41,149 nucleotides of DNA from Gemmatimonadota bacterium (lineage in GTDB: Bacteria; Gemmatimonadota; Gemmatimonadetes; Gemmatimonadales; GWC2-71-9). The position numbers and the translations under genes are program-made. Below the pieces are notes generated by a model. That model did not search any database. It was not told the DNA's origin and saw nothing but the letters and a program-made list of their open reading frames with translations. Of this stretch, positions 1 to 41,149 are shown piece after piece. Numbering within the stretch: position 1 is the stretch's first letter; each line of letters opens with the position of its first letter. Where the stretch lies: positions 1 through 41,149 of the forward strand of contig JACPAP010000024.1 in NCBI GenBank assembly GCA_016180765.1. Direction: 5' to 3'.

Positions 1-136
1 CCTTGATGGCGACCCGGCGATGGTGCTTGAGGTCCTCCGCAAGATACACTGTCGCCATGCCGCCACGGCCGAGTTCGCGCTCGATGCGGTAGCGGCCGGC
101 GAGCGCCGCCCTGACACGATCAACCTCGTTAGCCAC
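1..136 (-). CDS. Ser/Thr protein kinase, N-terminal fragment (gene runs off the left edge)
   Basis: Absent from the ORF track because it is edge-truncated. Reverse-strand translation of 1-136 reads [45 protein letters not shown]. That contains the Hanks kinase glycine loop (GRGGMATVY) and the VAIK lysine. GTG at 136-134 is taken as the start; an upstream in-frame GTG is also possible. Confidence 0.6.
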
Positions 137-674
137 CTGCTCAGTCCCCAGCCTACTGTCGTACTGCTGTGGCCGGCCCAGCGTCACGGAGCCGGACGCC
201 GAGACCCCACGCCGCTAAAGGCGCAACATGGTTCGTGCGCAGACAACGAACGCCGGCCGGCCGCGGCCTAACCTGTATTTGGACTTGCGGGGGATCAGTG
301 CGCCGGTTCGCCGAATGCCGCAAGGCTTCGCGGGCTATTCCCCGACCAGCCAAGGCCCACGCCGCCCCCTAAACGCTTCCAACGTAGGCCCTTGCGCCCG
401 CCTAAGCTAGCCTGCCAGTGCCGGATTAGCCCAGCAAGGCACGCCATGTACTGGCGCAACCCCGCCAGCCCCGCCGCCTAAAACGCCCACGCCGCGCCCG
501 CTCTGACCCCCGCAACGCCGTGACCGGACTTCCCCACACCACCGCCCACCCCGCCCGCGCGAGAAACACCGGTACGCTCGCCGGGTATGTCGGACCCGCG
601 TGGCGCGTCGAGCAAGGTAACCTCGTTCACCATCCGGACTTGCAGGCGAATTGGTCTCGCAGCGGTTAGGAATT

Positions 675-688
675 AGGCCGCAAGGCCT
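675..688 (-). terminator. Short GC hairpin (aggcc-gcaa-ggcct) downstream of the opp operon
   Basis: A 5-bp stem with a 4-nt loop lies about 60 nt 3' of the oppF-like stop. On the transcribed strand it is followed by the A/U-richer AAUUCCUAA. Weak as an intrinsic terminator. Confidence 0.3.
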
Positions 689-744
689 GCAGCGTTACTA
701 GGTGCGGGCATGGCGCAATCCCCCGAGAACCGCTAACGAACGGG

Positions 745-1752
745 TCACCTGTGGCTGGCCCGGCCCGCATCGATCGGCTCCTCCGCGTAGTGGCACGCCG
801 CCCACCGCCCGGAGAGCACTTCGCGGAGCGGCGGCCGCTCGCTTCGGCACCGCTCGCTCTTCTTGGGGTGCGGGCACCTAGGGTGGAAGGGGCAGCCAGG
901 GGGAGGATTCGCGGCGCTCGGCGGCTCGCCCGACAGCACGATGCGGGGCCGCGCGGCCCGGGGATCCTGAACCGGGGCCGCCGCGAGCAGCGACGCGGTG
1001 TAGGGATGGAGCGGCTGCTGATAGATGGCCGCCGCCGGCGCGAGCTCAGCCACCCGCCCCAGGTACATCACCGCCACGCGGTCCGCCAGGTAGCGCACCA
1101 CCGCCAGGTCGTGCGCGATGAGCAGATAGGTAAGGCCGCGGCGCGCCTGGAGATCGGCCAGCAAGTTCAACACCTGCGCGCCGACGGAGACGTCCAGGTT
1201 CGAGATCGGTTCGTCGAGCACCAGGAACTCGGGCTCGACCGAGAGCGCCCGCGCGATCCCCACGCGCTGGCGCTGCCCCCCGGACAGCTGGTGCGGGTAG
1301 TGATCCGACAGCGTTCGGTCGAGCCCCACTTCGGCCAGTAACTCCTCCGCGCGCGCCCGTGCGCTCGAACCCCGCGCGCGCCCGTGCACCTCGAGCGGCT
1401 CCTGGATGGCGGCCCCGATCCCGAGGCGCGGGTTGAGTGACAGGGTCGCGTCCTGGAAGACGATCTGCATCCGGCGGCGCATCCGGCGAAGGCCCTCCGC
1501 TCGGAGGGCCAGGATCTCGACGCCGGCGAACCGCACGCGGCCTGCGTCCGGCTGGGTCAGACGGAGGACGCAATGTCCCAGCGTGGTCTTCCCGCTGCCG
1601 CTCTCTCCCACCACCCCGAGCGTTTCGCCCCGCGCGATCGTGAGGGTCACCGCGTCCACGGCCACGATCGCGCGTCGGCGCCCCAACAGCGGCCCCGGCA
1701 GCGAAAACCGCTTGGTGAGCGCGTCTATCTCCACCAATCGCTCCGTCGTCAT
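745..1752 (-). CDS. Oligopeptide/dipeptide ABC transporter ATP-binding protein (OppF/DppF type)
   Basis: Walker [10 protein letters not shown], signature LSGGQRQR, Walker B LVLDEP, and a C-terminal oligopeptide-transporter extension (HPYT...CPFHPRCP). The start is trimmed to the ATG at 1752, which forms an ATGA overlap with the upstream stop. The 5' extension in the track is Arg/Ala junk. Confidence 0.9.
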   Translation of the reverse strand: MTTERLVEIDALTKRFSLPGPLLGRRRAIVAVDAVTLTIARGETLGVVGESGSGKTTLGHCVLRLTQPDAGRVRFAGVEILALRAEGLRRMRRRMQIVFQDATLSLNPRLGIGAAIQEPLEVHGRARGSSARARAEELLAEVGLDRTLSDHYPHQLSGGQRQRVGIARALSVEPEFLVLDEPISNLDVSVGAQVLNLLADLQARRGLTYLLIAHDLAVVRYLADRVAVMYLGRVAELAPAAAIYQQPLHPYTASLLAAAPVQDPRAARPRIVLSGEPPSAANPPPGCPFHPRCPHPKKSERCRSERPPLREVLSGRWAACHYAEEPIDAGRASHR

Positions 1753-2741
1753 GGTGCCCGCCGCGCCGGTTCGTCGACCAGCCAGCAACGCGCGAGGTGC
1801 TCCTGATCGGTGCCGAGCAAGGAGGGCTCGGCTCCGCGGCAGCGTTCCCAGGCGTGCCGGCAGCGTGGGTGAAACCGGCAGCCGGTGGGCCATTGGGTGG
1901 CCAACGGAGGCTGGCCGGGAACTACGGGCAGCCGTGCGACGTCCCGGTCAATGCGCGGAACCGCGTGCAGCAGTGCCTCGGTGTAGGGATGCTGCGGGTG
2001 GTCGAACAGCCGGGCGGCCGGCGCCGATTCCGCAATGCGACCCGCGTACATCACCGCCACCCGGTCGGCCACCCGCGCGGCGAGCCCCAGGTCGTGCGTG
2101 ATCAACAGCACCGCGAGCCCCAGCCGCCGTTGGAGATCGCTCAACAGGTCGAGGATCTGCAGTTGAATCGTGACGTCGAGCGCGGTGGTCGGCTCGTCCG
2201 CGATCAGGACCTTGGGGTTGCCCGCCAGGGCCATGGCGATCATGACGCGCTGCTGCATGCCGCCGCTCAGCTGGTGTGGATACTGGCCGAGCCGACGGTC
2301 CGGATCGCTTATGCCGACGTCGGCCAGCAGCTCCAATGCGCGCCGGCGCGCGGCGCGCCGGTCCGGCTGCCCGTGGGCCCGCACCGTTTCCGTGATCTGG
2401 GAGCCCACGGTCATGACCGGGTTCAGGCTGCTTCCCGGCTCCTGGAAGATCATGGCCAGGTCGCCGCCGCGGACCCGCCGCAAGGCCTTCGCGTCCCAGC
2501 GCAGGATGTCGGCCCCGTCCAGCTCGACCCGGCCGGCGGGATCGATGCGGCCCGGCGGCTCCGGGATCAGCCGGAGCAGCGACAACGCCAGGGTCGTCTT
2601 GCCCGAGCCCGATTCACCGACCAGTGCGAGCGTCTCGCCGGGGTAGAGGTCCAGCGAGACGCCGTCGACCGCTCGCGCCACCAGACCTCCGGGCATCGCG
2701 AACTCGGTCGTGAGGTCCCGCACCGCGAGGAGGGGCTTCAC
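1749..2741 (-). CDS. Oligopeptide/dipeptide ABC transporter ATP-binding protein (OppD/DppD type)
   Basis: Walker [10 protein letters not shown], signature LSGGMQQRV, Walker [13 protein letters not shown]-terminal HPYT...CRFHPRC. GTG start at 2741 forms a GTGA overlap with the permease stop. Confidence 0.9.
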
Positions 2742-3550
2742 CGGGTTCTCGGGTCGATGGTTTCGCGCAACGCTTCTCCCAGCACGCTGAAGGTCATGAC
2801 CGTGAGGACGACCGCGGCGCCCGGCACGATCGCCTGCCACGGCGCGGTGGCGAGGAACGCCTGGCCATCGGCGATCATGTTGCCCCAGGAGGGCATCGGC
2901 GGACGGACTCCGATCCCCAGAAACGATAGCGCCGCTTCGATCAGGATGGTGTTTCCCACCCCCAGCGTAGCGCTCACGATGATCGGGGCTGTCGCGTTGG
3001 GCAGGATGTGGCGCAGCGCGATGCGCCAGGCGGGGAGCCCCAAGGCCCGCGCCGCGAGCACGAAGTCGCGCTGCTTGAGGCTCTGGACTTCGGCCCGCAC
3101 CAGCCGGCTGGTCCCGAACCACCCAGTGAGCCCCAGCACCAGCACCAGCGCGGCGATGCCGCCGTGCTCCCACAGCGCCAGGATGACGATCAGGAGAAAC
3201 ACCCGCGGGATGGCCAGCGCCGCATCCACCGACCGCATCAAGGCGGCGTCTACCACGCCGCCGGCCAACCCGGCCGCCAGCCCGACGGCGGTCCCCACCG
3301 TGACGGCCACCACCACGGCCAAGGCGGCGATGGACAGCGACAGTCGCGCGCCGAACAGCAGCCGGCTCAGCAGGTCCCGGCTCAACGCATCGGTGCCGAG
3401 TGGATGCGCTAGCGAGGCGGGGAGCAGACGCCCCGCCACCAGGTCCAGCTGTGCGGCAGGGTCGTAGGGAGCGAGCACCGGCGCCAGCAGGGCGATCAGG
3501 TACAGCAGGCCCACTGCCGCCAGACCCATACGAACCCGCCGCGAGATCAC
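2738..3550 (-). CDS. Peptide ABC transporter permease (OppC/DppC type)
   Basis: Multi-TM BPD-transporter permease sequence (SATLGVGNTILIEAALSFLGIG). GTG start at 3550 gives a GTGA overlap with the upstream permease stop. Confidence 0.85.
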   Translation of the reverse strand: MISRRVRMGLAAVGLLYLIALLAPVLAPYDPAAQLDLVAGRLLPASLAHPLGTDALSRDLLSRLLFGARLSLSIAALAVVVAVTVGTAVGLAAGLAGGVVDAALMRSVDAALAIPRVFLLIVILALWEHGGIAALVLVLGLTGWFGTSRLVRAEVQSLKQRDFVLAARALGLPAWRIALRHILPNATAPIIVSATLGVGNTILIEAALSFLGIGVRPPMPSWGNMIADGQAFLATAPWQAIVPGAAVVLTVMTFSVLGEALRETIDPRTR

Positions 3551-4518
3551 TGGGCTTCCCGGGTCCGGGGGTCCGCGATCCGGGTCAGGACGTCGGCGAC
3601 GAAATTGCCGGCCACCACCGCCAGGGCGACGAGCGTCGCCGCTCCGGTGACCACCGGATAGTCTCGCCGCTGGATCGCCTCGAACGCCAACCGGCCCATC
3701 CCCGGCCAGGCAAAGACGGTCTCCACCAGCACGGCGCCGGAAAGCAGCACGGGCAGCGACAGCCCGAACAAGGTAATGGTGGGCAGAACGGCGTTGCGCA
3801 GCGCGTGCACGGCGACGGCCCGTTCGCTCAGACCCTTGGCCCGCGCCGTGCGGATGAAGTCCTGGCGGATCACCTCGAGCACGGCCGCGCGCTGGTACCG
3901 CGCGGTGGCGGCAGCGCCAATCAGCCCCAACGTCAACGCGGGCAGGATGAGGTGCGCCGCGCGATCCCACAGCTTGCCCAGGATGTCGCGGGCGTGATAC
4001 AGGGCCGGATCCACCACGCCGCTCACCGGCAGCCAGCCCAGCTCCTGGCCGAACACCAGCACCAACATGAGGCCAAGCCAGAAGGTCGGCACCGAGTAGA
4101 GCGTCAGCGTCACCGCCGAGCACACTCGATCGAAGCGCGAGCCGGGGCGCATGCCCTGCAGGGTGCCGACGGTGACGCCGAGCAGGAAGTCCACCAACAG
4201 GGCCGCGGCGGCCAGCAGGAGCGTGTTGGGCAGTGCGTCCCGAAACGCGTCCAGCACGGGGCGGTGCATGGTGAAGGACAACCCCCAGTCGCCGCGGAGG
4301 AGATTGGTCAGGTAGCGGACGTACTGGATATGGATGGGTCGATCCAGCGCGAAGTTGCGCCGCATTTGTGCGATGGCTTCGGCCGAGACGTAGGGATTCT
4401 CGCCGGAGCCCGCCAGCGGTGAGCCCGGGGCCAGGTGAATGAGGAGGAACGTAATCGTCGCGACGCCGAACGCGACCAGGACCGCGGCCCCGAGCCGGCG
4501 CGCGAGGAAGGCTGCCAC
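3547..4518 (-). CDS. Peptide ABC transporter permease (OppB/DppB type)
   Basis: 323 aa. The N-terminus MAAFLARRLG is typical of this family, and the EAA loop reads IRTARAKGLSERAVAVHALRNA. Confidence 0.9.
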   Translation of the reverse strand: MAAFLARRLGAAVLVAFGVATITFLLIHLAPGSPLAGSGENPYVSAEAIAQMRRNFALDRPIHIQYVRYLTNLLRGDWGLSFTMHRPVLDAFRDALPNTLLLAAAALLVDFLLGVTVGTLQGMRPGSRFDRVCSAVTLTLYSVPTFWLGLMLVLVFGQELGWLPVSGVVDPALYHARDILGKLWDRAAHLILPALTLGLIGAAATARYQRAAVLEVIRQDFIRTARAKGLSERAVAVHALRNAVLPTITLFGLSLPVLLSGAVLVETVFAWPGMGRLAFEAIQRRDYPVVTGAATLVALAVVAGNFVADVLTRIADPRTREAQ

Positions 4519-4527
4519 CCTACCGGA

Positions 4528-6177
4528 TTACGGTGCGATGACCCGGTCGCGCTCGATCAGGGCGTCGGGGTTGACGCGCCACTGCCACAACCGTGCGGTC
4601 CACAAGTCTGGCCGAAGAGCGGTATCCACGAAGCGCCGATGGGCCACCAGCACCGGGCGAGGGACATAGATCCAAATGGCGGGCACATCCGCGTTGATGA
4701 CCGCGATGGCCTGGTGCCAGAGAGCGGTCGCGCGCTCCCTGTTCCACTCGGCCACCGCCTGATCGGTGAGCCGGTCAAACTCCGGGTTATCGTAACGCTG
4801 GTAGTTGGAACCGGCGAAACCGGCGCGGGTCCAGGGCTGCCGAATGGATCTCGGACTGGGATCGCTGACCAATGAGAGGAACGCCGCGTCGAACCGGCCG
4901 GCCTGCGCGCGGCTGATGAACGTGTTGAAATCCAGCTCGGTGATCTGCATCGCGATGCCCACGCGCCGGAGCTGGTCTTGCACGATCACCGCGATGCGAC
5001 GGCGAGGTGCGCTGGTGGTAGGCACCAGGAGGTCGAACTCCAACCGGCGGCCGCTCCTGGCGCGCACCCCGTCGGCCCCCGGTCGCCACCCCAGGGAGTC
5101 GAGTGAGCGCTTCGCCGCCGCCGTATCGAAGGGCAGTGGTCCTGGGCTTTCGCTGGCCATCCAGAGCCACGGTGCGAACGGCCCGGATGGAAGCGCTCCC
5201 AGGTTGCCCAGCACGGCGCGGACGGCCGCCTCGCGATCCACGGCCATCGCGACTGCTCGCCGCAGGGCACGGTCGCCGAACAGGGGATGGGGGCTGCCCG
5301 GGCGACCCGGGGCACGCAAGTTGAATCCGACATACGAATAGGCGGATAACGCGAACGGCGTGAGGTTGAGGTGTGGGGCTCCCCGCAGCCGATCCAAGAG
5401 TTCTGGAGTCACTAGCGCCTGCGCCGCGTCCGCCTCGCCGGCGACGAGCTGCGTGACGCCGGCGGGCATGTCCGGGATGAAGCGCCAGACTACGCGGCGC
5501 AGTCCCGGGCGGCCGAGGGCATAACTCGAGTCCCCGGCCAACTCGATGCTCTGGCCGGTGGTCCACCGGACGAATCGGAAGGGGCCGCTCCCAATGGGAT
5601 TCCGGCCCAAGGGATGCGATGCGAGGCGATTTCGGGGCACCGTGTCCAACACGTGGCGCGGCAGGATCCACATCTGGAACGCGGCGTCGAAAAACGCTTC
5701 CGGGTACGAGCGGCGGAACTGGAAGGCCACGGTGTGGGAATCCGCGGCGGTCACTGAGGCGATCTCTTCCAGCAACGGCCGGGCCCCGGCGTTCACCACG
5801 GAGTCGCGGTAGACGTCGAAGGTGAAAGCGACGTCTTGGGCCGTAACGGGCCTACCGTCGTGCCAGTGCGCCCGCGGATTGAGCGTGAAGCGGAGAGTGG
5901 TGGGGGTGTCCCAGGCCCACGTCTGCGCCAGCTCCGGCACGAACCCCGAGTCACCCACCGTGCTCAGGCTGGGTCCCAGCTCCGCGAGCTTCGAGAAGAC
6001 CATCTCGGTGATCCAGAAGTCCGCGTCGGTCTGGGTGACCGGCGGCAGCAGCACGCCGGGCTCCGAGGAGACCAGCACGGCGGTACCGCACCAGTCGCCA
6101 GGGCAGCGCGGCGCTTCGCGGCAGGCGCTCGCCAGCGCGGTTGCCGCCGAGACCAACAGCAGGGCGCGGTGGGTCAT
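4528..6177 (-). CDS. ABC transporter substrate-binding protein, family 5 (OppA/DppA-like), probable lipoprotein
   Basis: SBP_bac_5-like sequence. The start is trimmed to the ATG at 6177, giving MTHRALLLVSAATALASAC with a lipobox-like LASAC. Confidence 0.85.
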   Translation of the reverse strand: MTHRALLLVSAATALASACREAPRCPGDWCGTAVLVSSEPGVLLPPVTQTDADFWITEMVFSKLAELGPSLSTVGDSGFVPELAQTWAWDTPTTLRFTLNPRAHWHDGRPVTAQDVAFTFDVYRDSVVNAGARPLLEEIASVTAADSHTVAFQFRRSYPEAFFDAAFQMWILPRHVLDTVPRNRLASHPLGRNPIGSGPFRFVRWTTGQSIELAGDSSYALGRPGLRRVVWRFIPDMPAGVTQLVAGEADAAQALVTPELLDRLRGAPHLNLTPFALSAYSYVGFNLRAPGRPGSPHPLFGDRALRRAVAMAVDREAAVRAVLGNLGALPSGPFAPWLWMASESPGPLPFDTAAAKRSLDSLGWRPGADGVRARSGRRLEFDLLVPTTSAPRRRIAVIVQDQLRRVGIAMQITELDFNTFISRAQAGRFDAAFLSLVSDPSPRSIRQPWTRAGFAGSNYQRYDNPEFDRLTDQAVAEWNRERATALWHQAIAVINADVPAIWIYVPRPVLVAHRRFVDTALRPDLWTARLWQWRVNPDALIERDRVIAP

Positions 6178-6202
6178 GGCGCGAGAATATTGGCGAACGG
6201 AC

Positions 6203-7042
6203 CTAGCGGCGCCAGGTCCAGGCGGGATCGGCGAAGACGGACAGAGGGATAGATGGACAGGCGGATGGTGCATGGTGTACCGCCTCACCGTGCTCGGCCC
6301 ACGTGTGCGCGATGGCCCGGGCCACCTCGTCGAACGACGCACGACGTCCCAGCGCCTCGGACATCGAGGTGGCGTTGGGTGGACGCGGGCGCTCCCGGCT
6401 CACCTGGGCGATGACCTCCTGCGATCCACCCAGGAGAATCGAGCCGTGCTGGAGGAAGGCACCGCCCTGACGCACCTGGGCCGAGCCAACCACTTTGCGG
6501 CCGTGGACCAGCACCTCTCCCCCGACCGGCTGGGCGAAACACGCCCCCGCGGACAGCGCGCCCGGGCGCGCCCCGGCAGGAGCCAGCGCGGCGTCCGCTC
6601 CCAGCGCTCGCAGCGCCCGAGCCAGACGCTCATGAATGACGCGGTAGCTGTCACGGAGGCAACCGAAGGCCGGGACCGGGGCCGCCACGGCGTATGTTAC
6701 TTCATCGTCGTGCCACACGGCGCGGCCGCCGGTGGGCCGGCGGACCACGCCCACGCCGAGGCGCTCGATCTCCGCTCGATCGTAGCGGGACAGGGCAGGC
6801 TCATTGCGCCCGAACGACAGGCAGGGCGGGTTCCAGCGATACAGACGGAGGTAGGCCAGGTCGCCGCGGCGATCCACGTCGTCCAGCAGCGCTTGATCGA
6901 TGGCCATGTTCTCCGCCCCGGGCCGGCCGTCGGGGTCCACCAGCAGCTGCCATGTCGGGGCGGCGGCTCGCGGCCGGGTGGGTCCCTCTGGGCGCTGTAG
7001 TGCTTGCACCCGCCCTTGCCCCTCGGGCAATGCCCGCCGCAC
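6203..7042 (-). CDS. Lipoate-protein ligase / octanoyltransferase family protein (BPL/LplA/LipB catalytic domain)
   Basis: TWQLLVDPDGRPGAENMAIDQALL...YLRLYRWNPPCLSFGRNE...VVRRPTGGRAVWHD matches the LplA/LipM N-terminal pattern. It sits next to gcvP/gcvH. The start is uncertain: ATG 7042, TTG 7030 and GTG 7009 all lie inside palindromic repeat copy A. GTG 6940 would remove the conserved first strand. Confidence 0.75.
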   Translation of the reverse strand: MRRALPEGQGRVQALQRPEGPTRPRAAAPTWQLLVDPDGRPGAENMAIDQALLDDVDRRGDLAYLRLYRWNPPCLSFGRNEPALSRYDRAEIERLGVGVVRRPTGGRAVWHDDEVTYAVAAPVPAFGCLRDSYRVIHERLARALRALGADAALAPAGARPGALSAGACFAQPVGGEVLVHGRKVVGSAQVRQGGAFLQHGSILLGGSQEVIAQVSRERPRPPNATSMSEALGRRASFDEVARAIAHTWAEHGEAVHHAPSACPSIPLSVFADPAWTWRR

Positions 7043-7068
7043 TAACGCGCCCCTCGGGACCCACCCGG
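6974..7068 (-). repeat. Palindromic intergenic element, copy A (inverted relative to copy B)
   Basis: Terminal inverted repeat ccgggtgggtccc (6974-6986) / gggacccacccgg (7056-7068). The reverse complement aligns with 17094-17185 at about 88 percent identity (hand alignment, about 10 mismatches in 86 nt). Confidence 0.75.
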
Positions 7069-7099
7069 TCGCTCGCGTAGCCCGTCCGCGTGTCCGTCC

Positions 7100-10006
7100 T
7101 CAGGCATATGCTTCGACCGGCGGACACACGCACACCAGGTTCCGGTCCCCGTAAGCCGCATCCACTCGTCCGACCGCCGGCCAGACCTTGTGCTCGCGAG
7201 TGGCACGGGTGGGGAGGCCGGCTCGCTCTCGCGAGTAGGGTCGGTTCCAGCCGTCGGCGAGCAACGCCTCCAGCGTGTGCGGCGCGTTGGTCAACAGGTT
7301 GTGCTCGCGGTCCATCTTGCCCTGCTCGATCTCGCGGATCTCCTCGCGAATCGCGATCATGGCCTCGCAGAAGCGATCCAGCTCGCCCCTGGGTTCGCTC
7401 TCGGTGGGCTCCACCATCAGCGTGCCCGGGACGGGGAACGAGACCGTGGGCGGGTGGAAGCCGTAGTCGATCAGGCGCTTCGCGATGTCTTCCACGTCGA
7501 TCCCCGACGGCTTGAACGGCCGGGTGTCGAGGATGCATTCGTGGCCGATGAGACCGTTCTTCCCGCTATAGACCAGCCCGTAGTGTCCTGCGAGTCGCCG
7601 CGCGATGTAGTTCGCGTTGAGGATGGCGAGCGTGGTCGCCTCGGTGAGCCCATCGGGGCCCATCATCGCAATGTAGGCCCAGGAGATCGGCAGGATGGAC
7701 GCGCTCCCCCACGGCGCGGCGGACACCGTGCCGCAGGACCGCTTGATGCCCAGGGGAATCACGGGATGGTCGGGCACGAACGGCGCCAGGTGCGCGGCTA
7801 CCCCGATCGGCCCCATGCCGGGGCCGCCGCCGCCGTGCGGGATGCAAAACGTCTTGTGCAGGTTGAGATGGCAAACGTCGGCCCCGATGTCCCCCGGGCG
7901 GCACAGGCCGACCTGCGCGTTCAGGTTGGCGCCGTCCATGTACACCTGGCCGCCGTGCTGGTGGACCACGTCGCAGATCTCTTTGATCCCCGCCTCGAAG
8001 ACGCCATGCGTAGAGGGATACGTGATCATCAGCGCGCCCAGCGTGTCGGCGTGCTCCTGGGCTTTGGCGCGAAGGTCGGATAGGTCCACGTCCCCCTGGG
8101 CGTTGGTCCTGACCACCACCACTTTCATGCCTGCCATGACGGCGCTGGCGGGATTGGTGCCGTGCGCGGATTGCGGGATGAGGCAGGTGGTGCGGTGCCC
8201 CTGGTTGCGGCTTCGGTGATACGCCCGGATGACCAGCAAGCCGGTAAACTCGCCCTGGGCGCCGGCGTTGGGTTGGAGCGACACCTGGGGGAAACCGGTG
8301 ATCTCGCCGAGCCAGGACTCCAGCTCGGCGAACAATTGCTGATAGCCTTGCGCCTGCTCCGGCGGCGCGAAGGGGTGGAGGCCGTTGAACTCGGGCCAGG
8401 TGATCGCCGCCATTTCCGCGGTCGCGTTGAGCTTGAGCGTGCAGGACCCCAGCGGGATCATGGCCGACGTGAGCGACAAGTCGCGGTCCTCGAGCTGCTT
8501 CAAGTACCGCAGCATCTCGGTCTCGGAGCGGTACCGGCGGAACACCGGGTGAGTGCAGAACGGGCTGGTGCGCGCGAGGCTCTGCGGAATGGCCGGCGCG
8601 ATCCTTCCGGCGAGGTCGTCCACCGAGAAGGGGAGACGCTTGCCCTGCGCGAAGATGGCCGCCAGCTCCTGGACGTCAGCAGCTGTCGTGGTCTCGTCCA
8701 GCGAGATGCCCAGCTGGGTCGGCGAGAGGACCCGCAGGTTAATGCGACGCGTGCGCGCCGCCTTGAGCAGCCGCTCCCGTTGCGCCTGCGTGACCTCGAT
8801 GCACAGGGTGTCAAAGAACTCGCCGTGCACCACGCGATACCGGAGTCGCCGCAGCGCCTCCGCCAGCAAGGCCGTGAGGCTGTGCACCCGGCGGCCAATC
8901 GCGGCGAGGCCGTCGGGTCCGTGATACACCGCGTAGGCGCCGGCCACCACGGCGAGCAGCACCTGGGCGGTACAGATGTTGCTGGTCGCCTTCTCGCGCC
9001 GGATGTGTTGCTCGCGCGTCTGCAACGCCATCCGCAGCGCGGGCCGGCCGGCACTGTCCTTGGAGACCCCGATGATCCGGCCGGGGACCAAGCGCTTGTA
9101 CGCTTCGCGCGTGGCGTAGAACGCGGCGTGCGGGCCGCCGTACCCCAGCGGGACGCCGAATCGCTGGGAATTGCCGACGGCCACGTCGGCACCCCACTCG
9201 CCCGGCGGCTGGAGCAGGGTGAGCGCCAGCAAGTCGGTGGCGGCGGTGACCAGCGCCCCCGCGGCGTGGGCCTTGTCACCAAGCGCGCGGTAGTCCCTTA
9301 TGGCCCCGTCCGTGGCTGGGTACTGGACCAGGGCCCCCACGATGCCCGGCGAGAAGGTGAACGTGGCAGGGTCTCCCACGCGAACCTCCACGCCGCGCGC
9401 CTCCGCACGGGTGCGGACCACCGCGATGGTTTGCGGGTGGCACCCTTCATCCACCAGATACACCGGGTGCTCGGGGTGATTGACGGCCAGGCTCATGGCC
9501 ATCGCCTCGGCGGCCGCCGTTCCCTCGTCCAGCAGGGACGCGTTCGCGATGGGCAGCGCCGTGAGATCGGCGACCATGGTCTGGAAGTTGAGCAACCCCT
9601 CCAGCCGGCCCTGCGCGATCTCCGCCTGGTAGGGCGTGTACGCGGTGTACCACCCCGGGTTCTCGAGGATATTCCGCTGGATCACGGGGGGCGTGATGCA
9701 ATCGTAGTAGCCCATGCCGAGGTAGGAGCGGAACACCTGGTTGTGGGACGCCATGGCGCGCAGCTCGGCCAACACCTCCCGTTCGGTTCGGGCGGCCGGC
9801 AGGTTGAGAGCGCGGTGCAGCCGGATGTTCTCGGGAACCAGGTCGTCAATCAGGGCATCGAGCGAGGGATACCCCAACACCCGCAGCATGTCCGGCACGT
9901 CGTCCGGCCGCGGCCCGACGTGACGGCGCACGAACCGGTCGGGGTGCTGGAGGGCGGACCGGGATGTGGTCTTGGGTGGGGCTTTGGCCTTCTTCGCGGT
10001 ACGCAT
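7100..10006 (-). CDS. gcvP: Glycine dehydrogenase (decarboxylating), single-chain P protein
   Basis: 968 aa, a full-length GcvP-type sequence. The PLP-lysine region reads [18 protein letters not shown]. Confidence 0.95.
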
Positions 10007-10028
10007 GGCGTGATCCTATTCGTGCAAA

Positions 10029-10050
10029 CGCCCTGGGAGCTACCAGGGCG
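10029..10050 (-). other. Intercistronic stem-loop between gcvH and gcvP
   Basis: cgccctgg-gagcta-ccagggcg: an 8-bp perfect stem with a 6-nt loop inside the 85-nt gcvH-gcvP spacer. Confidence 0.4.
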
Positions 10051-10091
10051 CGGGGTTCTGCCGGCGGCGCGTGGCCACTCCGGGAGCCTTG

Positions 10092-10481
10092 CTACTCGCC
10101 GATGTGTTGGGCGTAGTCGGAGGCCGTCAACAGTCGGTCCAGCTCGGCGGTGTTCTTTACGCGGAGCTTGATCATCCAGCCCTCGCCATAGGGATCTTGG
10201 TTCACCAGGCTGGGGTCGCCCTCGAGGGCCTGGTTGACCTCGACGACCTCGCCCGCCACCGGGCAGAACAGCTCGGACACCGCTTTGACGGCTTCGATGG
10301 TTCCGAACACCTCCATGCGACCGACCTTGGTCTCCACCGCGGGCAGGTCCACATACACCACGTCGCCCAACTCGCCCTGCGCGTAGTCGGTGATGCCCAC
10401 CTGGACGATGCCGGCCTCGTCGGTCGGCTTCACGTATTCGTGCTCTTCGGTGTAATGGAGGTGGTCCGGGATCTTGGACAT
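10092..10481 (-). CDS. gcvH: Glycine cleavage system H protein
   Basis: 129 aa. Contains the lipoyl-lysine motif region EAVKAV and a typical N-terminus (YTEEHEYV). Confidence 0.95.
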   Translation of the reverse strand: MSKIPDHLHYTEEHEYVKPTDEAGIVQVGITDYAQGELGDVVYVDLPAVETKVGRMEVFGTIEAVKAVSELFCPVAGEVVEVNQALEGDPSLVNQDPYGEGWMIKLRVKNTAELDRLLTASDYAQHIGE

Positions 10482-10515
10482 CGGTTCGACCCAGGTTCGG
10501 TATCAGCGCGGGCGA

Positions 10516-10544
10516 AGGTTACGTATCGCCCAAAAACGTGTCAA
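10516..10544 (-). promoter_or_regulatory. Sigma-70-like promoter for gcvH-gcvP
   Basis: The reverse strand reads TTGACA-N17-TAACCT, ending 34 nt upstream of the gcvH ATG. Confidence 0.4.
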
Positions 10545-10570
10545 GCCGAGCCCAGAGGCATCGCAACGCT

Positions 10571-11176
10571 TCATCGGCGGCCCGCGCGTTTCTTCATGGT
10601 CTGCCACGCGTCCCACGCGGCCCGCTTCAGCTGGTCCAGCGTGCCGCGGTTCTCCAGCACGATGTGGCTCCGACCGCGTTTGGCCCCGGGGGGGAGTTGT
10701 GCGGCCAGCAGTCGATCGATCTCCGCCGGTTCGAGCCCCCGTTCCCGCAGCCGGGCTCGGCGGACCGCCTCCGGCGCGTCCACCAGCACCACGAGGTCGA
10801 ACGCGCCAGGGTCGAGGACTTCGAAGAGCAACGGGATGTCGTTGACCACGATGGCGTCACCGCGGGTGCGGGCCGCGCGCACCAGCTGGTCGCGCCGGGC
10901 CTGAACGGCGGGGTGGACAATGGCGTTGAGCGCCTCGCGTCGGGCCGGGTCCTCCAGCACGATGGCGCGCAGCCGCGGGCGATCGAGGCTGCCGTCGGGC
11001 AGCAACACCTGGGGCCCGAACTGCCGGGCGATCTCGGCGAGCGTGGGCGACCCGGGACGCTCCACCTCGCGCACCAGCTCGTCGGCGTCGATGAGCGTGG
11101 CGCCCCACTCCTGGAACCACCGTGCGACGGTGGACTTCCCCGCGGCGGCGTTGCCGGTGAGGGCGACGTTCAGCAC
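10571..11176 (-). CDS. coaE: Dephospho-CoA kinase
   Basis: 201 aa with N-terminal P-loop LTGNAAAGKST and a CoaE-like layout. It directly abuts the tdk stop. Confidence 0.85.
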   Translation of the reverse strand: MLNVALTGNAAAGKSTVARWFQEWGATLIDADELVREVERPGSPTLAEIARQFGPQVLLPDGSLDRPRLRAIVLEDPARREALNAIVHPAVQARRDQLVRAARTRGDAIVVNDIPLLFEVLDPGAFDLVVLVDAPEAVRRARLRERGLEPAEIDRLLAAQLPPGAKRGRSHIVLENRGTLDQLKRAAWDAWQTMKKRAGRR

Positions 11177-11779
11177 TCAGAGCAGCGTGGTCTGCGCGGC
11201 ATCCCGAGCCGGTACCTCGTGGCAGTGCCGGCAGCGTGCCTCGTACGATTCGCTTCCGCCCACCATGATGGTGGGCGAGTCGTAGGGCGCCGGCTTCCCG
11301 TTCAGCAGCCGCTGATTGCGGCAAGCGGGGTCGCCGCACACGACGCAGATGGCGTGCAGCTTGTCCACGATCTCCGCGACCGCCAGGAGCTGGGGCATGG
11401 CGCCGAAGGGCTCCCCCCGGAAATCGGTATCCGTGCCGGCCAGGATAACCCGCACGCCGCGGCCCGCCAGGTCGGTGGCGACGTCCACGATGCCGCCGTC
11501 GAGAAACTGCACTTCGTCGATCGCCACCACGCTGCTGTCGGGGCGAACCTGGGCGGCGATCTCCAGCGCGGTGCTCACCGGATGGGCCTCGACGGTGAGC
11601 CCGTCGTGGGTGGTGACCGAGAAGACGTGGTACCGATCGTCGAGGTGGGACTTGAAGACCTGGACCCGCCTGCGGGCGATCACGGCCCGCCGCACGCGGC
11701 GGATGAGCTCCTCGCTCTTGCCGCTGAACATGACCCCGGTGATGACTTCGATCCAGCCGGACGTGGTGCCGTGATACAC
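11177..11779 (-). CDS. tdk: Thymidine kinase
   Basis: P-loop [11 protein letters not shown] and a C-terminal zinc ribbon (CVVCG...CRHCH). GTG start. Confidence 0.9.
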
Positions 11780-11986
11780 GACGCGGTGTCACCTGGCGCG
11801 GGAACGCGGAGGGACGTTACCCGCGGCGGCAAGGGGAAGCAAGCCGCGCTTGCGGTTGGGCTTCGGGCGGCGATATTGCGGTTTCCCGAGCGCCGTTCCA
11901 CTCCCTCCGGTCAAGCCGCCCCAGTTGGCGAACCAGGTGGGAACGGCGGGAGCGGCAGTGATCGGGAACCAACCAGCGGGGACCAC

Positions 11987-12277
11987 GTGAACCGAGCGGA
12001 ACTGGTCGCGGCGCTCGTCGAGCGGGCCGAGATCAAGAAGGTGGATGCGGCCCGGGCGGTGGAGGCGTTGTTCGGTACCAACGGCATCATCGCGGCCGAG
12101 CTGCGGCGCGGGGAGCGGGTGCGGATCACCGGGTTTGGGAGCTTTCACCCGCGCACCCGAGGGGCGCGTCTGGGCCGGGACCCGCGCACCGGCAAGACCA
12201 TCCAGATTCGCGCGGCGGTGGCTCCGCTGTTCCGGGCGGGCGCCGCGCTCAAGGCCGCGCTGAACCGGAAGCGTTAG
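11987..12277 (+). CDS. HU/IHF-family DNA-binding protein
   Basis: This is the C-terminal 96 aa of the long 10538-12277 ORF: VNRAELVAALVERAEIKKVDAARAVEALF...GFGSFHPRTRGARLGRDPRTGKTIQIRAAVAPLFRAG. GTG start at 11987. Everything upstream in that ORF is antisense to coaE/tdk. Confidence 0.8.
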   Translation: MNRAELVAALVERAEIKKVDAARAVEALFGTNGIIAAELRRGERVRITGFGSFHPRTRGARLGRDPRTGKTIQIRAAVAPLFRAGAALKAALNRKR

Positions 12278-13626
12278 CGGCGATCCAGCCGCGCGCTGAT
12301 GCGGCGCCCCCGCACCGTGGTCCCGGTGAGCCCCCGGACCGCGCGTTCCGCTTCCTCGGCGCGCACATCCACCAGCGTGAAGCCCTCCCGGAGCTCGATC
12401 CGGCCGATGTCTTCCTTGGCCAGCCCCACGGCGTTGAGCAACGCTCCCACCAGGTCACCGGGGCGCAGCTGATCGCGCCGTCCCGCGTTGACGTGGACCC
12501 GCACCCACGCAGTCACGTCGGCCGGAGCGCCGGTGGGCGGGGCCGCGCCTCCGCGGGCCAGTAGGGCGGCCGCCACCAGCGCCGGGTCGTGCTCGTCGAA
12601 CAACGCGTCCAGGGCGAGCAGCTCCGGGAGCGGCAAGCCGGCGGCCAGCCGCTCGCGCACTTCGCGCCGAAGTTGCGTCAGCCGGTCGCGGGCCCGATCT
12701 GCGGCTCCCGGGAGACGGACGGCATCGAGCGGGGCGGCGAGGCGCTGGAGGTACGGCAGCTGGGCGGCGTCGAGCAGCACGACGATCTCCTGCGCGGCTC
12801 CCCGGAGCGCGGCGAATACGTCGGCCGACGGAAGATCCCCGGCGATCGCGAGGCCGGCGGGCCCGCCGGTCGCGCCGGGATCGCCGGTCTCGGGTCCCAG
12901 GCGCACGCCTTCGACCACCAGCATGTCCGCCCAGCGCGCGGGGGCGCCGGGGCTCGGGTCCCACACGATGGTGCGCTGGGGATCGAGTACGTCGAGCACC
13001 GCCCGGGCTGCCATCACCCGCCGAGGCCGGTCGATCACGGCATATCGCGCCGGACCCAGCGGGGCCGCCGGGAGGCGGGCGGCCCAGCCCACCGGGGCGC
13101 GCCGCGCGTGGCGCTCCAGGAAATCCGTGAGCGGCGTCTCGTCGGCCGTGAGGACGATGCGCTGTGCCGCCGGTGCGTCCGCCAGCAGCGTATCCAGCCC
13201 GCCACCGAGCCCCGCCGCCAGCATCTGCTCGGGCCACCCGATCACCACCCGCGCCAACCCCTCGAGCTTGAGCGCGGAGCGGCGCACCAGATCGAGCGCG
13301 TCGGGAAGGGTCGCGATGAGGGTACCGATTCGCCCGGCTGCCAGGAGGCGCTGGGTTCGAGCGGCGCCGGTTACGGGATGCAGGGGTCCGAGGTCGGCCA
13401 GGGAGTGGAACGCCGCCGCCAGTTCCACGGCGGCTGACGTCCCGGGAACCACGATCAACGTTGCCGGGGTCGCCTCAGCGGGCGGGAATGCCGCGAGCAG
13501 GGAGCCCGCGGCCCAGGCCGCCGGTGGGCAGACGTACACCAACGACTTCTGGGCGGCGAGCGCCGCGCGAAGCCCCGCATCCAGCGGGGGAGTGAACTCC
13601 CGAGCCACGGATCCCTCGGTTGTCAA
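12274..13626 (-). CDS. DbpA RNA-binding-domain protein with a degenerate DEAD-box helicase core
   Basis: The C-terminal 75 aa (WVRVHVNAGRRDQLRPGDLVGALLNAVGLAKEDIGRIELREGFTLVDV) is a DbpA-type RNA-binding domain. The N-terminal 370 aa are collinear with DEAD-box motifs, but every catalytic motif is substituted. The stop overlaps the HU stop by 4 nt (convergent). Confidence 0.7.
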   Translation of the reverse strand: MTTEGSVAREFTPPLDAGLRAALAAQKSLVYVCPPAAWAAGSLLAAFPPAEATPATLIVVPGTSAAVELAAAFHSLADLGPLHPVTGAARTQRLLAAGRIGTLIATLPDALDLVRRSALKLEGLARVVIGWPEQMLAAGLGGGLDTLLADAPAAQRIVLTADETPLTDFLERHARRAPVGWAARLPAAPLGPARYAVIDRPRRVMAARAVLDVLDPQRTIVWDPSPGAPARWADMLVVEGVRLGPETGDPGATGGPAGLAIAGDLPSADVFAALRGAAQEIVVLLDAAQLPYLQRLAAPLDAVRLPGAADRARDRLTQLRREVRERLAAGLPLPELLALDALFDEHDPALVAAALLARGGAAPPTGAPADVTAWVRVHVNAGRRDQLRPGDLVGALLNAVGLAKEDIGRIELREGFTLVDVRAEEAERAVRGLTGTTVRGRRISARLDRR

Positions 13627-13721
13627 ACAGACGAGCTGGTCTAGACCTTCACGGTCGGAAGGCTAGCGCGTGCGGGTCGCGATGGCAACGCCCGGGCCAG
13701 GTGCTGTAGATTCGTAGCGGT

Positions 13722-14894
13722 ATGGTGAGCCTTCCCCGCGCGGTTTCCGCCGTCACATCGCTGTCGCTCTGTGTCGCCGGCGCCCCGTCGGCGGCCCAGC
13801 AACGCCAGACCGCCCGGCAGCTCGGCGTGGTCGTGGGCGTGCTGCCCCCCGGCTCGCTCAACGCGATCACCGACGTGTCCGGCGTCCTGGTGGGCCAGGT
13901 GACCGTCCGCTCGGGCGACTCGATCAACACGGGCGTGACCGTGGTCCTGCCGCACGGTGGCAACCTGTTCCGCGACAAGGTGCCGGGCGCTGTGGTGGTG
14001 GGAAACGGGTTCGGCAAGTTGATGGGATTCACGCAGGTGCAGGAGCTGGGGGAGCTGGAGTCCCCCATCGTGCTGACCTGCACGTTATGCGTGCCGCGTG
14101 CGGCGGACGCCACGCTGACCTATCTCCTGTCGCTCCTCGGGAACGAGAGCGTCCGCTCCATCAACGTGGTGGTGGGCGAAACCAACGACGGGACGCTGAA
14201 CCACATCCGGGCTCGGCCCATCACCGAGCGGGACGTGTTACGGGCGATCGAAGAGGCCCGGCCCGGACCGGTGGAGCAGGGCAGCGTTGGGGCGGGGCGC
14301 GGCACCATAGCCTTCGGCTTCAAGGGCGGAATCGGGACCTCGAGCCGCCACCTCCCGGACCGCCTGGGGGGCTGGATCGTGGGTGTGCTGGTGCAGACCA
14401 ACTACGGCGGGATTCTCCAGATCGCCGGCGCTCCGGTCGGTATCGAGCTGGGCCGCTATTACCTCCGGGACGAGCTGGCGCCCGATGAACGCCGGGAAGG
14501 GGGAACGGGGAAAAGGGAAGGGTTGGACTCCCCGGACGGCTCCGTCATGATCGTGCTGGCGACCGACGCGCCGCTCGAGCACCGCAACCTGACGCGGTTG
14601 GCGCGGCGGGCACTCGCCGGGTTGGCGCGCACCGGCAGCTCCATGAGCAACGGCTCCGGCGATTACGTCATCGCGTTCAGTTCGGTGCCCGTCGCCCGGC
14701 TGGGTTCGATGCCCCGCATGCCCAACGACGCCATGAGTCCCCTGTTCCAGGCGGCGATCGAAGCCACGGAAGAAGCGATCTACAATTCCTTATTCATGGC
14801 CACCACCGTTGAGGGGTACCGCGGCACCGCGACGGCCCTGCCCCTGGATTCGACGCTGGCCATTCTCCAGCGCCACGGAGTGCTCCGCCAATGA
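13722..14894 (+). CDS. DmpA/P1-family aminopeptidase (peptidase S58), signal peptide
   Basis: Family-typical sequence: NAITDVSGVLVGQVT, GVTVVLPH, and the self-processing region ETNDG...GSVGAGRGT...VLATDAPL. The N-terminus is signal-like. Confidence 0.8.
   Translation: MVSLPRAVSAVTSLSLCVAGAPSAAQQRQTARQLGVVVGVLPPGSLNAITDVSGVLVGQVTVRSGDSINTGVTVVLPHGGNLFRDKVPGAVVVGNGFGKLMGFTQVQELGELESPIVLTCTLCVPRAADATLTYLLSLLGNESVRSINVVVGETNDGTLNHIRARPITERDVLRAIEEARPGPVEQGSVGAGRGTIAFGFKGGIGTSSRHLPDRLGGWIVGVLVQTNYGGILQIAGAPVGIELGRYYLRDELAPDERREGGTGKREGLDSPDGSVMIVLATDAPLEHRNLTRLARRALAGLARTGSSMSNGSGDYVIAFSSVPVARLGSMPRMPNDAMSPLFQAAIEATEEAIYNSLFMATTVEGYRGTATALPLDSTLAILQRHGVLRQ
14494..14521 (+). repeat. Heptamer block (4 x 7 bp: gggaagg gggaacg gggaaaa gggaagg) inside dmpA
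   Basis: Read directly from the sequence. It encodes REGGTGKREG in a surface-loop-like position just before DGSVMIVLATDAPL. Confidence 0.7.
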
Positions 14895-15808
14895 CGCGAC
14901 GCTGCCTCCTGGTCCGCGCCCCGCGGCTTCTGCCGCTTCTGCCGCTCCTCCTTGCCGCGCCGGTTCAGGCCCAGGGACGCCCGCTCAAGATCTACATCTC
15001 CGCCGACATGGAGGGCGTGGTGGGCGCGGTCACCGGGGACCAGCTGGGGCCCGGCGGTTTCGAGTACGAGCGGTTCCGCCAGTTCATGACCGGCGAGGTG
15101 CTGGCCGCCATCGAGGCGGCCAAAGCGGCCGGCGCCACCGAGATTCTGGTGAGCGATTCGCACGGCAACGGCGAGAACCTGTTGATCGAGCGGTTGCCTG
15201 CGGACGTCAGCGTGGTGCGCTCCTGGCCGCGGCCGCTCATGATGATGCAGGGGATCGACAGCAGCTTCAGCGCGGCACTGTTCATCGGCTACCATGCGGG
15301 CGCCGCCAATCCCCGTGGGGTCCGGGCCCACACCATCTCCAGCGCGCGGTTCGCCGACGTGCGGTTGAACGGCCGTTCCGTCACCGAAGGGGCGATCAAC
15401 GCGGCCATCGCCGGCCATTTTGGAGTGCCGGTCGTGATGATTTCGGGAGACGATGCCGCCGTGGCGGAGGTGAAGGCGCTGGTGGGCGACCTCGAGGGTG
15501 CCGTCGTCAAGTGGACTTACAGCTTCCACTCCGCGCGGACCCTGACCCCCGAGGCCTCCGTGCGGCTCATTGGGGAGAAGGTCACGGCCGCGCTCGGGCG
15601 GCTGGGGCAATTCAGGCCGTACACGCTCCCGACGCCGGTCACGCTGGACCTCCAGTTCAGGCACTACCGTCCCGCGGAGATGCTGGCGTATCTGCCCATC
15701 GTTCAGCGGACGGACGCGCACTCCATCCGCTATGTCGGCCCCGACATGCTCGCGATTTCCAAGTTCATCGAGTTCGTCACGACCTACGAGGTGGCGCTCG
15801 AGCCATGA
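14891..15808 (+). CDS. D-aminopeptidase, peptidase M55 (DppA-like), signal peptide
   Basis: KIYISADMEGVVG...VSDSHGNG is the M55 signature region. ATGA overlap with dmpA. N-terminal signal LLPLLPLLLAAPVQAQG. Confidence 0.85.
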   Translation: MTRRCLLVRAPRLLPLLPLLLAAPVQAQGRPLKIYISADMEGVVGAVTGDQLGPGGFEYERFRQFMTGEVLAAIEAAKAAGATEILVSDSHGNGENLLIERLPADVSVVRSWPRPLMMMQGIDSSFSAALFIGYHAGAANPRGVRAHTISSARFADVRLNGRSVTEGAINAAIAGHFGVPVVMISGDDAAVAEVKALVGDLEGAVVKWTYSFHSARTLTPEASVRLIGEKVTAALGRLGQFRPYTLPTPVTLDLQFRHYRPAEMLAYLPIVQRTDAHSIRYVGPDMLAISKFIEFVTTYEVALEP

Positions 15809-17067
15809 ACCGTTCGCCCAAGAGACCACCCATGACCGCCAGCGCGGGCTCGGAAGGGTATCGACTTTCCAAGAACCTCGAGTACCTGAAGCCGTCGGAG
15901 ACGGTGTCCATCAACCAGGAGACCCAACGGCGGCGGGCGGCGGGCGAGGACGTGATCGACCTGTCCGCCGGCGAGCCCGACTTCGACACGCCCAAGCTGG
16001 TGAGCGAGGCCGGCATTCGCGCGATTCAGCAGGGCAAGACCCGGTACCCGCCCAACGCGGGGATCCTGGATCTCCGGGCCGCGGTGGCGCGCCACCTGTC
16101 GTTGTTGTCCGGCGGGCGGCCGGTCAACGCGGACCATGTGGTGGTCTCCACCGGCGCCAAGCAGTCGCTGTTCAACGCCTGCATGACGTTGTTCGGCCCG
16201 GGCGACCGGGTGCTGATCCCCTCGCCGGCGTGGGTGTCGTATCCCCAGATGGTGCGGCTCGCGCGCGCCGAGCCGGTGATGGTGGCGGGCGACATCGAGT
16301 GGAGCCTCAAGGTGGACGTGGACGCGCTGAACGCGGCGTGGGACCATCGCGTCGCCGGGCTGATCCTCTGCTCACCGGTCAACCCCACGGGTGCGGTGTA
16401 CAGCCGCGCGGAAATCAAGGCGATCGCAGAGTGGACCAGGGAGAAGAACGTCTGGCTGCTTGCCGACGAGATCTACCGGCGGATCCACTACGGTTCGGGT
16501 CCGGCGCCGTCGGTGTTGGACCTGCCGGATGAGTTCCTGACCCGGGTGGTGGTCGTCTACGGCGCCAGCAAGGCCTACGCCATGACCGGCTGGCGGATCG
16601 GCGTGGCCGTCGCCCCGCTGCCGATCGCCAAGACCATGGCGGCGCTGCAAACGCACGTCACCAGTGGCGCCTGCCATCCGGCCCAGTGGGCCGCGGCCGC
16701 GGCGTTCGGCGACGAGCGGGTGGAGGCGTCCGTGGCGGAGATGGTCGAGGCGTTCCGCCAGCGCCGCGACCTGGTGGTGGGGCATTTCCGCGAGCACCTG
16801 AGCGGGGTCGAGTTCATCGAGCCACTTGGCGCGTTCTACTTCTTCTTCCGGGTGGATGGCTACTGCAACGACGAGCTCGCGACCGCGGCGGCGTTCTGCG
16901 AGCGGTTGATGGCGGAGCGAGGCGTGGCGCTGGTGCCGGGGGACGCGTTCGGCGACCCCCGCTGGGTCCGGCTATCGTACGCGGCTTCGGAGAAGGATCT
17001 CACGCGGGCGCTGGAGCGGATCACCCAGTTCGCCCGGAAGCGGGAATCGGTACGGGCCGGGCGGTAA
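15805..17067 (+). CDS. Pyridoxal-phosphate aminotransferase, class I (aspartate aminotransferase-like)
   Basis: 420 aa with a PLP-lysine region (YGASKAYAMTGWRIG). ATGA overlap with the M55 gene. Confidence 0.9.
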   Translation: MNRSPKRPPMTASAGSEGYRLSKNLEYLKPSETVSINQETQRRRAAGEDVIDLSAGEPDFDTPKLVSEAGIRAIQQGKTRYPPNAGILDLRAAVARHLSLLSGGRPVNADHVVVSTGAKQSLFNACMTLFGPGDRVLIPSPAWVSYPQMVRLARAEPVMVAGDIEWSLKVDVDALNAAWDHRVAGLILCSPVNPTGAVYSRAEIKAIAEWTREKNVWLLADEIYRRIHYGSGPAPSVLDLPDEFLTRVVVVYGASKAYAMTGWRIGVAVAPLPIAKTMAALQTHVTSGACHPAQWAAAAAFGDERVEASVAEMVEAFRQRRDLVVGHFREHLSGVEFIEPLGAFYFFFRVDGYCNDELATAAAFCERLMAERGVALVPGDAFGDPRWVRLSYAASEKDLTRALERITQFARKRESVRAGR

Positions 17068-17072
17068 TGCCG

Positions 17073-17205
17073 TGGCTCAGACGGTGAGGGCGCCGGTGGG
17101 TCCCGACGGGCGCGTCAGGGCGGCGGGCATCGCCCGAGGGGCAAGGTCCGGTGCCAGCACTGCAGCGACCGGAGGGACCCACCGGCGCCCTCGCCGTCTG
17201 AGCCA
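17073..17205 (+). repeat. Palindromic intergenic element, copy B, with 32-bp terminal inverted repeats
   Basis: Arm 17073-17104 (tggctcagacggtgagggcgccggtgggtccc) is the reverse complement of arm 17174-17205, with one T:G position. The 69-nt core is shared with copy A. It starts 6 nt after the aminotransferase stop. Confidence 0.8.
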
Positions 17206-17218
17206 CGAGCCTGGCGCC

Positions 17219-17247
17219 TTGCCCCGGTCCGGGGCGCTCGGTATTCT
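17219..17247 (+). promoter_or_regulatory. Sigma-70-like promoter for the 17281-25743 operon
   Basis: TTGCCC-N17-TATTCT, ending 33 nt upstream of the ATG at 17281. Confidence 0.35.
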
Positions 17248-17280
17248 GACCCCAACTCGTAACTTTGCTGGAATGCGTCC

Positions 17281-17793
17281 ATGGGATTCGCGGCTCGGGT
17301 CGAGCCCCTGAGCGGGAAACTGCCCACGGTCACCTTCAAGTGGGACCGGGAGACCGAGATTCTCTCGGGCCACTTCAAGGGGGCCGGCAAGGCCGAAGGG
17401 CTGACCGGTACGGTGGAGCTCGAGGGCCCCGATGGCTCGTTCGCGGTGCTGGATGTGGCGGGGGGGCGGCTCCGGGGACTCGAGGTGGTGGTGTGGCCCG
17501 AGACTCAGACGGTGCCCGGCCTCACCGCGCCGGCCGCAGCGGAACGTGGTCGGCTGATCCTTCCGGCCAGGCCGTCGCAGCCGGGGATCGCGGCGGTCGA
17601 AGTGGACACGCACATGGTGGCGGAGAAAACCCCGGACGACTCGACCATCCATCTCCGGGTCGGTCCGCCGCGCCGGGTGAAGCTGATTCAGGTGGCGGAA
17701 AACCTCGTGCTGGAGCTGGATGAGGCCAGCCAGATCGCCGGCTTCTGGTTGCTCCAAGTGCCGCCGTTCCCGCACGTCGAAGAAGGCGTCTGA
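17281..17793 (+). CDS. Hypothetical protein with two internal beta-rich half-repeats (faint DUF2283-like pattern)
   Basis: 170-aa ORF with strong GC3 bias. The halves TVTFKWDRETEILSG...AVLDVAGGRLRGLEVVVWP and STIHLRVG...LVLELDEASQIAGFWLLQVPP look related. The family assignment is only a guess. Confidence 0.55.
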   Translation: MGFAARVEPLSGKLPTVTFKWDRETEILSGHFKGAGKAEGLTGTVELEGPDGSFAVLDVAGGRLRGLEVVVWPETQTVPGLTAPAAAERGRLILPARPSQPGIAAVEVDTHMVAEKTPDDSTIHLRVGPPRRVKLIQVAENLVLELDEASQIAGFWLLQVPPFPHVEEGV

Positions 17794-17800
17794 CGCGGCG

Positions 17801-18439
17801 ATGACCGTCAACGAGCAGCTCCTCGCCTACGCCGAGCAGCTGTTCGCGCCGGAGGACGCCGCGCTCCACGAGATCCGCGCGCTGCCGGAGCGCGAAGGAC
17901 TGCCCGACATCGCCGTCTCGCCGGACGAGGGCAAGATCCTCGCGGTGCTGCTCACGGCCATCGGCGCCCGGCGCGTGCTGGAGATCGGCACGCTGGCGGG
18001 CTACAGCGGCGTGTGGATGGCTCGGGCGCTGTCCGCGGGAGGCATGCTCACGACGATCGAGGCGGACCCGAAGCACGCGGCGGCGGCACGGCGGGCGTTC
18101 GAACGAGCGGGCGTGGCGCACCGGGTTCAGCTCATCGAGGGCCGCGCGCTCGAGGTGCTGCCCACGCTCCGGCCGGGGTACGACGCGGTCTTCGTGGACG
18201 CGGACAAGGAGCCGCTGGAACAGTACTACCGGCAGGCGATGCGGCTGCTCCGGCGGGGCGGCCTGCTCTTGTGCGACAATGCCTTCTTCAACGGACGGGT
18301 GACGGACCCGCGCGACACCGCGGCCGACGTCGAGGGGGTGCGGGCGTTCAACCGGCTCGCGGCGAGCGACGCCCGGCTCGCGGCTGCCGTCATTCCGGTG
18401 CGGGACGGCCTGGTGGTCGGCGTGAAGGTGGCGGAATGA
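17801..18439 (+). CDS. Class I SAM-dependent O-methyltransferase (caffeoyl-CoA OMT-like, Methyltransf_3)
   Basis: VLEIGTLAGYSGVWMA (motif I) and VFVDADKE. The start is trimmed to the ATG at 17801. Confidence 0.85.
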   Translation: MTVNEQLLAYAEQLFAPEDAALHEIRALPEREGLPDIAVSPDEGKILAVLLTAIGARRVLEIGTLAGYSGVWMARALSAGGMLTTIEADPKHAAAARRAFERAGVAHRVQLIEGRALEVLPTLRPGYDAVFVDADKEPLEQYYRQAMRLLRRGGLLLCDNAFFNGRVTDPRDTAADVEGVRAFNRLAASDARLAAAVIPVRDGLVVGVKVAE

Positions 18440-20316
18440 AGCGGGGCGCCGGCATCGGGCGCGTGGTGGCGACGGAGGCCACGCCGGCCACGCCACACGA
18501 GTTCCGGTTTCGTGCGGCGGCCGATGAGGACGCGGTCGGCATTGGCGCGCTGGTGCGGGTAAGCGGCGACGGCGGACGGCGGGTGTATGCGGTCGTGACT
18601 GACGGACGAGCGTACGAAGCGGACGGGGAAACGGGAAACGGGAAACGGGAAACCATCCTGTGGACCGCCTCCGTGCTCCGGCAAGTCCCCCCTGAGCCGC
18701 TCCGGCCGGTGCCGATCGCGGACGTGTATCTGGCCGCGCCGGAGGACGTCGCGGTGGCGCTCCGGATGGACGCGTACTCGGCGGGGTTGCCGGTGGGGTT
18801 GTATGGGAGCGAGGCATCGCGGGCGCCGGTGCAGCTGGATCCGGATTTCCTGGTGGGGCCCGAAGCGGCGCACCTCAATGTGGGAGGGGTCTCGGGGCTG
18901 GCCACCAAGACCAGCGCTATGGTGTTCCTGCTGGCCGGCGCCTTCCAGTGCTTTCCCCGTTCGAAGGGCACCATCGCCGCGGTCTGCTTCAACGTCAAGG
19001 GCGGCGATCTGTGCTTTCTGGACCAGGCGGCGTCGCTGAGCGAGCCGGATGGGGCGATGTACCGGGCCCTGGGACTCGAACCCCGGCCGTTCGCCCGAAC
19101 GCGCTACTTCGCGCCGTTCAAGCCGGACGGCGTGAACCTCAACACCCTGCGCTCCCACGAGGAGCTCCGATCCTCGGTCCAGCCGCTGGTGTGGGGCTTG
19201 CCGGAGGTCCTGGAGTACGCCGAAGTCCTGCTCAACCGGGAGGACATCGACGCCAAGGCGGACGCCTTCATCGATTTCCTGGGAGACCGGGTGATTGGGA
19301 GGGAATTCGCCGACGACTGGGGCGGGGTGCACCGGGTGACGAGCTTCGCGGATCTGGACCGCCTGTTCCGCGCCATCTTCGACGGGCTGGAGCAGAAGGG
19401 CGGTCGGAGCGACATGTGGAGGACGCACCACGTCGCCACGATGCGCAAGGTGCGGAACCGGCTGCTCAACATCTCGGTGAGGTGCCGTGGGCTGGTGGCG
19501 GACGACGGCTCGTCCAACGATCTGCCGTTCGGCGCATTCGAGGATCGCGCGGTGTACGTGCTGGACCTTGCGGGCACCGATCAGCTGGCCCAGGATCTGG
19601 TGTTCACGCGAGTGGTCTCCAAGCTGCGGGAGCATCTGGAGCGCCGCGACCTGGGCGTGGAGCACGTCATCGTGCTGGTGGACGAGCTGAACAAGTACGC
19701 GCCGGCGGATGGCCCCGAGAGCTACGTCCGGGAGATGTTGCTGGACATCGCCGAGCGCGGGCGCTATTTGGGCCTGGTGCTGTTCGGCGCCCAGCAGTTC
19801 CGCTCCCAGGTGCACCGTCGCGTGGTCGGCAACGCCGCGACGGCGATCTTCGGCCGCAGCGACCTGGACGAGCTGGGGACGGCGGGGTATCAGGGCTTGT
19901 CGCCCGCGACCAAGATCAAGCTGGCGACGCTCCCCAAGGGGGAGTTGATGGTGCGCCACCCGCACTTCACGCAGCCCGTGTTCGTCCGGTTTCCCCGCCC
20001 GCCTGTGCTGCTGGGCGGCGAGGGGCTGGACCGGTTCCCGCCGGCCGCCGACGCGGCGTTTGACGAGGCGGTGACGCGACAGCTGGCGGCGTTGGACCGC
20101 CGGGTGGCCGCCGCCACGGTGCGCGATCTGATCGCGGACCGAGACCAGGACGATGTGCGGCGGGCTCTGCTGGCCACCCGCCGCGCCCAGCCCGACGATC
20201 CGGTGAGCTTCTTCCGGGCACGCCTGGGCCCGCGGGTGGCCCGCGAAGGGCGGGACCAAGTGGCGCCAGGCGTCCGACCTCTTTCCTCGCTGGAGGATCC
20301 GTATGCGAGCCAGTAG
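18436..20316 (+). CDS. HerA-like (HAS-barrel + FtsK/HerA-fold) ATPase with non-canonical P-loop
   Basis: 626 aa from the ATG at 18436 (ATGA overlap with the OMT gene). N-terminal HAS-barrel-like GRVVATEATPATPHEFRFRA...GALVRV...RVYAVVTD. Walker B HVIVLVDELNKYAP. HerA-like GLVLFGAQQFRSQV...NAATAIFGR. Confidence 0.75.
   Translation: MKRGAGIGRVVATEATPATPHEFRFRAAADEDAVGIGALVRVSGDGGRRVYAVVTDGRAYEADGETGNGKRETILWTASVLRQVPPEPLRPVPIADVYLAAPEDVAVALRMDAYSAGLPVGLYGSEASRAPVQLDPDFLVGPEAAHLNVGGVSGLATKTSAMVFLLAGAFQCFPRSKGTIAAVCFNVKGGDLCFLDQAASLSEPDGAMYRALGLEPRPFARTRYFAPFKPDGVNLNTLRSHEELRSSVQPLVWGLPEVLEYAEVLLNREDIDAKADAFIDFLGDRVIGREFADDWGGVHRVTSFADLDRLFRAIFDGLEQKGGRSDMWRTHHVATMRKVRNRLLNISVRCRGLVADDGSSNDLPFGAFEDRAVYVLDLAGTDQLAQDLVFTRVVSKLREHLERRDLGVEHVIVLVDELNKYAPADGPESYVREMLLDIAERGRYLGLVLFGAQQFRSQVHRRVVGNAATAIFGRSDLDELGTAGYQGLSPATKIKLATLPKGELMVRHPHFTQPVFVRFPRPPVLLGGEGLDRFPPAADAAFDEAVTRQLAALDRRVAAATVRDLIADRDQDDVRRALLATRRAQPDDPVSFFRARLGPRVAREGRDQVAPGVRPLSSLEDPYASQ
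18626..18653 (+). repeat. Heptamer block (4 perfect copies of GGGAAAC) inside the herA-like gene
   Basis: Read directly from the sequence. It encodes GETGNGKRET between HAS-barrel strands. Confidence 0.85.
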
Positions 20317-21190
20317 CGTCAGCCGCGTCCTGTATGGGGTGGTGGGGGCGGTCGTCAGCGCCGGCAGCCTCGCCGGGCAGCAACCCGTCTCGATTCAGTT
20401 CGGGGCTTCCCCCGGCGCGGCGGTGCGCACCATCACCTCGGCGCGCGGCACCATGGTGTTTCACGAAATCAACGAGGCGGGCCAACGGATCGGCGACAGC
20501 GTGATGGGCGAGATGACGGCTCTCGCCGGCGTCACCCACCGCATCCTCGAAGCCCAGGCCGGCGGCTACGTGGTCGAGGTGCGCTACGACTCCCTCAAGA
20601 CGCGGGCCCGGCTGGTGGGGCAGAACTGGAAGGAAGACGTGTGGTTCGGAGCCGCGCAGGACGCGGCGCGGGTGACGGTGGACGCGCGGCTGCGCCCGGC
20701 GGGAGGGACCGGCGGTGGCCTTCCGGCGGATCCGGTCGCGAACGGAGGCATCGCGTCCTGGCGGGGGGTCGAGCTGCCGGACCGTCCGGTGTCGCCCGGA
20801 GATACTTGGACGGTGACCACGGTGTATCGGCTGCCGGCCCAGCTGGGCCAGTTGCTGGACATCGCGATCCGCGACTCCCTCATCGCTCCCGCCACGGTCA
20901 GGCTGGACTCCGTCACGGTCCGGCCGGCAGACTCGCTGATGTACTTCACCGTGCTGCAGACGCTCCCCTCGGCGACCCTGCCGGCGGTGGATGCCGGCGA
21001 CAGCGCCACGGTGGAGCTGGTGGGCTCGCAGGCGGCCAGCCTGGTGTGGTCCACCGGATGGAACGGGTACGTCTCGGGGGCGAGTCAGGCCAGGCTGGTG
21101 GGGCGCCTGCAGAGCCGCACCGCCGCGGGGACGCCGCGGATGGCCGAGATCCACTGGACGCTATCGAGCAGGCTGCAAGTGCGGTTGTGA
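20303..21190 (+). CDS. Hypothetical 295-aa protein with a hydrophobic N-terminus, in the NurA position of the operon
   Basis: The ORF overlaps herA by 14 nt and mre11 by GTGA. N-terminus VLYGVVGAVVSAGSLAGQQ. The rest is Val/Thr-rich and beta-like. I found no recognisable motif. Confidence 0.6.
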   Translation: MRASSVSRVLYGVVGAVVSAGSLAGQQPVSIQFGASPGAAVRTITSARGTMVFHEINEAGQRIGDSVMGEMTALAGVTHRILEAQAGGYVVEVRYDSLKTRARLVGQNWKEDVWFGAAQDAARVTVDARLRPAGGTGGGLPADPVANGGIASWRGVELPDRPVSPGDTWTVTTVYRLPAQLGQLLDIAIRDSLIAPATVRLDSVTVRPADSLMYFTVLQTLPSATLPAVDAGDSATVELVGSQAASLVWSTGWNGYVSGASQARLVGRLQSRTAAGTPRMAEIHWTLSSRLQVRL

Positions 21191-22371
21191 GGATCGCGCA
21201 TCTCGCCGACGTTCACCTGGGATTTCGCCAGTATCACCGTCAGACCCCGCAGGGGATCAACCAGCGCGAGGCGGACGTGGCGCAGGCGTTCCGTCGCGCC
21301 CTGGACGACGTGATCGCCGCCCGCCCCGACCTCGTGGTCGTGGCGGGCGATCTGTTTCACTCGGTTCGCCCCGTCAACGCCGCCATCCTGGATTCCTTCA
21401 ACCAATTCCGCCGCCTCCGCGAGGGACTGCCGGAGGCGCCCATCGTGCTGATCGGCGGCAACCACGACACCCCGCGCTCGGTGGAAACCGGCACCATTCT
21501 CAAGCTGTTCGAGGCGCTGCCGGGCGTGGTGGCCGTCCCCCAGGAGCCGCGGTACCTGCGCTTCGAGCAGCTGGACCTCTCGGTGTTCTGCGTGCCGTAC
21601 GCGGCGGCGGTGAGCGCCCGGCCCCGGCTGGTCCCCAGCGGGGATGCCGGCCGCAACGTGCTGGTGGTGCACGGGCGGCTCGCCGGGCTCTTACCGGGGG
21701 ACGAGTGGTGGTACGATCACGCGGGTCCGCCCATCGAGCCCGGGGAGCTGAACCCGGAGCGCTGGGATTACGTGGCGCTGGGACACTATCACGTGGCGCA
21801 CCGGGTTCGAGAGAACGCGTGGTACGCGGGCGCCCTGGAGTACGTGAGCCCCAACCCATGGGGCGAGTTGCGTGACGAAGAGCGGGACGGGCGGTGTGGC
21901 CAGAAAGGCTGGTTGCTGGTCGAGCTGGGCGCGCGCCTGCGCGTGGAGTTCCGGCCGGTGGCATTGGCCCGCCGGGTGATCGACCTGGAACCCATCGAAG
22001 GGGCCGGGGTGCCCGCGGAGCGGCTCGACGCTCTCGTGTGCGAGCGCGTCACGGCCATCCCGGGAGGGATCGACGAGCAGGTGGTGCGGCAGCTGGTGTG
22101 GAACGTGCCGCGCTACGTGGCGCGGGACCTGGATCATGCCCGGGTCCGAGAATTCAAGGCGCGGGCATTGCATTACCACCTGGACATCCGGCGGCCCCCG
22201 CCGCGGCGCGAGGTGGGGGTCGGCGGGCCGGGGTCGCGACGCAGCTTGGCGGATATCGTCGAGGACGTGCTGTCGCGCCGGCCGCTGGAGGCACAGCTCG
22301 ATCGCCAGCGCCTCCTGGCGCTGGCGCGATCCTACCTGGAGCGGGTAGAGCGCGAGGCGCCCGAGCCCTGA
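21187..22371 (+). CDS. sbcD: Mre11/SbcD-family nuclease (calcineurin-like phosphoesterase)
   Basis: Motifs IAHLADVHLG, VVVAGDLFH, IGGNHD, VVHG and ALGHYH. GTG start at 21187. Confidence 0.85.
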   Translation: MRIAHLADVHLGFRQYHRQTPQGINQREADVAQAFRRALDDVIAARPDLVVVAGDLFHSVRPVNAAILDSFNQFRRLREGLPEAPIVLIGGNHDTPRSVETGTILKLFEALPGVVAVPQEPRYLRFEQLDLSVFCVPYAAAVSARPRLVPSGDAGRNVLVVHGRLAGLLPGDEWWYDHAGPPIEPGELNPERWDYVALGHYHVAHRVRENAWYAGALEYVSPNPWGELRDEERDGRCGQKGWLLVELGARLRVEFRPVALARRVIDLEPIEGAGVPAERLDALVCERVTAIPGGIDEQVVRQLVWNVPRYVARDLDHARVREFKARALHYHLDIRRPPPRREVGVGGPGSRRSLADIVEDVLSRRPLEAQLDRQRLLALARSYLERVEREAPEP

Positions 22372-24791
22372 TGCGGCTCCACCGCCTGAAGCTGGTCAAC
22401 TTCCGGCAGCACGTGGACAGCGATCTCACGTTCGGCCCCGGCATCACCGCGATCATCGGGCCCAACGGAGCGGGGAAGACCACCTTGCTGGAGGCCATCG
22501 CCTGGGCCCTGTACGGCGCGCCCGCGGCGCGGGGGAGCCGCGAGTTCCTGCGGTGGAACCGCGCGCCGGCGCGGGCTCCGGTGCGGGTCGAGCTGGAGTT
22601 CGGGGTCGGCGCGCACCAGTATCGCGTGGTGCGCGGGCTGTATCAGGCGGAGCTGTATCAGGACGCGGGCGATCGGCCGGTGGCGAACAGCCAGCAGGAA
22701 GTGACGGCGCGGTTGGAGCGGGTGCTGGGCATGCGCCGCGACGAGTTCTTCAACACCTATTTCACGAATCAAAAAGAGCTGGCGGTTATGGCCCGCCTGG
22801 GGCCGGCCGATCGGGCGCGCTTCTTGTCGCGGATCCTGGGGTACGAGAAGCTGCGCGAGGCGCAGGACGCGCTGCGCGCGCGGCGCTCGGAGCTCCGGGC
22901 GGAGCAGGCAGGGCTGGAACAGGGCCTGACGGACGAGGAGACGCTGCACCAGGAGCGGGTCGGCACCCAGGAGCGGCTGGACGCCGCCCGGCGGCGGGTG
23001 CGCGAGGCGGAGCGCTTGAAGGCGGCGGCCGAACGCCGGCTGGGCGCAGAGGGCCCGGCGTGGTCGCGCATGGTGAGCTTGCGCGAGTCGGTGATGTCCC
23101 TGGACGGGGAGCGGCGGCTGGCGGAGCAGCGCGTGGAGGAAGCACGGCGCGAGTTCGAACGCCTGGACCGGGAGCTGGCGCAGGCGCTCGAGGCGCAGAA
23201 GGGGCTGCGAGAGATCTCCCCCAGGCTGCAGGTGGTGGGAAGCCTGCGCCAGGAGCTGGACCGCCTGGAGCGCGAAGCCCAGGCGGCGGATCGGCGGCGG
23301 GACCTCTCGGGGCAGCTCAAAGAGGTGGCCAGTCAGATCGAGCGGGCCGAGGTGCGACTGCGCGACCTCGAGTCGGTAGACCAGCACCAGCAGCGGAGCG
23401 AGCAGGAGCTCGCCGCGGCGCACGCCGCGCTCAAGCAGGCCCAGGCCGTCGACGAGAAGGCCCGAACCGCGTGGGTGCAGGACAAGCAGGAGGCCCAGAC
23501 CAAGCTCGACCAGGCGCGGGATCAGTACAAGGAGTTGCGGGCGCACCGCCAGGGGATCCAGCAGGCGGGCCCCGACGGCACCTGCCCCACCTGCCTGCGC
23601 CCGCTGGGCGCGGAGTATGAGGCGGTGCTGGGCACGTTGGCGCGCCAACTCGAGGAGCTGGAGCTCAACGGCAAGTACTACAGCCAGCGGGTCGAGCAAT
23701 TGACCCCGGAGCCGGACGAGGTGCGTGACGCGGAGGCGCGCAGGCGGAGCGCGGCGTCGCGGGTCGAGGACCTGGTGCAGCAGGCGGCGCGGGCGCGGGA
23801 GCGGGTGCGGGATCGCGACGAAATGGCGCGGGAGTCGAGGCGACTGGGGGAGCGGCGGGCCTCGCTGGAGCGGGAGATCGCCTCGCTCCCCGATCGCTAC
23901 GATGCGGATCGCCATGAAGCGGTCCGGATCGAGCTTCGGGGGCTGGAGCCGACGATCGTCCTGGAGGCCGCGCTCCGGGTCCAGGCGGACCGCGCCGGGC
24001 GGTTGGTGGCCGAGGCGGAGGTGGCGGATCGCGAATTGACCGATCGGGAAACGCACCTCAAGCAACTGTCGGCGGCCATCGCGGATGCGGGGTTCAGCGA
24101 GGAGGCGTTCGTCGAGGCGCGCGAGCGCTACGAGGCGGCGGAGCGGGCGGTGCGGGACGTGGAACTGGAGCTGTCCACCGTGCGGGGTGACGAGCGGGCG
24201 GCCCAGCAGTTGGTCGAGGTGGCGGAGCGACGCCTGGCGGAACGAGCGGCGCGGGCGGCGCGGCTGGTGGAGCTCAAGACGGAGCTCCGGCTGCACGACG
24301 AGCTGGATCGCGCGTTTGGCGACATTCGGACCGACCTCAACGCGCAGCTGCGTCCCGAGCTGTCGGAGATCGCCTCGACGTTCCTGGCCGAGCTCACCAA
24401 CGGCCGATACCACGAGCTGGAGCTGGACGAGGAATACCAGATCCTGGTTCTGGAAGACGGCCTGGCCAAACCGGTCATCTCCGGAGGGGAGGAGGACATC
24501 GCCAATCTCGTCCTCCGGTTAGCGATCAGCCAGATGGTGGCCGAGCGGGCGGGCCAGCCCCTGAGCCTGCTTGTGCTGGACGAAGTGTTCGCCAGCTTAG
24601 ATGAGGAGCGCCGGGAGCATGTCCTGGCGCTGCTCCGGCACCTGGGGGATCGGTTCCCGCAGGTCGTGATCCTCACGCATGTCGAGGCGATGCGGGCCGG
24701 CGTGGATCGCTCGCTCCGCGTCTCGTTCGACCCCAATCGGGGTGCCGTGGTCACCGAGGAGGACGGACCGCTGCAGGATGTGGCAGCCTGA
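22371..24791 (+). CDS. sbcC: Rad50/SbcC-family SMC-like ATPase with zinc hook
   Basis: 806 aa. Walker A GPNGAGKTT, long coiled coil, CPTC hook (GTCPTCLRPLG), signature SGGEEDIANL, Walker B LLVLDEVFASLD, H-loop ILTHVE. The ATG at 22371 overlaps the mre11 TGA (TGATG). Confidence 0.9.
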   Translation: MRLHRLKLVNFRQHVDSDLTFGPGITAIIGPNGAGKTTLLEAIAWALYGAPAARGSREFLRWNRAPARAPVRVELEFGVGAHQYRVVRGLYQAELYQDAGDRPVANSQQEVTARLERVLGMRRDEFFNTYFTNQKELAVMARLGPADRARFLSRILGYEKLREAQDALRARRSELRAEQAGLEQGLTDEETLHQERVGTQERLDAARRRVREAERLKAAAERRLGAEGPAWSRMVSLRESVMSLDGERRLAEQRVEEARREFERLDRELAQALEAQKGLREISPRLQVVGSLRQELDRLEREAQAADRRRDLSGQLKEVASQIERAEVRLRDLESVDQHQQRSEQELAAAHAALKQAQAVDEKARTAWVQDKQEAQTKLDQARDQYKELRAHRQGIQQAGPDGTCPTCLRPLGAEYEAVLGTLARQLEELELNGKYYSQRVEQLTPEPDEVRDAEARRRSAASRVEDLVQQAARARERVRDRDEMARESRRLGERRASLEREIASLPDRYDADRHEAVRIELRGLEPTIVLEAALRVQADRAGRLVAEAEVADRELTDRETHLKQLSAAIADAGFSEEAFVEARERYEAAERAVRDVELELSTVRGDERAAQQLVEVAERRLAERAARAARLVELKTELRLHDELDRAFGDIRTDLNAQLRPELSEIASTFLAELTNGRYHELELDEEYQILVLEDGLAKPVISGGEEDIANLVLRLAISQMVAERAGQPLSLLVLDEVFASLDEERREHVLALLRHLGDRFPQVVILTHVEAMRAGVDRSLRVSFDPNRGAVVTEEDGPLQDVAA

Positions 24792-25743
24792 CCGCGTAGT
24801 CCAGGGCCCCAGGCAACTGGTTGAGTCGGAGATCGGACCGCTCAACCGGCTGTTTGCGGACGCGTTCACGGACCGGTATCGCAAGGACGGGCTGGTGGGC
24901 GTGCGGGTCCCGCAGCTGAACCCGGACGTCTGGCGCTACGCGCTGCGTGATGCGGGCGACGGGGCCATGGCCTGGACCGACGAGCGCGGCGACCTGGTGG
25001 CGTTCAACGTGGCCCACCACAGCGGGGTGGAAGGCTGGATGGGGCCACTGGCGGTGCGTCCGGACCGGCAGGGGCTGGGCCTGGGCAAGGCGATCATCCG
25101 CTCGGCGGTGGAGTGGCTGGTGGAGCAGCGGGTGAGGGTCATCGGGCTCGAGACCATGCCGCGGACCGTCGAGAACATCGGGTTCTACAGCAAGCTGGGG
25201 TTCGTCCCCGGCCATCTCACCATCACGCTCACCGGGGACGTGCAGCGGAGCGTGCGGGGGCGGTTCACCCGGCTGAGCGAGCTGTCCCAGCGCGAGCGGA
25301 CGACGTGGTTGCCCCGGCTGCGGGAGGCGTTGGAGGGCGGGTTGCCCGGATACGATTTCCTGCGCGAGCTGGAGCTTACCTCTCAGCTGAGCCTGGGCGA
25401 CACCGTGGTGATCGGCTCCGGCAGCGAGGTGACGGCGTTCGCGCTGTACCACTCGGTGCCGCTGGCCGAGGCACGGCCCGGCGACGAGCTGCGGGTGCTC
25501 AAGCTGTACGCGGACTCGCTCGAGACGTTCGACAAACTGATCGTGGCGCTGGAGTCCTGCGCGGCCAAGCACAAGCTCCGTCGCGTGGCGGTGCGGTGCC
25601 AGACGGGATACCACCGGGCGTACCGCTATTTGATCGAGCGAGGCTACCGGGCTCGGTGGACGGACCTGAGGATGTGGTTGGACGGGTACGGGGAGACGGT
25701 GCTGGGTGGTGGCGGCGTGCTGTTTTCGAACTGGGAAATCTGA
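24778..25743 (+). CDS. GNAT-family N-acetyltransferase (two-lobed)
   Basis: MGPLAVRPDRQGLGLGKAIIRSAVEWL is the acetyl-CoA binding motif A. The ATG at 24778 overlaps the rad50 3' end by 14 nt. Confidence 0.8.
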   Translation: MWQPDRVVQGPRQLVESEIGPLNRLFADAFTDRYRKDGLVGVRVPQLNPDVWRYALRDAGDGAMAWTDERGDLVAFNVAHHSGVEGWMGPLAVRPDRQGLGLGKAIIRSAVEWLVEQRVRVIGLETMPRTVENIGFYSKLGFVPGHLTITLTGDVQRSVRGRFTRLSELSQRERTTWLPRLREALEGGLPGYDFLRELELTSQLSLGDTVVIGSGSEVTAFALYHSVPLAEARPGDELRVLKLYADSLETFDKLIVALESCAAKHKLRRVAVRCQTGYHRAYRYLIERGYRARWTDLRMWLDGYGETVLGGGGVLFSNWEI

Positions 25744-25750
25744 GAAAGCC

Positions 25751-25806
25751 GTTTTCCGTTACCCGTTATCCGTAACTGCCTTTACGGACAACGGAAAGCG
25801 GACAAC
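25751..25806. terminator. Inverted pair of heptamer blocks forming a hairpin between convergent genes
   Basis: 25751-25778 is gttttcc gttaccc gttatcc gtaactg (reverse-orientation units). 25779-25806 is cctttac ggacaac ggaaagc ggacaac (forward units). tccgtaa/ttacgga and ccgtt/aacgg pair around a 6-nt loop. It lies between the GNAT stop (25743) and the small ORF stop (25809). Confidence 0.6.
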
Positions 25807-25808
25807 GC

Positions 25809-25973
25809 TCACCGGGGGCGCGCCTTCTCGTCAGCCCTCACAATGCCCACCGCGATCAAGACCACGCCAAGGGCCAAGGGACCGTGCACCCATCCCGACG
25901 GGATCGCCAGGGCGAAGGCCAGCACCGCCCAGAGGGCCAGGGACACCAGTGCGAGCAGGAAGTAGCGGTTCAC
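25809..25973 (-). CDS. Small (54 aa) two-TM membrane protein, not in the ORF track
   Basis: GTG at 25973, 4 nt after the M29-like stop. Translation: VNRYFLLALVSLALWAVLAFALAIPSGWVHGPLALGVVLIAVGIVRADEKARPR. Strong GC3 bias. Confidence 0.45.
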   Translation of the reverse strand: MNRYFLLALVSLALWAVLAFALAIPSGWVHGPLALGVVLIAVGIVRADEKARPR

Positions 25974-25977
25974 CGGT

Positions 25978-27132
25978 TCACGGTGTGATGAGGTGGCCGT
26001 CTTTCACCCAGACCTCGGTCCCCACGGTTACCGTGGCGTCGGCGAAGAAGTTCCAGCGGACGTACCCGCCCCTCACCGTGCCGCCCAGTTCCGTGTTATC
26101 GCCCAGGGACAGCCGGACCACGCCCGCGCCGTAGCCATAATAAGGAATCCACGGCGGATCGTCGCCGGGCACGGCGAGCAGCGGGTTGAACCCCAGGGCG
26201 AACTCGCGGAAGGCGCGCCCCGGGCCGTCCGCGGGTCCCAACTCGGCGGCGACGGCGTCGCGTCCGGTGGGTGCCTGGAAACCGGTCACGCGGCCACGGT
26301 CGAAGCTCAGGACCAGTCCCTCGACGCGGGTGCCGCCCCACCAACTGGGCGGGAAGACGATGGTACCGCGGACACTCCGCTCCAGGGGTGCCACCCGAAT
26401 GGCTCCGGCCGGCAGCTCGACCTCCCGATCCACCAGGTTGCGTGCTTGGGCGGCGCGGGCCGCGGACGCGTCACCATCCATGCGCGTCACCGGCCGGTTG
26501 CGGATCTCGAACCTGAGGTCGGTGCCGGCGGGCGTGGTGACGCGCACCACCTGGCCCCGCATCGCCTGCTCGAAGCGACGCTGGACCTCCGCCAGCCATT
26601 GGTAGTCGGTTTCCACGATCGCCCGCTGGTACACCTGGCTGATGCGGTCCGTAAGCCGCAGCGGACGGCCTTCGAGATCGTAGGCCCCGGCCCAATGGAA
26701 GTGGATGGTCCGGCCCCGGCCGGTCCGCAGCACGTCCTGCATGGCGGCGTAGGCGGTGTCCGAGGTGCTCGCGCCGGGCATCATCACCGCGAGGCCCACG
26801 CCCCCCAGGTACTCGGCCAGCTCGGCGCGCGAGGCGCCGCGCGAGCCCCGGGTGAAGGGGGTGTGCCAGTCCCCCGGCTCACCGGGGCCGGTGGCATAGA
26901 CACCCATGTCCTGACCGCCGGCGCGTTGGGTTTCCTGACGGATGAAGGCGGTGAGCGTATCAAACACACCCGGCCGGCCCACGAAGAGGACCTTCTCGCC
27001 CGGCTTCAAGGCCATGCGCGCCACGACGGCGCGGGCGATGGCGGCCCGATCCAGTCCGCTGGTTTGGGCGGTCAGGTTCCCGGCCAGGTGGAGGGCTGCC
27101 ACGAGGGCGACGAGCAACGCGGCGCGCGGCAT
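25978..27132 (-). CDS. M29 (aminopeptidase T / NicX-like) fold protein, signal peptide
   Basis: Collinear with M29 members (VRVTTPAGTDLRFEI...AGAIRVAPLERSVRGTIVF...FREFALGFNP). I could not confirm the metal ligands by eye. N-terminal signal ALVAALHLAGNLTAQ. Confidence 0.5.
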   Translation of the reverse strand: MPRAALLVALVAALHLAGNLTAQTSGLDRAAIARAVVARMALKPGEKVLFVGRPGVFDTLTAFIRQETQRAGGQDMGVYATGPGEPGDWHTPFTRGSRGASRAELAEYLGGVGLAVMMPGASTSDTAYAAMQDVLRTGRGRTIHFHWAGAYDLEGRPLRLTDRISQVYQRAIVETDYQWLAEVQRRFEQAMRGQVVRVTTPAGTDLRFEIRNRPVTRMDGDASAARAAQARNLVDREVELPAGAIRVAPLERSVRGTIVFPPSWWGGTRVEGLVLSFDRGRVTGFQAPTGRDAVAAELGPADGPGRAFREFALGFNPLLAVPGDDPPWIPYYGYGAGVVRLSLGDNTELGGTVRGGYVRWNFFADATVTVGTEVWVKDGHLITP

Positions 27133-27268
27133 GACTAAGGCTACGGCGGGGGGCGGGCGGGGGCAAACTTGGCGCGGGCAGATCCACCGTCGGTAGTCGT
27201 GCGGATCCCGCTAACCACGTGTTGTCCTAATGTCGAAGGCAGCCCTGATTCGTGGACCGACGCCGGCC

Positions 27269-28144
27269 CTAGTCCGTCCGGAACACGGCCCGGTCAATCG
27301 CCGTCAGGTCTTCCGGCGCCAGCGGCAGATCGGCCGCCGCGATCGCGTCTCGTGCGTGCTCCGGCGTCCGACTTCCCGGTATCGGGATCACGGTGGCGCC
27401 CTGGGCTAGCACCCACGCCAACGTTACCGCGTGGGTCGAGGCGCCGAGCCGTTCGGCGATGGGTCGGAGCACGGGGTGGCCCGGGAGCTTGCGGTTGAGG
27501 CGTCCTCCGCCCACCGGGCTGTACGCCAGAAAGCCGATCCTTTGCTCGGCACAGTGGGCGACCACACCGTCACGAAGGGCTTCGCGAAAGAATGGGCTCA
27601 GGCGATTCTGGACCGTGGTGATCGGCACCAGCCGGCTCGCGTCCTCGATCTCCGGAACCGACACGTTGGACAGCCCCACCCAGCGGACTTTTCCCTGCGT
27701 CCTGAGCTGGGCCAGCGCGCCCACGCTTTCGAGGAAGGAGACCCGCGAATCGGGCGCGTGAAATTGATAGAGGTCAATCCGCTCCACGCCCAGCGCCCGG
27801 AGTGAGCGATCGCAAGCCCGGCGCAGGTGGTCGGGGTGCCCGTGTCGCTCCCAGCGGCCGCCGGGTCGAGTGAGACCGCCCTTGGTCGCCACGATGAGGT
27901 GGTCCCGGGGCCCCGGCCAGGACCCGAGCGCCTTGGCGATCAGTCGTTCGTTGTGCCCCAGGTCGTTGTCATCCAGACAATAGACGTCCGCTGTATCGAT
28001 GAGCGTGGCGCCGGCGTCCAGCGCGGCGTGAATGGTCCGGATGGCTTGTTCCTCCGAAGGCCGGCCGGAAATGGAGAGCGGCATGCCACCGAAGCCGATG
28101 CTCGAGACCGCAGGGGCGTCGGGCCCCAGGGGACGGGTGCGCAC
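27269..28144 (-). CDS. Aldo/keto reductase
   Basis: GFGGMPLS...IDTADVY...NERLIAKAL is a typical AKR N-terminus. 291 aa. Confidence 0.9.
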   Translation of the reverse strand: MRTRPLGPDAPAVSSIGFGGMPLSISGRPSEEQAIRTIHAALDAGATLIDTADVYCLDDNDLGHNERLIAKALGSWPGPRDHLIVATKGGLTRPGGRWERHGHPDHLRRACDRSLRALGVERIDLYQFHAPDSRVSFLESVGALAQLRTQGKVRWVGLSNVSVPEIEDASRLVPITTVQNRLSPFFREALRDGVVAHCAEQRIGFLAYSPVGGGRLNRKLPGHPVLRPIAERLGASTHAVTLAWVLAQGATVIPIPGSRTPEHARDAIAAADLPLAPEDLTAIDRAVFRTD

Positions 28145-28316
28145 AGGAGCAAACGTAGCCCCGCGTCCTCACCGCCGCGCCGCCGTTCCCCCGGGCGCCT
28201 GGGCCCTTAGTCTCTTCGTGATTCGGTATCCGCTCCCGCGCCGTCGCCGAGCCAGCTGACGTATCTTTCGGGAACCGAATCCAGTCGCATCCCTCATCGC
28301 AACGGAGCGTTGCCTC

Positions 28317-28430
28317 ATGGACAATCCGGTGAACCCTTACCTGCTCCCGGGCCTGTTGTTCCTGGTGGTGTTCGCGGCGGCGGTCATTGCGGCGCACCGC
28401 TGGGACACGCGCCGGAAGCGCGATCACTAG
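28317..28430 (+). CDS. Small (37 aa) single-TM protein, not in the ORF track
   Basis: ATG preceded by GGAG 8 nt upstream. Translation: MDNPVNPYLLPGLLFLVVFAAAVIAAHRWDTRRKRDH. GC3-biased codons. Confidence 0.4.
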   Translation: MDNPVNPYLLPGLLFLVVFAAAVIAAHRWDTRRKRDH

Positions 28431-28506
28431 TGCCGTTCCGACTTGTTGGGGCTAATGTCCGCACCGGGCGAACCCTTGGGCGAAACATGTTGGAACGGCA
28501 CTAGCC

Positions 28507-29040
28507 ATGGCCAGTCGCGGCGCGCTCCTGCTCACGTTGATCGCCTTCCTGAACGGGGCAGGCGTCGCCCAAACCGATTCGGCGCGCACGGCCAGCGGTC
28601 TCTGGTATGCCCAGCGAGGACAGGGGGCCGCGCTGCTGTTGGTCCACGGTTCCAACCTGGACAGCAGGTCATTTGATTGGATCGCGCCTCCGCTCGCCGA
28701 GGGACGGCGGGTCGTGGTCATGGACCTCCGGCTCCACGGCCGGTCCACCGATCCCGGCGGACCCGTCTCGTGGGAGCGGGACCTCCTGGAGGTGTTCGAC
28801 GCTCTGGGCCTTGTGCGCGCGAGTCCTCCGGCGACCGAGCGACTCGACCGCCTCTCCGCACCATTGCTGGTGGTGGTGGGTGACTCGGACCTCACCTACG
28901 CGCCGAAGGTCGCAGACCCTCTGGTTCAGGAGGTCCGCGGTGCTCGGCGGGTCACGCTCCAACGTTGCGGTCACCTCGCGCCCGTGGATTGCCCCGAGCA
29001 GGTGGTCCGGGCGGTGGAGGCGTTCCTGGGGCGCGAGTGA
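28507..29040 (+). CDS. Alpha/beta-hydrolase-fold protein lacking the nucleophile-elbow segment
   Basis: The HG oxyanion region (LLLVHGSN), DLRLHGRS, the Asp region (LLVVVGDSD) and the His region (RCGHLAP) are present. No GxSxG is found, and the protein is only 177 aa. Confidence 0.65.
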   Translation: MASRGALLLTLIAFLNGAGVAQTDSARTASGLWYAQRGQGAALLLVHGSNLDSRSFDWIAPPLAEGRRVVVMDLRLHGRSTDPGGPVSWERDLLEVFDALGLVRASPPATERLDRLSAPLLVVVGDSDLTYAPKVADPLVQEVRGARRVTLQRCGHLAPVDCPEQVVRAVEAFLGRE

Positions 29041-29541
29041 TCAGGACGCGGGCTTCGAGAACGGGAACATCACGGGGGCGGCGACGCCGAGGTAGTCCGG
29101 CATCGCCAGGATGATGGAGTCGGTGAGCGAGCCGGCATTGAAGGCGATGCGCTCGTTGGCGAGCATCGCCTCGTCCGCATAGAGATCCAGATCCAGCACG
29201 GGGCGGCCAAACGGCGGGACCGAGCCCGGCACCAGCCCGGTTAGCTGGCGCAGCTCATCCGGCGTGGCGAACCGCGAGCGCCGCGCGTTCAGCTGCCGGC
29301 GCACCGCGGCCGAGTCCACCGAGCGGGCGGCCGACAAGACGAAGAGATGAAAGGCCTCGTCCACTTTCATGACGATGGCCTTCCCGCCGATCTCCACGCT
29401 TTCCCCCCGCGCGGCCGCCGACTGCTCCGACGTGTAGGTGGGTTCGTGGTGGAGCTCACGGAAGCGGATGTCGCGCGCCGCCAGCAGATCGCGGATCGCC
29501 TGCAACGTTCGCCGCTGTGCGTCCGGAACCGGCTGGCTCAT
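29041..29541 (-). CDS. YbaK/EbsC-type aminoacyl-tRNA deacylase domain protein
   Basis: GGKAIVMKV...LFVLSA...VPGSVPPFG matches the YbaK domain pattern. The start is trimmed to the ATG at 29541, which sits behind a promoter-like site. Confidence 0.8.
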   Translation of the reverse strand: MSQPVPDAQRRTLQAIRDLLAARDIRFRELHHEPTYTSEQSAAARGESVEIGGKAIVMKVDEAFHLFVLSAARSVDSAAVRRQLNARRSRFATPDELRQLTGLVPGSVPPFGRPVLDLDLYADEAMLANERIAFNAGSLTDSIILAMPDYLGVAAPVMFPFSKPAS

Positions 29542-29548
29542 GTCGCCA

Positions 29549-29577
29549 AGGTTACGCGGGCGCAAGGGGGCAGTCAA
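29549..29577 (-). promoter_or_regulatory. Sigma-70-like promoter placed for a leaderless ybaK-like mRNA
   Basis: The reverse strand reads TTGACT-N17-TAACCT-N7-ATG. Confidence 0.4.
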
Positions 29578-29848
29578 AGCCGAAGAAAAGCCGCTCTTGA
29601 TGGCTTCGGGGGCCGGTCCTATATTCGCGTCGGCATGCGGATCTGACGGAACAGCGTACTGAGCCAACATAGCTCGATGACGCGTCCGCGGCTGCGGCCG
29701 ATGTCAGGCCCCCGCTGGGGGAAGGCAAGAGCCTCGGTAAGGGCGCGGTGCCTTTCGATCGGGCTTCAGTGACCTCCTTCAGGTTCGGTACATGCCCCCG
29801 CCGGTGCACGCTCGCGTGTGCCGGCGGTCTTCGTTCCGGCGCCGTCGC

Positions 29849-29877
29849 TTGACGCTGCTCCGGGGCGCAGCTACCCT
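29849..29877 (+). promoter_or_regulatory. Sigma-70-like promoter placed for a leaderless folE mRNA
   Basis: TTGACG-N17-TACCCT-N6-ATG (ATG at 29884). Confidence 0.35.
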
Positions 29878-29883
29878 GCACCC

Positions 29884-30531
29884 ATGGCGAAACCATCGCA
29901 CAAACGAGAGCCGCAGGACCCGCTCGACCTCTCGACCCGTCGCCTCCACCGGGTGGACCCACGGGCAACGTCCCTGGCGCCGCTGGTGCGGCAGATGCTC
30001 GAGGTCCTGGGCGAGAACGCGGAGCGCCAGGGACTGCGCGACACGCCGGGGCGGGTGGACGAGTCGCTCAAATGGCTCACCAGAGGGTATACCACGTGCG
30101 TGGAGGACGTGGTCGCCGGCGCCGTGTTCGAGGAACGGCACGAGAGCATGGTGCTGGTGCGGGATATCGAGATCTATTCGCTGTGCGAGCACCACCTGCT
30201 GCCGTTCTTCGGCAAAGCCCACGTGGCGTACCTGCCCAATGGCAAGATCATCGGGCTGTCCAAGATTCCGCGGATCGTGGACGTGTTCGCGCGCCGGCTC
30301 CAGGTGCAGGAGCGCATGACGGACGACATCGCGGATGCGCTCATGCGGGTGCTCGATCCGCTCGGGGTGGGCGTCGTGATCGAAGCCTACCACCTCTGCA
30401 TGATGATGCGCGGCGTCGAGAAGCAGAACTCCAAGACCGTGACCAGTGCGTTGCGGGGCGCGTTTCGGGACGATCATAAGACACGGGACGAGTTTCTGCG
30501 CCTGGCGCATGGCGGGCGCTGGCTGGAATAG
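29884..30531 (+). CDS. folE: GTP cyclohydrolase I
   Basis: [34 protein letters not shown] and [15 protein letters not shown] are FolE signatures. An alternative ATG at 29818 is less likely. Confidence 0.9.
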
Positions 30532-31173
30532 TTGTTCATCGAGCTCTCCGAATTCCTGCGTTGCCCGGAACCGCACGAGGAGAGTTTCTGCGTCGTGGCG
30601 CCCGACGAGATGGCGGGACGGATGATCGTGCGCGGCATCGTCGGCTGTCCCGTCTGCCGGCGGGAGTACCCGATCACGCAGGGGGTAGTGCACTTTGGAA
30701 AGACGGCAGCGACGGCAGAGACGGCAGCGACGGCAGGGGCCGGCGCCGGCGCCGGGGGCGCCGCAGACGCCGATCCGGATGTCATCTGGTCACTCCTCGG
30801 TCTGGCCAGCCCAGGCGGGATTGTCGTGCTCGGCGGCTCTGCCGCGCGACTGGCGGGCGCGCTCGCCGAGCGAATGGGCGGCGTGCACTTGGTGGGCGTG
30901 AACGCCACTGCGGGCGTCGAGATGTCGCCCGTGCTCACGCTTCTCCGCCACCCCAGCCGCATTCCGCTGCGTCAGAACATGGCGCGGGGTGTGGTGCTCG
31001 GCGGCGAGGCCGCCAGGGAACCGTGGATCAGCGAGGGCGCGCGGGTCCTGCTCCCCGGCCTCCGTTTGGTCGCGGCCGCGGAAACGGTATCAGCGCCGGG
31101 TCTCGATCAGCTCGCGGTGGGGCGCGGAATGTGGGTGGGCCAGAAGACGGGGAACGTGAAACGGGAAACGTGA
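30532..31173 (+). CDS. Trm112-like zinc-ribbon protein fused to a Rossmann-like domain through a low-complexity linker
   Basis: TTG start immediately after the folE stop. LRCPEPHE...CPVCRREYPITQGVVHF resembles Trm112/UPF0434. The C-terminal part GGIVVLGGSAARLAGAL is methyltransferase-like. Confidence 0.55.
   Translation: MFIELSEFLRCPEPHEESFCVVAPDEMAGRMIVRGIVGCPVCRREYPITQGVVHFGKTAATAETAATAGAGAGAGGAADADPDVIWSLLGLASPGGIVVLGGSAARLAGALAERMGGVHLVGVNATAGVEMSPVLTLLRHPSRIPLRQNMARGVVLGGEAAREPWISEGARVLLPGLRLVAAAETVSAPGLDQLAVGRGMWVGQKTGNVKRET
30702..30737 (+). repeat. In-frame 9-bp tandem repeat (4 copies of gacggcagn) followed by gccggc hexamer repeats
   Basis: gacggcagc gacggcaga gacggcagc gacggcagg, then gccggcgccggcgccggg. 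Together they encode the TAATAETAATAGAGAGAGG linker. Confidence 0.8.
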
Positions 31174-31176
31174 AGC
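31149..31176 (+). repeat. Heptamer block (ggggaac gtgaaac gggaaac gtgaagc) forming the last codons and stop of the Trm112-like gene
   Basis: Read directly from the sequence. It encodes TGNVKRET followed by TGA (31171-31173). Confidence 0.8.
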
Positions 31177-31209
31177 GTCCTAGGGGCTTAATGACAACGT
31201 TGCTCCGCG

Positions 31210-33003
31210 TTACTCCGCGTAGGCGGCGTCGATCAGGGCTTGGTACTTCTTCTCCACCACCGCGCGTTTGACTTTCAACGTCGGGGTCAGCTCGCCGCGC
31301 TCGATGGTGAAATCGTCCTTGATGACCACGATCTTCTTCGGCATCTCGAAGCTTGCCAGGTCGCGGAGATTGATCATCGCCTCGCGTTCGATCTTGGCCG
31401 TCACGTCGGGCTGCTCCAGGAACCGGTCCAGGTCGTCGGTGGGAAGCCCGCGCTGAGCCGCCCAGGCAACCAGCGCCTCGACGGCGGGGACCACCAGCAG
31501 CACCGGGAACTTCCGCTGGTCGCCGATCAGCACCGCGTTCTTGAGGAACGGGGTGTTGCGCACCAGGTTCTCGATCGGCTGGGGCGCGATCTTCTTGCCC
31601 CCCGCCGTGACGATGATGTCCTTCTTCCGGTCGGTGATTCTGAGGAAACCGTCGGCGTCCAGGTCGCCGATGTCGCCGGTGTGGAACCAGCCCTGGGCGT
31701 CGATCGCCTCGGCCGTGGCCTGCGGCTTGTGGTAGTACCCCTGCATGACGTTGGGGCCCCGCACCAGGATCTCTCCGTCTTCCGCGATCCGCACCTCGAC
31801 GTTCGGCACCGGACGGCCCACGGTGCCAATCTTGAGGGCCTTGAGGGCGTTGACCGACACCAGCGGTGACGTTTCGGTGAGTCCGTAGCCTTCGAGGACG
31901 GGCAGGCCGGCGGCATAGAAGAACTTGGCGATCTCGGGCGCCAGCGGCGCGGCCCCCGACACGAAGAAGCGGATCCGCCCCCCGGTCCGCGCCCGCAGCT
32001 TCCGGAACACCAGCCGGTCCACCATCCTCCGCCGTACCCGAAGGCCGAGCGGGACGGCGTGGCCAGCGAGCTTGAGGTCGGCATACCCGGCGCCGATCCG
32101 CCGGGCCCAGAAGAAGACCCGCCGCGACACCGCGCCGCCCGCCATCGCCACCTCGGTGACCCGGGCGTAGATCTTCTCGTACACCCGGGGTACCAGCAGC
32201 ACGACGGTGGGCCGCACCTCGAGCAGGTCCTGGGCGATGGTGTTGAGACTCTCGGCGTAGTTGATCGTGGCGCCGCCGTGGAGCATCGTGTAGTGGCCCG
32301 CCATGCGCTCGAAGCTGTGCGCCAGCGGTAGGGCAGAAAGGCACGAGTCGGTGGGCCCGATGCGTACCACCTGCAGCGCCGCGACCACGTTGGCGCAGAA
32401 ATTGGCGTGCGTGAGCATGACGCCCTTGGGCTCGCCCGTGGTGCCGGAGGTGTAGATCAACGTGGCCAGGTCGTCCGGGGCGGTGGCCAGCGCATCCTGC
32501 CGGTACCTGGGGTACTTGGCTTCGGCCGCGGCTCCGTGGCGCAGGAGCTGCTGGAAGGGAATGACGTCGTCGCCCTGGCGCGGCGGCCCGAACATGAATA
32601 CGGTCTTGAGCTGGGGCAGGGAGCCGCGCACGCTTTGCACCTGCTCGTATTGCTCGCGATCACCCACGAAGATCGCGGTGGCCCCGGAGTCCCGGATGAG
32701 GTATGCGATCTGTGGGCCCGGCAGGGCGGGGTAGATGGCCACGTCGGCGCACCGCGCGGTCAAACAGGCGTAATCGGCGATCGCCCACTCCGGGCGGTTG
32801 TGCGAGTAGATCGCGACGCGATCGCCGGGCCGGATACCGAACTCGTGGAGCCCCAGCGCCGCATGGTACACTCGGCGGGCCAGCTCCTGGTGCGAGATGT
32901 CCCGCCACCCGCCATCCACCTTGTACCGCAACGCCGCCCGTTTGGTGCTGAACCGCTCGACGGCGTCGAAGAACAGGTGGTTGAGGGTGGGGGGAGCAGT
33001 CAC
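31210..33003 (-). CDS. fadD: Long-chain fatty-acid--CoA ligase (AMP-dependent synthetase)
   Basis: AMP-binding motif IYTSGTTGEPKGV, plus TGDIG and ITDRKKD. 597 aa, GTG start. Confidence 0.9.
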   Translation of the reverse strand: MTAPPTLNHLFFDAVERFSTKRAALRYKVDGGWRDISHQELARRVYHAALGLHEFGIRPGDRVAIYSHNRPEWAIADYACLTARCADVAIYPALPGPQIAYLIRDSGATAIFVGDREQYEQVQSVRGSLPQLKTVFMFGPPRQGDDVIPFQQLLRHGAAAEAKYPRYRQDALATAPDDLATLIYTSGTTGEPKGVMLTHANFCANVVAALQVVRIGPTDSCLSALPLAHSFERMAGHYTMLHGGATINYAESLNTIAQDLLEVRPTVVLLVPRVYEKIYARVTEVAMAGGAVSRRVFFWARRIGAGYADLKLAGHAVPLGLRVRRRMVDRLVFRKLRARTGGRIRFFVSGAAPLAPEIAKFFYAAGLPVLEGYGLTETSPLVSVNALKALKIGTVGRPVPNVEVRIAEDGEILVRGPNVMQGYYHKPQATAEAIDAQGWFHTGDIGDLDADGFLRITDRKKDIIVTAGGKKIAPQPIENLVRNTPFLKNAVLIGDQRKFPVLLVVPAVEALVAWAAQRGLPTDDLDRFLEQPDVTAKIEREAMINLRDLASFEMPKKIVVIKDDFTIERGELTPTLKVKRAVVEKKYQALIDAAYAE

Positions 33004-33344
33004 GGGGCGGGGGCCACCACGGTGATGGTGACGGGATCCGAGCGGATGTCTTCGACCCGTGCTTGCACGCGCCAGTCACCCGGTGCCTGCCCAATGACGG
33101 TGCCGGTCGCCGTGTCGAGCGCGATGCCGACGGTGCCGGTGTCGAGCACGGCCCACACGATCGCGGCGCCGATCACGGTGTCGCCATCGGCGGCTCGGGC
33201 TCGGGCCTTGAGGTGCAGCGTGTCGTCAACCGGAACGGTGTACCGGGTCGAACCGACGATCTCGAGCGCGATGATGCGGTCCGGATCGCCCGCGAGCAGC
33301 GTGCACCCGGTCGCCAGCAGGGTCACGGCGGCCGCCCGCCTCAC
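33000..33344 (-). CDS. Lipoprotein with bacterial Ig-like (Big_2-type) domain
   Basis: Lipobox LLATGC. The beta-rich domain resembles Big_2. GTG at 33344 gives a GTGA overlap with the TPR gene stop. A longer start at 33398 is possible. Confidence 0.55.
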   Translation of the reverse strand: MRRAAAVTLLATGCTLLAGDPDRIIALEIVGSTRYTVPVDDTLHLKARARAADGDTVIGAAIVWAVLDTGTVGIALDTATGTVIGQAPGDWRVQARVEDIRSDPVTITVVAPAP

Positions 33345-33775
33345 GAGACGCCGGCTTCTCCCAGCTCGGTCAGCGACTGGTGGGCGTGCGCGATCCACTT
33401 CTGGGCGTCGGGACCACGAGGCGGCCGGGCCAGGAACGCCCGGAGGTGCCGCGCCGCTTGGTCCCGCTCCCCGCGCTTGATCAGCAGGAAGGCCAGGCCG
33501 TAGTGGGCCCCGGCGAGGGTCCCGTCGATCTCCAGCGCGCGGCGGTAGGTGCGGATGGCGTCGTCGTGGCGGTTGGTTTTGGTAAAGGCGATCGCCATGT
33601 TCTGGAGGACCTTGAGGTCGCTGGGGCGGTCCCGCAACGCCAGCCGGTACGAGGTGAGCGCCGCGTCGTAATCGCCTTGCCGTTCCAGTGCCAGGGCTTC
33701 GTTGAGGTAATCCAGCCGCTGCGGCTTCAACTCGCGGGAGCGATCGCGGCCGAAGAGGCGTTTCCAGAACCCCAT
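33341..33775 (-). CDS. Tetratricopeptide-repeat protein
   Basis: Three TPR-like units (ALALERQGDYDAALTSYRLAL, AIAFTKTNRHDDAIRTYRRALEI, GLAFLLIKRGERDQAARHLRAFL). The start is trimmed to the ATG at 33775. Confidence 0.75.
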   Translation of the reverse strand: MGFWKRLFGRDRSRELKPQRLDYLNEALALERQGDYDAALTSYRLALRDRPSDLKVLQNMAIAFTKTNRHDDAIRTYRRALEIDGTLAGAHYGLAFLLIKRGERDQAARHLRAFLARPPRGPDAQKWIAHAHQSLTELGEAGVS

Positions 33776-33829
33776 ACGGAGCGTCAAGATACCGCTCGCC
33801 TTAGCCCCAAGCAACGCGGCGGAGGCCGG

Positions 33830-33858
33830 TTGTCACCGTCTCGCCGCGGTGCTAGGTT
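33830..33858 (+). promoter_or_regulatory. Sigma-70-like promoter close to the PRTase start
   Basis: TTGTCA-N17-TAGGTT-N9-ATG (ATG at 33868). Confidence 0.3.
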
Positions 33859-33867
33859 GAGCTTCTC

Positions 33868-34326
33868 ATGCGTCCCAAAGCCCCTCCACCACCCGCCCGC
33901 GACCCGGAGATCGTGCTGGGGATCGCCAAGGCCGGCGTGATCCCGGGAGCCGTGGTCGCCTCTATCCTCCAGCGTGACTTCGCGTCCATGGCGGTCACCC
34001 GCTTCGGCGAAAGTTCTCGCCCCACGCTGGTGACCGCGCCACCGCCACTCATCCGGGGCCGCCGGGTGCTGGTGGTAGACGAAACCTGTGATTCCGGCGA
34101 GACGCTGAAGCTGGCGCTCTCCGCGGTGCGCAAGGTCGGACCGGCGGACGTCCGCACCGCGGTCTCCTTCAAGACCGGCCCGTACGAGCCGGACTTCTAC
34201 GCCCTGGCGAGCGAGAGCTTCATCATCCTCCCGTGGGATCGGGAGATCATCGTGGACGGGGAATTCGTGATGCGGCCGGAGTACGCGGTCCGGCTCGGGG
34301 AGCTCGCGCCGCGGCAGATGGACTGA
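33868..34326 (+). CDS. Phosphoribosyltransferase (purine PRT-like)
   Basis: PRPP-binding motif VLVVDETCDSGETL. An in-frame TAG 15 nt upstream fixes the start. Confidence 0.8.
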   Translation: MRPKAPPPPARDPEIVLGIAKAGVIPGAVVASILQRDFASMAVTRFGESSRPTLVTAPPPLIRGRRVLVVDETCDSGETLKLALSAVRKVGPADVRTAVSFKTGPYEPDFYALASESFIILPWDREIIVDGEFVMRPEYAVRLGELAPRQMD

Positions 34327-34332
34327 AAGGCC

Positions 34333-34410
34333 GTGAGACGTGAGACGTAAGATGTGAGACGTCAGCAGAGGTCGCCGCAACCGTGTCACTTCTCACCTCT
34401 GACGTCTCAC
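34333..34410. terminator. Inverted pair of heptamer blocks (GTGAGAC units) forming a strong hairpin between convergent genes
   Basis: 34333-34360 is gtgagac gtgagac gtaagat gtgagac. 34383-34410 is gtgtcac ttctcac ctctgac gtctcac (reverse units). gtgagacgtcag (34354-34365) is the perfect reverse complement of 34399-34410. Confidence 0.65.
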
Positions 34411-34414
34411 AGTT

Positions 34415-34963
34415 CTAAAGCACCGAGCTGTAGTCCCGCCCCTCACTCATCGCCTGATACACCGCTTCCAAGGCTTCCGGCTTGCCCAGCAGAAACCGGC
34501 AGCGCGCCTGATCGGCGCTGCGGCATTCGACTTCCATCACCGAAACGGGCTGCTGGGAGAGGGCGCCCATGAACCCGGCGAGCAGCCCCGCCGAGAGATG
34601 GCAGGAGGGGTACGGAGCATGGGCCGCCGGATCCGCCTCGGCCCACTCGGCGGTGTCCATCGCGATGCCCGTGGAGCCGACGCGGTTCATCGAGATCGGG
34701 CCCCAGCCCAGCGCCTGGAAGAAATCAGACAGGACGCCGCCCAGCGCACTGGCCGCGATCGCGCCGGGGTCGTCCAGTCCGGTGGTGGTCTTGAGCCAGC
34801 GGCGAAAACAGTGGTAGACGTCGCGGCCCGCGGCGTGGCCCGCTTCCTGCAGCCGCTCGGCCGCCTGGTCCCCGAGGGAAGCCTGCAACGCCTGCCGCAG
34901 CGCCTGGAACCCGCTCCGCCCGAGGCCGACCGTATCGCCGTTCAGCTCGACTACGCCCGCCAT
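34415..34963 (-). CDS. V4R (4-vinyl reductase) domain protein
   Basis: C-terminal SCHLSAGLLAGFMGALSQQPVSVMEVECRSADQARCRFLLG matches the V4R pattern. Confidence 0.7.
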   Translation of the reverse strand: MAGVVELNGDTVGLGRSGFQALRQALQASLGDQAAERLQEAGHAAGRDVYHCFRRWLKTTTGLDDPGAIAASALGGVLSDFFQALGWGPISMNRVGSTGIAMDTAEWAEADPAAHAPYPSCHLSAGLLAGFMGALSQQPVSVMEVECRSADQARCRFLLGKPEALEAVYQAMSEGRDYSSVL

Positions 34964-34993
34964 GCACCCCAGGCCGATTGAAGTTGCGCCAAG

Positions 34994-37791
<2,798 letters not shown>

Positions 37792-37848
37792 GGGCCGGAA
37801 GTTGGCGCTCTCGACGGAGACGCGTCAAGGCGGTTACAATTGGGCCCC

Positions 37849-39189
37849 GTGAAAGCCCTTGCGCTGTGGTTCGTCGCGGCGCCGCTGGCGGCGCAATCGC
37901 TGCCTCCGGCCCGCGAGCCTGTGGCCGAGCTTCCCGGGGCCGGCCGGCCGGTCAACCTGGCGGCGACGACCGCTCGCCGCGACGCGCTGTTCTCGAGGCT
38001 GCCGCCCGGGATCGTGATCGTGCCGTCGGCCGGGTCCCGGGACCTGGAAACCGACGTCCTCCAGGACAGCGATTTCCGCCAGGACGACGACTTCTTCTAT
38101 CTCACCGGACTGGAGACGCCGGAGGCGGTGCTGCTCCTGACGCGGCCCGCGGACGCGCCGCAGCGCACCGTCCTGTTCCTGCCGCCGCGGGATCCGGCTC
38201 AGGAAGCGTGGACGGGGTTGCGCCTGGGCCCCGGGCCGGAGGCGTCCCGGTTGAGTGGGATCCCCACCGTGCTCTCCACGGAGGCGCTGGACTCGGTCCG
38301 CGCCGTGGAGTTGGCGCTCGCCTCCGGGCCGATCTACACGGTGGCGCGGGGACCGGCCTCCGACAGCGCGGTGGCCGCCACCTGGGCCCGGCAGGGCCGC
38401 CGGGATCTCGTGAACCTGGCGCCGGTGCTCGACAGCATGCGGCTGGTGAAGGATGCCGACGAGATCGCCCGGCTGCGGCGCGCCATCGAGATCACCGTGG
38501 AGGCGCAGCTGGCGGCGATGCGGGCCATGAAGCCCGGCATGAAGGAGTATCAGATCGAGGCGACCGTGGAGTACGTCTTCCGCGATCGGGGCGCCGATCG
38601 CGTGGGATTCCCGTCCATCATCGGCAGCGGGCCGAACAGTACCACGCTGCACTACGACGTCAACCGGCGCACCATCGAGGACGGCGATCTGGTGGTGATG
38701 GACATCGGGGCCGAGTACGGACAGTACACGGCGGACGTGACCCGTACCGTGCCGGCCAACGGCCGCTTCACCCCGCGCCAGCGTGCGATCTACGAGCTGG
38801 TCCTGGCGACGCAGCAGGCGGCCCTGGAGGCCGTTAAACCCGGGGTCACCGTGGGCGAGCTCAACGGCATCGCGCGGCGCTACCTGCGGGAGCACAGTGG
38901 CGACCTGTGCCGGCCGCGGACCTGCGATGCCTTCTTCGTCCACGGCCTGAGCCATTGGCTCGGGATGCGGGTGCATGACGTGGGGGACTACCGGATGCCG
39001 CTCCAGGCGGGCATGGTGCTGACCATTGAGCCCGGGATCTACCTTTCCGAGGAGCGTCTCGGCGTGCGGATCGAAGACGACGTGCTGGTGACCCTCACCG
39101 GCTACGAGCTACTCTCGGGCGGCGCTCCGCGGAGCGCCGCCGATGTCGAGCACACGATGAAGCATGGAGCCACTGATGCGATACGATGA
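37849..39189 (+). CDS. pepP: Xaa-Pro aminopeptidase (M24B), signal peptide
   Basis: Metal-ligand regions MDIGAEYGQYTADVTR, HGLSHWLGMRVHD, LTIEPG and RIEDDV. GTG at 37849 gives VKALALWFVAAPLAAQ. Confidence 0.85.
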   Translation: MKALALWFVAAPLAAQSLPPAREPVAELPGAGRPVNLAATTARRDALFSRLPPGIVIVPSAGSRDLETDVLQDSDFRQDDDFFYLTGLETPEAVLLLTRPADAPQRTVLFLPPRDPAQEAWTGLRLGPGPEASRLSGIPTVLSTEALDSVRAVELALASGPIYTVARGPASDSAVAATWARQGRRDLVNLAPVLDSMRLVKDADEIARLRRAIEITVEAQLAAMRAMKPGMKEYQIEATVEYVFRDRGADRVGFPSIIGSGPNSTTLHYDVNRRTIEDGDLVVMDIGAEYGQYTADVTRTVPANGRFTPRQRAIYELVLATQQAALEAVKPGVTVGELNGIARRYLREHSGDLCRPRTCDAFFVHGLSHWLGMRVHDVGDYRMPLQAGMVLTIEPGIYLSEERLGVRIEDDVLVTLTGYELLSGGAPRSAADVEHTMKHGATDAIR

Positions 39190-40235
39190 GGAGCAGGATC
39201 AGTCCGACGAGCAGGCCGAGCTGGACGCGGAAGCGGAGGCGGGAGCCGAGGGCGCCACCGGGATGGTCGGTTTCGTGGGCGGCCTGGTGCTGGGCGCCCT
39301 GATCGGCGCCGGGATCGCGCTGCTGGTCGCACCGGAGCGCGGTCGGGTGATGCGGCGGCGGCTGGCGCGCCGCGTGCGACAGGCCGGCGACGAGATCCGC
39401 GACGAGTTCGACGGACTGCGAGCCGCGGCGCGGCGACGTCTCGCGCGGCGGCGCCGCCGGCTGCGTCGCTTGGGCCGGGCCGTCTCGTAGCGATAGCGGC
39501 CAACAACCGGGCCGCTTCCTCGCGGTAGCTCGGGTCCATCACATCTTGCACGGGAAGGATCGCGATGCGCCGGAGCTGCTCCCCCGCGTCGCCGTCCCGA
39601 TGCCGGTCGAGGTACACCTGCGCGAGCTCCAGACGATGGTAGATGAAATCGGGACGCAGTTCCACCGCGCGCTCCAGATGCGCGGTGGCGGAGTCCCAGC
39701 TCGCGCGACCCAGGAAGCCCGCCCCCAACAGCGTCTTCGCCAGAAACCGGGTCACCCCGGACAGCCGTTGCACCTCCACGTGCCACGCACCCAGCACGTG
39801 GTGCGCCCCATCGTGCCGCGGGTCGAGCGCCAGGGCCCGCGCCGCCTCGTGGTAGATGATCCGGCCGTAGCGCACCTGCTCCCGGCCACCCCGGGTCCGC
39901 GCGTAACGCCCCAGCGCGTGGGCCAGCGCGAAATGCCCCTCGGCGCCCAACGAGTCTGCCCGGATGGCCGCCTCGGCCAAGACGCGGGCCGCGAGGTACA
40001 GGCTGTCGCGGCGGCGATGGTCGTGGCTGGTGAGCTGCTTGGCGACGTCGATCGCGGCTTCCGCGGCTTTCCACCAGGCCCGGTACGAGGTGGAGTCCAG
40101 GGCCAGGGCACGCTGAAACTCGGCGAGGGCGGCCTGAGGCTGGAGCGTGGCGCTCAAGCTGTCGCCGCGGGCCGGGGACGTTGCCGCCGAGGCCTGGAAC
40201 GCGAGGGCAAGGGCAACGCCTGGAGCGCAAGTCAT
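39102..40235 (-). CDS. TPR-like helical-repeat protein with signal peptide and a long low-complexity tail
   Basis: MTCAPGVALALAFQASA signal, then helical repeats (ALAEFQRALALDSTSYRAWW, HFALAHALGRYA, LERAVELRPDFIYHRLELAQVYL). The frame stays open to 39102, running antisense through ytxH. Confidence 0.6.
   Translation of the reverse strand: MTCAPGVALALAFQASAATSPARGDSLSATLQPQAALAEFQRALALDSTSYRAWWKAAEAAIDVAKQLTSHDHRRRDSLYLAARVLAEAAIRADSLGAEGHFALAHALGRYARTRGGREQVRYGRIIYHEAARALALDPRHDGAHHVLGAWHVEVQRLSGVTRFLAKTLLGAGFLGRASWDSATAHLERAVELRPDFIYHRLELAQVYLDRHRDGDAGEQLRRIAILPVQDVMDPSYREEAARLLAAIATRRPGPSDAAGGAAARDVAAPRLAVRRTRRGSRRRPVARGAPAAAASPDRAPVRPAARSRRRSGRPAPGRPRNRPSRWRPRLPPPLPRPARPARRTDPAPHRIASVAPCFIVCSTSAALRGAPPESSS
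39164..39490 (+). CDS. YtxH-domain protein
   Basis: GFVGGLVLGALIGAGIALLVAPERGRVMRRRL is a YtxH signature. The ORF overlaps the pepP 3' end by 26 nt. An alternative ATG lies at 39176. Confidence 0.7.
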   Translation: MEPLMRYDEEQDQSDEQAELDAEAEAGAEGATGMVGFVGGLVLGALIGAGIALLVAPERGRVMRRRLARRVRQAGDEIRDEFDGLRAAARRRLARRRRRLRRLGRAVS

Positions 40236-40264
40236 GCGTGGCGCATGGCGTTGGAGACGGCCCA

Positions 40265-41149
40265 ATGTGGGTAACGCCCCTCATCGAGCGCAAGCGGGAT
40301 CGCGGCGCGCTCACGCCGGGCGAATGGCGTGAGCTGATCGTCGAGTACACCACCGGCCGGGTGCCCGACTACCAAATGGCGGCGCTCTTGATGGCGGTGT
40401 TCGTCAACGGCCTCGAGCCCGCCGAACTGGCCGCCCTCACCGGCGCCATGCTCCACTCCGGCGAGCGACTGCGGCTCGATCATCTGGGCATCCCCATCGT
40501 GGACAAGCATTCCACCGGCGGAGTGGGGGACAAGGTATCCCTGGTGCTGGCGCCGCTGGTGGCCAGCTGCGGCGTCGGCGTACCGATGATCTCGGGCCGT
40601 GGCTTGGGCCACACCGGCGGGACCCTGGACAAGCTCGAAGCCATTCCGGGGTTTCGCACCGACCTCACCGCGGCGGAAGTGCAGCGGCAGATGGAGCGGC
40701 TGGGCTGTGTCATGATGGGCCAGACGGCGGACATCGCTCCGGCGGACAAGAAGCTCTACGCGCTGCGCGACGCGACCGGCACGGTCGAGAGCATTCCGCT
40801 GATCGCCGCCAGCATCATGTCCAAGAAACTGGCCGAGGGCATCGGCGGACTGGTGCTGGACGTGAAGCGGGGGGCCGGGGCGTTCTTGCCCGCGCTGGAG
40901 GACGGGCTGGAGCTGGCGCGCACCATGATCGGCATCGGCGAGCACCACGGCTGCCGCACCGTCGCCTTACTCACCGCGATGGACCGCCCGCTGGGTCGCG
41001 CCTGCGGCAACGCGCTGGAGACCGAAGAAGCCATCGCCACGCTCAAGGGGGAGGGGCCGCCCGATCTCCAGGACGTCACGCTGGCGCTGGCCACCGAAAT
41101 GCTCCTGGTGGCCGGCGTGGAGGCCGACCGGGGCGCCGGCCGCGCCCGG
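40265..41149 (+). CDS. deoA: Thymidine/pyrimidine-nucleoside phosphorylase, 3'-truncated at the window edge
   Basis: Absent from the ORF track because there is no stop in the window. Translation MWVTPLIERKRDRGALTPGEWRELI...VDKHSTGGVGDKVSLVLAPLVA...SGRGLGHTGGTLDKLE carries the DeoA signatures. The frame is open to 41149. Confidence 0.9.
   Translation, partial: MWVTPLIERKRDRGALTPGEWRELIVEYTTGRVPDYQMAALLMAVFVNGLEPAELAALTGAMLHSGERLRLDHLGIPIVDKHSTGGVGDKVSLVLAPLVASCGVGVPMISGRGLGHTGGTLDKLEAIPGFRTDLTAAEVQRQMERLGCVMMGQTADIAPADKKLYALRDATGTVESIPLIAASIMSKKLAEGIGGLVLDVKRGAGAFLPALEDGLELARTMIGIGEHHGCRTVALLTAMDRPLGRACGNALETEEAIATLKGEGPPDLQDVTLALATEMLLVAGVEADRGAGRAR

Follow-up and report, generated by a model that had tools for sequence, protein, structure and literature searches.

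Does a bacterial herA gene set among mre11, rad50 and four other genes belong to a DNA-end-processing machine, and if so, what has become of its usual partner nurA? The cluster that raises this question lies in a 41,149-nt stretch (the window) of a contig from a Gemmatimonadota bacterium known from a metagenome-assembled genome (MAG) only. In thermophilic archaea, herA, mre11, rad50 and nurA form an operon (Constantinesco 2004, as cited in PMC9960219 and PMC5448004). An earlier note on this DNA had read the cluster either as the archaeal resection machine in a bacterial form or as a defence module, and the former turns out to be the right frame: the cluster is probably the Gemmatimonadales form of the nurA-herA-mre11-rad50 DNA-end-processing set, with nurA missing in the window's clade.

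Seven co-directional plus-strand ORFs occupy 17281-25743 (Table 1), as the earlier note had read them, and the position-specific GC of all seven is typical of coding sequence (GC3 0.85-0.93). Its list of junctions also agrees throughout with the sequence: a 7-nt gap between genes 1 and 2 (17794-17800), ATGA between genes 2 and 3 (18436-18439), a 14-nt overlap of genes 3 and 4 (20303-20316), GTGA between genes 4 and 5 (21187-21190), TGATG between genes 5 and 6 (22369-22373), and a 14-nt overlap of genes 6 and 7 (24778-24791). In the window's clade all seven genes are under purifying selection, with dN/dS of 0.09-0.24 (0.15 for HerA). The array, including g1, the O-methyltransferase (OMT), g4 and the GNAT gene, is probably co-transcribed from the promoter-like site in front of g1. 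This previously described site is indeed present and conserved: CTTGCC-N17-TAT(T/C)CTGACC is kept in four clade members, and in loci L002, L085 and L084 the hexamers and their spacing are conserved while the spacer sequence varies. A generic sigma-70 scan made no call at this position.

Table 1. Genes, motifs and non-coding elements of the cluster, in window coordinates.
Feature	Position	Strand	Remarks
Inverted-repeat insertion, ~130 bp	17054..17224	none	core arms 17069-17104 and 17174-17209
Promoter-like site TTGCCC-N17-TATTCT	17219..17247	+	sequence; conservation in clade
Gene 1 (g1), 170-aa all-beta protein	17281..17793	+	Gemmatimonadota-confined family; C-terminal half DUF2283-like
Gene 2, class I SAM-dependent O-methyltransferase (Methyltransf_3)	17801..18439	+	E 4.4e-45, 153.9 bits
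Gene 3, HerA ATPase/translocase, bacterial-type	18436..20316	+	HAS barrel and RecA-like ATPase domain; PDB 7f6d match
(GGGAAAC)x4 perfect heptamer array	18626..18653	+	within variable loop of HerA HAS domain
HerA Walker A GGVSGLATKTS	18883-18915	+	sequence motif
HerA Walker B VLVDELNKYAP	19672-19704	+	sequence motif
Gene 4 (g4), 295-aa exported all-beta protein (predicted)	20303..21190	+	signal peptide residues ~1-25; distantly DUF6263-like family
Gene 5, Mre11/SbcD nuclease	21187..22371	+	nearest relatives archaeal and Thermotoga Mre11
Mre11 motif DVH	21202-21222	+	sequence motif
Mre11 motif GDLFH	21346-21360	+	sequence motif
Mre11 motif GNHD	21454-21468	+	sequence motif
Mre11 motif H	21664-21675	+	sequence motif
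Mre11 motif GHYH	21781-21792	+	sequence motif
Gene 6, Rad50/SbcC ATPase	22371..24791	+	best matches archaeal and Thermotoga proteins
Rad50 Walker A	22458-22484	+	sequence motif
Rad50 zinc hook CPTC	23583-23594	+	sequence motif
Rad50 signature SGGE	24480-24491	+	sequence motif
Rad50 Walker B	24567-24590	+	sequence motif
Rad50 H-loop	24669-24680	+	sequence motif
Gene 7, 321-aa protein, RimI-like GNAT acetyltransferase domain N-terminal	24778..25743	+	RPDRQGLGLG at 25057-25086
Imperfect hairpin of heptamer repeats after gene 7	25751..25806	none	folds at -36.5 kcal/mol, z = -3.4
Convergent 54-aa ORF	25809-25973	-	beyond the hairpin

Gene 3 is predicted to encode a bacterial-type HerA ring translocase. 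It matches Deinococcus radiodurans HerA (PDB 7f6d) at E 1.4e-38 in two aligned regions, which cover the HAS barrel and the ATPase domain, and the two proteins have in common a variant Walker A, GxSGxATKTS, and a DE Walker B; the original HerA assignment was thus correct. The same two-domain homology extends to the D. radiodurans NurA-HerA system (DR_0836/DR_0837; PDB 7f6d, 7wrw and 7wrx) and to Thermus HepA. The window protein is identical to a protein from a Gemmatimonadetes MAG. By their sequences, genes 5 and 6 encode an archaeal/Thermotoga-type Mre11 nuclease and a zinc-hook Rad50 ATPase, with all motifs and the CPTC hook confirmed, as first called. SbcCD normally stands alone. The pair shares superfamily, motifs and zinc hook with E. 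coli-type SbcCD, but Rad50 matches the sbcc model TIGR00618 (7e-27) far more weakly than PRK03918 (1.4e-56, 192 bits), and there is no E. coli SbcCD chain among the PDB matches of the window's Mre11 and Rad50.

Together these proteins could act as an end-processing complex: Mre11-Rad50 would bind, tether and nick DNA ends, while a HerA hexamer would translocate duplex DNA and feed it to a nuclease, which in this clade may be Mre11 itself or a NurA-type enzyme encoded elsewhere. Archaeal HerA binds Mre11 (PMC2288612).

We surveyed 83 related loci, of which 78 could be assessed for NurA; g1 and OMT were counted in 64 loci and the downstream genes in 56. Their layout is aminotransferase, g1, [OMT], [NurA-like], HerA, [g4, zero to two copies], Mre11, Rad50, GNAT, and in 53 of 56 loci herA is followed by mre11, rad50 and the GNAT gene. 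The order is therefore kept in relatives, a test that the earlier note had set beforehand. A search of GTDB species genomes gave at least 591 stretches with HerA relatives, the top 80 of which all come from Gemmatimonadota. The flanks are syntenic housekeeping genes (GcvP, GcvH, CoaE, TK, HU, DbpA, S58 and the aminotransferase), and throughout these stretches the cluster keeps that setting. The cluster is real and vertically inherited in soil Gemmatimonadales.

A NurA-like gene precedes herA in 69 of the 78 loci. Its family carries the motifs FLDGIQR, WLVVDG and GVIKSH, matches Thermotoga maritima TM1739 (PDB 1zup) at E 0.02, and gives a Pfam NurA match in 1 of 33 members. No NurA-like ORF was found in any frame of the 41 kb window, the clade has an identical NurA-less layout down to 74% HerA identity, and in the HerA tree it has NurA-containing sister loci. 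On these patterns, the window's clade has lost nurA from the cluster. The 295-aa g4 had been placed in a 'NurA slot', but relatives carry NurA upstream of herA, alongside g4. As NurA or a stand-in for it, g4 is rejected by its signal peptide, its all-beta model and its DUF6263-like family; the suggested check for a NurA-fold nuclease at this position instead returned a predicted exported all-beta protein.

The HerA of D. radiodurans needs NurA for its activity (PMC9960219, PMC5448004), and a HerA without NurA thus requires another partner. That partner might still be a NurA: an ordinary four-component machine, with nurA moved elsewhere in the genome, is a real possibility that we lean somewhat against. 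HerA is under purifying selection and its HAS domain remains recognisable; Thermus thermophilus HB27 has a truncated nurA beside hepA, for which a second NurA homologue elsewhere may substitute (PMC5448004); and NurA-less loci fall in several separate clades of the HerA tree, mostly without HAS-domain acceleration. Weighing against relocation, besides the 41 kb free of NurA-like ORFs, is the HAS domain itself, the face on which NurA docks in known complexes. Its identity to an outgroup relative to that of the ATPase domain is 0.71-0.75 in the window clade, the lowest among 56 phylogenetically non-independent taxa, against 0.87-0.93 in the sister loci, an effect limited to the window clade. The HAS barrel thus appears to diverge unusually fast in this NurA-less clade.

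Read as an end-processing set that lacks nurA, the cluster can be placed among known systems. In D. radiodurans sbcCD is located elsewhere, whereas the window's herA is clustered with mre11-rad50. A NurA-like gene lies directly 5' of herA in Deinococcus/Thermus (PMC5448004) and in most Gemmatimonadales relatives, in contrast to the window's clade with its fast-diverging HAS domain. The archaeal operon resembles the window in the tight, co-directional linkage of herA with mre11 and rad50 and in its Mre11 and Rad50 sequences. It differs in that the window, from a bacterial host, has a bacterial-type HerA, a type with <20% identity to the archaeal protein (PMC9960219), lacks nurA and carries four additional genes, and in that the order in relatives is nurA-herA-mre11-rad50 rather than herA-mre11-rad50-nurA. 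Oceanithermus profundus has nurA-hepA followed by sbcD and sbcC (PMC5448004), likewise a bacterial HerA ahead of Mre11 and Rad50 homologues, but it belongs to another phylum, retains NurA, and has no reported g1, OMT, g4 or GNAT companions. HerA-Mre11-Rad50 linkage in Bacteria was thus already on record. The four-gene set is known from thermophilic archaea and some Deinococcus-Thermus bacteria, and the window contains a variant of a known cluster. When nurA or herA is deleted in bacteria, the effects on repair are only modest or paradoxical (PMC9960219), so that a 'repair' role of the bacterial proteins is itself not on firm ground.

Two further readings give the companion genes a larger part. 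By analogy with HerA/FtsK-family ATPases in Thermus transjugation, HerA might be a pump coupled to exported g4 in envelope-linked DNA export or uptake. Consistent with this, g4 is exported and comes directly after herA, which it often overlaps, even where family members share just 28% identity, and in Thermus, hepA and nurA-like mutants have a transjugation defect (PMC5448004). However, HerA lacks a membrane segment; g4 is missing in 28 of 56 loci, in which herA directly adjoins mre11; in one relative g4-mre11-rad50-GNAT persists although herA is absent; and the neighbourhood contains no secretion or pilus genes. We consider such a role very unlikely.

The other is the defence alternative, a Lamassu- or MADS-type anti-phage or anti-plasmid module comprising a HerA-like ATPase, an SMC/Rad50-like ATPase, a nuclease and a methyltransferase. 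PADLOC models do match Rad50 (LmuB 8.9e-36, mad3 1.1e-32), the OMT (mad2 5e-19) and HerA (defence HerA 4e-6, mad8 1.8e-5), but only at the level of generic domains: Rad50 scores 192 bits against PRK03918 and 122 bits against LmuB, HerA better matches its D. radiodurans counterpart, and the OMT belongs with the small-molecule/RNA O-methyltransferases rather than with DNA methyltransferases. The cluster contains no effector or sensor gene, its GC content is uniform with the flanks, and no mobile-element genes were found in the window; the syntenic housekeeping flanks make a mobile defence island unlikely. Order-wide distribution in a constant context already largely refutes a defence module, which we regard as extremely improbable.

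Within the end-processing set, g1, OMT, g4 and the GNAT protein may or may not take part in repair, and g4, being exported, most likely has no connection with DNA. The co-location of the four genes says less about a common function than had been supposed, since the synteny spans plainly unrelated genes and relatives have unrelated genes inserted inside the cluster, even between nurA and herA; adjacency may reflect slow genome rearrangement instead. g1 lies 5' of herA in 55 of 64 loci, and its model (pLDDT 87, pTM 0.84) resembles the CdiI(EC869) beta-sandwich, superposing along the full chain of PDB 7vmc chain C (E 5.7e-8, TM 0.68/0.65), a structure solved at 3.4 Å with an AlphaFold search model (PMC9071432). 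However, sequence identity is only 14% and no toxin gene lies near g1. Its relatives match DUF2283 weakly, below the Pfam gathering score. The tandem-repeat label once given to g1 does not hold, as its halves show no detectable sequence repeat. The OMT is found in just 28 of 64 loci. The GNAT gene follows rad50 in 53 of 56; of the two GNAT lobes formerly ascribed to it, the N-terminal half stands, while the C-terminal half is conserved but unrecognisable as GNAT and matches no assigned domain.

The borders of the array carry structured elements. Directly 3' of the aminotransferase stop codon (17067), the inverted-repeat insertion (folding energy -155.8 kcal/mol, z = -8.9) is probably an insulator or terminator of the upstream transcription unit. 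It is not in L002, has no second copy in the window or related loci, and has no match in JGI metagenomes. At the other end, the anticipated heptamer hairpin was found between convergent genes, and is thus a candidate bidirectional terminator; the corresponding junction in L002 also carries a heptamer hairpin, but a non-homologous one.

The seven plus-strand ORFs, g1 (170 aa), OMT (g2), herA (g3), g4 (295 aa), mre11 (g5), rad50 (g6) and GNAT (g7, 321 aa), are real genes, as the earlier note had proposed. All of them translate cleanly, show coding-type position-specific GC and have a GC3 of 0.85-0.93 within a window of ~70% G+C; their six junctions are also those described there (in order, a 7-nt gap, ATGA, a 14-nt overlap, GTGA, TGATG and a 14-nt overlap). 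Compared with two clade members, all seven genes of the window have a dN/dS of 0.09-0.24, with 0.15 for herA. The best-supported reading is that the cluster is a vertically inherited DNA-end-processing set, homologous to nurA-herA-mre11-rad50, and that nurA has been lost from the cluster in the clade that contains the window and its closest NurA-less relatives (the window clade). The observation made in the earlier note thus stands, while its interpretation holds in part only, since neither the placing of the 295-aa gene in the slot of NurA, the nuclease partner of HerA elsewhere, nor the defence alternative survived the analysis.

Features of the cluster and its surroundings in the window
Feature	Position	Strand	Remark
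S58 peptidase	13710-14894	+	upstream of cluster
M55 peptidase	14891-15808	+	upstream of cluster
Aminotransferase	ends 17067	+	upstream of cluster
Insertion	17054-17224		~130 bp
Promoter-like site	17219-17247		TTGCCC-N17-TATTCT
Seven-ORF cluster	17281-25743	+	g1 to GNAT
g1	17281-17793	+
Heptamer array	18626-18653		perfect (GGGAAAC)x4, inside herA
g4	20303-21190	+
GNAT (g7)	24778-25743	+
Hairpin	25751-25806		heptamer repeats (CCGTTAC type)
54-aa ORF	25809-25973	-	strongly hydrophobic; convergent with cluster, downstream of M29 peptidase gene
M29 peptidase			beyond 3' side of cluster

Three of the four genes herA, nurA, mre11 and rad50 are present in the window, and most relatives have all four. 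Gene 3 is, judged from its sequence, a bacterial HerA of the FtsK-HerA superfamily and of the D. radiodurans HerA/HepA type. Pfam returned no match for its product; against D. radiodurans HerA (PDB 7f6d), the E-value was 1.4e-38, with query residues 6-221 and 350-524 aligned, so that the match spans both the HAS-barrel and the RecA-like ATPase regions. Its Walker A (GGVSGLATKTS, aa 150-160) and Walker B (VLVDELNKYAP, aa 413-423) are invariant across relatives; the unusual Walker A motif is the same as in D. radiodurans HerA, and the Walker B of the window protein is of the DE form. The Mre11/SbcD and Rad50/SbcC identities that had been claimed for genes 5 and 6 were borne out. Mre11 contains five calcineurin-like phosphoesterase motifs (DVH, GDLFH, GNHD, VVHG and GHYH) and finds its best matches in the Mre11 proteins of P. 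furiosus (E 1.6e-14), M. jannaschii and T. maritima. In Rad50, a split ABC ATPase head, with Walker A, SGGE, Walker B and H-loop, goes with a long coiled coil and a central zinc hook of the CxxC type (CPTC, aa 405-408 of 806); the protein scores much higher with archaeal Rad50 models than with SbcC models.

When one genome per GTDB species was scanned, at least 591 stretches with HerA-like relatives were found, the best 80 of which are all from Gemmatimonadota or Gemmatimonadales; a Gemmatimonadetes MAG encodes a protein with 100% identity to the window's own HerA-like product. To describe the layout of these loci, which we number L001, L002 and so on, the seven window proteins and two profiles built here were mapped onto ±10 kb around each. 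The usual order is aminotransferase, g1, [OMT], [NurA-like], HerA, [g4 x 0, 1 or 2], Mre11, Rad50 and GNAT, with bracketed genes variable. Mre11, Rad50 and GNAT follow herA in 53 of 56 assessable loci, and g1 precedes it in 55 of 64, as does OMT in 28 of 64. Between herA and mre11, 28 of 56 assessable loci have no g4, 17 have one copy and 11 a tandem duplicate. Shared synteny reaches far past the cluster (GcvP, GcvH, CoaE, TK, HU, DbpA, S58 and aminotransferase), and the region is therefore a stable part of the chromosome rather than an island. The remainder of the window is housekeeping, including genes for an aldo-keto reductase, GTP cyclohydrolase I, acyl-CoA synthetase, NAD-dependent DNA ligase, aminopeptidase P and a type-3 glycosyl transferase-family (Glycos_transf_3) protein. 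Whole-window scans for tRNA genes and Rfam families found none, and comparison with PHROGs gave nothing relevant.

In several relatives, unrelated genes interrupt the cluster (loci L071-L075, L062, L006/L018/L087 and L035, taken together): nurA and herA are separated by a GlpD-like FAD oxidoreductase, herA and mre11 by a Mur ligase, g1 is followed by an Amidohydro_3 gene, and OMT is replaced or accompanied by a Methyltransf_11 gene. At L087 (GCA_900175145.1, FWWM01000028.1, 5125-13495), g1, an amidohydrolase, OMT, g4, Mre11, Rad50 and GNAT are kept, and both herA and nurA are missing.

In most relatives, a gene of ~325 aa directly 5' of herA represents a family in which the NurA hallmarks FLDGIQR, WLVVDG and GVIKSH are present. 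The family matches T. maritima NurA (1zup; E 0.02) and, through one member, Pfam NurA (E 0.0023), both weakly but specifically. Such a gene lies 5' of herA in 69 of 78 assessable loci and immediately adjoins it in 62. A six-frame profile search of all frames over the 41 kb of the window found no NurA-like ORF, and none was present at loci L001-L003, L062, L068, L070, L073 and L081. On a neighbour-joining tree of HerA, the NurA-less loci are spread over at least three or four distinct clades; the sisters of the window clade (L015, L009 and L022) have NurA, while window-clade members down to 74% HerA identity have an identical NurA-less layout. Both linkage and nurA loss have precedents: in Oceanithermus, sbcD and sbcC lie downstream of nurA-hepA, and in T. 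thermophilus HB27 nurA is truncated, with a possible substitute elsewhere (PMC5448004). We found no literature linking Gemmatimonadota with NurA or HerA.

If g4 were itself a NurA-fold nuclease, the window would hold the complete known set. That reading was rejected on the grounds of the predicted structure, the fold search, a comparison of profiles and a signal peptide. The predicted model is all-beta (pLDDT 79), with long antiparallel strands after an N-terminal helix, and is not RNase H-like alpha/beta; in the PDB, it finds only beta-barrel or lipoprotein folds as neighbours, at TM ≤ 0.32, and none is NurA. No sequence or profile similarity of the g4 product to NurA was detected, and hhalign gave a probability of 0.15% between the g4 and NurA-like families. 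A basic then hydrophobic signal sequence is present at the N-terminus of 41 of 42 family members, and remote members have lipoboxes; the protein is probably exported, not cytoplasmic. Moreover, g4 and NurA are found together in many loci. The defence module offered as an alternative in the earlier note fares no better. PADLOC gave generic domain matches only, and the complete gene set with effector of a Lamassu/MADS-type system was not found. Distribution, context and better matches to repair families contradict a defence role: the cluster is conserved order-wide in fixed housekeeping synteny, as opposed to the patchy distribution and variable or mobile context expected of a defence system.

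A further possibility, which we regard as rather unlikely, is that NurA is truly gone from the window clade and that HerA has been re-wired directly with Mre11-Rad50 into a three-component, NurA-independent resection machine, with the companions as regulators. The conserved companions would then regulate the nuclease or the ATPase; g1, a CdiI-like beta-sandwich, might bind the nuclease to inhibit it or to act as an adaptor, and a regulation by acetylation might come from the RimI-like GNAT, whose gene overlaps rad50. The HAS barrel bears on this, as it is the NurA docking face in archaeal and Deinococcus complexes (PMC9960219, PMC5448004). Taking 30 NurA-containing loci as a common outgroup, we compared the identities of the HAS and ATPase domains to it. 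The HAS/ATPase identity ratio in the window clade was 0.71-0.75, the lowest of 56 taxa in a comparison that is not phylogenetically controlled, and 0.87-0.93 in its NurA-containing sisters; other NurA-less lineages had no such effect. Given the docking role of this face, the low ratio agrees with the idea that the clade has truly lost or replaced its NurA partner, and is suggestive only. As for the companions, adjacency points only weakly to a function in common for g1, OMT, g4 and GNAT, given that plainly unrelated genes also sit within the cluster in relatives. What bacterial NurA-HerA does is itself still disputed (PMC9960219).

The g4 family comprises 319 representatives among 1.84 billion proteins in an exhaustive profile search. 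Pfam DUF6263 (PF19777) matches 6 of 42 family representatives (best E 1.8e-6) and not the window protein; no literature on DUF6263 was found. The gene stays directly 3' of herA even at 28% identity (L086), and is retained in L087, the locus without both nurA and herA. Tandem copies occur between herA and mre11 in one large subclade (L004-L008, L012, L013, L016, L018, L019, L021, L024 and L025), and another subclade is without g4, with only 3-60 nt from herA to mre11.

Among the remaining companions, g2 is predicted to be a class I SAM O-methyltransferase (Methyltransf_3, E 4.4e-45, 153.9 bits vs a cut-off of 22). The N-terminal half of g7 is a RimI-like GNAT domain (Acetyltransf_1, 46.9 bits vs a cut-off of 20.7) with an acetyl-CoA motif (Q/RxxGxG/A) at RPDRQGLGLG, aa 94-103. 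A profile of g7 matched GNAT domains in the PDB over residues 13-151 only, leaving the equally conserved C-terminal half without a match. The g1 family is restricted to Gemmatimonadota. DUF2283 (PF10049) has weak matches in 21 of 33 g1 relatives, and in three relatives checked singly it fell below the gathering score and covered the C-terminal half only; the window g1 has no Pfam match. Its predicted model (pLDDT 87, pTM 0.84) has one strong PDB neighbour, 7vmc chain C (E 5.7e-8, TM 0.68/0.65), the CdiI immunity protein of E. coli EC869 (PMC9071432). A g1 profile found nothing among PDB sequences. The two halves of g1 gave no alignment in BLASTP and show no detectable sequence repeat.

Tight linkage of herA/nurA with mre11-rad50 is mainly viewed as a feature of thermophilic archaea. 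Here, the linked set is carried by a whole bacterial order, Gemmatimonadales, known mostly from environmental metagenomes. Its natural 'knock-out' lineages, some without nurA (including the window), some without the putatively exported g4 and one without herA, offer a way to learn by comparison which partners are essential to HerA, and whether it can work with Mre11-Rad50 when NurA is absent. The analysis further singles out g1, GNAT and g4 as conserved companions that are as yet uncharacterised.

A generic sigma-70 scan called no promoter in 16900-26100. Around the promoter-like site of the earlier note, CTTGCC-N17-TAT(T/C)CTGACC is kept in the window, L002, L085 and L084, with varying spacer and surrounding bases, and can reasonably be taken as the phylogenetic footprint of a promoter. 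Immediately 5' of it and directly after the aminotransferase stop codon, the insertion folds as a 36-bp near-perfect inverted repeat or hairpin (-155.8 kcal/mol, z = -8.9). The close relative L002 lacks the insertion, which only the window carries. A dispersed MITE-like element was considered and rejected: no other copy occurs in the window or the fetched loci, and a 25-mer core had no exact match in JGI metagenomes. In more distant relatives, g1 begins only ~25 nt after the aminotransferase, and the 5' boundary of the operon may therefore differ between lineages.

Heptamer repeats recur within and beyond the cluster. The array inside herA lies in a variable HAS-domain loop; L002 has a degenerate version of it, and in L085 the same loop holds a different array (CGGACAT-like, ~4 copies) at ~10225-10255. 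This is a possible slippage hotspot. The hairpin reported after gene 7 is real and marks the convergent end of the cluster. At the same position, L002 has a non-homologous heptamer hairpin (~17489-17540, GGGGTAA type, -49.9 kcal/mol, z = -5.7). A 54-55-aa gene corresponding in position to the hydrophobic ORF is also called in L002, L084, L085 and L087.

Follow-up and report, generated by a model that had tools for sequence, protein, structure and literature searches.

A probably exported all-beta protein related to DUF6263 is encoded between herA and mre11 in a Gemmatimonadota bacterium

The gene that lies between herA and mre11 in the window (the whole stretch of 41,149 nucleotides that was analysed) probably encodes an exported periplasmic protein related to DUF6263, which rides in the operon and is neither a membrane tether nor a substitute for NurA. 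We refer to this gene and its product as X. The features that concern it are the following:

17720-18439, plus strand: O-methyltransferase gene directly 5' of herA (Pfam Methyltransf_3, 6e-45)
18436-20316, plus strand: herA, encoding a bacterial-type HerA (PDB 7f6d_B, D. radiodurans HerA, E = 1e-38); start read from the sequence
20292-20297, plus strand: GGAGGA, Shine-Dalgarno-like, 5 nt 5' of the ATG of X; read from the sequence
20303-21190, plus strand: gene X, encoding the 295-aa precursor of a predicted exported all-beta protein related to DUF6263 (basis: GC3, homologues, dN/dS)
20303-20377, plus strand: predicted Sec signal peptide, residues 1-25 of X (n-region MRASSVSR, h-region VLYGVVGAVVSAG, c-region SLAG), with putative cleavage before Q26
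20378-21187, plus strand: mature domain of X, 270 aa, about 28.5 kDa, pI about 8.3, no Cys (AF2 model, composition)
21187-22371, plus strand: mre11 (Pfam Metallophos 4e-14; NCBIfam Mre11_Sulfo 2.7e-22); GTG start read from the sequence
22371-24791, plus strand: rad50 (NCBIfam Rad50 PRK03918 1.2e-56; SMC_N and AAA_23)
24778-25743, plus strand: GNAT acetyltransferase gene (Pfam Acetyltransf_1); start uncertain, at 24679 or 24778

An earlier note had described a 295-aa product with a hydrophobic start at 20303-21190, and we found it as claimed, the hydrophobic stretch covering residues 9-27 (VLYGVVGAVVSAGSLAGQQ). An in-frame stop ends at position 20206, and the ATG at 20303 is the earliest start available to X thereafter. 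The further in-frame starts, at codons 13/14 and then 41/51/52, were rejected because those at 13/14 fall inside the hydrophobic core and those at 41-52 would remove a first strand that is conserved in the family; the note's caveat that the true start might lie beyond the hydrophobic segment can therefore be set aside. GC content at the third codon position of the X frame is 0.87-0.95 throughout the interval versus 0.56 at the second position. A minus-strand ORF overlapping X (19967-21154) was also rejected, since codon-phase GC gives it the wrong phase. The description of the protein as rich in Val, Thr and Ala with a beta-like pattern stood as regards the beta-rich body, which the AF2 model renders as all-beta; the counts are Ala 13%, Val 11.5% and Thr 7.5%, with Gly at 11%. 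A search of 5.8 billion proteins returned 48 relatives of X, and a profile search 314 cluster representatives. The gene evolves under purifying selection, with dN/dS values of 0.15-0.30. X is therefore a real, conserved gene. The idea that the frame is open merely by chance in DNA of 70% G+C draws on the abundance of long spurious ORFs in other frames of this region, but it is refuted by the GC3 phase, which matches the X frame, by the strong Shine-Dalgarno sequence before the gene, by homologues numbering in the hundreds, by a dN/dS far under 1 and by the confident AF2 model, and its probability is negligible.

Both ends of X overlap its neighbours, as had been noticed: the stop of herA at 20316 gives a 14-nt overlap with the start of X, and the TGA stop of X overlaps the GTG start of mre11 at 21187 by 4 nt (GTGA). 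The ATG of herA likewise overlaps the stop of the upstream methyltransferase gene (ATGA). The overlaps at the two ends of X imply that it is co-transcribed with the DNA-repair genes of the window and coupled to them in translation, and would force its co-expression with them. A promoter and terminator scan of positions 13000-27500 revealed nothing exceeding the shuffled expectation. No NurA-like ORF was found in the 41-kb window, and the methyltransferase gene directly abuts herA, leaving no room for one. Besides repair genes, the same-strand block contains genes for metabolic enzymes and exported peptidases; two of its products, the S58 and M55 peptidases, have signal-peptide-like N-termini too, and a signal-like N-terminal segment is absent from HerA, Mre11, Rad50, the GNAT protein and a 170-aa neighbour. 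A defence-island reading of the cluster was rejected, given that the matches of Rad50 to the LmuB/PtuA models amount to generic SMC/ABC similarity and that the cluster sits in conserved housekeeping synteny. The GNAT gene comes after rad50 in essentially all the related loci.

The N-terminus of X has the basic n-region (R2 and R8) and the subsequent h-region, VLYGVVGAVVSAG, by which a Sec signal is recognised. An N-terminal hydrophobic core with a mean Kyte-Doolittle value of at least 1.9 is present in 276 of the 284 full-length relatives, and at least one Lys or Arg precedes it in 266 of them; across the family the character of this segment is kept and its sequence is not. Strict script patterns applied to the 284 relatives assigned a small-residue-plus-Gln site to 134 and a lipobox to 107, and left 48 unclassified, most of which show LGC, SGC or ACR lipoboxes by eye. 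The putative cleavage motif is SLAG/QQ in X (the slash marks the cut) and LAA/Q, ARA/Q, ASA/Q or LES/Q in its clade, position -1 being always A, G or S. The signal segments of PF13505 outer-membrane proteins from this phylum likewise end in AAQ. X itself contains no Cys and so has no lipobox, whereas distant orthologues such as P0048, P0131 and P0198-P0315 carry one, of the form ...PLGCG or ...ACRG. In the AF2 model of the precursor, the signal segment is a detached helix of low confidence. Taken together, the hydrophobic N-terminus of X reads as a true export signal, family-wide, and bears out the suspicion that an exported protein is encoded amid genes for cytoplasmic DNA enzymes. From a heuristic check of the c-region and cleavage site, we infer that the cut falls at ...SLAG/QQP, before Q26.

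AlphaFold and Foldseek, which the earlier note had proposed, yielded a confident all-beta model with no NurA or RNase H fold. The AF2 model of the precursor has a pLDDT of 83.4, and that of the mature domain a pLDDT of 89.3 and a pTM of 0.86; both are all-beta and they agree with each other. Mature X is modelled as about 12 long antiparallel beta strands with a floppy loop at precursor residues ~127-167. The modelling shows the predicted fold to be an all-beta meander of long strands, distinct from that of NurA. The strands are amphipathic family-wide, a property that by itself could not discriminate an outer-membrane barrel from other folds. Foldseek placed LmcA (prob 1.00, E~5e-5) and outer-membrane barrels at the top of its matches, with no TM-score above 0.33; the similarity is local only, and no global match to the fold was found in the PDB. 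The protein had been called unrecognisable, and indeed X matched nothing in Pfam (E<=0.1), NCBIfam or PADLOC, and its profile gave 0 matches to PDB sequences at E<=10. It also lacks a P-loop and an invariant His, in agreement with the view that no P-loop or nuclease motif is present. The family alignment has two invariant Asp residues, D96 and D210, and four that are almost invariant, D65, D127, D202 and D230. The motif V-x-x-D-S-[LV]-x-x-R occurs twice, at residues 92-101 and 198-207; a duplicated half-domain was nevertheless rejected, as hhalign of the N- against the C-terminal half gave a probability of 5.9% over 10 columns only.

The X family was seen only in records named Gemmatimonadota. 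A profile built from the clade of the window protein (A1) reaches the lipoprotein-type relatives, with P0131 retrieved over its full length (E=2.4e-29, residues 8-291), and P0131 in turn scores 28.1 bits on PF19777 (DUF6263), over the gathering cut-off of 26.7. Matches to DUF6263 at E<=1 occur in 11 of 58 family members, and no other family recurs; other orthologues score 14-25 bits, over model positions ~100-195 of 196. Some lipoprotein-type orthologues carry a precomputed PF19777 label, and those that match DUF6263 occupy a genomic slot identical to that of X. X and its own clade have no match to DUF6263 at E<=0.1; the homology is reached by way of P0131, transitively, and extends over no more than the C-terminal half of the Pfam model. 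Judged by these relationships, X belongs, through a transitive link, to the uncharacterised DUF6263 superfamily as one of its divergent members. No paper mentioning DUF6263 was found in the literature searched, so membership conveys no function.

To describe the distribution of X, we compared related loci. X lies directly 5' of mre11-rad50-GNAT in all 18 X-seeded loci that have downstream sequence. Among 60 Mre11-seeded loci, a metagenomic sample in which those lacking X were not placed by taxonomy, X is present in 37 and absent from 23, and in 18 of these 23 the end of herA is 3-195 nt from the start of mre11. X is thus not found wherever the machinery genes are, as an obligate subunit would be. 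In the Mre11 tree, one deep clade lacks X altogether; the other carries it, with at least five scattered losses and several tandem duplications. X occurs with and without herA and with and without the NurA-like gene, and in four loci (L001, L003, L008 and L010) it is present when both are missing. Its identity between relatives is 28-44% where that of Mre11 is 56-66% and that of HerA 65-69%, and at the protein level it diverges at about twice the rate of its neighbours; the corresponding dN/dS values are 0.15-0.30 for X versus 0.10-0.21 for HerA, Mre11 and Rad50. These data show that X is dispensable and that its copy number varies. Wherever present, X was never seen except directly 5' of mre11. 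This strict placement is kept even where X is tandemly duplicated and where herA and the NurA-like gene have been lost; a position held so faithfully could be due to a link, functional or regulatory, that is invisible to sequence analysis.

A functional coupling of X to HerA-Mre11-Rad50, in which it would act as a signal-anchor that stays uncleaved and localises the complex at the membrane, or as the envelope part of a co-regulated response to DNA damage, desiccation or DNA uptake, would account for its position directly 5' of mre11 in the 18 X-seeded and 37 more Mre11-seeded loci, for the co-transcription and translational coupling implied by the overlapping start and stop codons, and for an adjacency to mre11 that survives the loss of herA and the NurA-like gene. 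However, 23 of the 60 related clusters do without X, with herA abutting mre11 in 18 of them; its fast divergence and changes in copy number are unlike those of a core subunit; and the same-strand block mixes exported peptidases and metabolic enzymes with the repair genes. The membrane tether put forward in the earlier note fares poorly for further reasons: the cytoplasmic n-region comprises only about 8 poorly conserved residues, too short to dock, and no part of X would remain on the cytoplasmic side by which HerA or Mre11 could be held; the signal terminates in a predicted cleavage site, which distant orthologues replace by a lipobox; and lipobox variants cannot be tethers that face the cytoplasm. 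We regard this coupling as quite improbable, and we are just as doubtful that the strict placement is more than inertia, with X acting on the envelope side of a unit whose regulation is shared with the archaeal-type double-strand-break repair module. Within this last reading, X could be a periplasmic or outer-membrane factor made together with Mre11-Rad50 under desiccation or DNA-damage stress, or could take part in the handling of incoming or extracellular DNA; if true, such a link between an envelope protein and Mre11-Rad50 would join envelope and DNA-repair functions in an unusual way. The other proposal of the note, that X is a novel nuclease or adaptor taking the place of NurA beside HerA in this genome, is very improbable. 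The presence of herA with no NurA-like gene in the cluster or the rest of the 41 kb, the adjacency of X to herA and its conserved Asp residues (D96 and D210 invariant; D65, D127, D202 and D230 nearly so) speak in its favour, but the proposal is already contradicted by the co-occurrence of X, in many loci, with a 331-aa NurA-like gene. This gene lies 5' of herA in relatives, and its best PDB profile matches are NurA 7f6d_H (E=0.15) and TM1739 1zup (E=0.31). In addition, X carries a predicted export signal, is found also without herA, lacks an invariant His, and is modelled as all-beta rather than with the RNase H-like alpha/beta fold of NurA, to which neither its profile (PDB, E<=10) nor its fold gave a match. 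The paper on the bacterial NurA-HerA makes no mention of Gemmatimonadota or of membrane partners.

As to where in the envelope X would reside, an integral outer-membrane beta-barrel of the porin or omptin kind was judged unlikely. The source organism is diderm, X has a predicted Sec signal peptide and long, strictly amphipathic strands, and Foldseek matched it with E values of 4e-5 to 1e-3 to many outer-membrane barrels, among them the COG4313 channel, OmpU, OmpG, OmpT/Pla, OpdQ and OpcA. Nevertheless, the TM-scores of 0.2-0.33 and RMSD values of 16-21 A suggest only hairpin-level likeness, and the aromatic C-terminal signal is lacking: just 3 of the 284 members end in F or W, typical endings being VRL, VRP and EAK, unlike the PF13505 outer-membrane proteins encoded in the same loci, which end in ...FTFGM or ...AFGAGK. 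The model also has short turns at both strand ends, so X would have no long extracellular loops, and a large clade of its orthologues consists of lipoproteins, which is unusual for integral barrels. We infer that X is soluble in the periplasm rather than embedded in the outer membrane.

The explanation that we favour is that of an exported passenger of the operon. X would be exported by the Sec pathway, its first ~25 residues serving as a signal peptide cut by signal peptidase I, and cleavage would set free a soluble periplasmic all-beta protein of ~28.5 kDa in this Gemmatimonadota bacterium. The lipobox cysteine of distant orthologues would give their version of the domain a lipid anchor. Going by the analogy with LmcA and other elongated barrels of the periplasm, the most likely role of X may be to act as a scaffold in the envelope or to bind a hydrophobic ligand; ligand binding is speculative, and the low TM-scores of the structural matches make the lipid-binding analogy weak. 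X would have entered the herA/mre11 junction in one branch of the phylum, where it would remain co-transcribed and translationally coupled. Many duplications and clean deletions of X would have followed, with the DNA-end-processing genes staying in place. We propose that its place between herA and mre11 reflects operon history and no physical partnership.

This removes a tempting mis-annotation of the gene between herA and mre11 in these Gemmatimonadota, which would encode neither a NurA in disguise nor another nuclease nor a membrane tether. The Gemmatimonadota branch of DUF6263, which Pfam currently misses, is also given a likely location (exported) and a confidently predicted fold class. 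For DNA-repair specialists, the more useful lead is probably the cluster itself: in Gemmatimonadota, (nurA)-herA-mre11-rad50 has an archaeal-style arrangement and is invariably followed by a GNAT gene.

Compared with known systems, X is like NurA in adjoining herA within a cluster that also includes mre11 and rad50, but differs from it in its predicted export signal, its all-beta fold and the lack of a sequence or fold match. With DUF6263 it is connected by its lipoprotein-type orthologues, which match the C-terminal half of the family model; X has no direct match, and the matches span about half of the Pfam model. Like X, the outer-membrane barrels (OmpT/Pla, OmpG, OpcA and the COG4313 channel) have a signal peptide and antiparallel strands that are long and amphipathic, and they matched X with E values down to 4e-5, whereas X differs in its TM-scores of 0.2-0.33, the absence of a C-terminal aromatic residue, its short turns and its lipoprotein orthologues. 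LmcA, a periplasmic elongated beta-barrel with enclosed cavities that suggest lipid binding and with a C-terminal transmembrane helix (PMC8972800), is the mycobacterial protein MSMEG_0317 (PDB 7n3v/7shw); it and X both appear to be exported, all-beta proteins with long antiparallel strands. However, despite a Foldseek prob of 1.00 and an E value of ~5e-5, the two superpose with a TM-score of 0.26-0.28, an RMSD of ~11 A and ~10% identity, the C-terminal transmembrane helix of LmcA has no counterpart in X, and there is no relationship between them at the sequence level.

The window has a G+C content of about 70% and contains many spurious long ORFs. We observed that the frame of gene X (20303-21190, + strand; 295-residue precursor), which lies between herA and mre11, has a GC fraction of 0.87-0.95 at third codon positions and about 0.56 at second positions, a codon-phase composition that marks it out from the other frames; an overlapping minus-strand ORF (19967-21154) was out of codon phase and was rejected. 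The ATG at 20303 is the earliest ATG, GTG or TTG past the in-frame stop ending at 20206, and the following motif was read upstream of it:

5 nt upstream of the X ATG at 20303, + strand: GGAGGA

The herA stop lies 14 nt within X, and the TGA stop of X overlaps the mre11 start at 21187 as GTGA. Against close relatives, the dN/dS of X was 0.15-0.30, compared with 0.10-0.21 for HerA, Mre11 and Rad50; X is therefore under purifying selection, somewhat looser than that acting on these three. Codon-phase GC, start context and dN/dS bear out the earlier note in taking X as a genuine ORF, and the overlaps it reported at both ends were confirmed. Its account of the product also held on the translated sequence, which is rich in Ala, Val, Gly and Thr and has neither a P-loop nor a cysteine, and homology matches upheld the neighbours it named, herA upstream and mre11 and rad50 downstream.

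The product of the upstream gene (18436-20316) matched Deinococcus radiodurans HerA (7f6d_B, E=1e-38), and this match takes in a Walker A (GxSGxATKTS) and a Walker B (DELNKYAP) motif. Pfam and NCBIfam gave no match to it at E<=0.1, and the standard family models seem to miss bacterial HerA of this kind. A GTG-initiated extension of the herA ORF (18013-18435) was rejected, since its product is Arg/Gly/Ala-rich and in the wrong codon phase; the stretch is coded by the methyltransferase frame, and the extension is spurious, as is typical of high-GC DNA. Downstream of X lie an archaeal-like Mre11 gene and then rad50. From the methyltransferase through rad50, each gene's start overlaps the preceding stop, and a wider block on the same strand brings together exported peptidases, an aminotransferase, methyltransferases, repair genes and a GNAT gene. 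Genes of this neighbourhood include:

13722-14894 and 14891-15808, strand of X, upstream of it: S58 (DmpA-like) and M55 (D-aminopeptidase) peptidase genes
17281-17793: 170-aa protein, no family match, no signal peptide
24679/24778-25743: GNAT acetyltransferase, 320-354 aa, overlapping the rad50 stop

The N-termini of the two peptidases resemble signal peptides and end in AAQ or AQAQ, so the syntenic block already holds exported as well as cytoplasmic products. Synteny places the conserved 170-aa protein upstream of the cluster at most related loci (37-95% identity).

A word-indexed search recovered 48 relatives of X, and all those with a source name carry a Gemmatimonadota label; a full profile search gave 314 cluster representatives, nearly all of 260-310 aa. 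In the family alignment the first ~25 residues are conserved in character, not in sequence: one to three Arg/Lys, a hydrophobic core of 10-15 residues and a small-x-small motif followed by Gln. Predicted signal endings (LAA|QQP, ARA|Q, ASA|Q, LES|Q) directly precede the first conserved mature motif, LRYxPxxG. The hydrophobic core was present in 276 of 284 full-length relatives and a basic residue before it in 266. Strict script patterns applied to these 284 found a small-residue-plus-Gln ending in 134 and a lipobox cysteine in 107; most of 48 unclassified relatives plainly have lipoboxes (...PLGCGRG, ...ACRG), for which the script pattern was too narrow. Bona fide outer-membrane proteins (PF13505) from related loci served as a control and share the "...AAQ" signal ending, and nothing like this segment was found in HerA, Mre11, Rad50, GNAT or the 170-aa neighbour. 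The N-terminus of X is thus a predicted export signal throughout the family, and since family members switch from a signal-peptidase-I site to a lipobox or back, the protein would have to be extracytoplasmic.

AlphaFold2 modelled the precursor with pLDDT 83.4 and pTM 0.79 (24-sequence alignment), its N-terminus forming a detached helix of low confidence, and the mature domain with pLDDT 89.3 and pTM 0.86 (48 sequences). Both models are all-beta, with about 12 antiparallel strands, many of 17-24 residues, joined by tight turns, and a single floppy loop (precursor residues ~127-167). Hydrophobic positions alternate with polar or charged ones along the strands of the family; an internal duplication was rejected, being unsupported by hhalign. 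Apart from LmcA, described below, the Foldseek matches to the X model were outer-membrane barrels (RMSD 16-21 A). It is unlikely that X itself is an integral barrel of the outer membrane: the C-terminal residue is aromatic in only 3 of 284 members, the usual termini are VRL, VRP and EAK where local outer-membrane proteins end in ...FTFGM, the strands have short turns at both ends, and one whole clade of orthologues consists of lipoproteins.

The signal-peptide-like N-terminus and beta-like body proposed in the earlier note were therefore recovered, the former as a family-wide character and the latter in both models. Its functional proposals, a membrane tether or a nuclease or adaptor replacing NurA, fared otherwise. 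Just ~8 variable residues would be left on the cytoplasmic side, so X has no cytoplasmic module able to tether a repair complex. Regarding NurA, most related clusters carry a ~331-aa gene directly upstream of herA (L002:7043-8038, L019:5025-6029 and L020:5043-6038, for example), whose profile had as its two best PDB matches D. radiodurans NurA (7f6d_H, E=0.15) and TM1739 (1zup, E=0.31). These matches are weak, yet mutually consistent and positionally apt for a putative NurA; the protein has conserved FLDGIQ and WLVVDG motifs. This gene co-occurs with X in relatives, so X is not its replacement, and the Foldseek matches of X against PDB included no nuclease fold, whether of NurA, RNase H-like or other type; NurA as the identity of X is excluded. 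The NurA-like gene is missing in L006, L007, L022 and L089 as well as in the window, where the methyltransferase stop (17720-18439) overlaps the herA start (18436) and no such ORF occurs anywhere in the 41 kb, so that herA persists in this lineage with no nurA beside it.

Twenty-one loci, found with X or an orthologue as the seed, were annotated with the window proteins. X directly precedes mre11-rad50-GNAT in all 18 that extend downstream, including those with lipoprotein and DUF6263-type orthologues (L019-L021). Some clusters have X without any herA (L001, L003/4/9, L008, L010, L011), and others have a tandem pair of paralogues, both with a predicted signal peptide of their own (L005, L012, L014-L018). 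Such duplications between herA and mre11 were also seen in L023-L026, L058, L079 and L101; one paralogue type ends in ...RFQVRP, and the other has HRVFQxHTR and ends in ...RHQVRPGT. To remove the bias of seeding on X, 80 metagenomic loci were fetched by Mre11 alignment, and counts were limited to the 60 in which the upstream sequence reached 950 nt or more. X occupied the junction in 37 and was absent from 23, in 18 of which the end of herA and the start of mre11 lie 3-195 nt apart. A midpoint-rooted neighbour-joining tree of Mre11 contained one deep clade wholly without X and a second, X-bearing clade in which X has been cleanly lost at least five times, at scattered points, and duplicated several times. 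X is 28-44% identical among relatives (Mre11, 56-66%; HerA, 65-69%), about twice the protein-level divergence of its neighbours. Its position is faithful and the gene dispensable.

X is no physical part of the cytoplasmic HerA-Mre11-Rad50 machinery; in many relatives that machinery operates in its absence. Where present, X was seen only upstream of mre11, which leaves a functional or regulatory coupling to this neighbourhood a slim chance. In essentially all related loci that are long enough, with or without X or herA, rad50 is followed by the GNAT gene; mre11-rad50-GNAT is an invariant triad, possibly a more meaningful functional association than that of X. We propose that X would be a Sec-exported, all-beta periplasmic protein of the DUF6263 superfamily, lipid-anchored in some lineages, whose gene would have been inserted at the herA-mre11 junction in one Gemmatimonadota branch and kept there by operon architecture.

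Searching the X model against PDB gave no global match (TM <= 0.33). The likeliest hit was mycobacterial LmcA (probability 1.00, E~5e-5, TM 0.26-0.28), an elongated periplasmic beta-barrel whose cavities suggest lipid binding (PMC8972800); the likeness to such barrels is in fold class only, and from this class our best guess is that X may serve as an envelope scaffold or hydrophobic-ligand binder. DUF6263 (PF19777), of which we found no mention in the searchable literature, was the sole family recurring in individual Pfam scans (11 of 58 members, best E=1.8e-6); the matching members belong to the lipoprotein clade, and their alignments cover the C-terminal half of the model. P0131, a distant lipoprotein-type orthologue, scored 28.1 bits, above the gathering cut-off of 26.7 bits, and the profile of the window clade matched P0131 over its full length (E=2.4e-29). 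By this transitive homology the window protein belongs with DUF6263 as a divergent relative beyond the reach of the Pfam model. X adds a new and divergent member to a family that is known but uncharacterised; its location catches the eye but is apparently incidental.

Follow-up and report, generated by a model that had tools for sequence, protein, structure and literature searches.

The question raised by this locus is why a herA gene, encoding a DNA-repair ATPase, should carry a perfect (GGGAAAC)x4 array within its coding sequence. The gene lies on a 41-kb contig of a Gemmatimonadota metagenome-assembled genome (MAG), the whole of which was analysed and is called the window below. Its product matches HerA of PDB entry 7f6d_B in sequence (E=2.7e-55), and its top Foldseek match is the D. 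radiodurans HerA 7wrw (TM 0.67-0.71). Neither HerA nor the 295-aa ORF downstream of it was assigned to a family by Pfam or NCBIfam. The start of herA overlaps the stop of an upstream O-methyltransferase gene (ATGA), and herA is the first gene in the order herA / 295-aa ORF / mre11 (sbcD) / rad50 (sbcC), the last two encoding Mre11/SbcD-type and SMC/Rad50-type proteins. Sequence and fold identify the product as a HerA ATPase that is clustered with Mre11/Rad50.

The array in herA is accompanied by further heptamer blocks. The original prediction named five such loci in the window, and each of them, including the perfect array in herA, was verified at the position given (Table 1). The common unit proposed for them, GKGARAC, describes three of the loci, the other two lying outside this pattern. 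When the window was searched for (GKGARAC)x4 with at most 3 mismatches, matches were obtained at 18626, 31142/31149 and 34333 only, and the expectation from 100 dinucleotide-preserving shuffles of the window was 0.00. Counted irrespective of the unit, three four-copy period-7 arrays with at least 80% self-match are present where 0.07 are expected, so the blocks are indeed more than chance. Among the periods that are not multiples of three (4, 5, 7, 8, 10 and 11), period 7 alone is enriched in the window. The array in the DmpA-type peptidase gene is degenerate, and TRF credits it with just 2.7 copies. The Trm112-like array has no inverted partner; it forms the final 8 codons and the stop of its gene, the TGA (31171-31173) lying inside unit 4. 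The remaining two loci are inverted pairs. The RNA folds of 25751-25806 have z-scores of -6.2 (+ strand) and -5.4 (- strand), and those of 34333-34410 have z-scores of -3.3 and -5.7 on the two strands.

Table 1. Coordinates of herA and of the heptamer features in the window
Feature	Position	Strand	Remarks
herA	18436..20316	+	626 aa
(GGGAAAC)x4	18626..18653	+	perfect array within herA
Weak period-7 tract, CGGCGGA x2.9	18564..18582	+	preceding HerA loop, peptide SGDGGRR
GGGAAGG GGGAACG GGGAAAA GGGAAGG	14494..14521	+	degenerate four-unit array, variable loop of S58 (DmpA-type) peptidase gene 13722-14894
Hairpin left arm, CCGTTTT CCGTTAC CCGTTAT CCGTAAC	25749..25776	+	5 nt past TGA of GNAT gene (gene end 25743)
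Hairpin right arm, TAC GGACAAC GGAAAGC GGACAAC G	25783..25807	+	imperfect inverted partner of 25749..25776; stops 1 nt short of 3' end of convergent small ORF (25809-25973, minus strand)
GGGGAAC GTGAAAC GGGAAAC GTGAAGC	31149..31176	+	single array, 3' end of Trm112-like gene 30532-31173
Hairpin left arm, GTGAGAC GTGAGAC GTAAGAT GTGAGAC	34333..34360	+	6 nt past stop of phosphoribosyltransferase gene (gene end 34326)
Hairpin right arm, GTGTCAC TTCTCAC CTCTGAC GTCTCAC	34383..34410	+	complement of 34333..34360; stops 4 nt short of 3' end of convergent V4R-domain gene (34415-34963, minus strand)

The peptides assigned to the three coding copies are right (TGNGKRET in HerA, TGNVKRET followed by the stop in the Trm112-like protein, GTGKREG in DmpA), and direct reading confirms that the herA and Trm112-like arrays are identical at 21/24 nt. 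The reading phase shared by these copies had been taken as a sign of common origin; for this it is weak evidence, because three or more GGGAAAC units, however they are read in frame, can only yield G-K-R-E-T-G-N in one of its cyclic permutations, and because the registers of two arrays match with a chance of roughly 1 in 3 per comparison.

The arrays were then counted in 87 related loci comprising 1.49 Mb, all of which are syntenic and surround herA, so that statements about whole genomes are extrapolated from this region. Per 100 kb, 8.8-13 arrays of period 7 were counted; at periods 8, 10 and 11 the density is 0-4. TRF assigned 44, 53, 70 and 7 period-7 arrays to the copy classes 2, 3, 4 and >=5, and our own detector gave 128, 44, 42 and 2; for periods 6, 8, 9 and 10 the TRF copy number falls monotonically. 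The period-7 mode is at 4-4.5 units (28-32 nt), arrays of more than 5 units are almost absent, and the mode is found both inside and outside coding sequence. The size of about 28 bp that had been noted in the window is thus a real mode across the lineage. The units within the loci of one genome are more alike than units between genomes (permutation p = 0.0005). The heptamer arrays are a real family across the Gemmatimonadales, far beyond chance, with four units as the modal size. Literature searches that joined Gemmatimonadota with heptamer or SSR terms returned nothing relevant.

The history of the copy in herA can be read from the orthologues, a comparison that had been proposed along with the original prediction. 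In 19 distant loci, HerA has a conserved non-repetitive loop of 32 aa (96 nt) at the site of the array. Judging by this comparison, the array in HerA is derived, not ancestral, and replaces the loop of the distant orthologues. In relatives the loop is 24-87 nt long and is built of GGGAAAC, GGGGAAG, GGACAAC, GGACATC or GGACCTC units, or of none; whatever the units, the reading frame is kept at this site in all close relatives. The close relatives were taken from contigs encoding the protein; the other contig scan gave, among the matches listed, identities of at most 69%. The longest heptamer-coded loop is that of P0015. The four units of the herA array in the window are identical, while its flanks diverge by 14% from those of the nearest relative, which points to recent homogenisation of the array. 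In another subclade, arrays occupy a second HerA loop; (GGGAAAC)x3 and about x10 are among them. The weak CGGCGGA tract at 18564..18582 in the window lies in the HerA loop preceding that of the array, the one in which a more distant subclade has its heptamer arrays; the tract itself may be a chance occurrence.

The other sites of the window show a similar variability. The DmpA loop contains arrays in three orthologues (L001, L006 and L008); L005 has a single unit there, and L007 lacks any. The hairpin behind the GNAT gene has orthologous hairpins in L001 and L003, with different units. Relatives of the Trm112-like protein either end at ...GLWVGQK(x) or bear other heptamer-coded tails; the sites at 31149 and 34333 were compared mainly through protein tails, and when metagenomes were scanned with the Trm112-like protein, one short locus, L089, was obtained. 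A mobile mini-insertion of fixed 28 bp, one of the origins originally envisaged, is not supported by these comparisons, as the number of units at orthologous sites ranges from 0 to about 7 and their sequence varies, one relative having a single-unit "seed". The other suggested origin, turnover by slippage or recombination, fits the changes in copy number and in units at orthologous sites.

In the protein, the array codes for about residues 64-73 (G-ETGNGKRET). The AlphaFold2 (AF2) model gives pLDDT values below 50 for residues 63-70, which sit between the strands 49-60 and 73-84. The array thus corresponds to a low-confidence beta-hairpin tip in the predicted HerA structure. It is predicted to encode a tolerated, floppy surface loop, and no on/off switch is indicated.

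Such a switch had been considered on the grounds that a gain or loss of one 7-nt unit, which is not a multiple of three, would shift the frame and turn herA off and on. The argument is formally valid, and four identical units do favour slippage; in addition, an in-frame TAA borders the array of L032, a distant orthologue. Nevertheless, none of 89 herA orthologues is frameshifted or requires more than one frame. The array has four units in all of three independent assemblies that are 99.5-100% identical and show no indel in 8.3 kb; among them, L091 is 99.5% identical to the window over 8318 nt with no gaps, and L092 99.9% identical. The genes affected have housekeeping functions (DNA repair, peptidase, Trm112-like protein), and arrays also follow stop codons, where the frame is irrelevant. 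Heptanucleotide tracts of H. influenzae that are regarded as phase-variable likewise consist of tandem units that are not a multiple of three and lie inside ORFs. Those tracts comprise 6-38 units, vary between strains, break the frame in some of them and are found in surface or uptake genes (PMC2651432). In contrast, the herA array has only four units, lies in a DNA-repair ATPase gene and shows neither strain variation nor broken frames. A contingency function of the array is therefore very unlikely.

Frame could also be changed during translation. The sequence G_GGA_AAC at 18633-18639, which we take to be a canonical slippery heptamer of the X_XXY_YYZ type, is in the right register for a programmed -1 ribosomal frameshift. 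However, only 18 codons can be read in the -1 frame before a stop, the downstream structure is not significant (z = -1.1), and relatives have not kept the heptamer. With a short -1 frame, no evident stimulator and no conservation, programmed frameshifting in herA was rejected, and we give it practically no credence.

A further possibility is that (GGGAAAC)x4 folds into a G-quadruplex (G4) in DNA or mRNA and thereby modulates the replication, transcription or translation of herA, the four G-tracts explaining the size of the array. The array has the G3N4 x4 form required, supplying four G3 tracts with 4-nt loops. ViennaRNA with G4 energies predicts a 3-tetrad G4 for the isolated herA tract (-13.2 versus -8.0 kcal/mol), and the dmpA tract stays in a G4 in the minimum-energy (MFE) fold even in a context of 120 nt. 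Furthermore, GGGAATC-type repeats form G4 in vitro, which has been tied to their four-unit preference (Rehm et al.). On the other hand, the G4 is absent from the minimum-energy fold when 25 nt of context are added on each side of the herA tract, and relatives have GGACAAC, GGACATC or GGACCTC in place of GGGAAAC. Each unit of the herA and dmpA arrays contains a G3 tract, whereas 100 of the 174 period-7 arrays have no G-run of at least 3, and three of the five window loci (31149, 34333 and 25751) cannot make a 3-tetrad G4. The four-unit mode holds in the 74 arrays whose units have G-runs of at least 3 and, equally or more strongly, in the 100 arrays with G-runs of at most 2. This clearly indicates that G4 formation cannot set the four-unit size here. 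A G4-based function of the herA array is regarded as distinctly improbable.

Outside genes, the arrays are usually paired. A reverse-complement partner accompanies 36 of the 51 non-coding arrays (71%), compared with 1 of 37 controls. The pairs form long hairpins; 24 of them were tabulated, with arms typically of 31-32 nt and folding energies from -35 to -124 kcal/mol. Wholly intergenic arrays account for 38 of 88, though intergenic DNA makes up about 9.5% of the sequence, and 10 more lie at or over gene ends; these placements use home-made gene calls, and the intragenic share is inflated by the presence of herA in every sampled locus. Most arrays are located 0-40 nt from a facing stop codon. 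Intragenic arrays are confined to variable loops or C-terminal tails, always with the frame kept. Hairpin modules were also found at junctions where the genes of most relatives overlap by 4-10 nt. By inspection, orthologous arms retain one irregular unit, ACTTCCG, while their other units have changed in concert, and the arm of L035 at the GNAT site equals an arm of L043 at another site over 28 nt, irregular unit included. A terminator scan requiring a T-run reported none of the heptamer hairpins; an assignment as intrinsic (Rho-independent) terminators was rejected, as no U-tract follows the strong stems.

We propose, with a probability of about 0.6, that the herA block belongs to a Gemmatimonadales family of heptamer arrays of the same kind as the repeats of Xanthomonas and Nostoc, and that it is a passenger in a protein loop. 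The arrays would be seeded and reshaped locally through slipped-strand mispairing of 7-nt units, and short-patch exchange between loci, or a shared constraint, would keep the arrays of one genome alike. Paired arrays may serve as 3'-end RNA hairpins, either as terminators or as mRNA stabilisers. Intragenic copies would be passengers, surviving only where they code for hydrophilic residues and contain no stop in any frame. GGGAAAC would satisfy both (G-K-R-E-T-G-N), whereas the GTGA-containing units of the same genome could not persist in frame. In HerA the array would thus form a tolerated, probably disordered beta-hairpin tip of the N-terminal barrel. The array would speed the evolution of the HerA loop length and would not regulate herA.

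Several observations count against this view. Pure slippage predicts neither a four-unit peak with a cliff above it nor genome-specific units common to unlinked loci; where most relatives have genes overlapping by 4-10 nt, an intervening hairpin looks like the gain of a whole module; the persistence of ACTTCCG while other units change together is not explained by simple slippage; and a 3'-end role is assumed for hairpins that have no U-tract. A rival explanation is that whole arms of about 31 nt are copied between loci by a mobile or templated process (REP/RAYT-like, MITE-like or break-repair synthesis), the herA, dmpA and Trm112-like blocks then being insertions. The copy-number histogram, which climbs to 4-4.5 units and then collapses, the uniform arms of 31-32 nt, the genome-specific units at unlinked loci, the hairpins at gene junctions for which most relatives show translational coupling, and the L035 and L043 arms identical over 28 nt all speak for such copying. 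Against it, no transposase domain or RAYT-type gene was found among the window ORFs, the coding copies are one-armed, and copy numbers at orthologous sites are graded down to a single-unit seed. The flanks of short arrays also lack residual periodicity and hence any trace of decayed full-size modules; this is a weak test, since TRF extends arrays as far as similarity allows. For the L029 hairpin, the nearest relative lacking the insertion is 77% identical in nucleotide sequence, which is too distant to place insertion boundaries or target-site duplications. The copying of whole arms in this strict form is considered unlikely. Slightly more credible, but still doubtful, is a wider formulation, in which a module of 4-4.5 units (about 31 nt), mostly present as the two arms of a hairpin, is actively copied or homogenised and arises de novo after stops, even between coupled genes, and in protein surface loops, its size being set without a G-quadruplex. 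Candidates for setting the size are a recombination-length threshold and a templated or protein-measured process.

The passenger reading, which we prefer, relates the arrays to known repeats. The Xanthomonas GGGAATC and Nostoc GGGGA(C/T)T repeats show a four-unit preference and convergent pairs (Rehm et al. 2015, PMC4692102). They lie on average 28 nt from the upstream ORF, 7-11% of them are intragenic, and their length and sequence vary between close species (PMC4692102). The Gemmatimonadales arrays share with them the four units, the convergent inverted pairs, the mostly intergenic location near an upstream stop with a minority in genes, the variation of the same sites between close species and the lack of a tie to particular gene functions. 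They differ in occurring in Gemmatimonadota, in having no dominant unit, the units varying by genome and locus, and in that most of them keep the four-unit mode although they have no G3 tracts. The in-frame colonisation of genes is also prominent here: HerA is affected in two loops and DmpA in one, and the Trm112-like protein and the O-methyltransferase are affected at their tails. The arrays are a new member of the still unexplained heptamer repeats of Xanthomonas and Nostoc.

Short intergenic repeats that are specific to a genome and form hairpins in inverted pairs at gene 3' ends are also known from REP/BIME elements and from further small palindromes in intergenic DNA. As in the REP/BIME systems, the pairs described here are genome-specific, inverted and placed between genes. 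Unlike them, the arms are tandem heptamers and not one imperfect palindrome, single arms occur inside genes, and no RAYT-type gene is present among the window ORFs. The TAACTGA repeats of marine Beggiatoaceae and cyanobacteria are genome-specific as well and occur in 2-6 tandem copies at many loci (MacGregor 2015, PMC4679880). In both kinds, a stop codon lies within some of the copies, or the copies encode the end of a protein. The TAACTGA repeats, however, are mostly upstream of starts, contain stops in all forward frames and include one inverted ("indirect") set among 170 (PMC4679880), while the arrays studied here usually follow genes and come in pairs. In the survey of Mrazek et al. 2007, as far as it is summarised in PMC4679880 and PMC4692102, heptanucleotides are the most abundant of the long prokaryotic SSRs with 5-11-nt units, and polymerase slippage is proposed for the 7-nt units (per PMC4679880). 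The period-7 excess in a large high-GC genome of a non-pathogen agrees with this survey as summarised there.

For herA, the array is benign, and nothing suggests switching. The four-unit heptamer repeats are shown to reach a distant phylum of mostly uncultured organisms. They offer a natural test of the G-quadruplex idea: since the four-unit preference persists without G4 capacity, another size-setting mechanism is needed. Conserved proteins have repeatedly had their loops and termini colonised and remodelled by in-frame repeats, with rapid evolution of loop length in HerA, DmpA and the Trm112-like protein. For annotation, the consequences include C-terminal extensions that are spurious and low-complexity loops that look odd; the alignment of MAG proteins is affected as well.

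The window (41,149 bp, GC 69.8%) carries housekeeping genes, including those for an oligopeptide ABC transporter, the glycine-cleavage P and H proteins, CoaE, thymidine kinase, S58 and M55 peptidases, an aminotransferase, an O-methyltransferase, herA, a 295-aa ORF, mre11, rad50, a GNAT acetyltransferase, GTP cyclohydrolase I, a Trm112-like protein, an acyl-CoA synthetase and an NAD-dependent DNA ligase. No transposase is found among the window genes. The cluster containing herA keeps its synteny in all close relatives sampled. Its 295-aa ORF has no family match and occupies the place where NurA would be expected. The window HerA is not recognized by Pfam or NCBIfam; its identification comes only from Deinococcus HerA structures in the PDB, matched in sequence and in fold. 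The top PDB match of its AlphaFold2 model (mean pLDDT 71) is D. radiodurans HerA, with a TM score of 0.67–0.71.

Features of the window, and the herA segment between VVTDGRAY and LWTASVLRQ in the window and in syntenic loci of relatives (L001–L008)
Feature	Position	Description	Segment length
Degenerate heptamer array	14494-14521	Within S58 (DmpA-type) peptidase gene; looser than 18626-18653	
Conserved cluster	17801-25743	O-methyltransferase, HerA, 295-aa ORF, Mre11/SbcD, Rad50/SbcC, GNAT acetyltransferase	
herA start	18436	ATG overlaps O-methyltransferase stop (ATGA)	
Perfect (GGGAAAC)x4	18626-18653	In herA; codes residues ~64-73	
Imperfect inverted pair of heptamer arms	25751-25806	Looser than 18626-18653	
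Array without inverted partner	31149-31176	Last eight codons of Trm112-like ORF; TGA stop within unit four	
Inverted pair	34333-34410		
herA segment, window		(GGGAAAC)4	48 nt
herA segment, L001		GGGGAAG GAGCAAC CGGGAAG GGGGAAC GGGAAAC	51 nt
herA segment, L003		~seven GGACAAC-type units	87 nt
herA segment, L005		(GGGGAAG GCGGAAC)2 then (GGACATC)4	72 nt
herA segment, L006		GGGGAAA GGGGAAC GGGGAAG GGGGAAG then non-repetitive sequence	72 nt
herA segment, L007		GGACCTC-type array	72 nt
herA segment, L008		No array	24 nt

All five heptamer loci of the original prediction proved to be real, two of them in a looser form. With three mismatches at most, (GKGARAC)x4 matches the window at 18626, 31142/31149 and 34333, with 0.00 expected. 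A lag-autocorrelation scan of the window found four-copy period-7 arrays at three places against 0.07 expected from dinucleotide shuffles, and no excess for periods 4, 5, 8, 10 and 11. The peptides given for the coding copies and the 21/24-nt identity were correct. The shared reading phase is a weak argument for a common origin, because any run of at least three GGGAAAC units encodes some cyclic permutation of G-K-R-E-T-G-N. The two inverted pairs lie between convergent genes and fold far better than shuffled sequences. The hairpin at 25751 (z = -6.2/-5.4) occupies the 65-nt gap between the GNAT stop at 25743 and the 3′ end of a small ORF at 25809. The hairpin at 34333 (z = -3.3/-5.7) occupies the 88-nt gap between the phosphoribosyltransferase stop at 34326 and the 3′ end of a V4R-domain gene at 34415. 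Two other tandem repeats lie in or beside the Trm112-like gene. A 9/18-nt repeat, (GACGGCAGC)x3.9 at 30697-30742, codes the low-complexity linker TAATAETAATAGAGAGAG that joins the zinc-ribbon N-terminus of the Trm112-like protein to its C-terminal domain. The 10-nt repeat CGTTACTCCG (x2.3, 31198-31220), approximately 25 nt from the heptamer array, spans the end of the intergenic gap and the 3′ end of the convergent AMP-binding enzyme gene (end 31210).

Eighty further Gemmatimonadales herA loci from among the matches listed gave a set of 87 loci (1.49 Mb), in which arrays of four copies with at least 75% self-match were counted. Period-7 arrays occur at 8.8–13 per 100 kb, compared with 0.7–4.0 for period 8, 0.6–1.3 for period 10 and 0 for period 11. 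In the TRF copy classes 2/3/4/≥5, period 7 is represented by 44/53/70/7 arrays, period 8 by 79/35/7/9, period 6 by 44/34/11/2 and period 9 by 257/38/3/0; a stricter detector gave 128/44/42/2 for period 7. Array lengths cluster at 27–33 nt and then end. This confirms the predicted "blocks of four" as a genuine feature of the family. The four-unit mode is the same inside and outside coding sequence. By a home-made codon-bias gene caller, 38 of 88 arrays fall in intergenic sequence, which makes up about 9.5% of the total, and a further 10 are at gene ends or extend across them. Most arrays are 0–40 nt from a facing stop codon. Of the non-coding arrays, 36/51 are matched by a reverse complement within 110 nt, compared with 1/37 random intergenic controls. 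The 24 clearest pairs have arms mostly of 31–32 nt, spacers of 3–74 nt and folding energies of -35 to -124 kcal/mol.

G-quadruplex (G4) formation was considered as the source of the four-unit size. In ViennaRNA the isolated (GGGAAAC)4 forms a three-tetrad RNA G-quadruplex, which is lost from the herA tract once 25 nt of context is added on either side; the dmpA tract retains it in wider context. The four-unit mode is the same for arrays with G-runs of at least three (74 arrays) and of at most two (100 arrays). Since the majority of arrays have no G-tracts and share the size mode, G4 formation cannot be the general explanation.

Of the syntenic relatives L001–L008 (HerA 74–90% identical), nearly all carry a heptamer array in the herA segment. 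Units and lengths differ, and the length is a multiple of 3 in every case. The corresponding segment of 19 Gemmatimonadales loci that are more distant is conserved and non-periodic, with 96 nt coding YSDLATPLHDVVAAEGDP..PTRRTEVR; the herA array is therefore the derived state. In the AlphaFold2 model the window array codes a low-confidence tip (residues 63–70, pLDDT <50) between strands 49–60 and 73–84. Another subclade keeps the ancestral loop, and its arrays lie in the hairpin turn before it (IGIGAIVRVE[...]GRVVYGVV); among them are (GGGAAAC)3 (L054) and an array of about ten units (L056), both coding the same GNGKRETG peptides. The L056 array (6218-6287), in a different loop from that of the window, is the only one of 174 arrays with at least ten copies; the DmpA gene of this genome also has (GGGAAAC)x4.4.

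The DmpA and Trm112-like coding sites behave like the herA site. For the DmpA loop, the window and L001, L006 and L008 have arrays, L005 has one GGGGAAC unit and L007 has none. The Trm112-like protein ends in ...GLWVGQK(x)* in distant relatives and in variable tails in many closer ones (e.g. TGNVKRET, HGKRET, TGKGEKGKEKGR, ..TTDNG); the single DNA orthologue compared has a different heptamer array at that place. The orthologues of the post-GNAT hairpin consist of GGGGTAA/GGGGTGA with complement in L001 and GTGAGCG with complement in L003, both arms having changed in concert. C-rich heptamer arrays of CCTCCCG and CATCCCG types (L031 9898-9929, L032 6880-6907, L038 5503-5530 and others) code the C-terminal tail of the O-methyltransferase just ahead of herA in about ten distant relatives. 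Arrays are thus readable in frame in either orientation. In L006 (3718-3993) the O-methyltransferase is called at only 91 aa (212 aa in other loci), with herA beginning 70 nt downstream; the short call may reflect a truncation or frameshift in the contig.

A contingency-like switch in herA, as originally predicted, is not supported by the comparisons. All 89 herA genes align in one frame. The array has exactly four units in two further, independent assemblies, one matching the window at 99.5% identity (8318 nt, no gaps) and the other at 99.9%. In a relative with 86% identity it reads GGGAAAC CGGGAAG GGGAAAC GGGAAAC. Heptanucleotide tracts of H. influenzae considered phase-variable reach 6–38 units, differ between strains and have broken frames in some strains (PMC2651432), whereas the window herA has four units, constant in three near-identical assemblies. 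A -1 frameshift at the in-register G_GGA_AAC was rejected; the -1 frame ends after 18 codons. In L032, a distant MAG, the heptamer array of herA is bordered directly at its 5′ edge by an in-frame TAA (~7040-7100, VKVE*GTAGKGEGGRVVYGVV); the gene may be split or a pseudogene, or the stop may stem from an assembly error.

Similar repeats are known from other bacteria. Rehm et al. 2015 (PMC4692102) described dispersed GGGAATC repeats in Xanthomonas and GGGGA(C/T)T repeats in Nostoc, with four units preferred, frequent convergent pairs, a mean distance of 28 nt from the upstream ORF and no known function. In Xanthomonas 7–11% are intragenic, and at sites conserved between Xcc and Xac their length and sequence vary (PMC4692102). 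As cited in PMC4679880, Mrazek et al. 2007 found that heptanucleotides are the most frequent of the simple sequence repeats with long units, and suggested polymerase slippage. MacGregor 2015 (PMC4679880) reported TAACTGA repeats, some of them over stop codons or protein termini. No report of such heptamer repeats in Gemmatimonadota was found in the literature searched. The herA block belongs to this established yet still unexplained class, here in a new lineage.

The units are genome-specific. At the orthologous TK/CoaE junction they are GCGATTA, GCGAAAT, GCGGATT, GGTGTCA, GGATAGC or GCTGTCA, depending on the genome, and different sites of one genome often have a common unit. The mean unit distance between different sites is 2.11 within a genome and 2.75 between genomes (permutation p = 0.0005), and 31% versus 8% of such unit pairs are within one mismatch. 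Arrays are also gained in tight junctions. The O-methyltransferase and herA overlap by 4–10 nt in 42/61 genomes; at junctions overlapping to this extent in most genomes, L029, L066 and L077 have arrays in gaps of ~100–170 nt, as hairpins in L029 and L066 and as a single array after the stop codon in L077. The L029 hairpin (3349-3464, ~115 nt, -82 kcal/mol) lies between the O-methyltransferase stop and the HerA start. These features exceed simple in-situ slippage and may reflect a module-copying or inter-locus homogenisation process. An irregular third unit, ACTTCCG, is kept in right hairpin arms from different genomes (L038 3133-3164, L043 7040-7067, L035 8280-8311, L039 7723-7754), the L035 arm being at a different genomic site from those of L038 and L043. 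The remaining units differ in concert between genomes (CGTTCCG versus CATTTCG). Judged from these sequences, simple slippage does not readily account for this pattern.

We propose that slipped-strand turnover together with selection explains the herA copy. After genes, selection would favour hairpins; inside genes, units would be admitted only if they are hydrophilic and free of stop codons, and only in tolerant loops. Slippage and selection do not account for the sharp mode at four units, for units being genome-specific or for hairpin gain in tight junctions, and these are the part worth pursuing.
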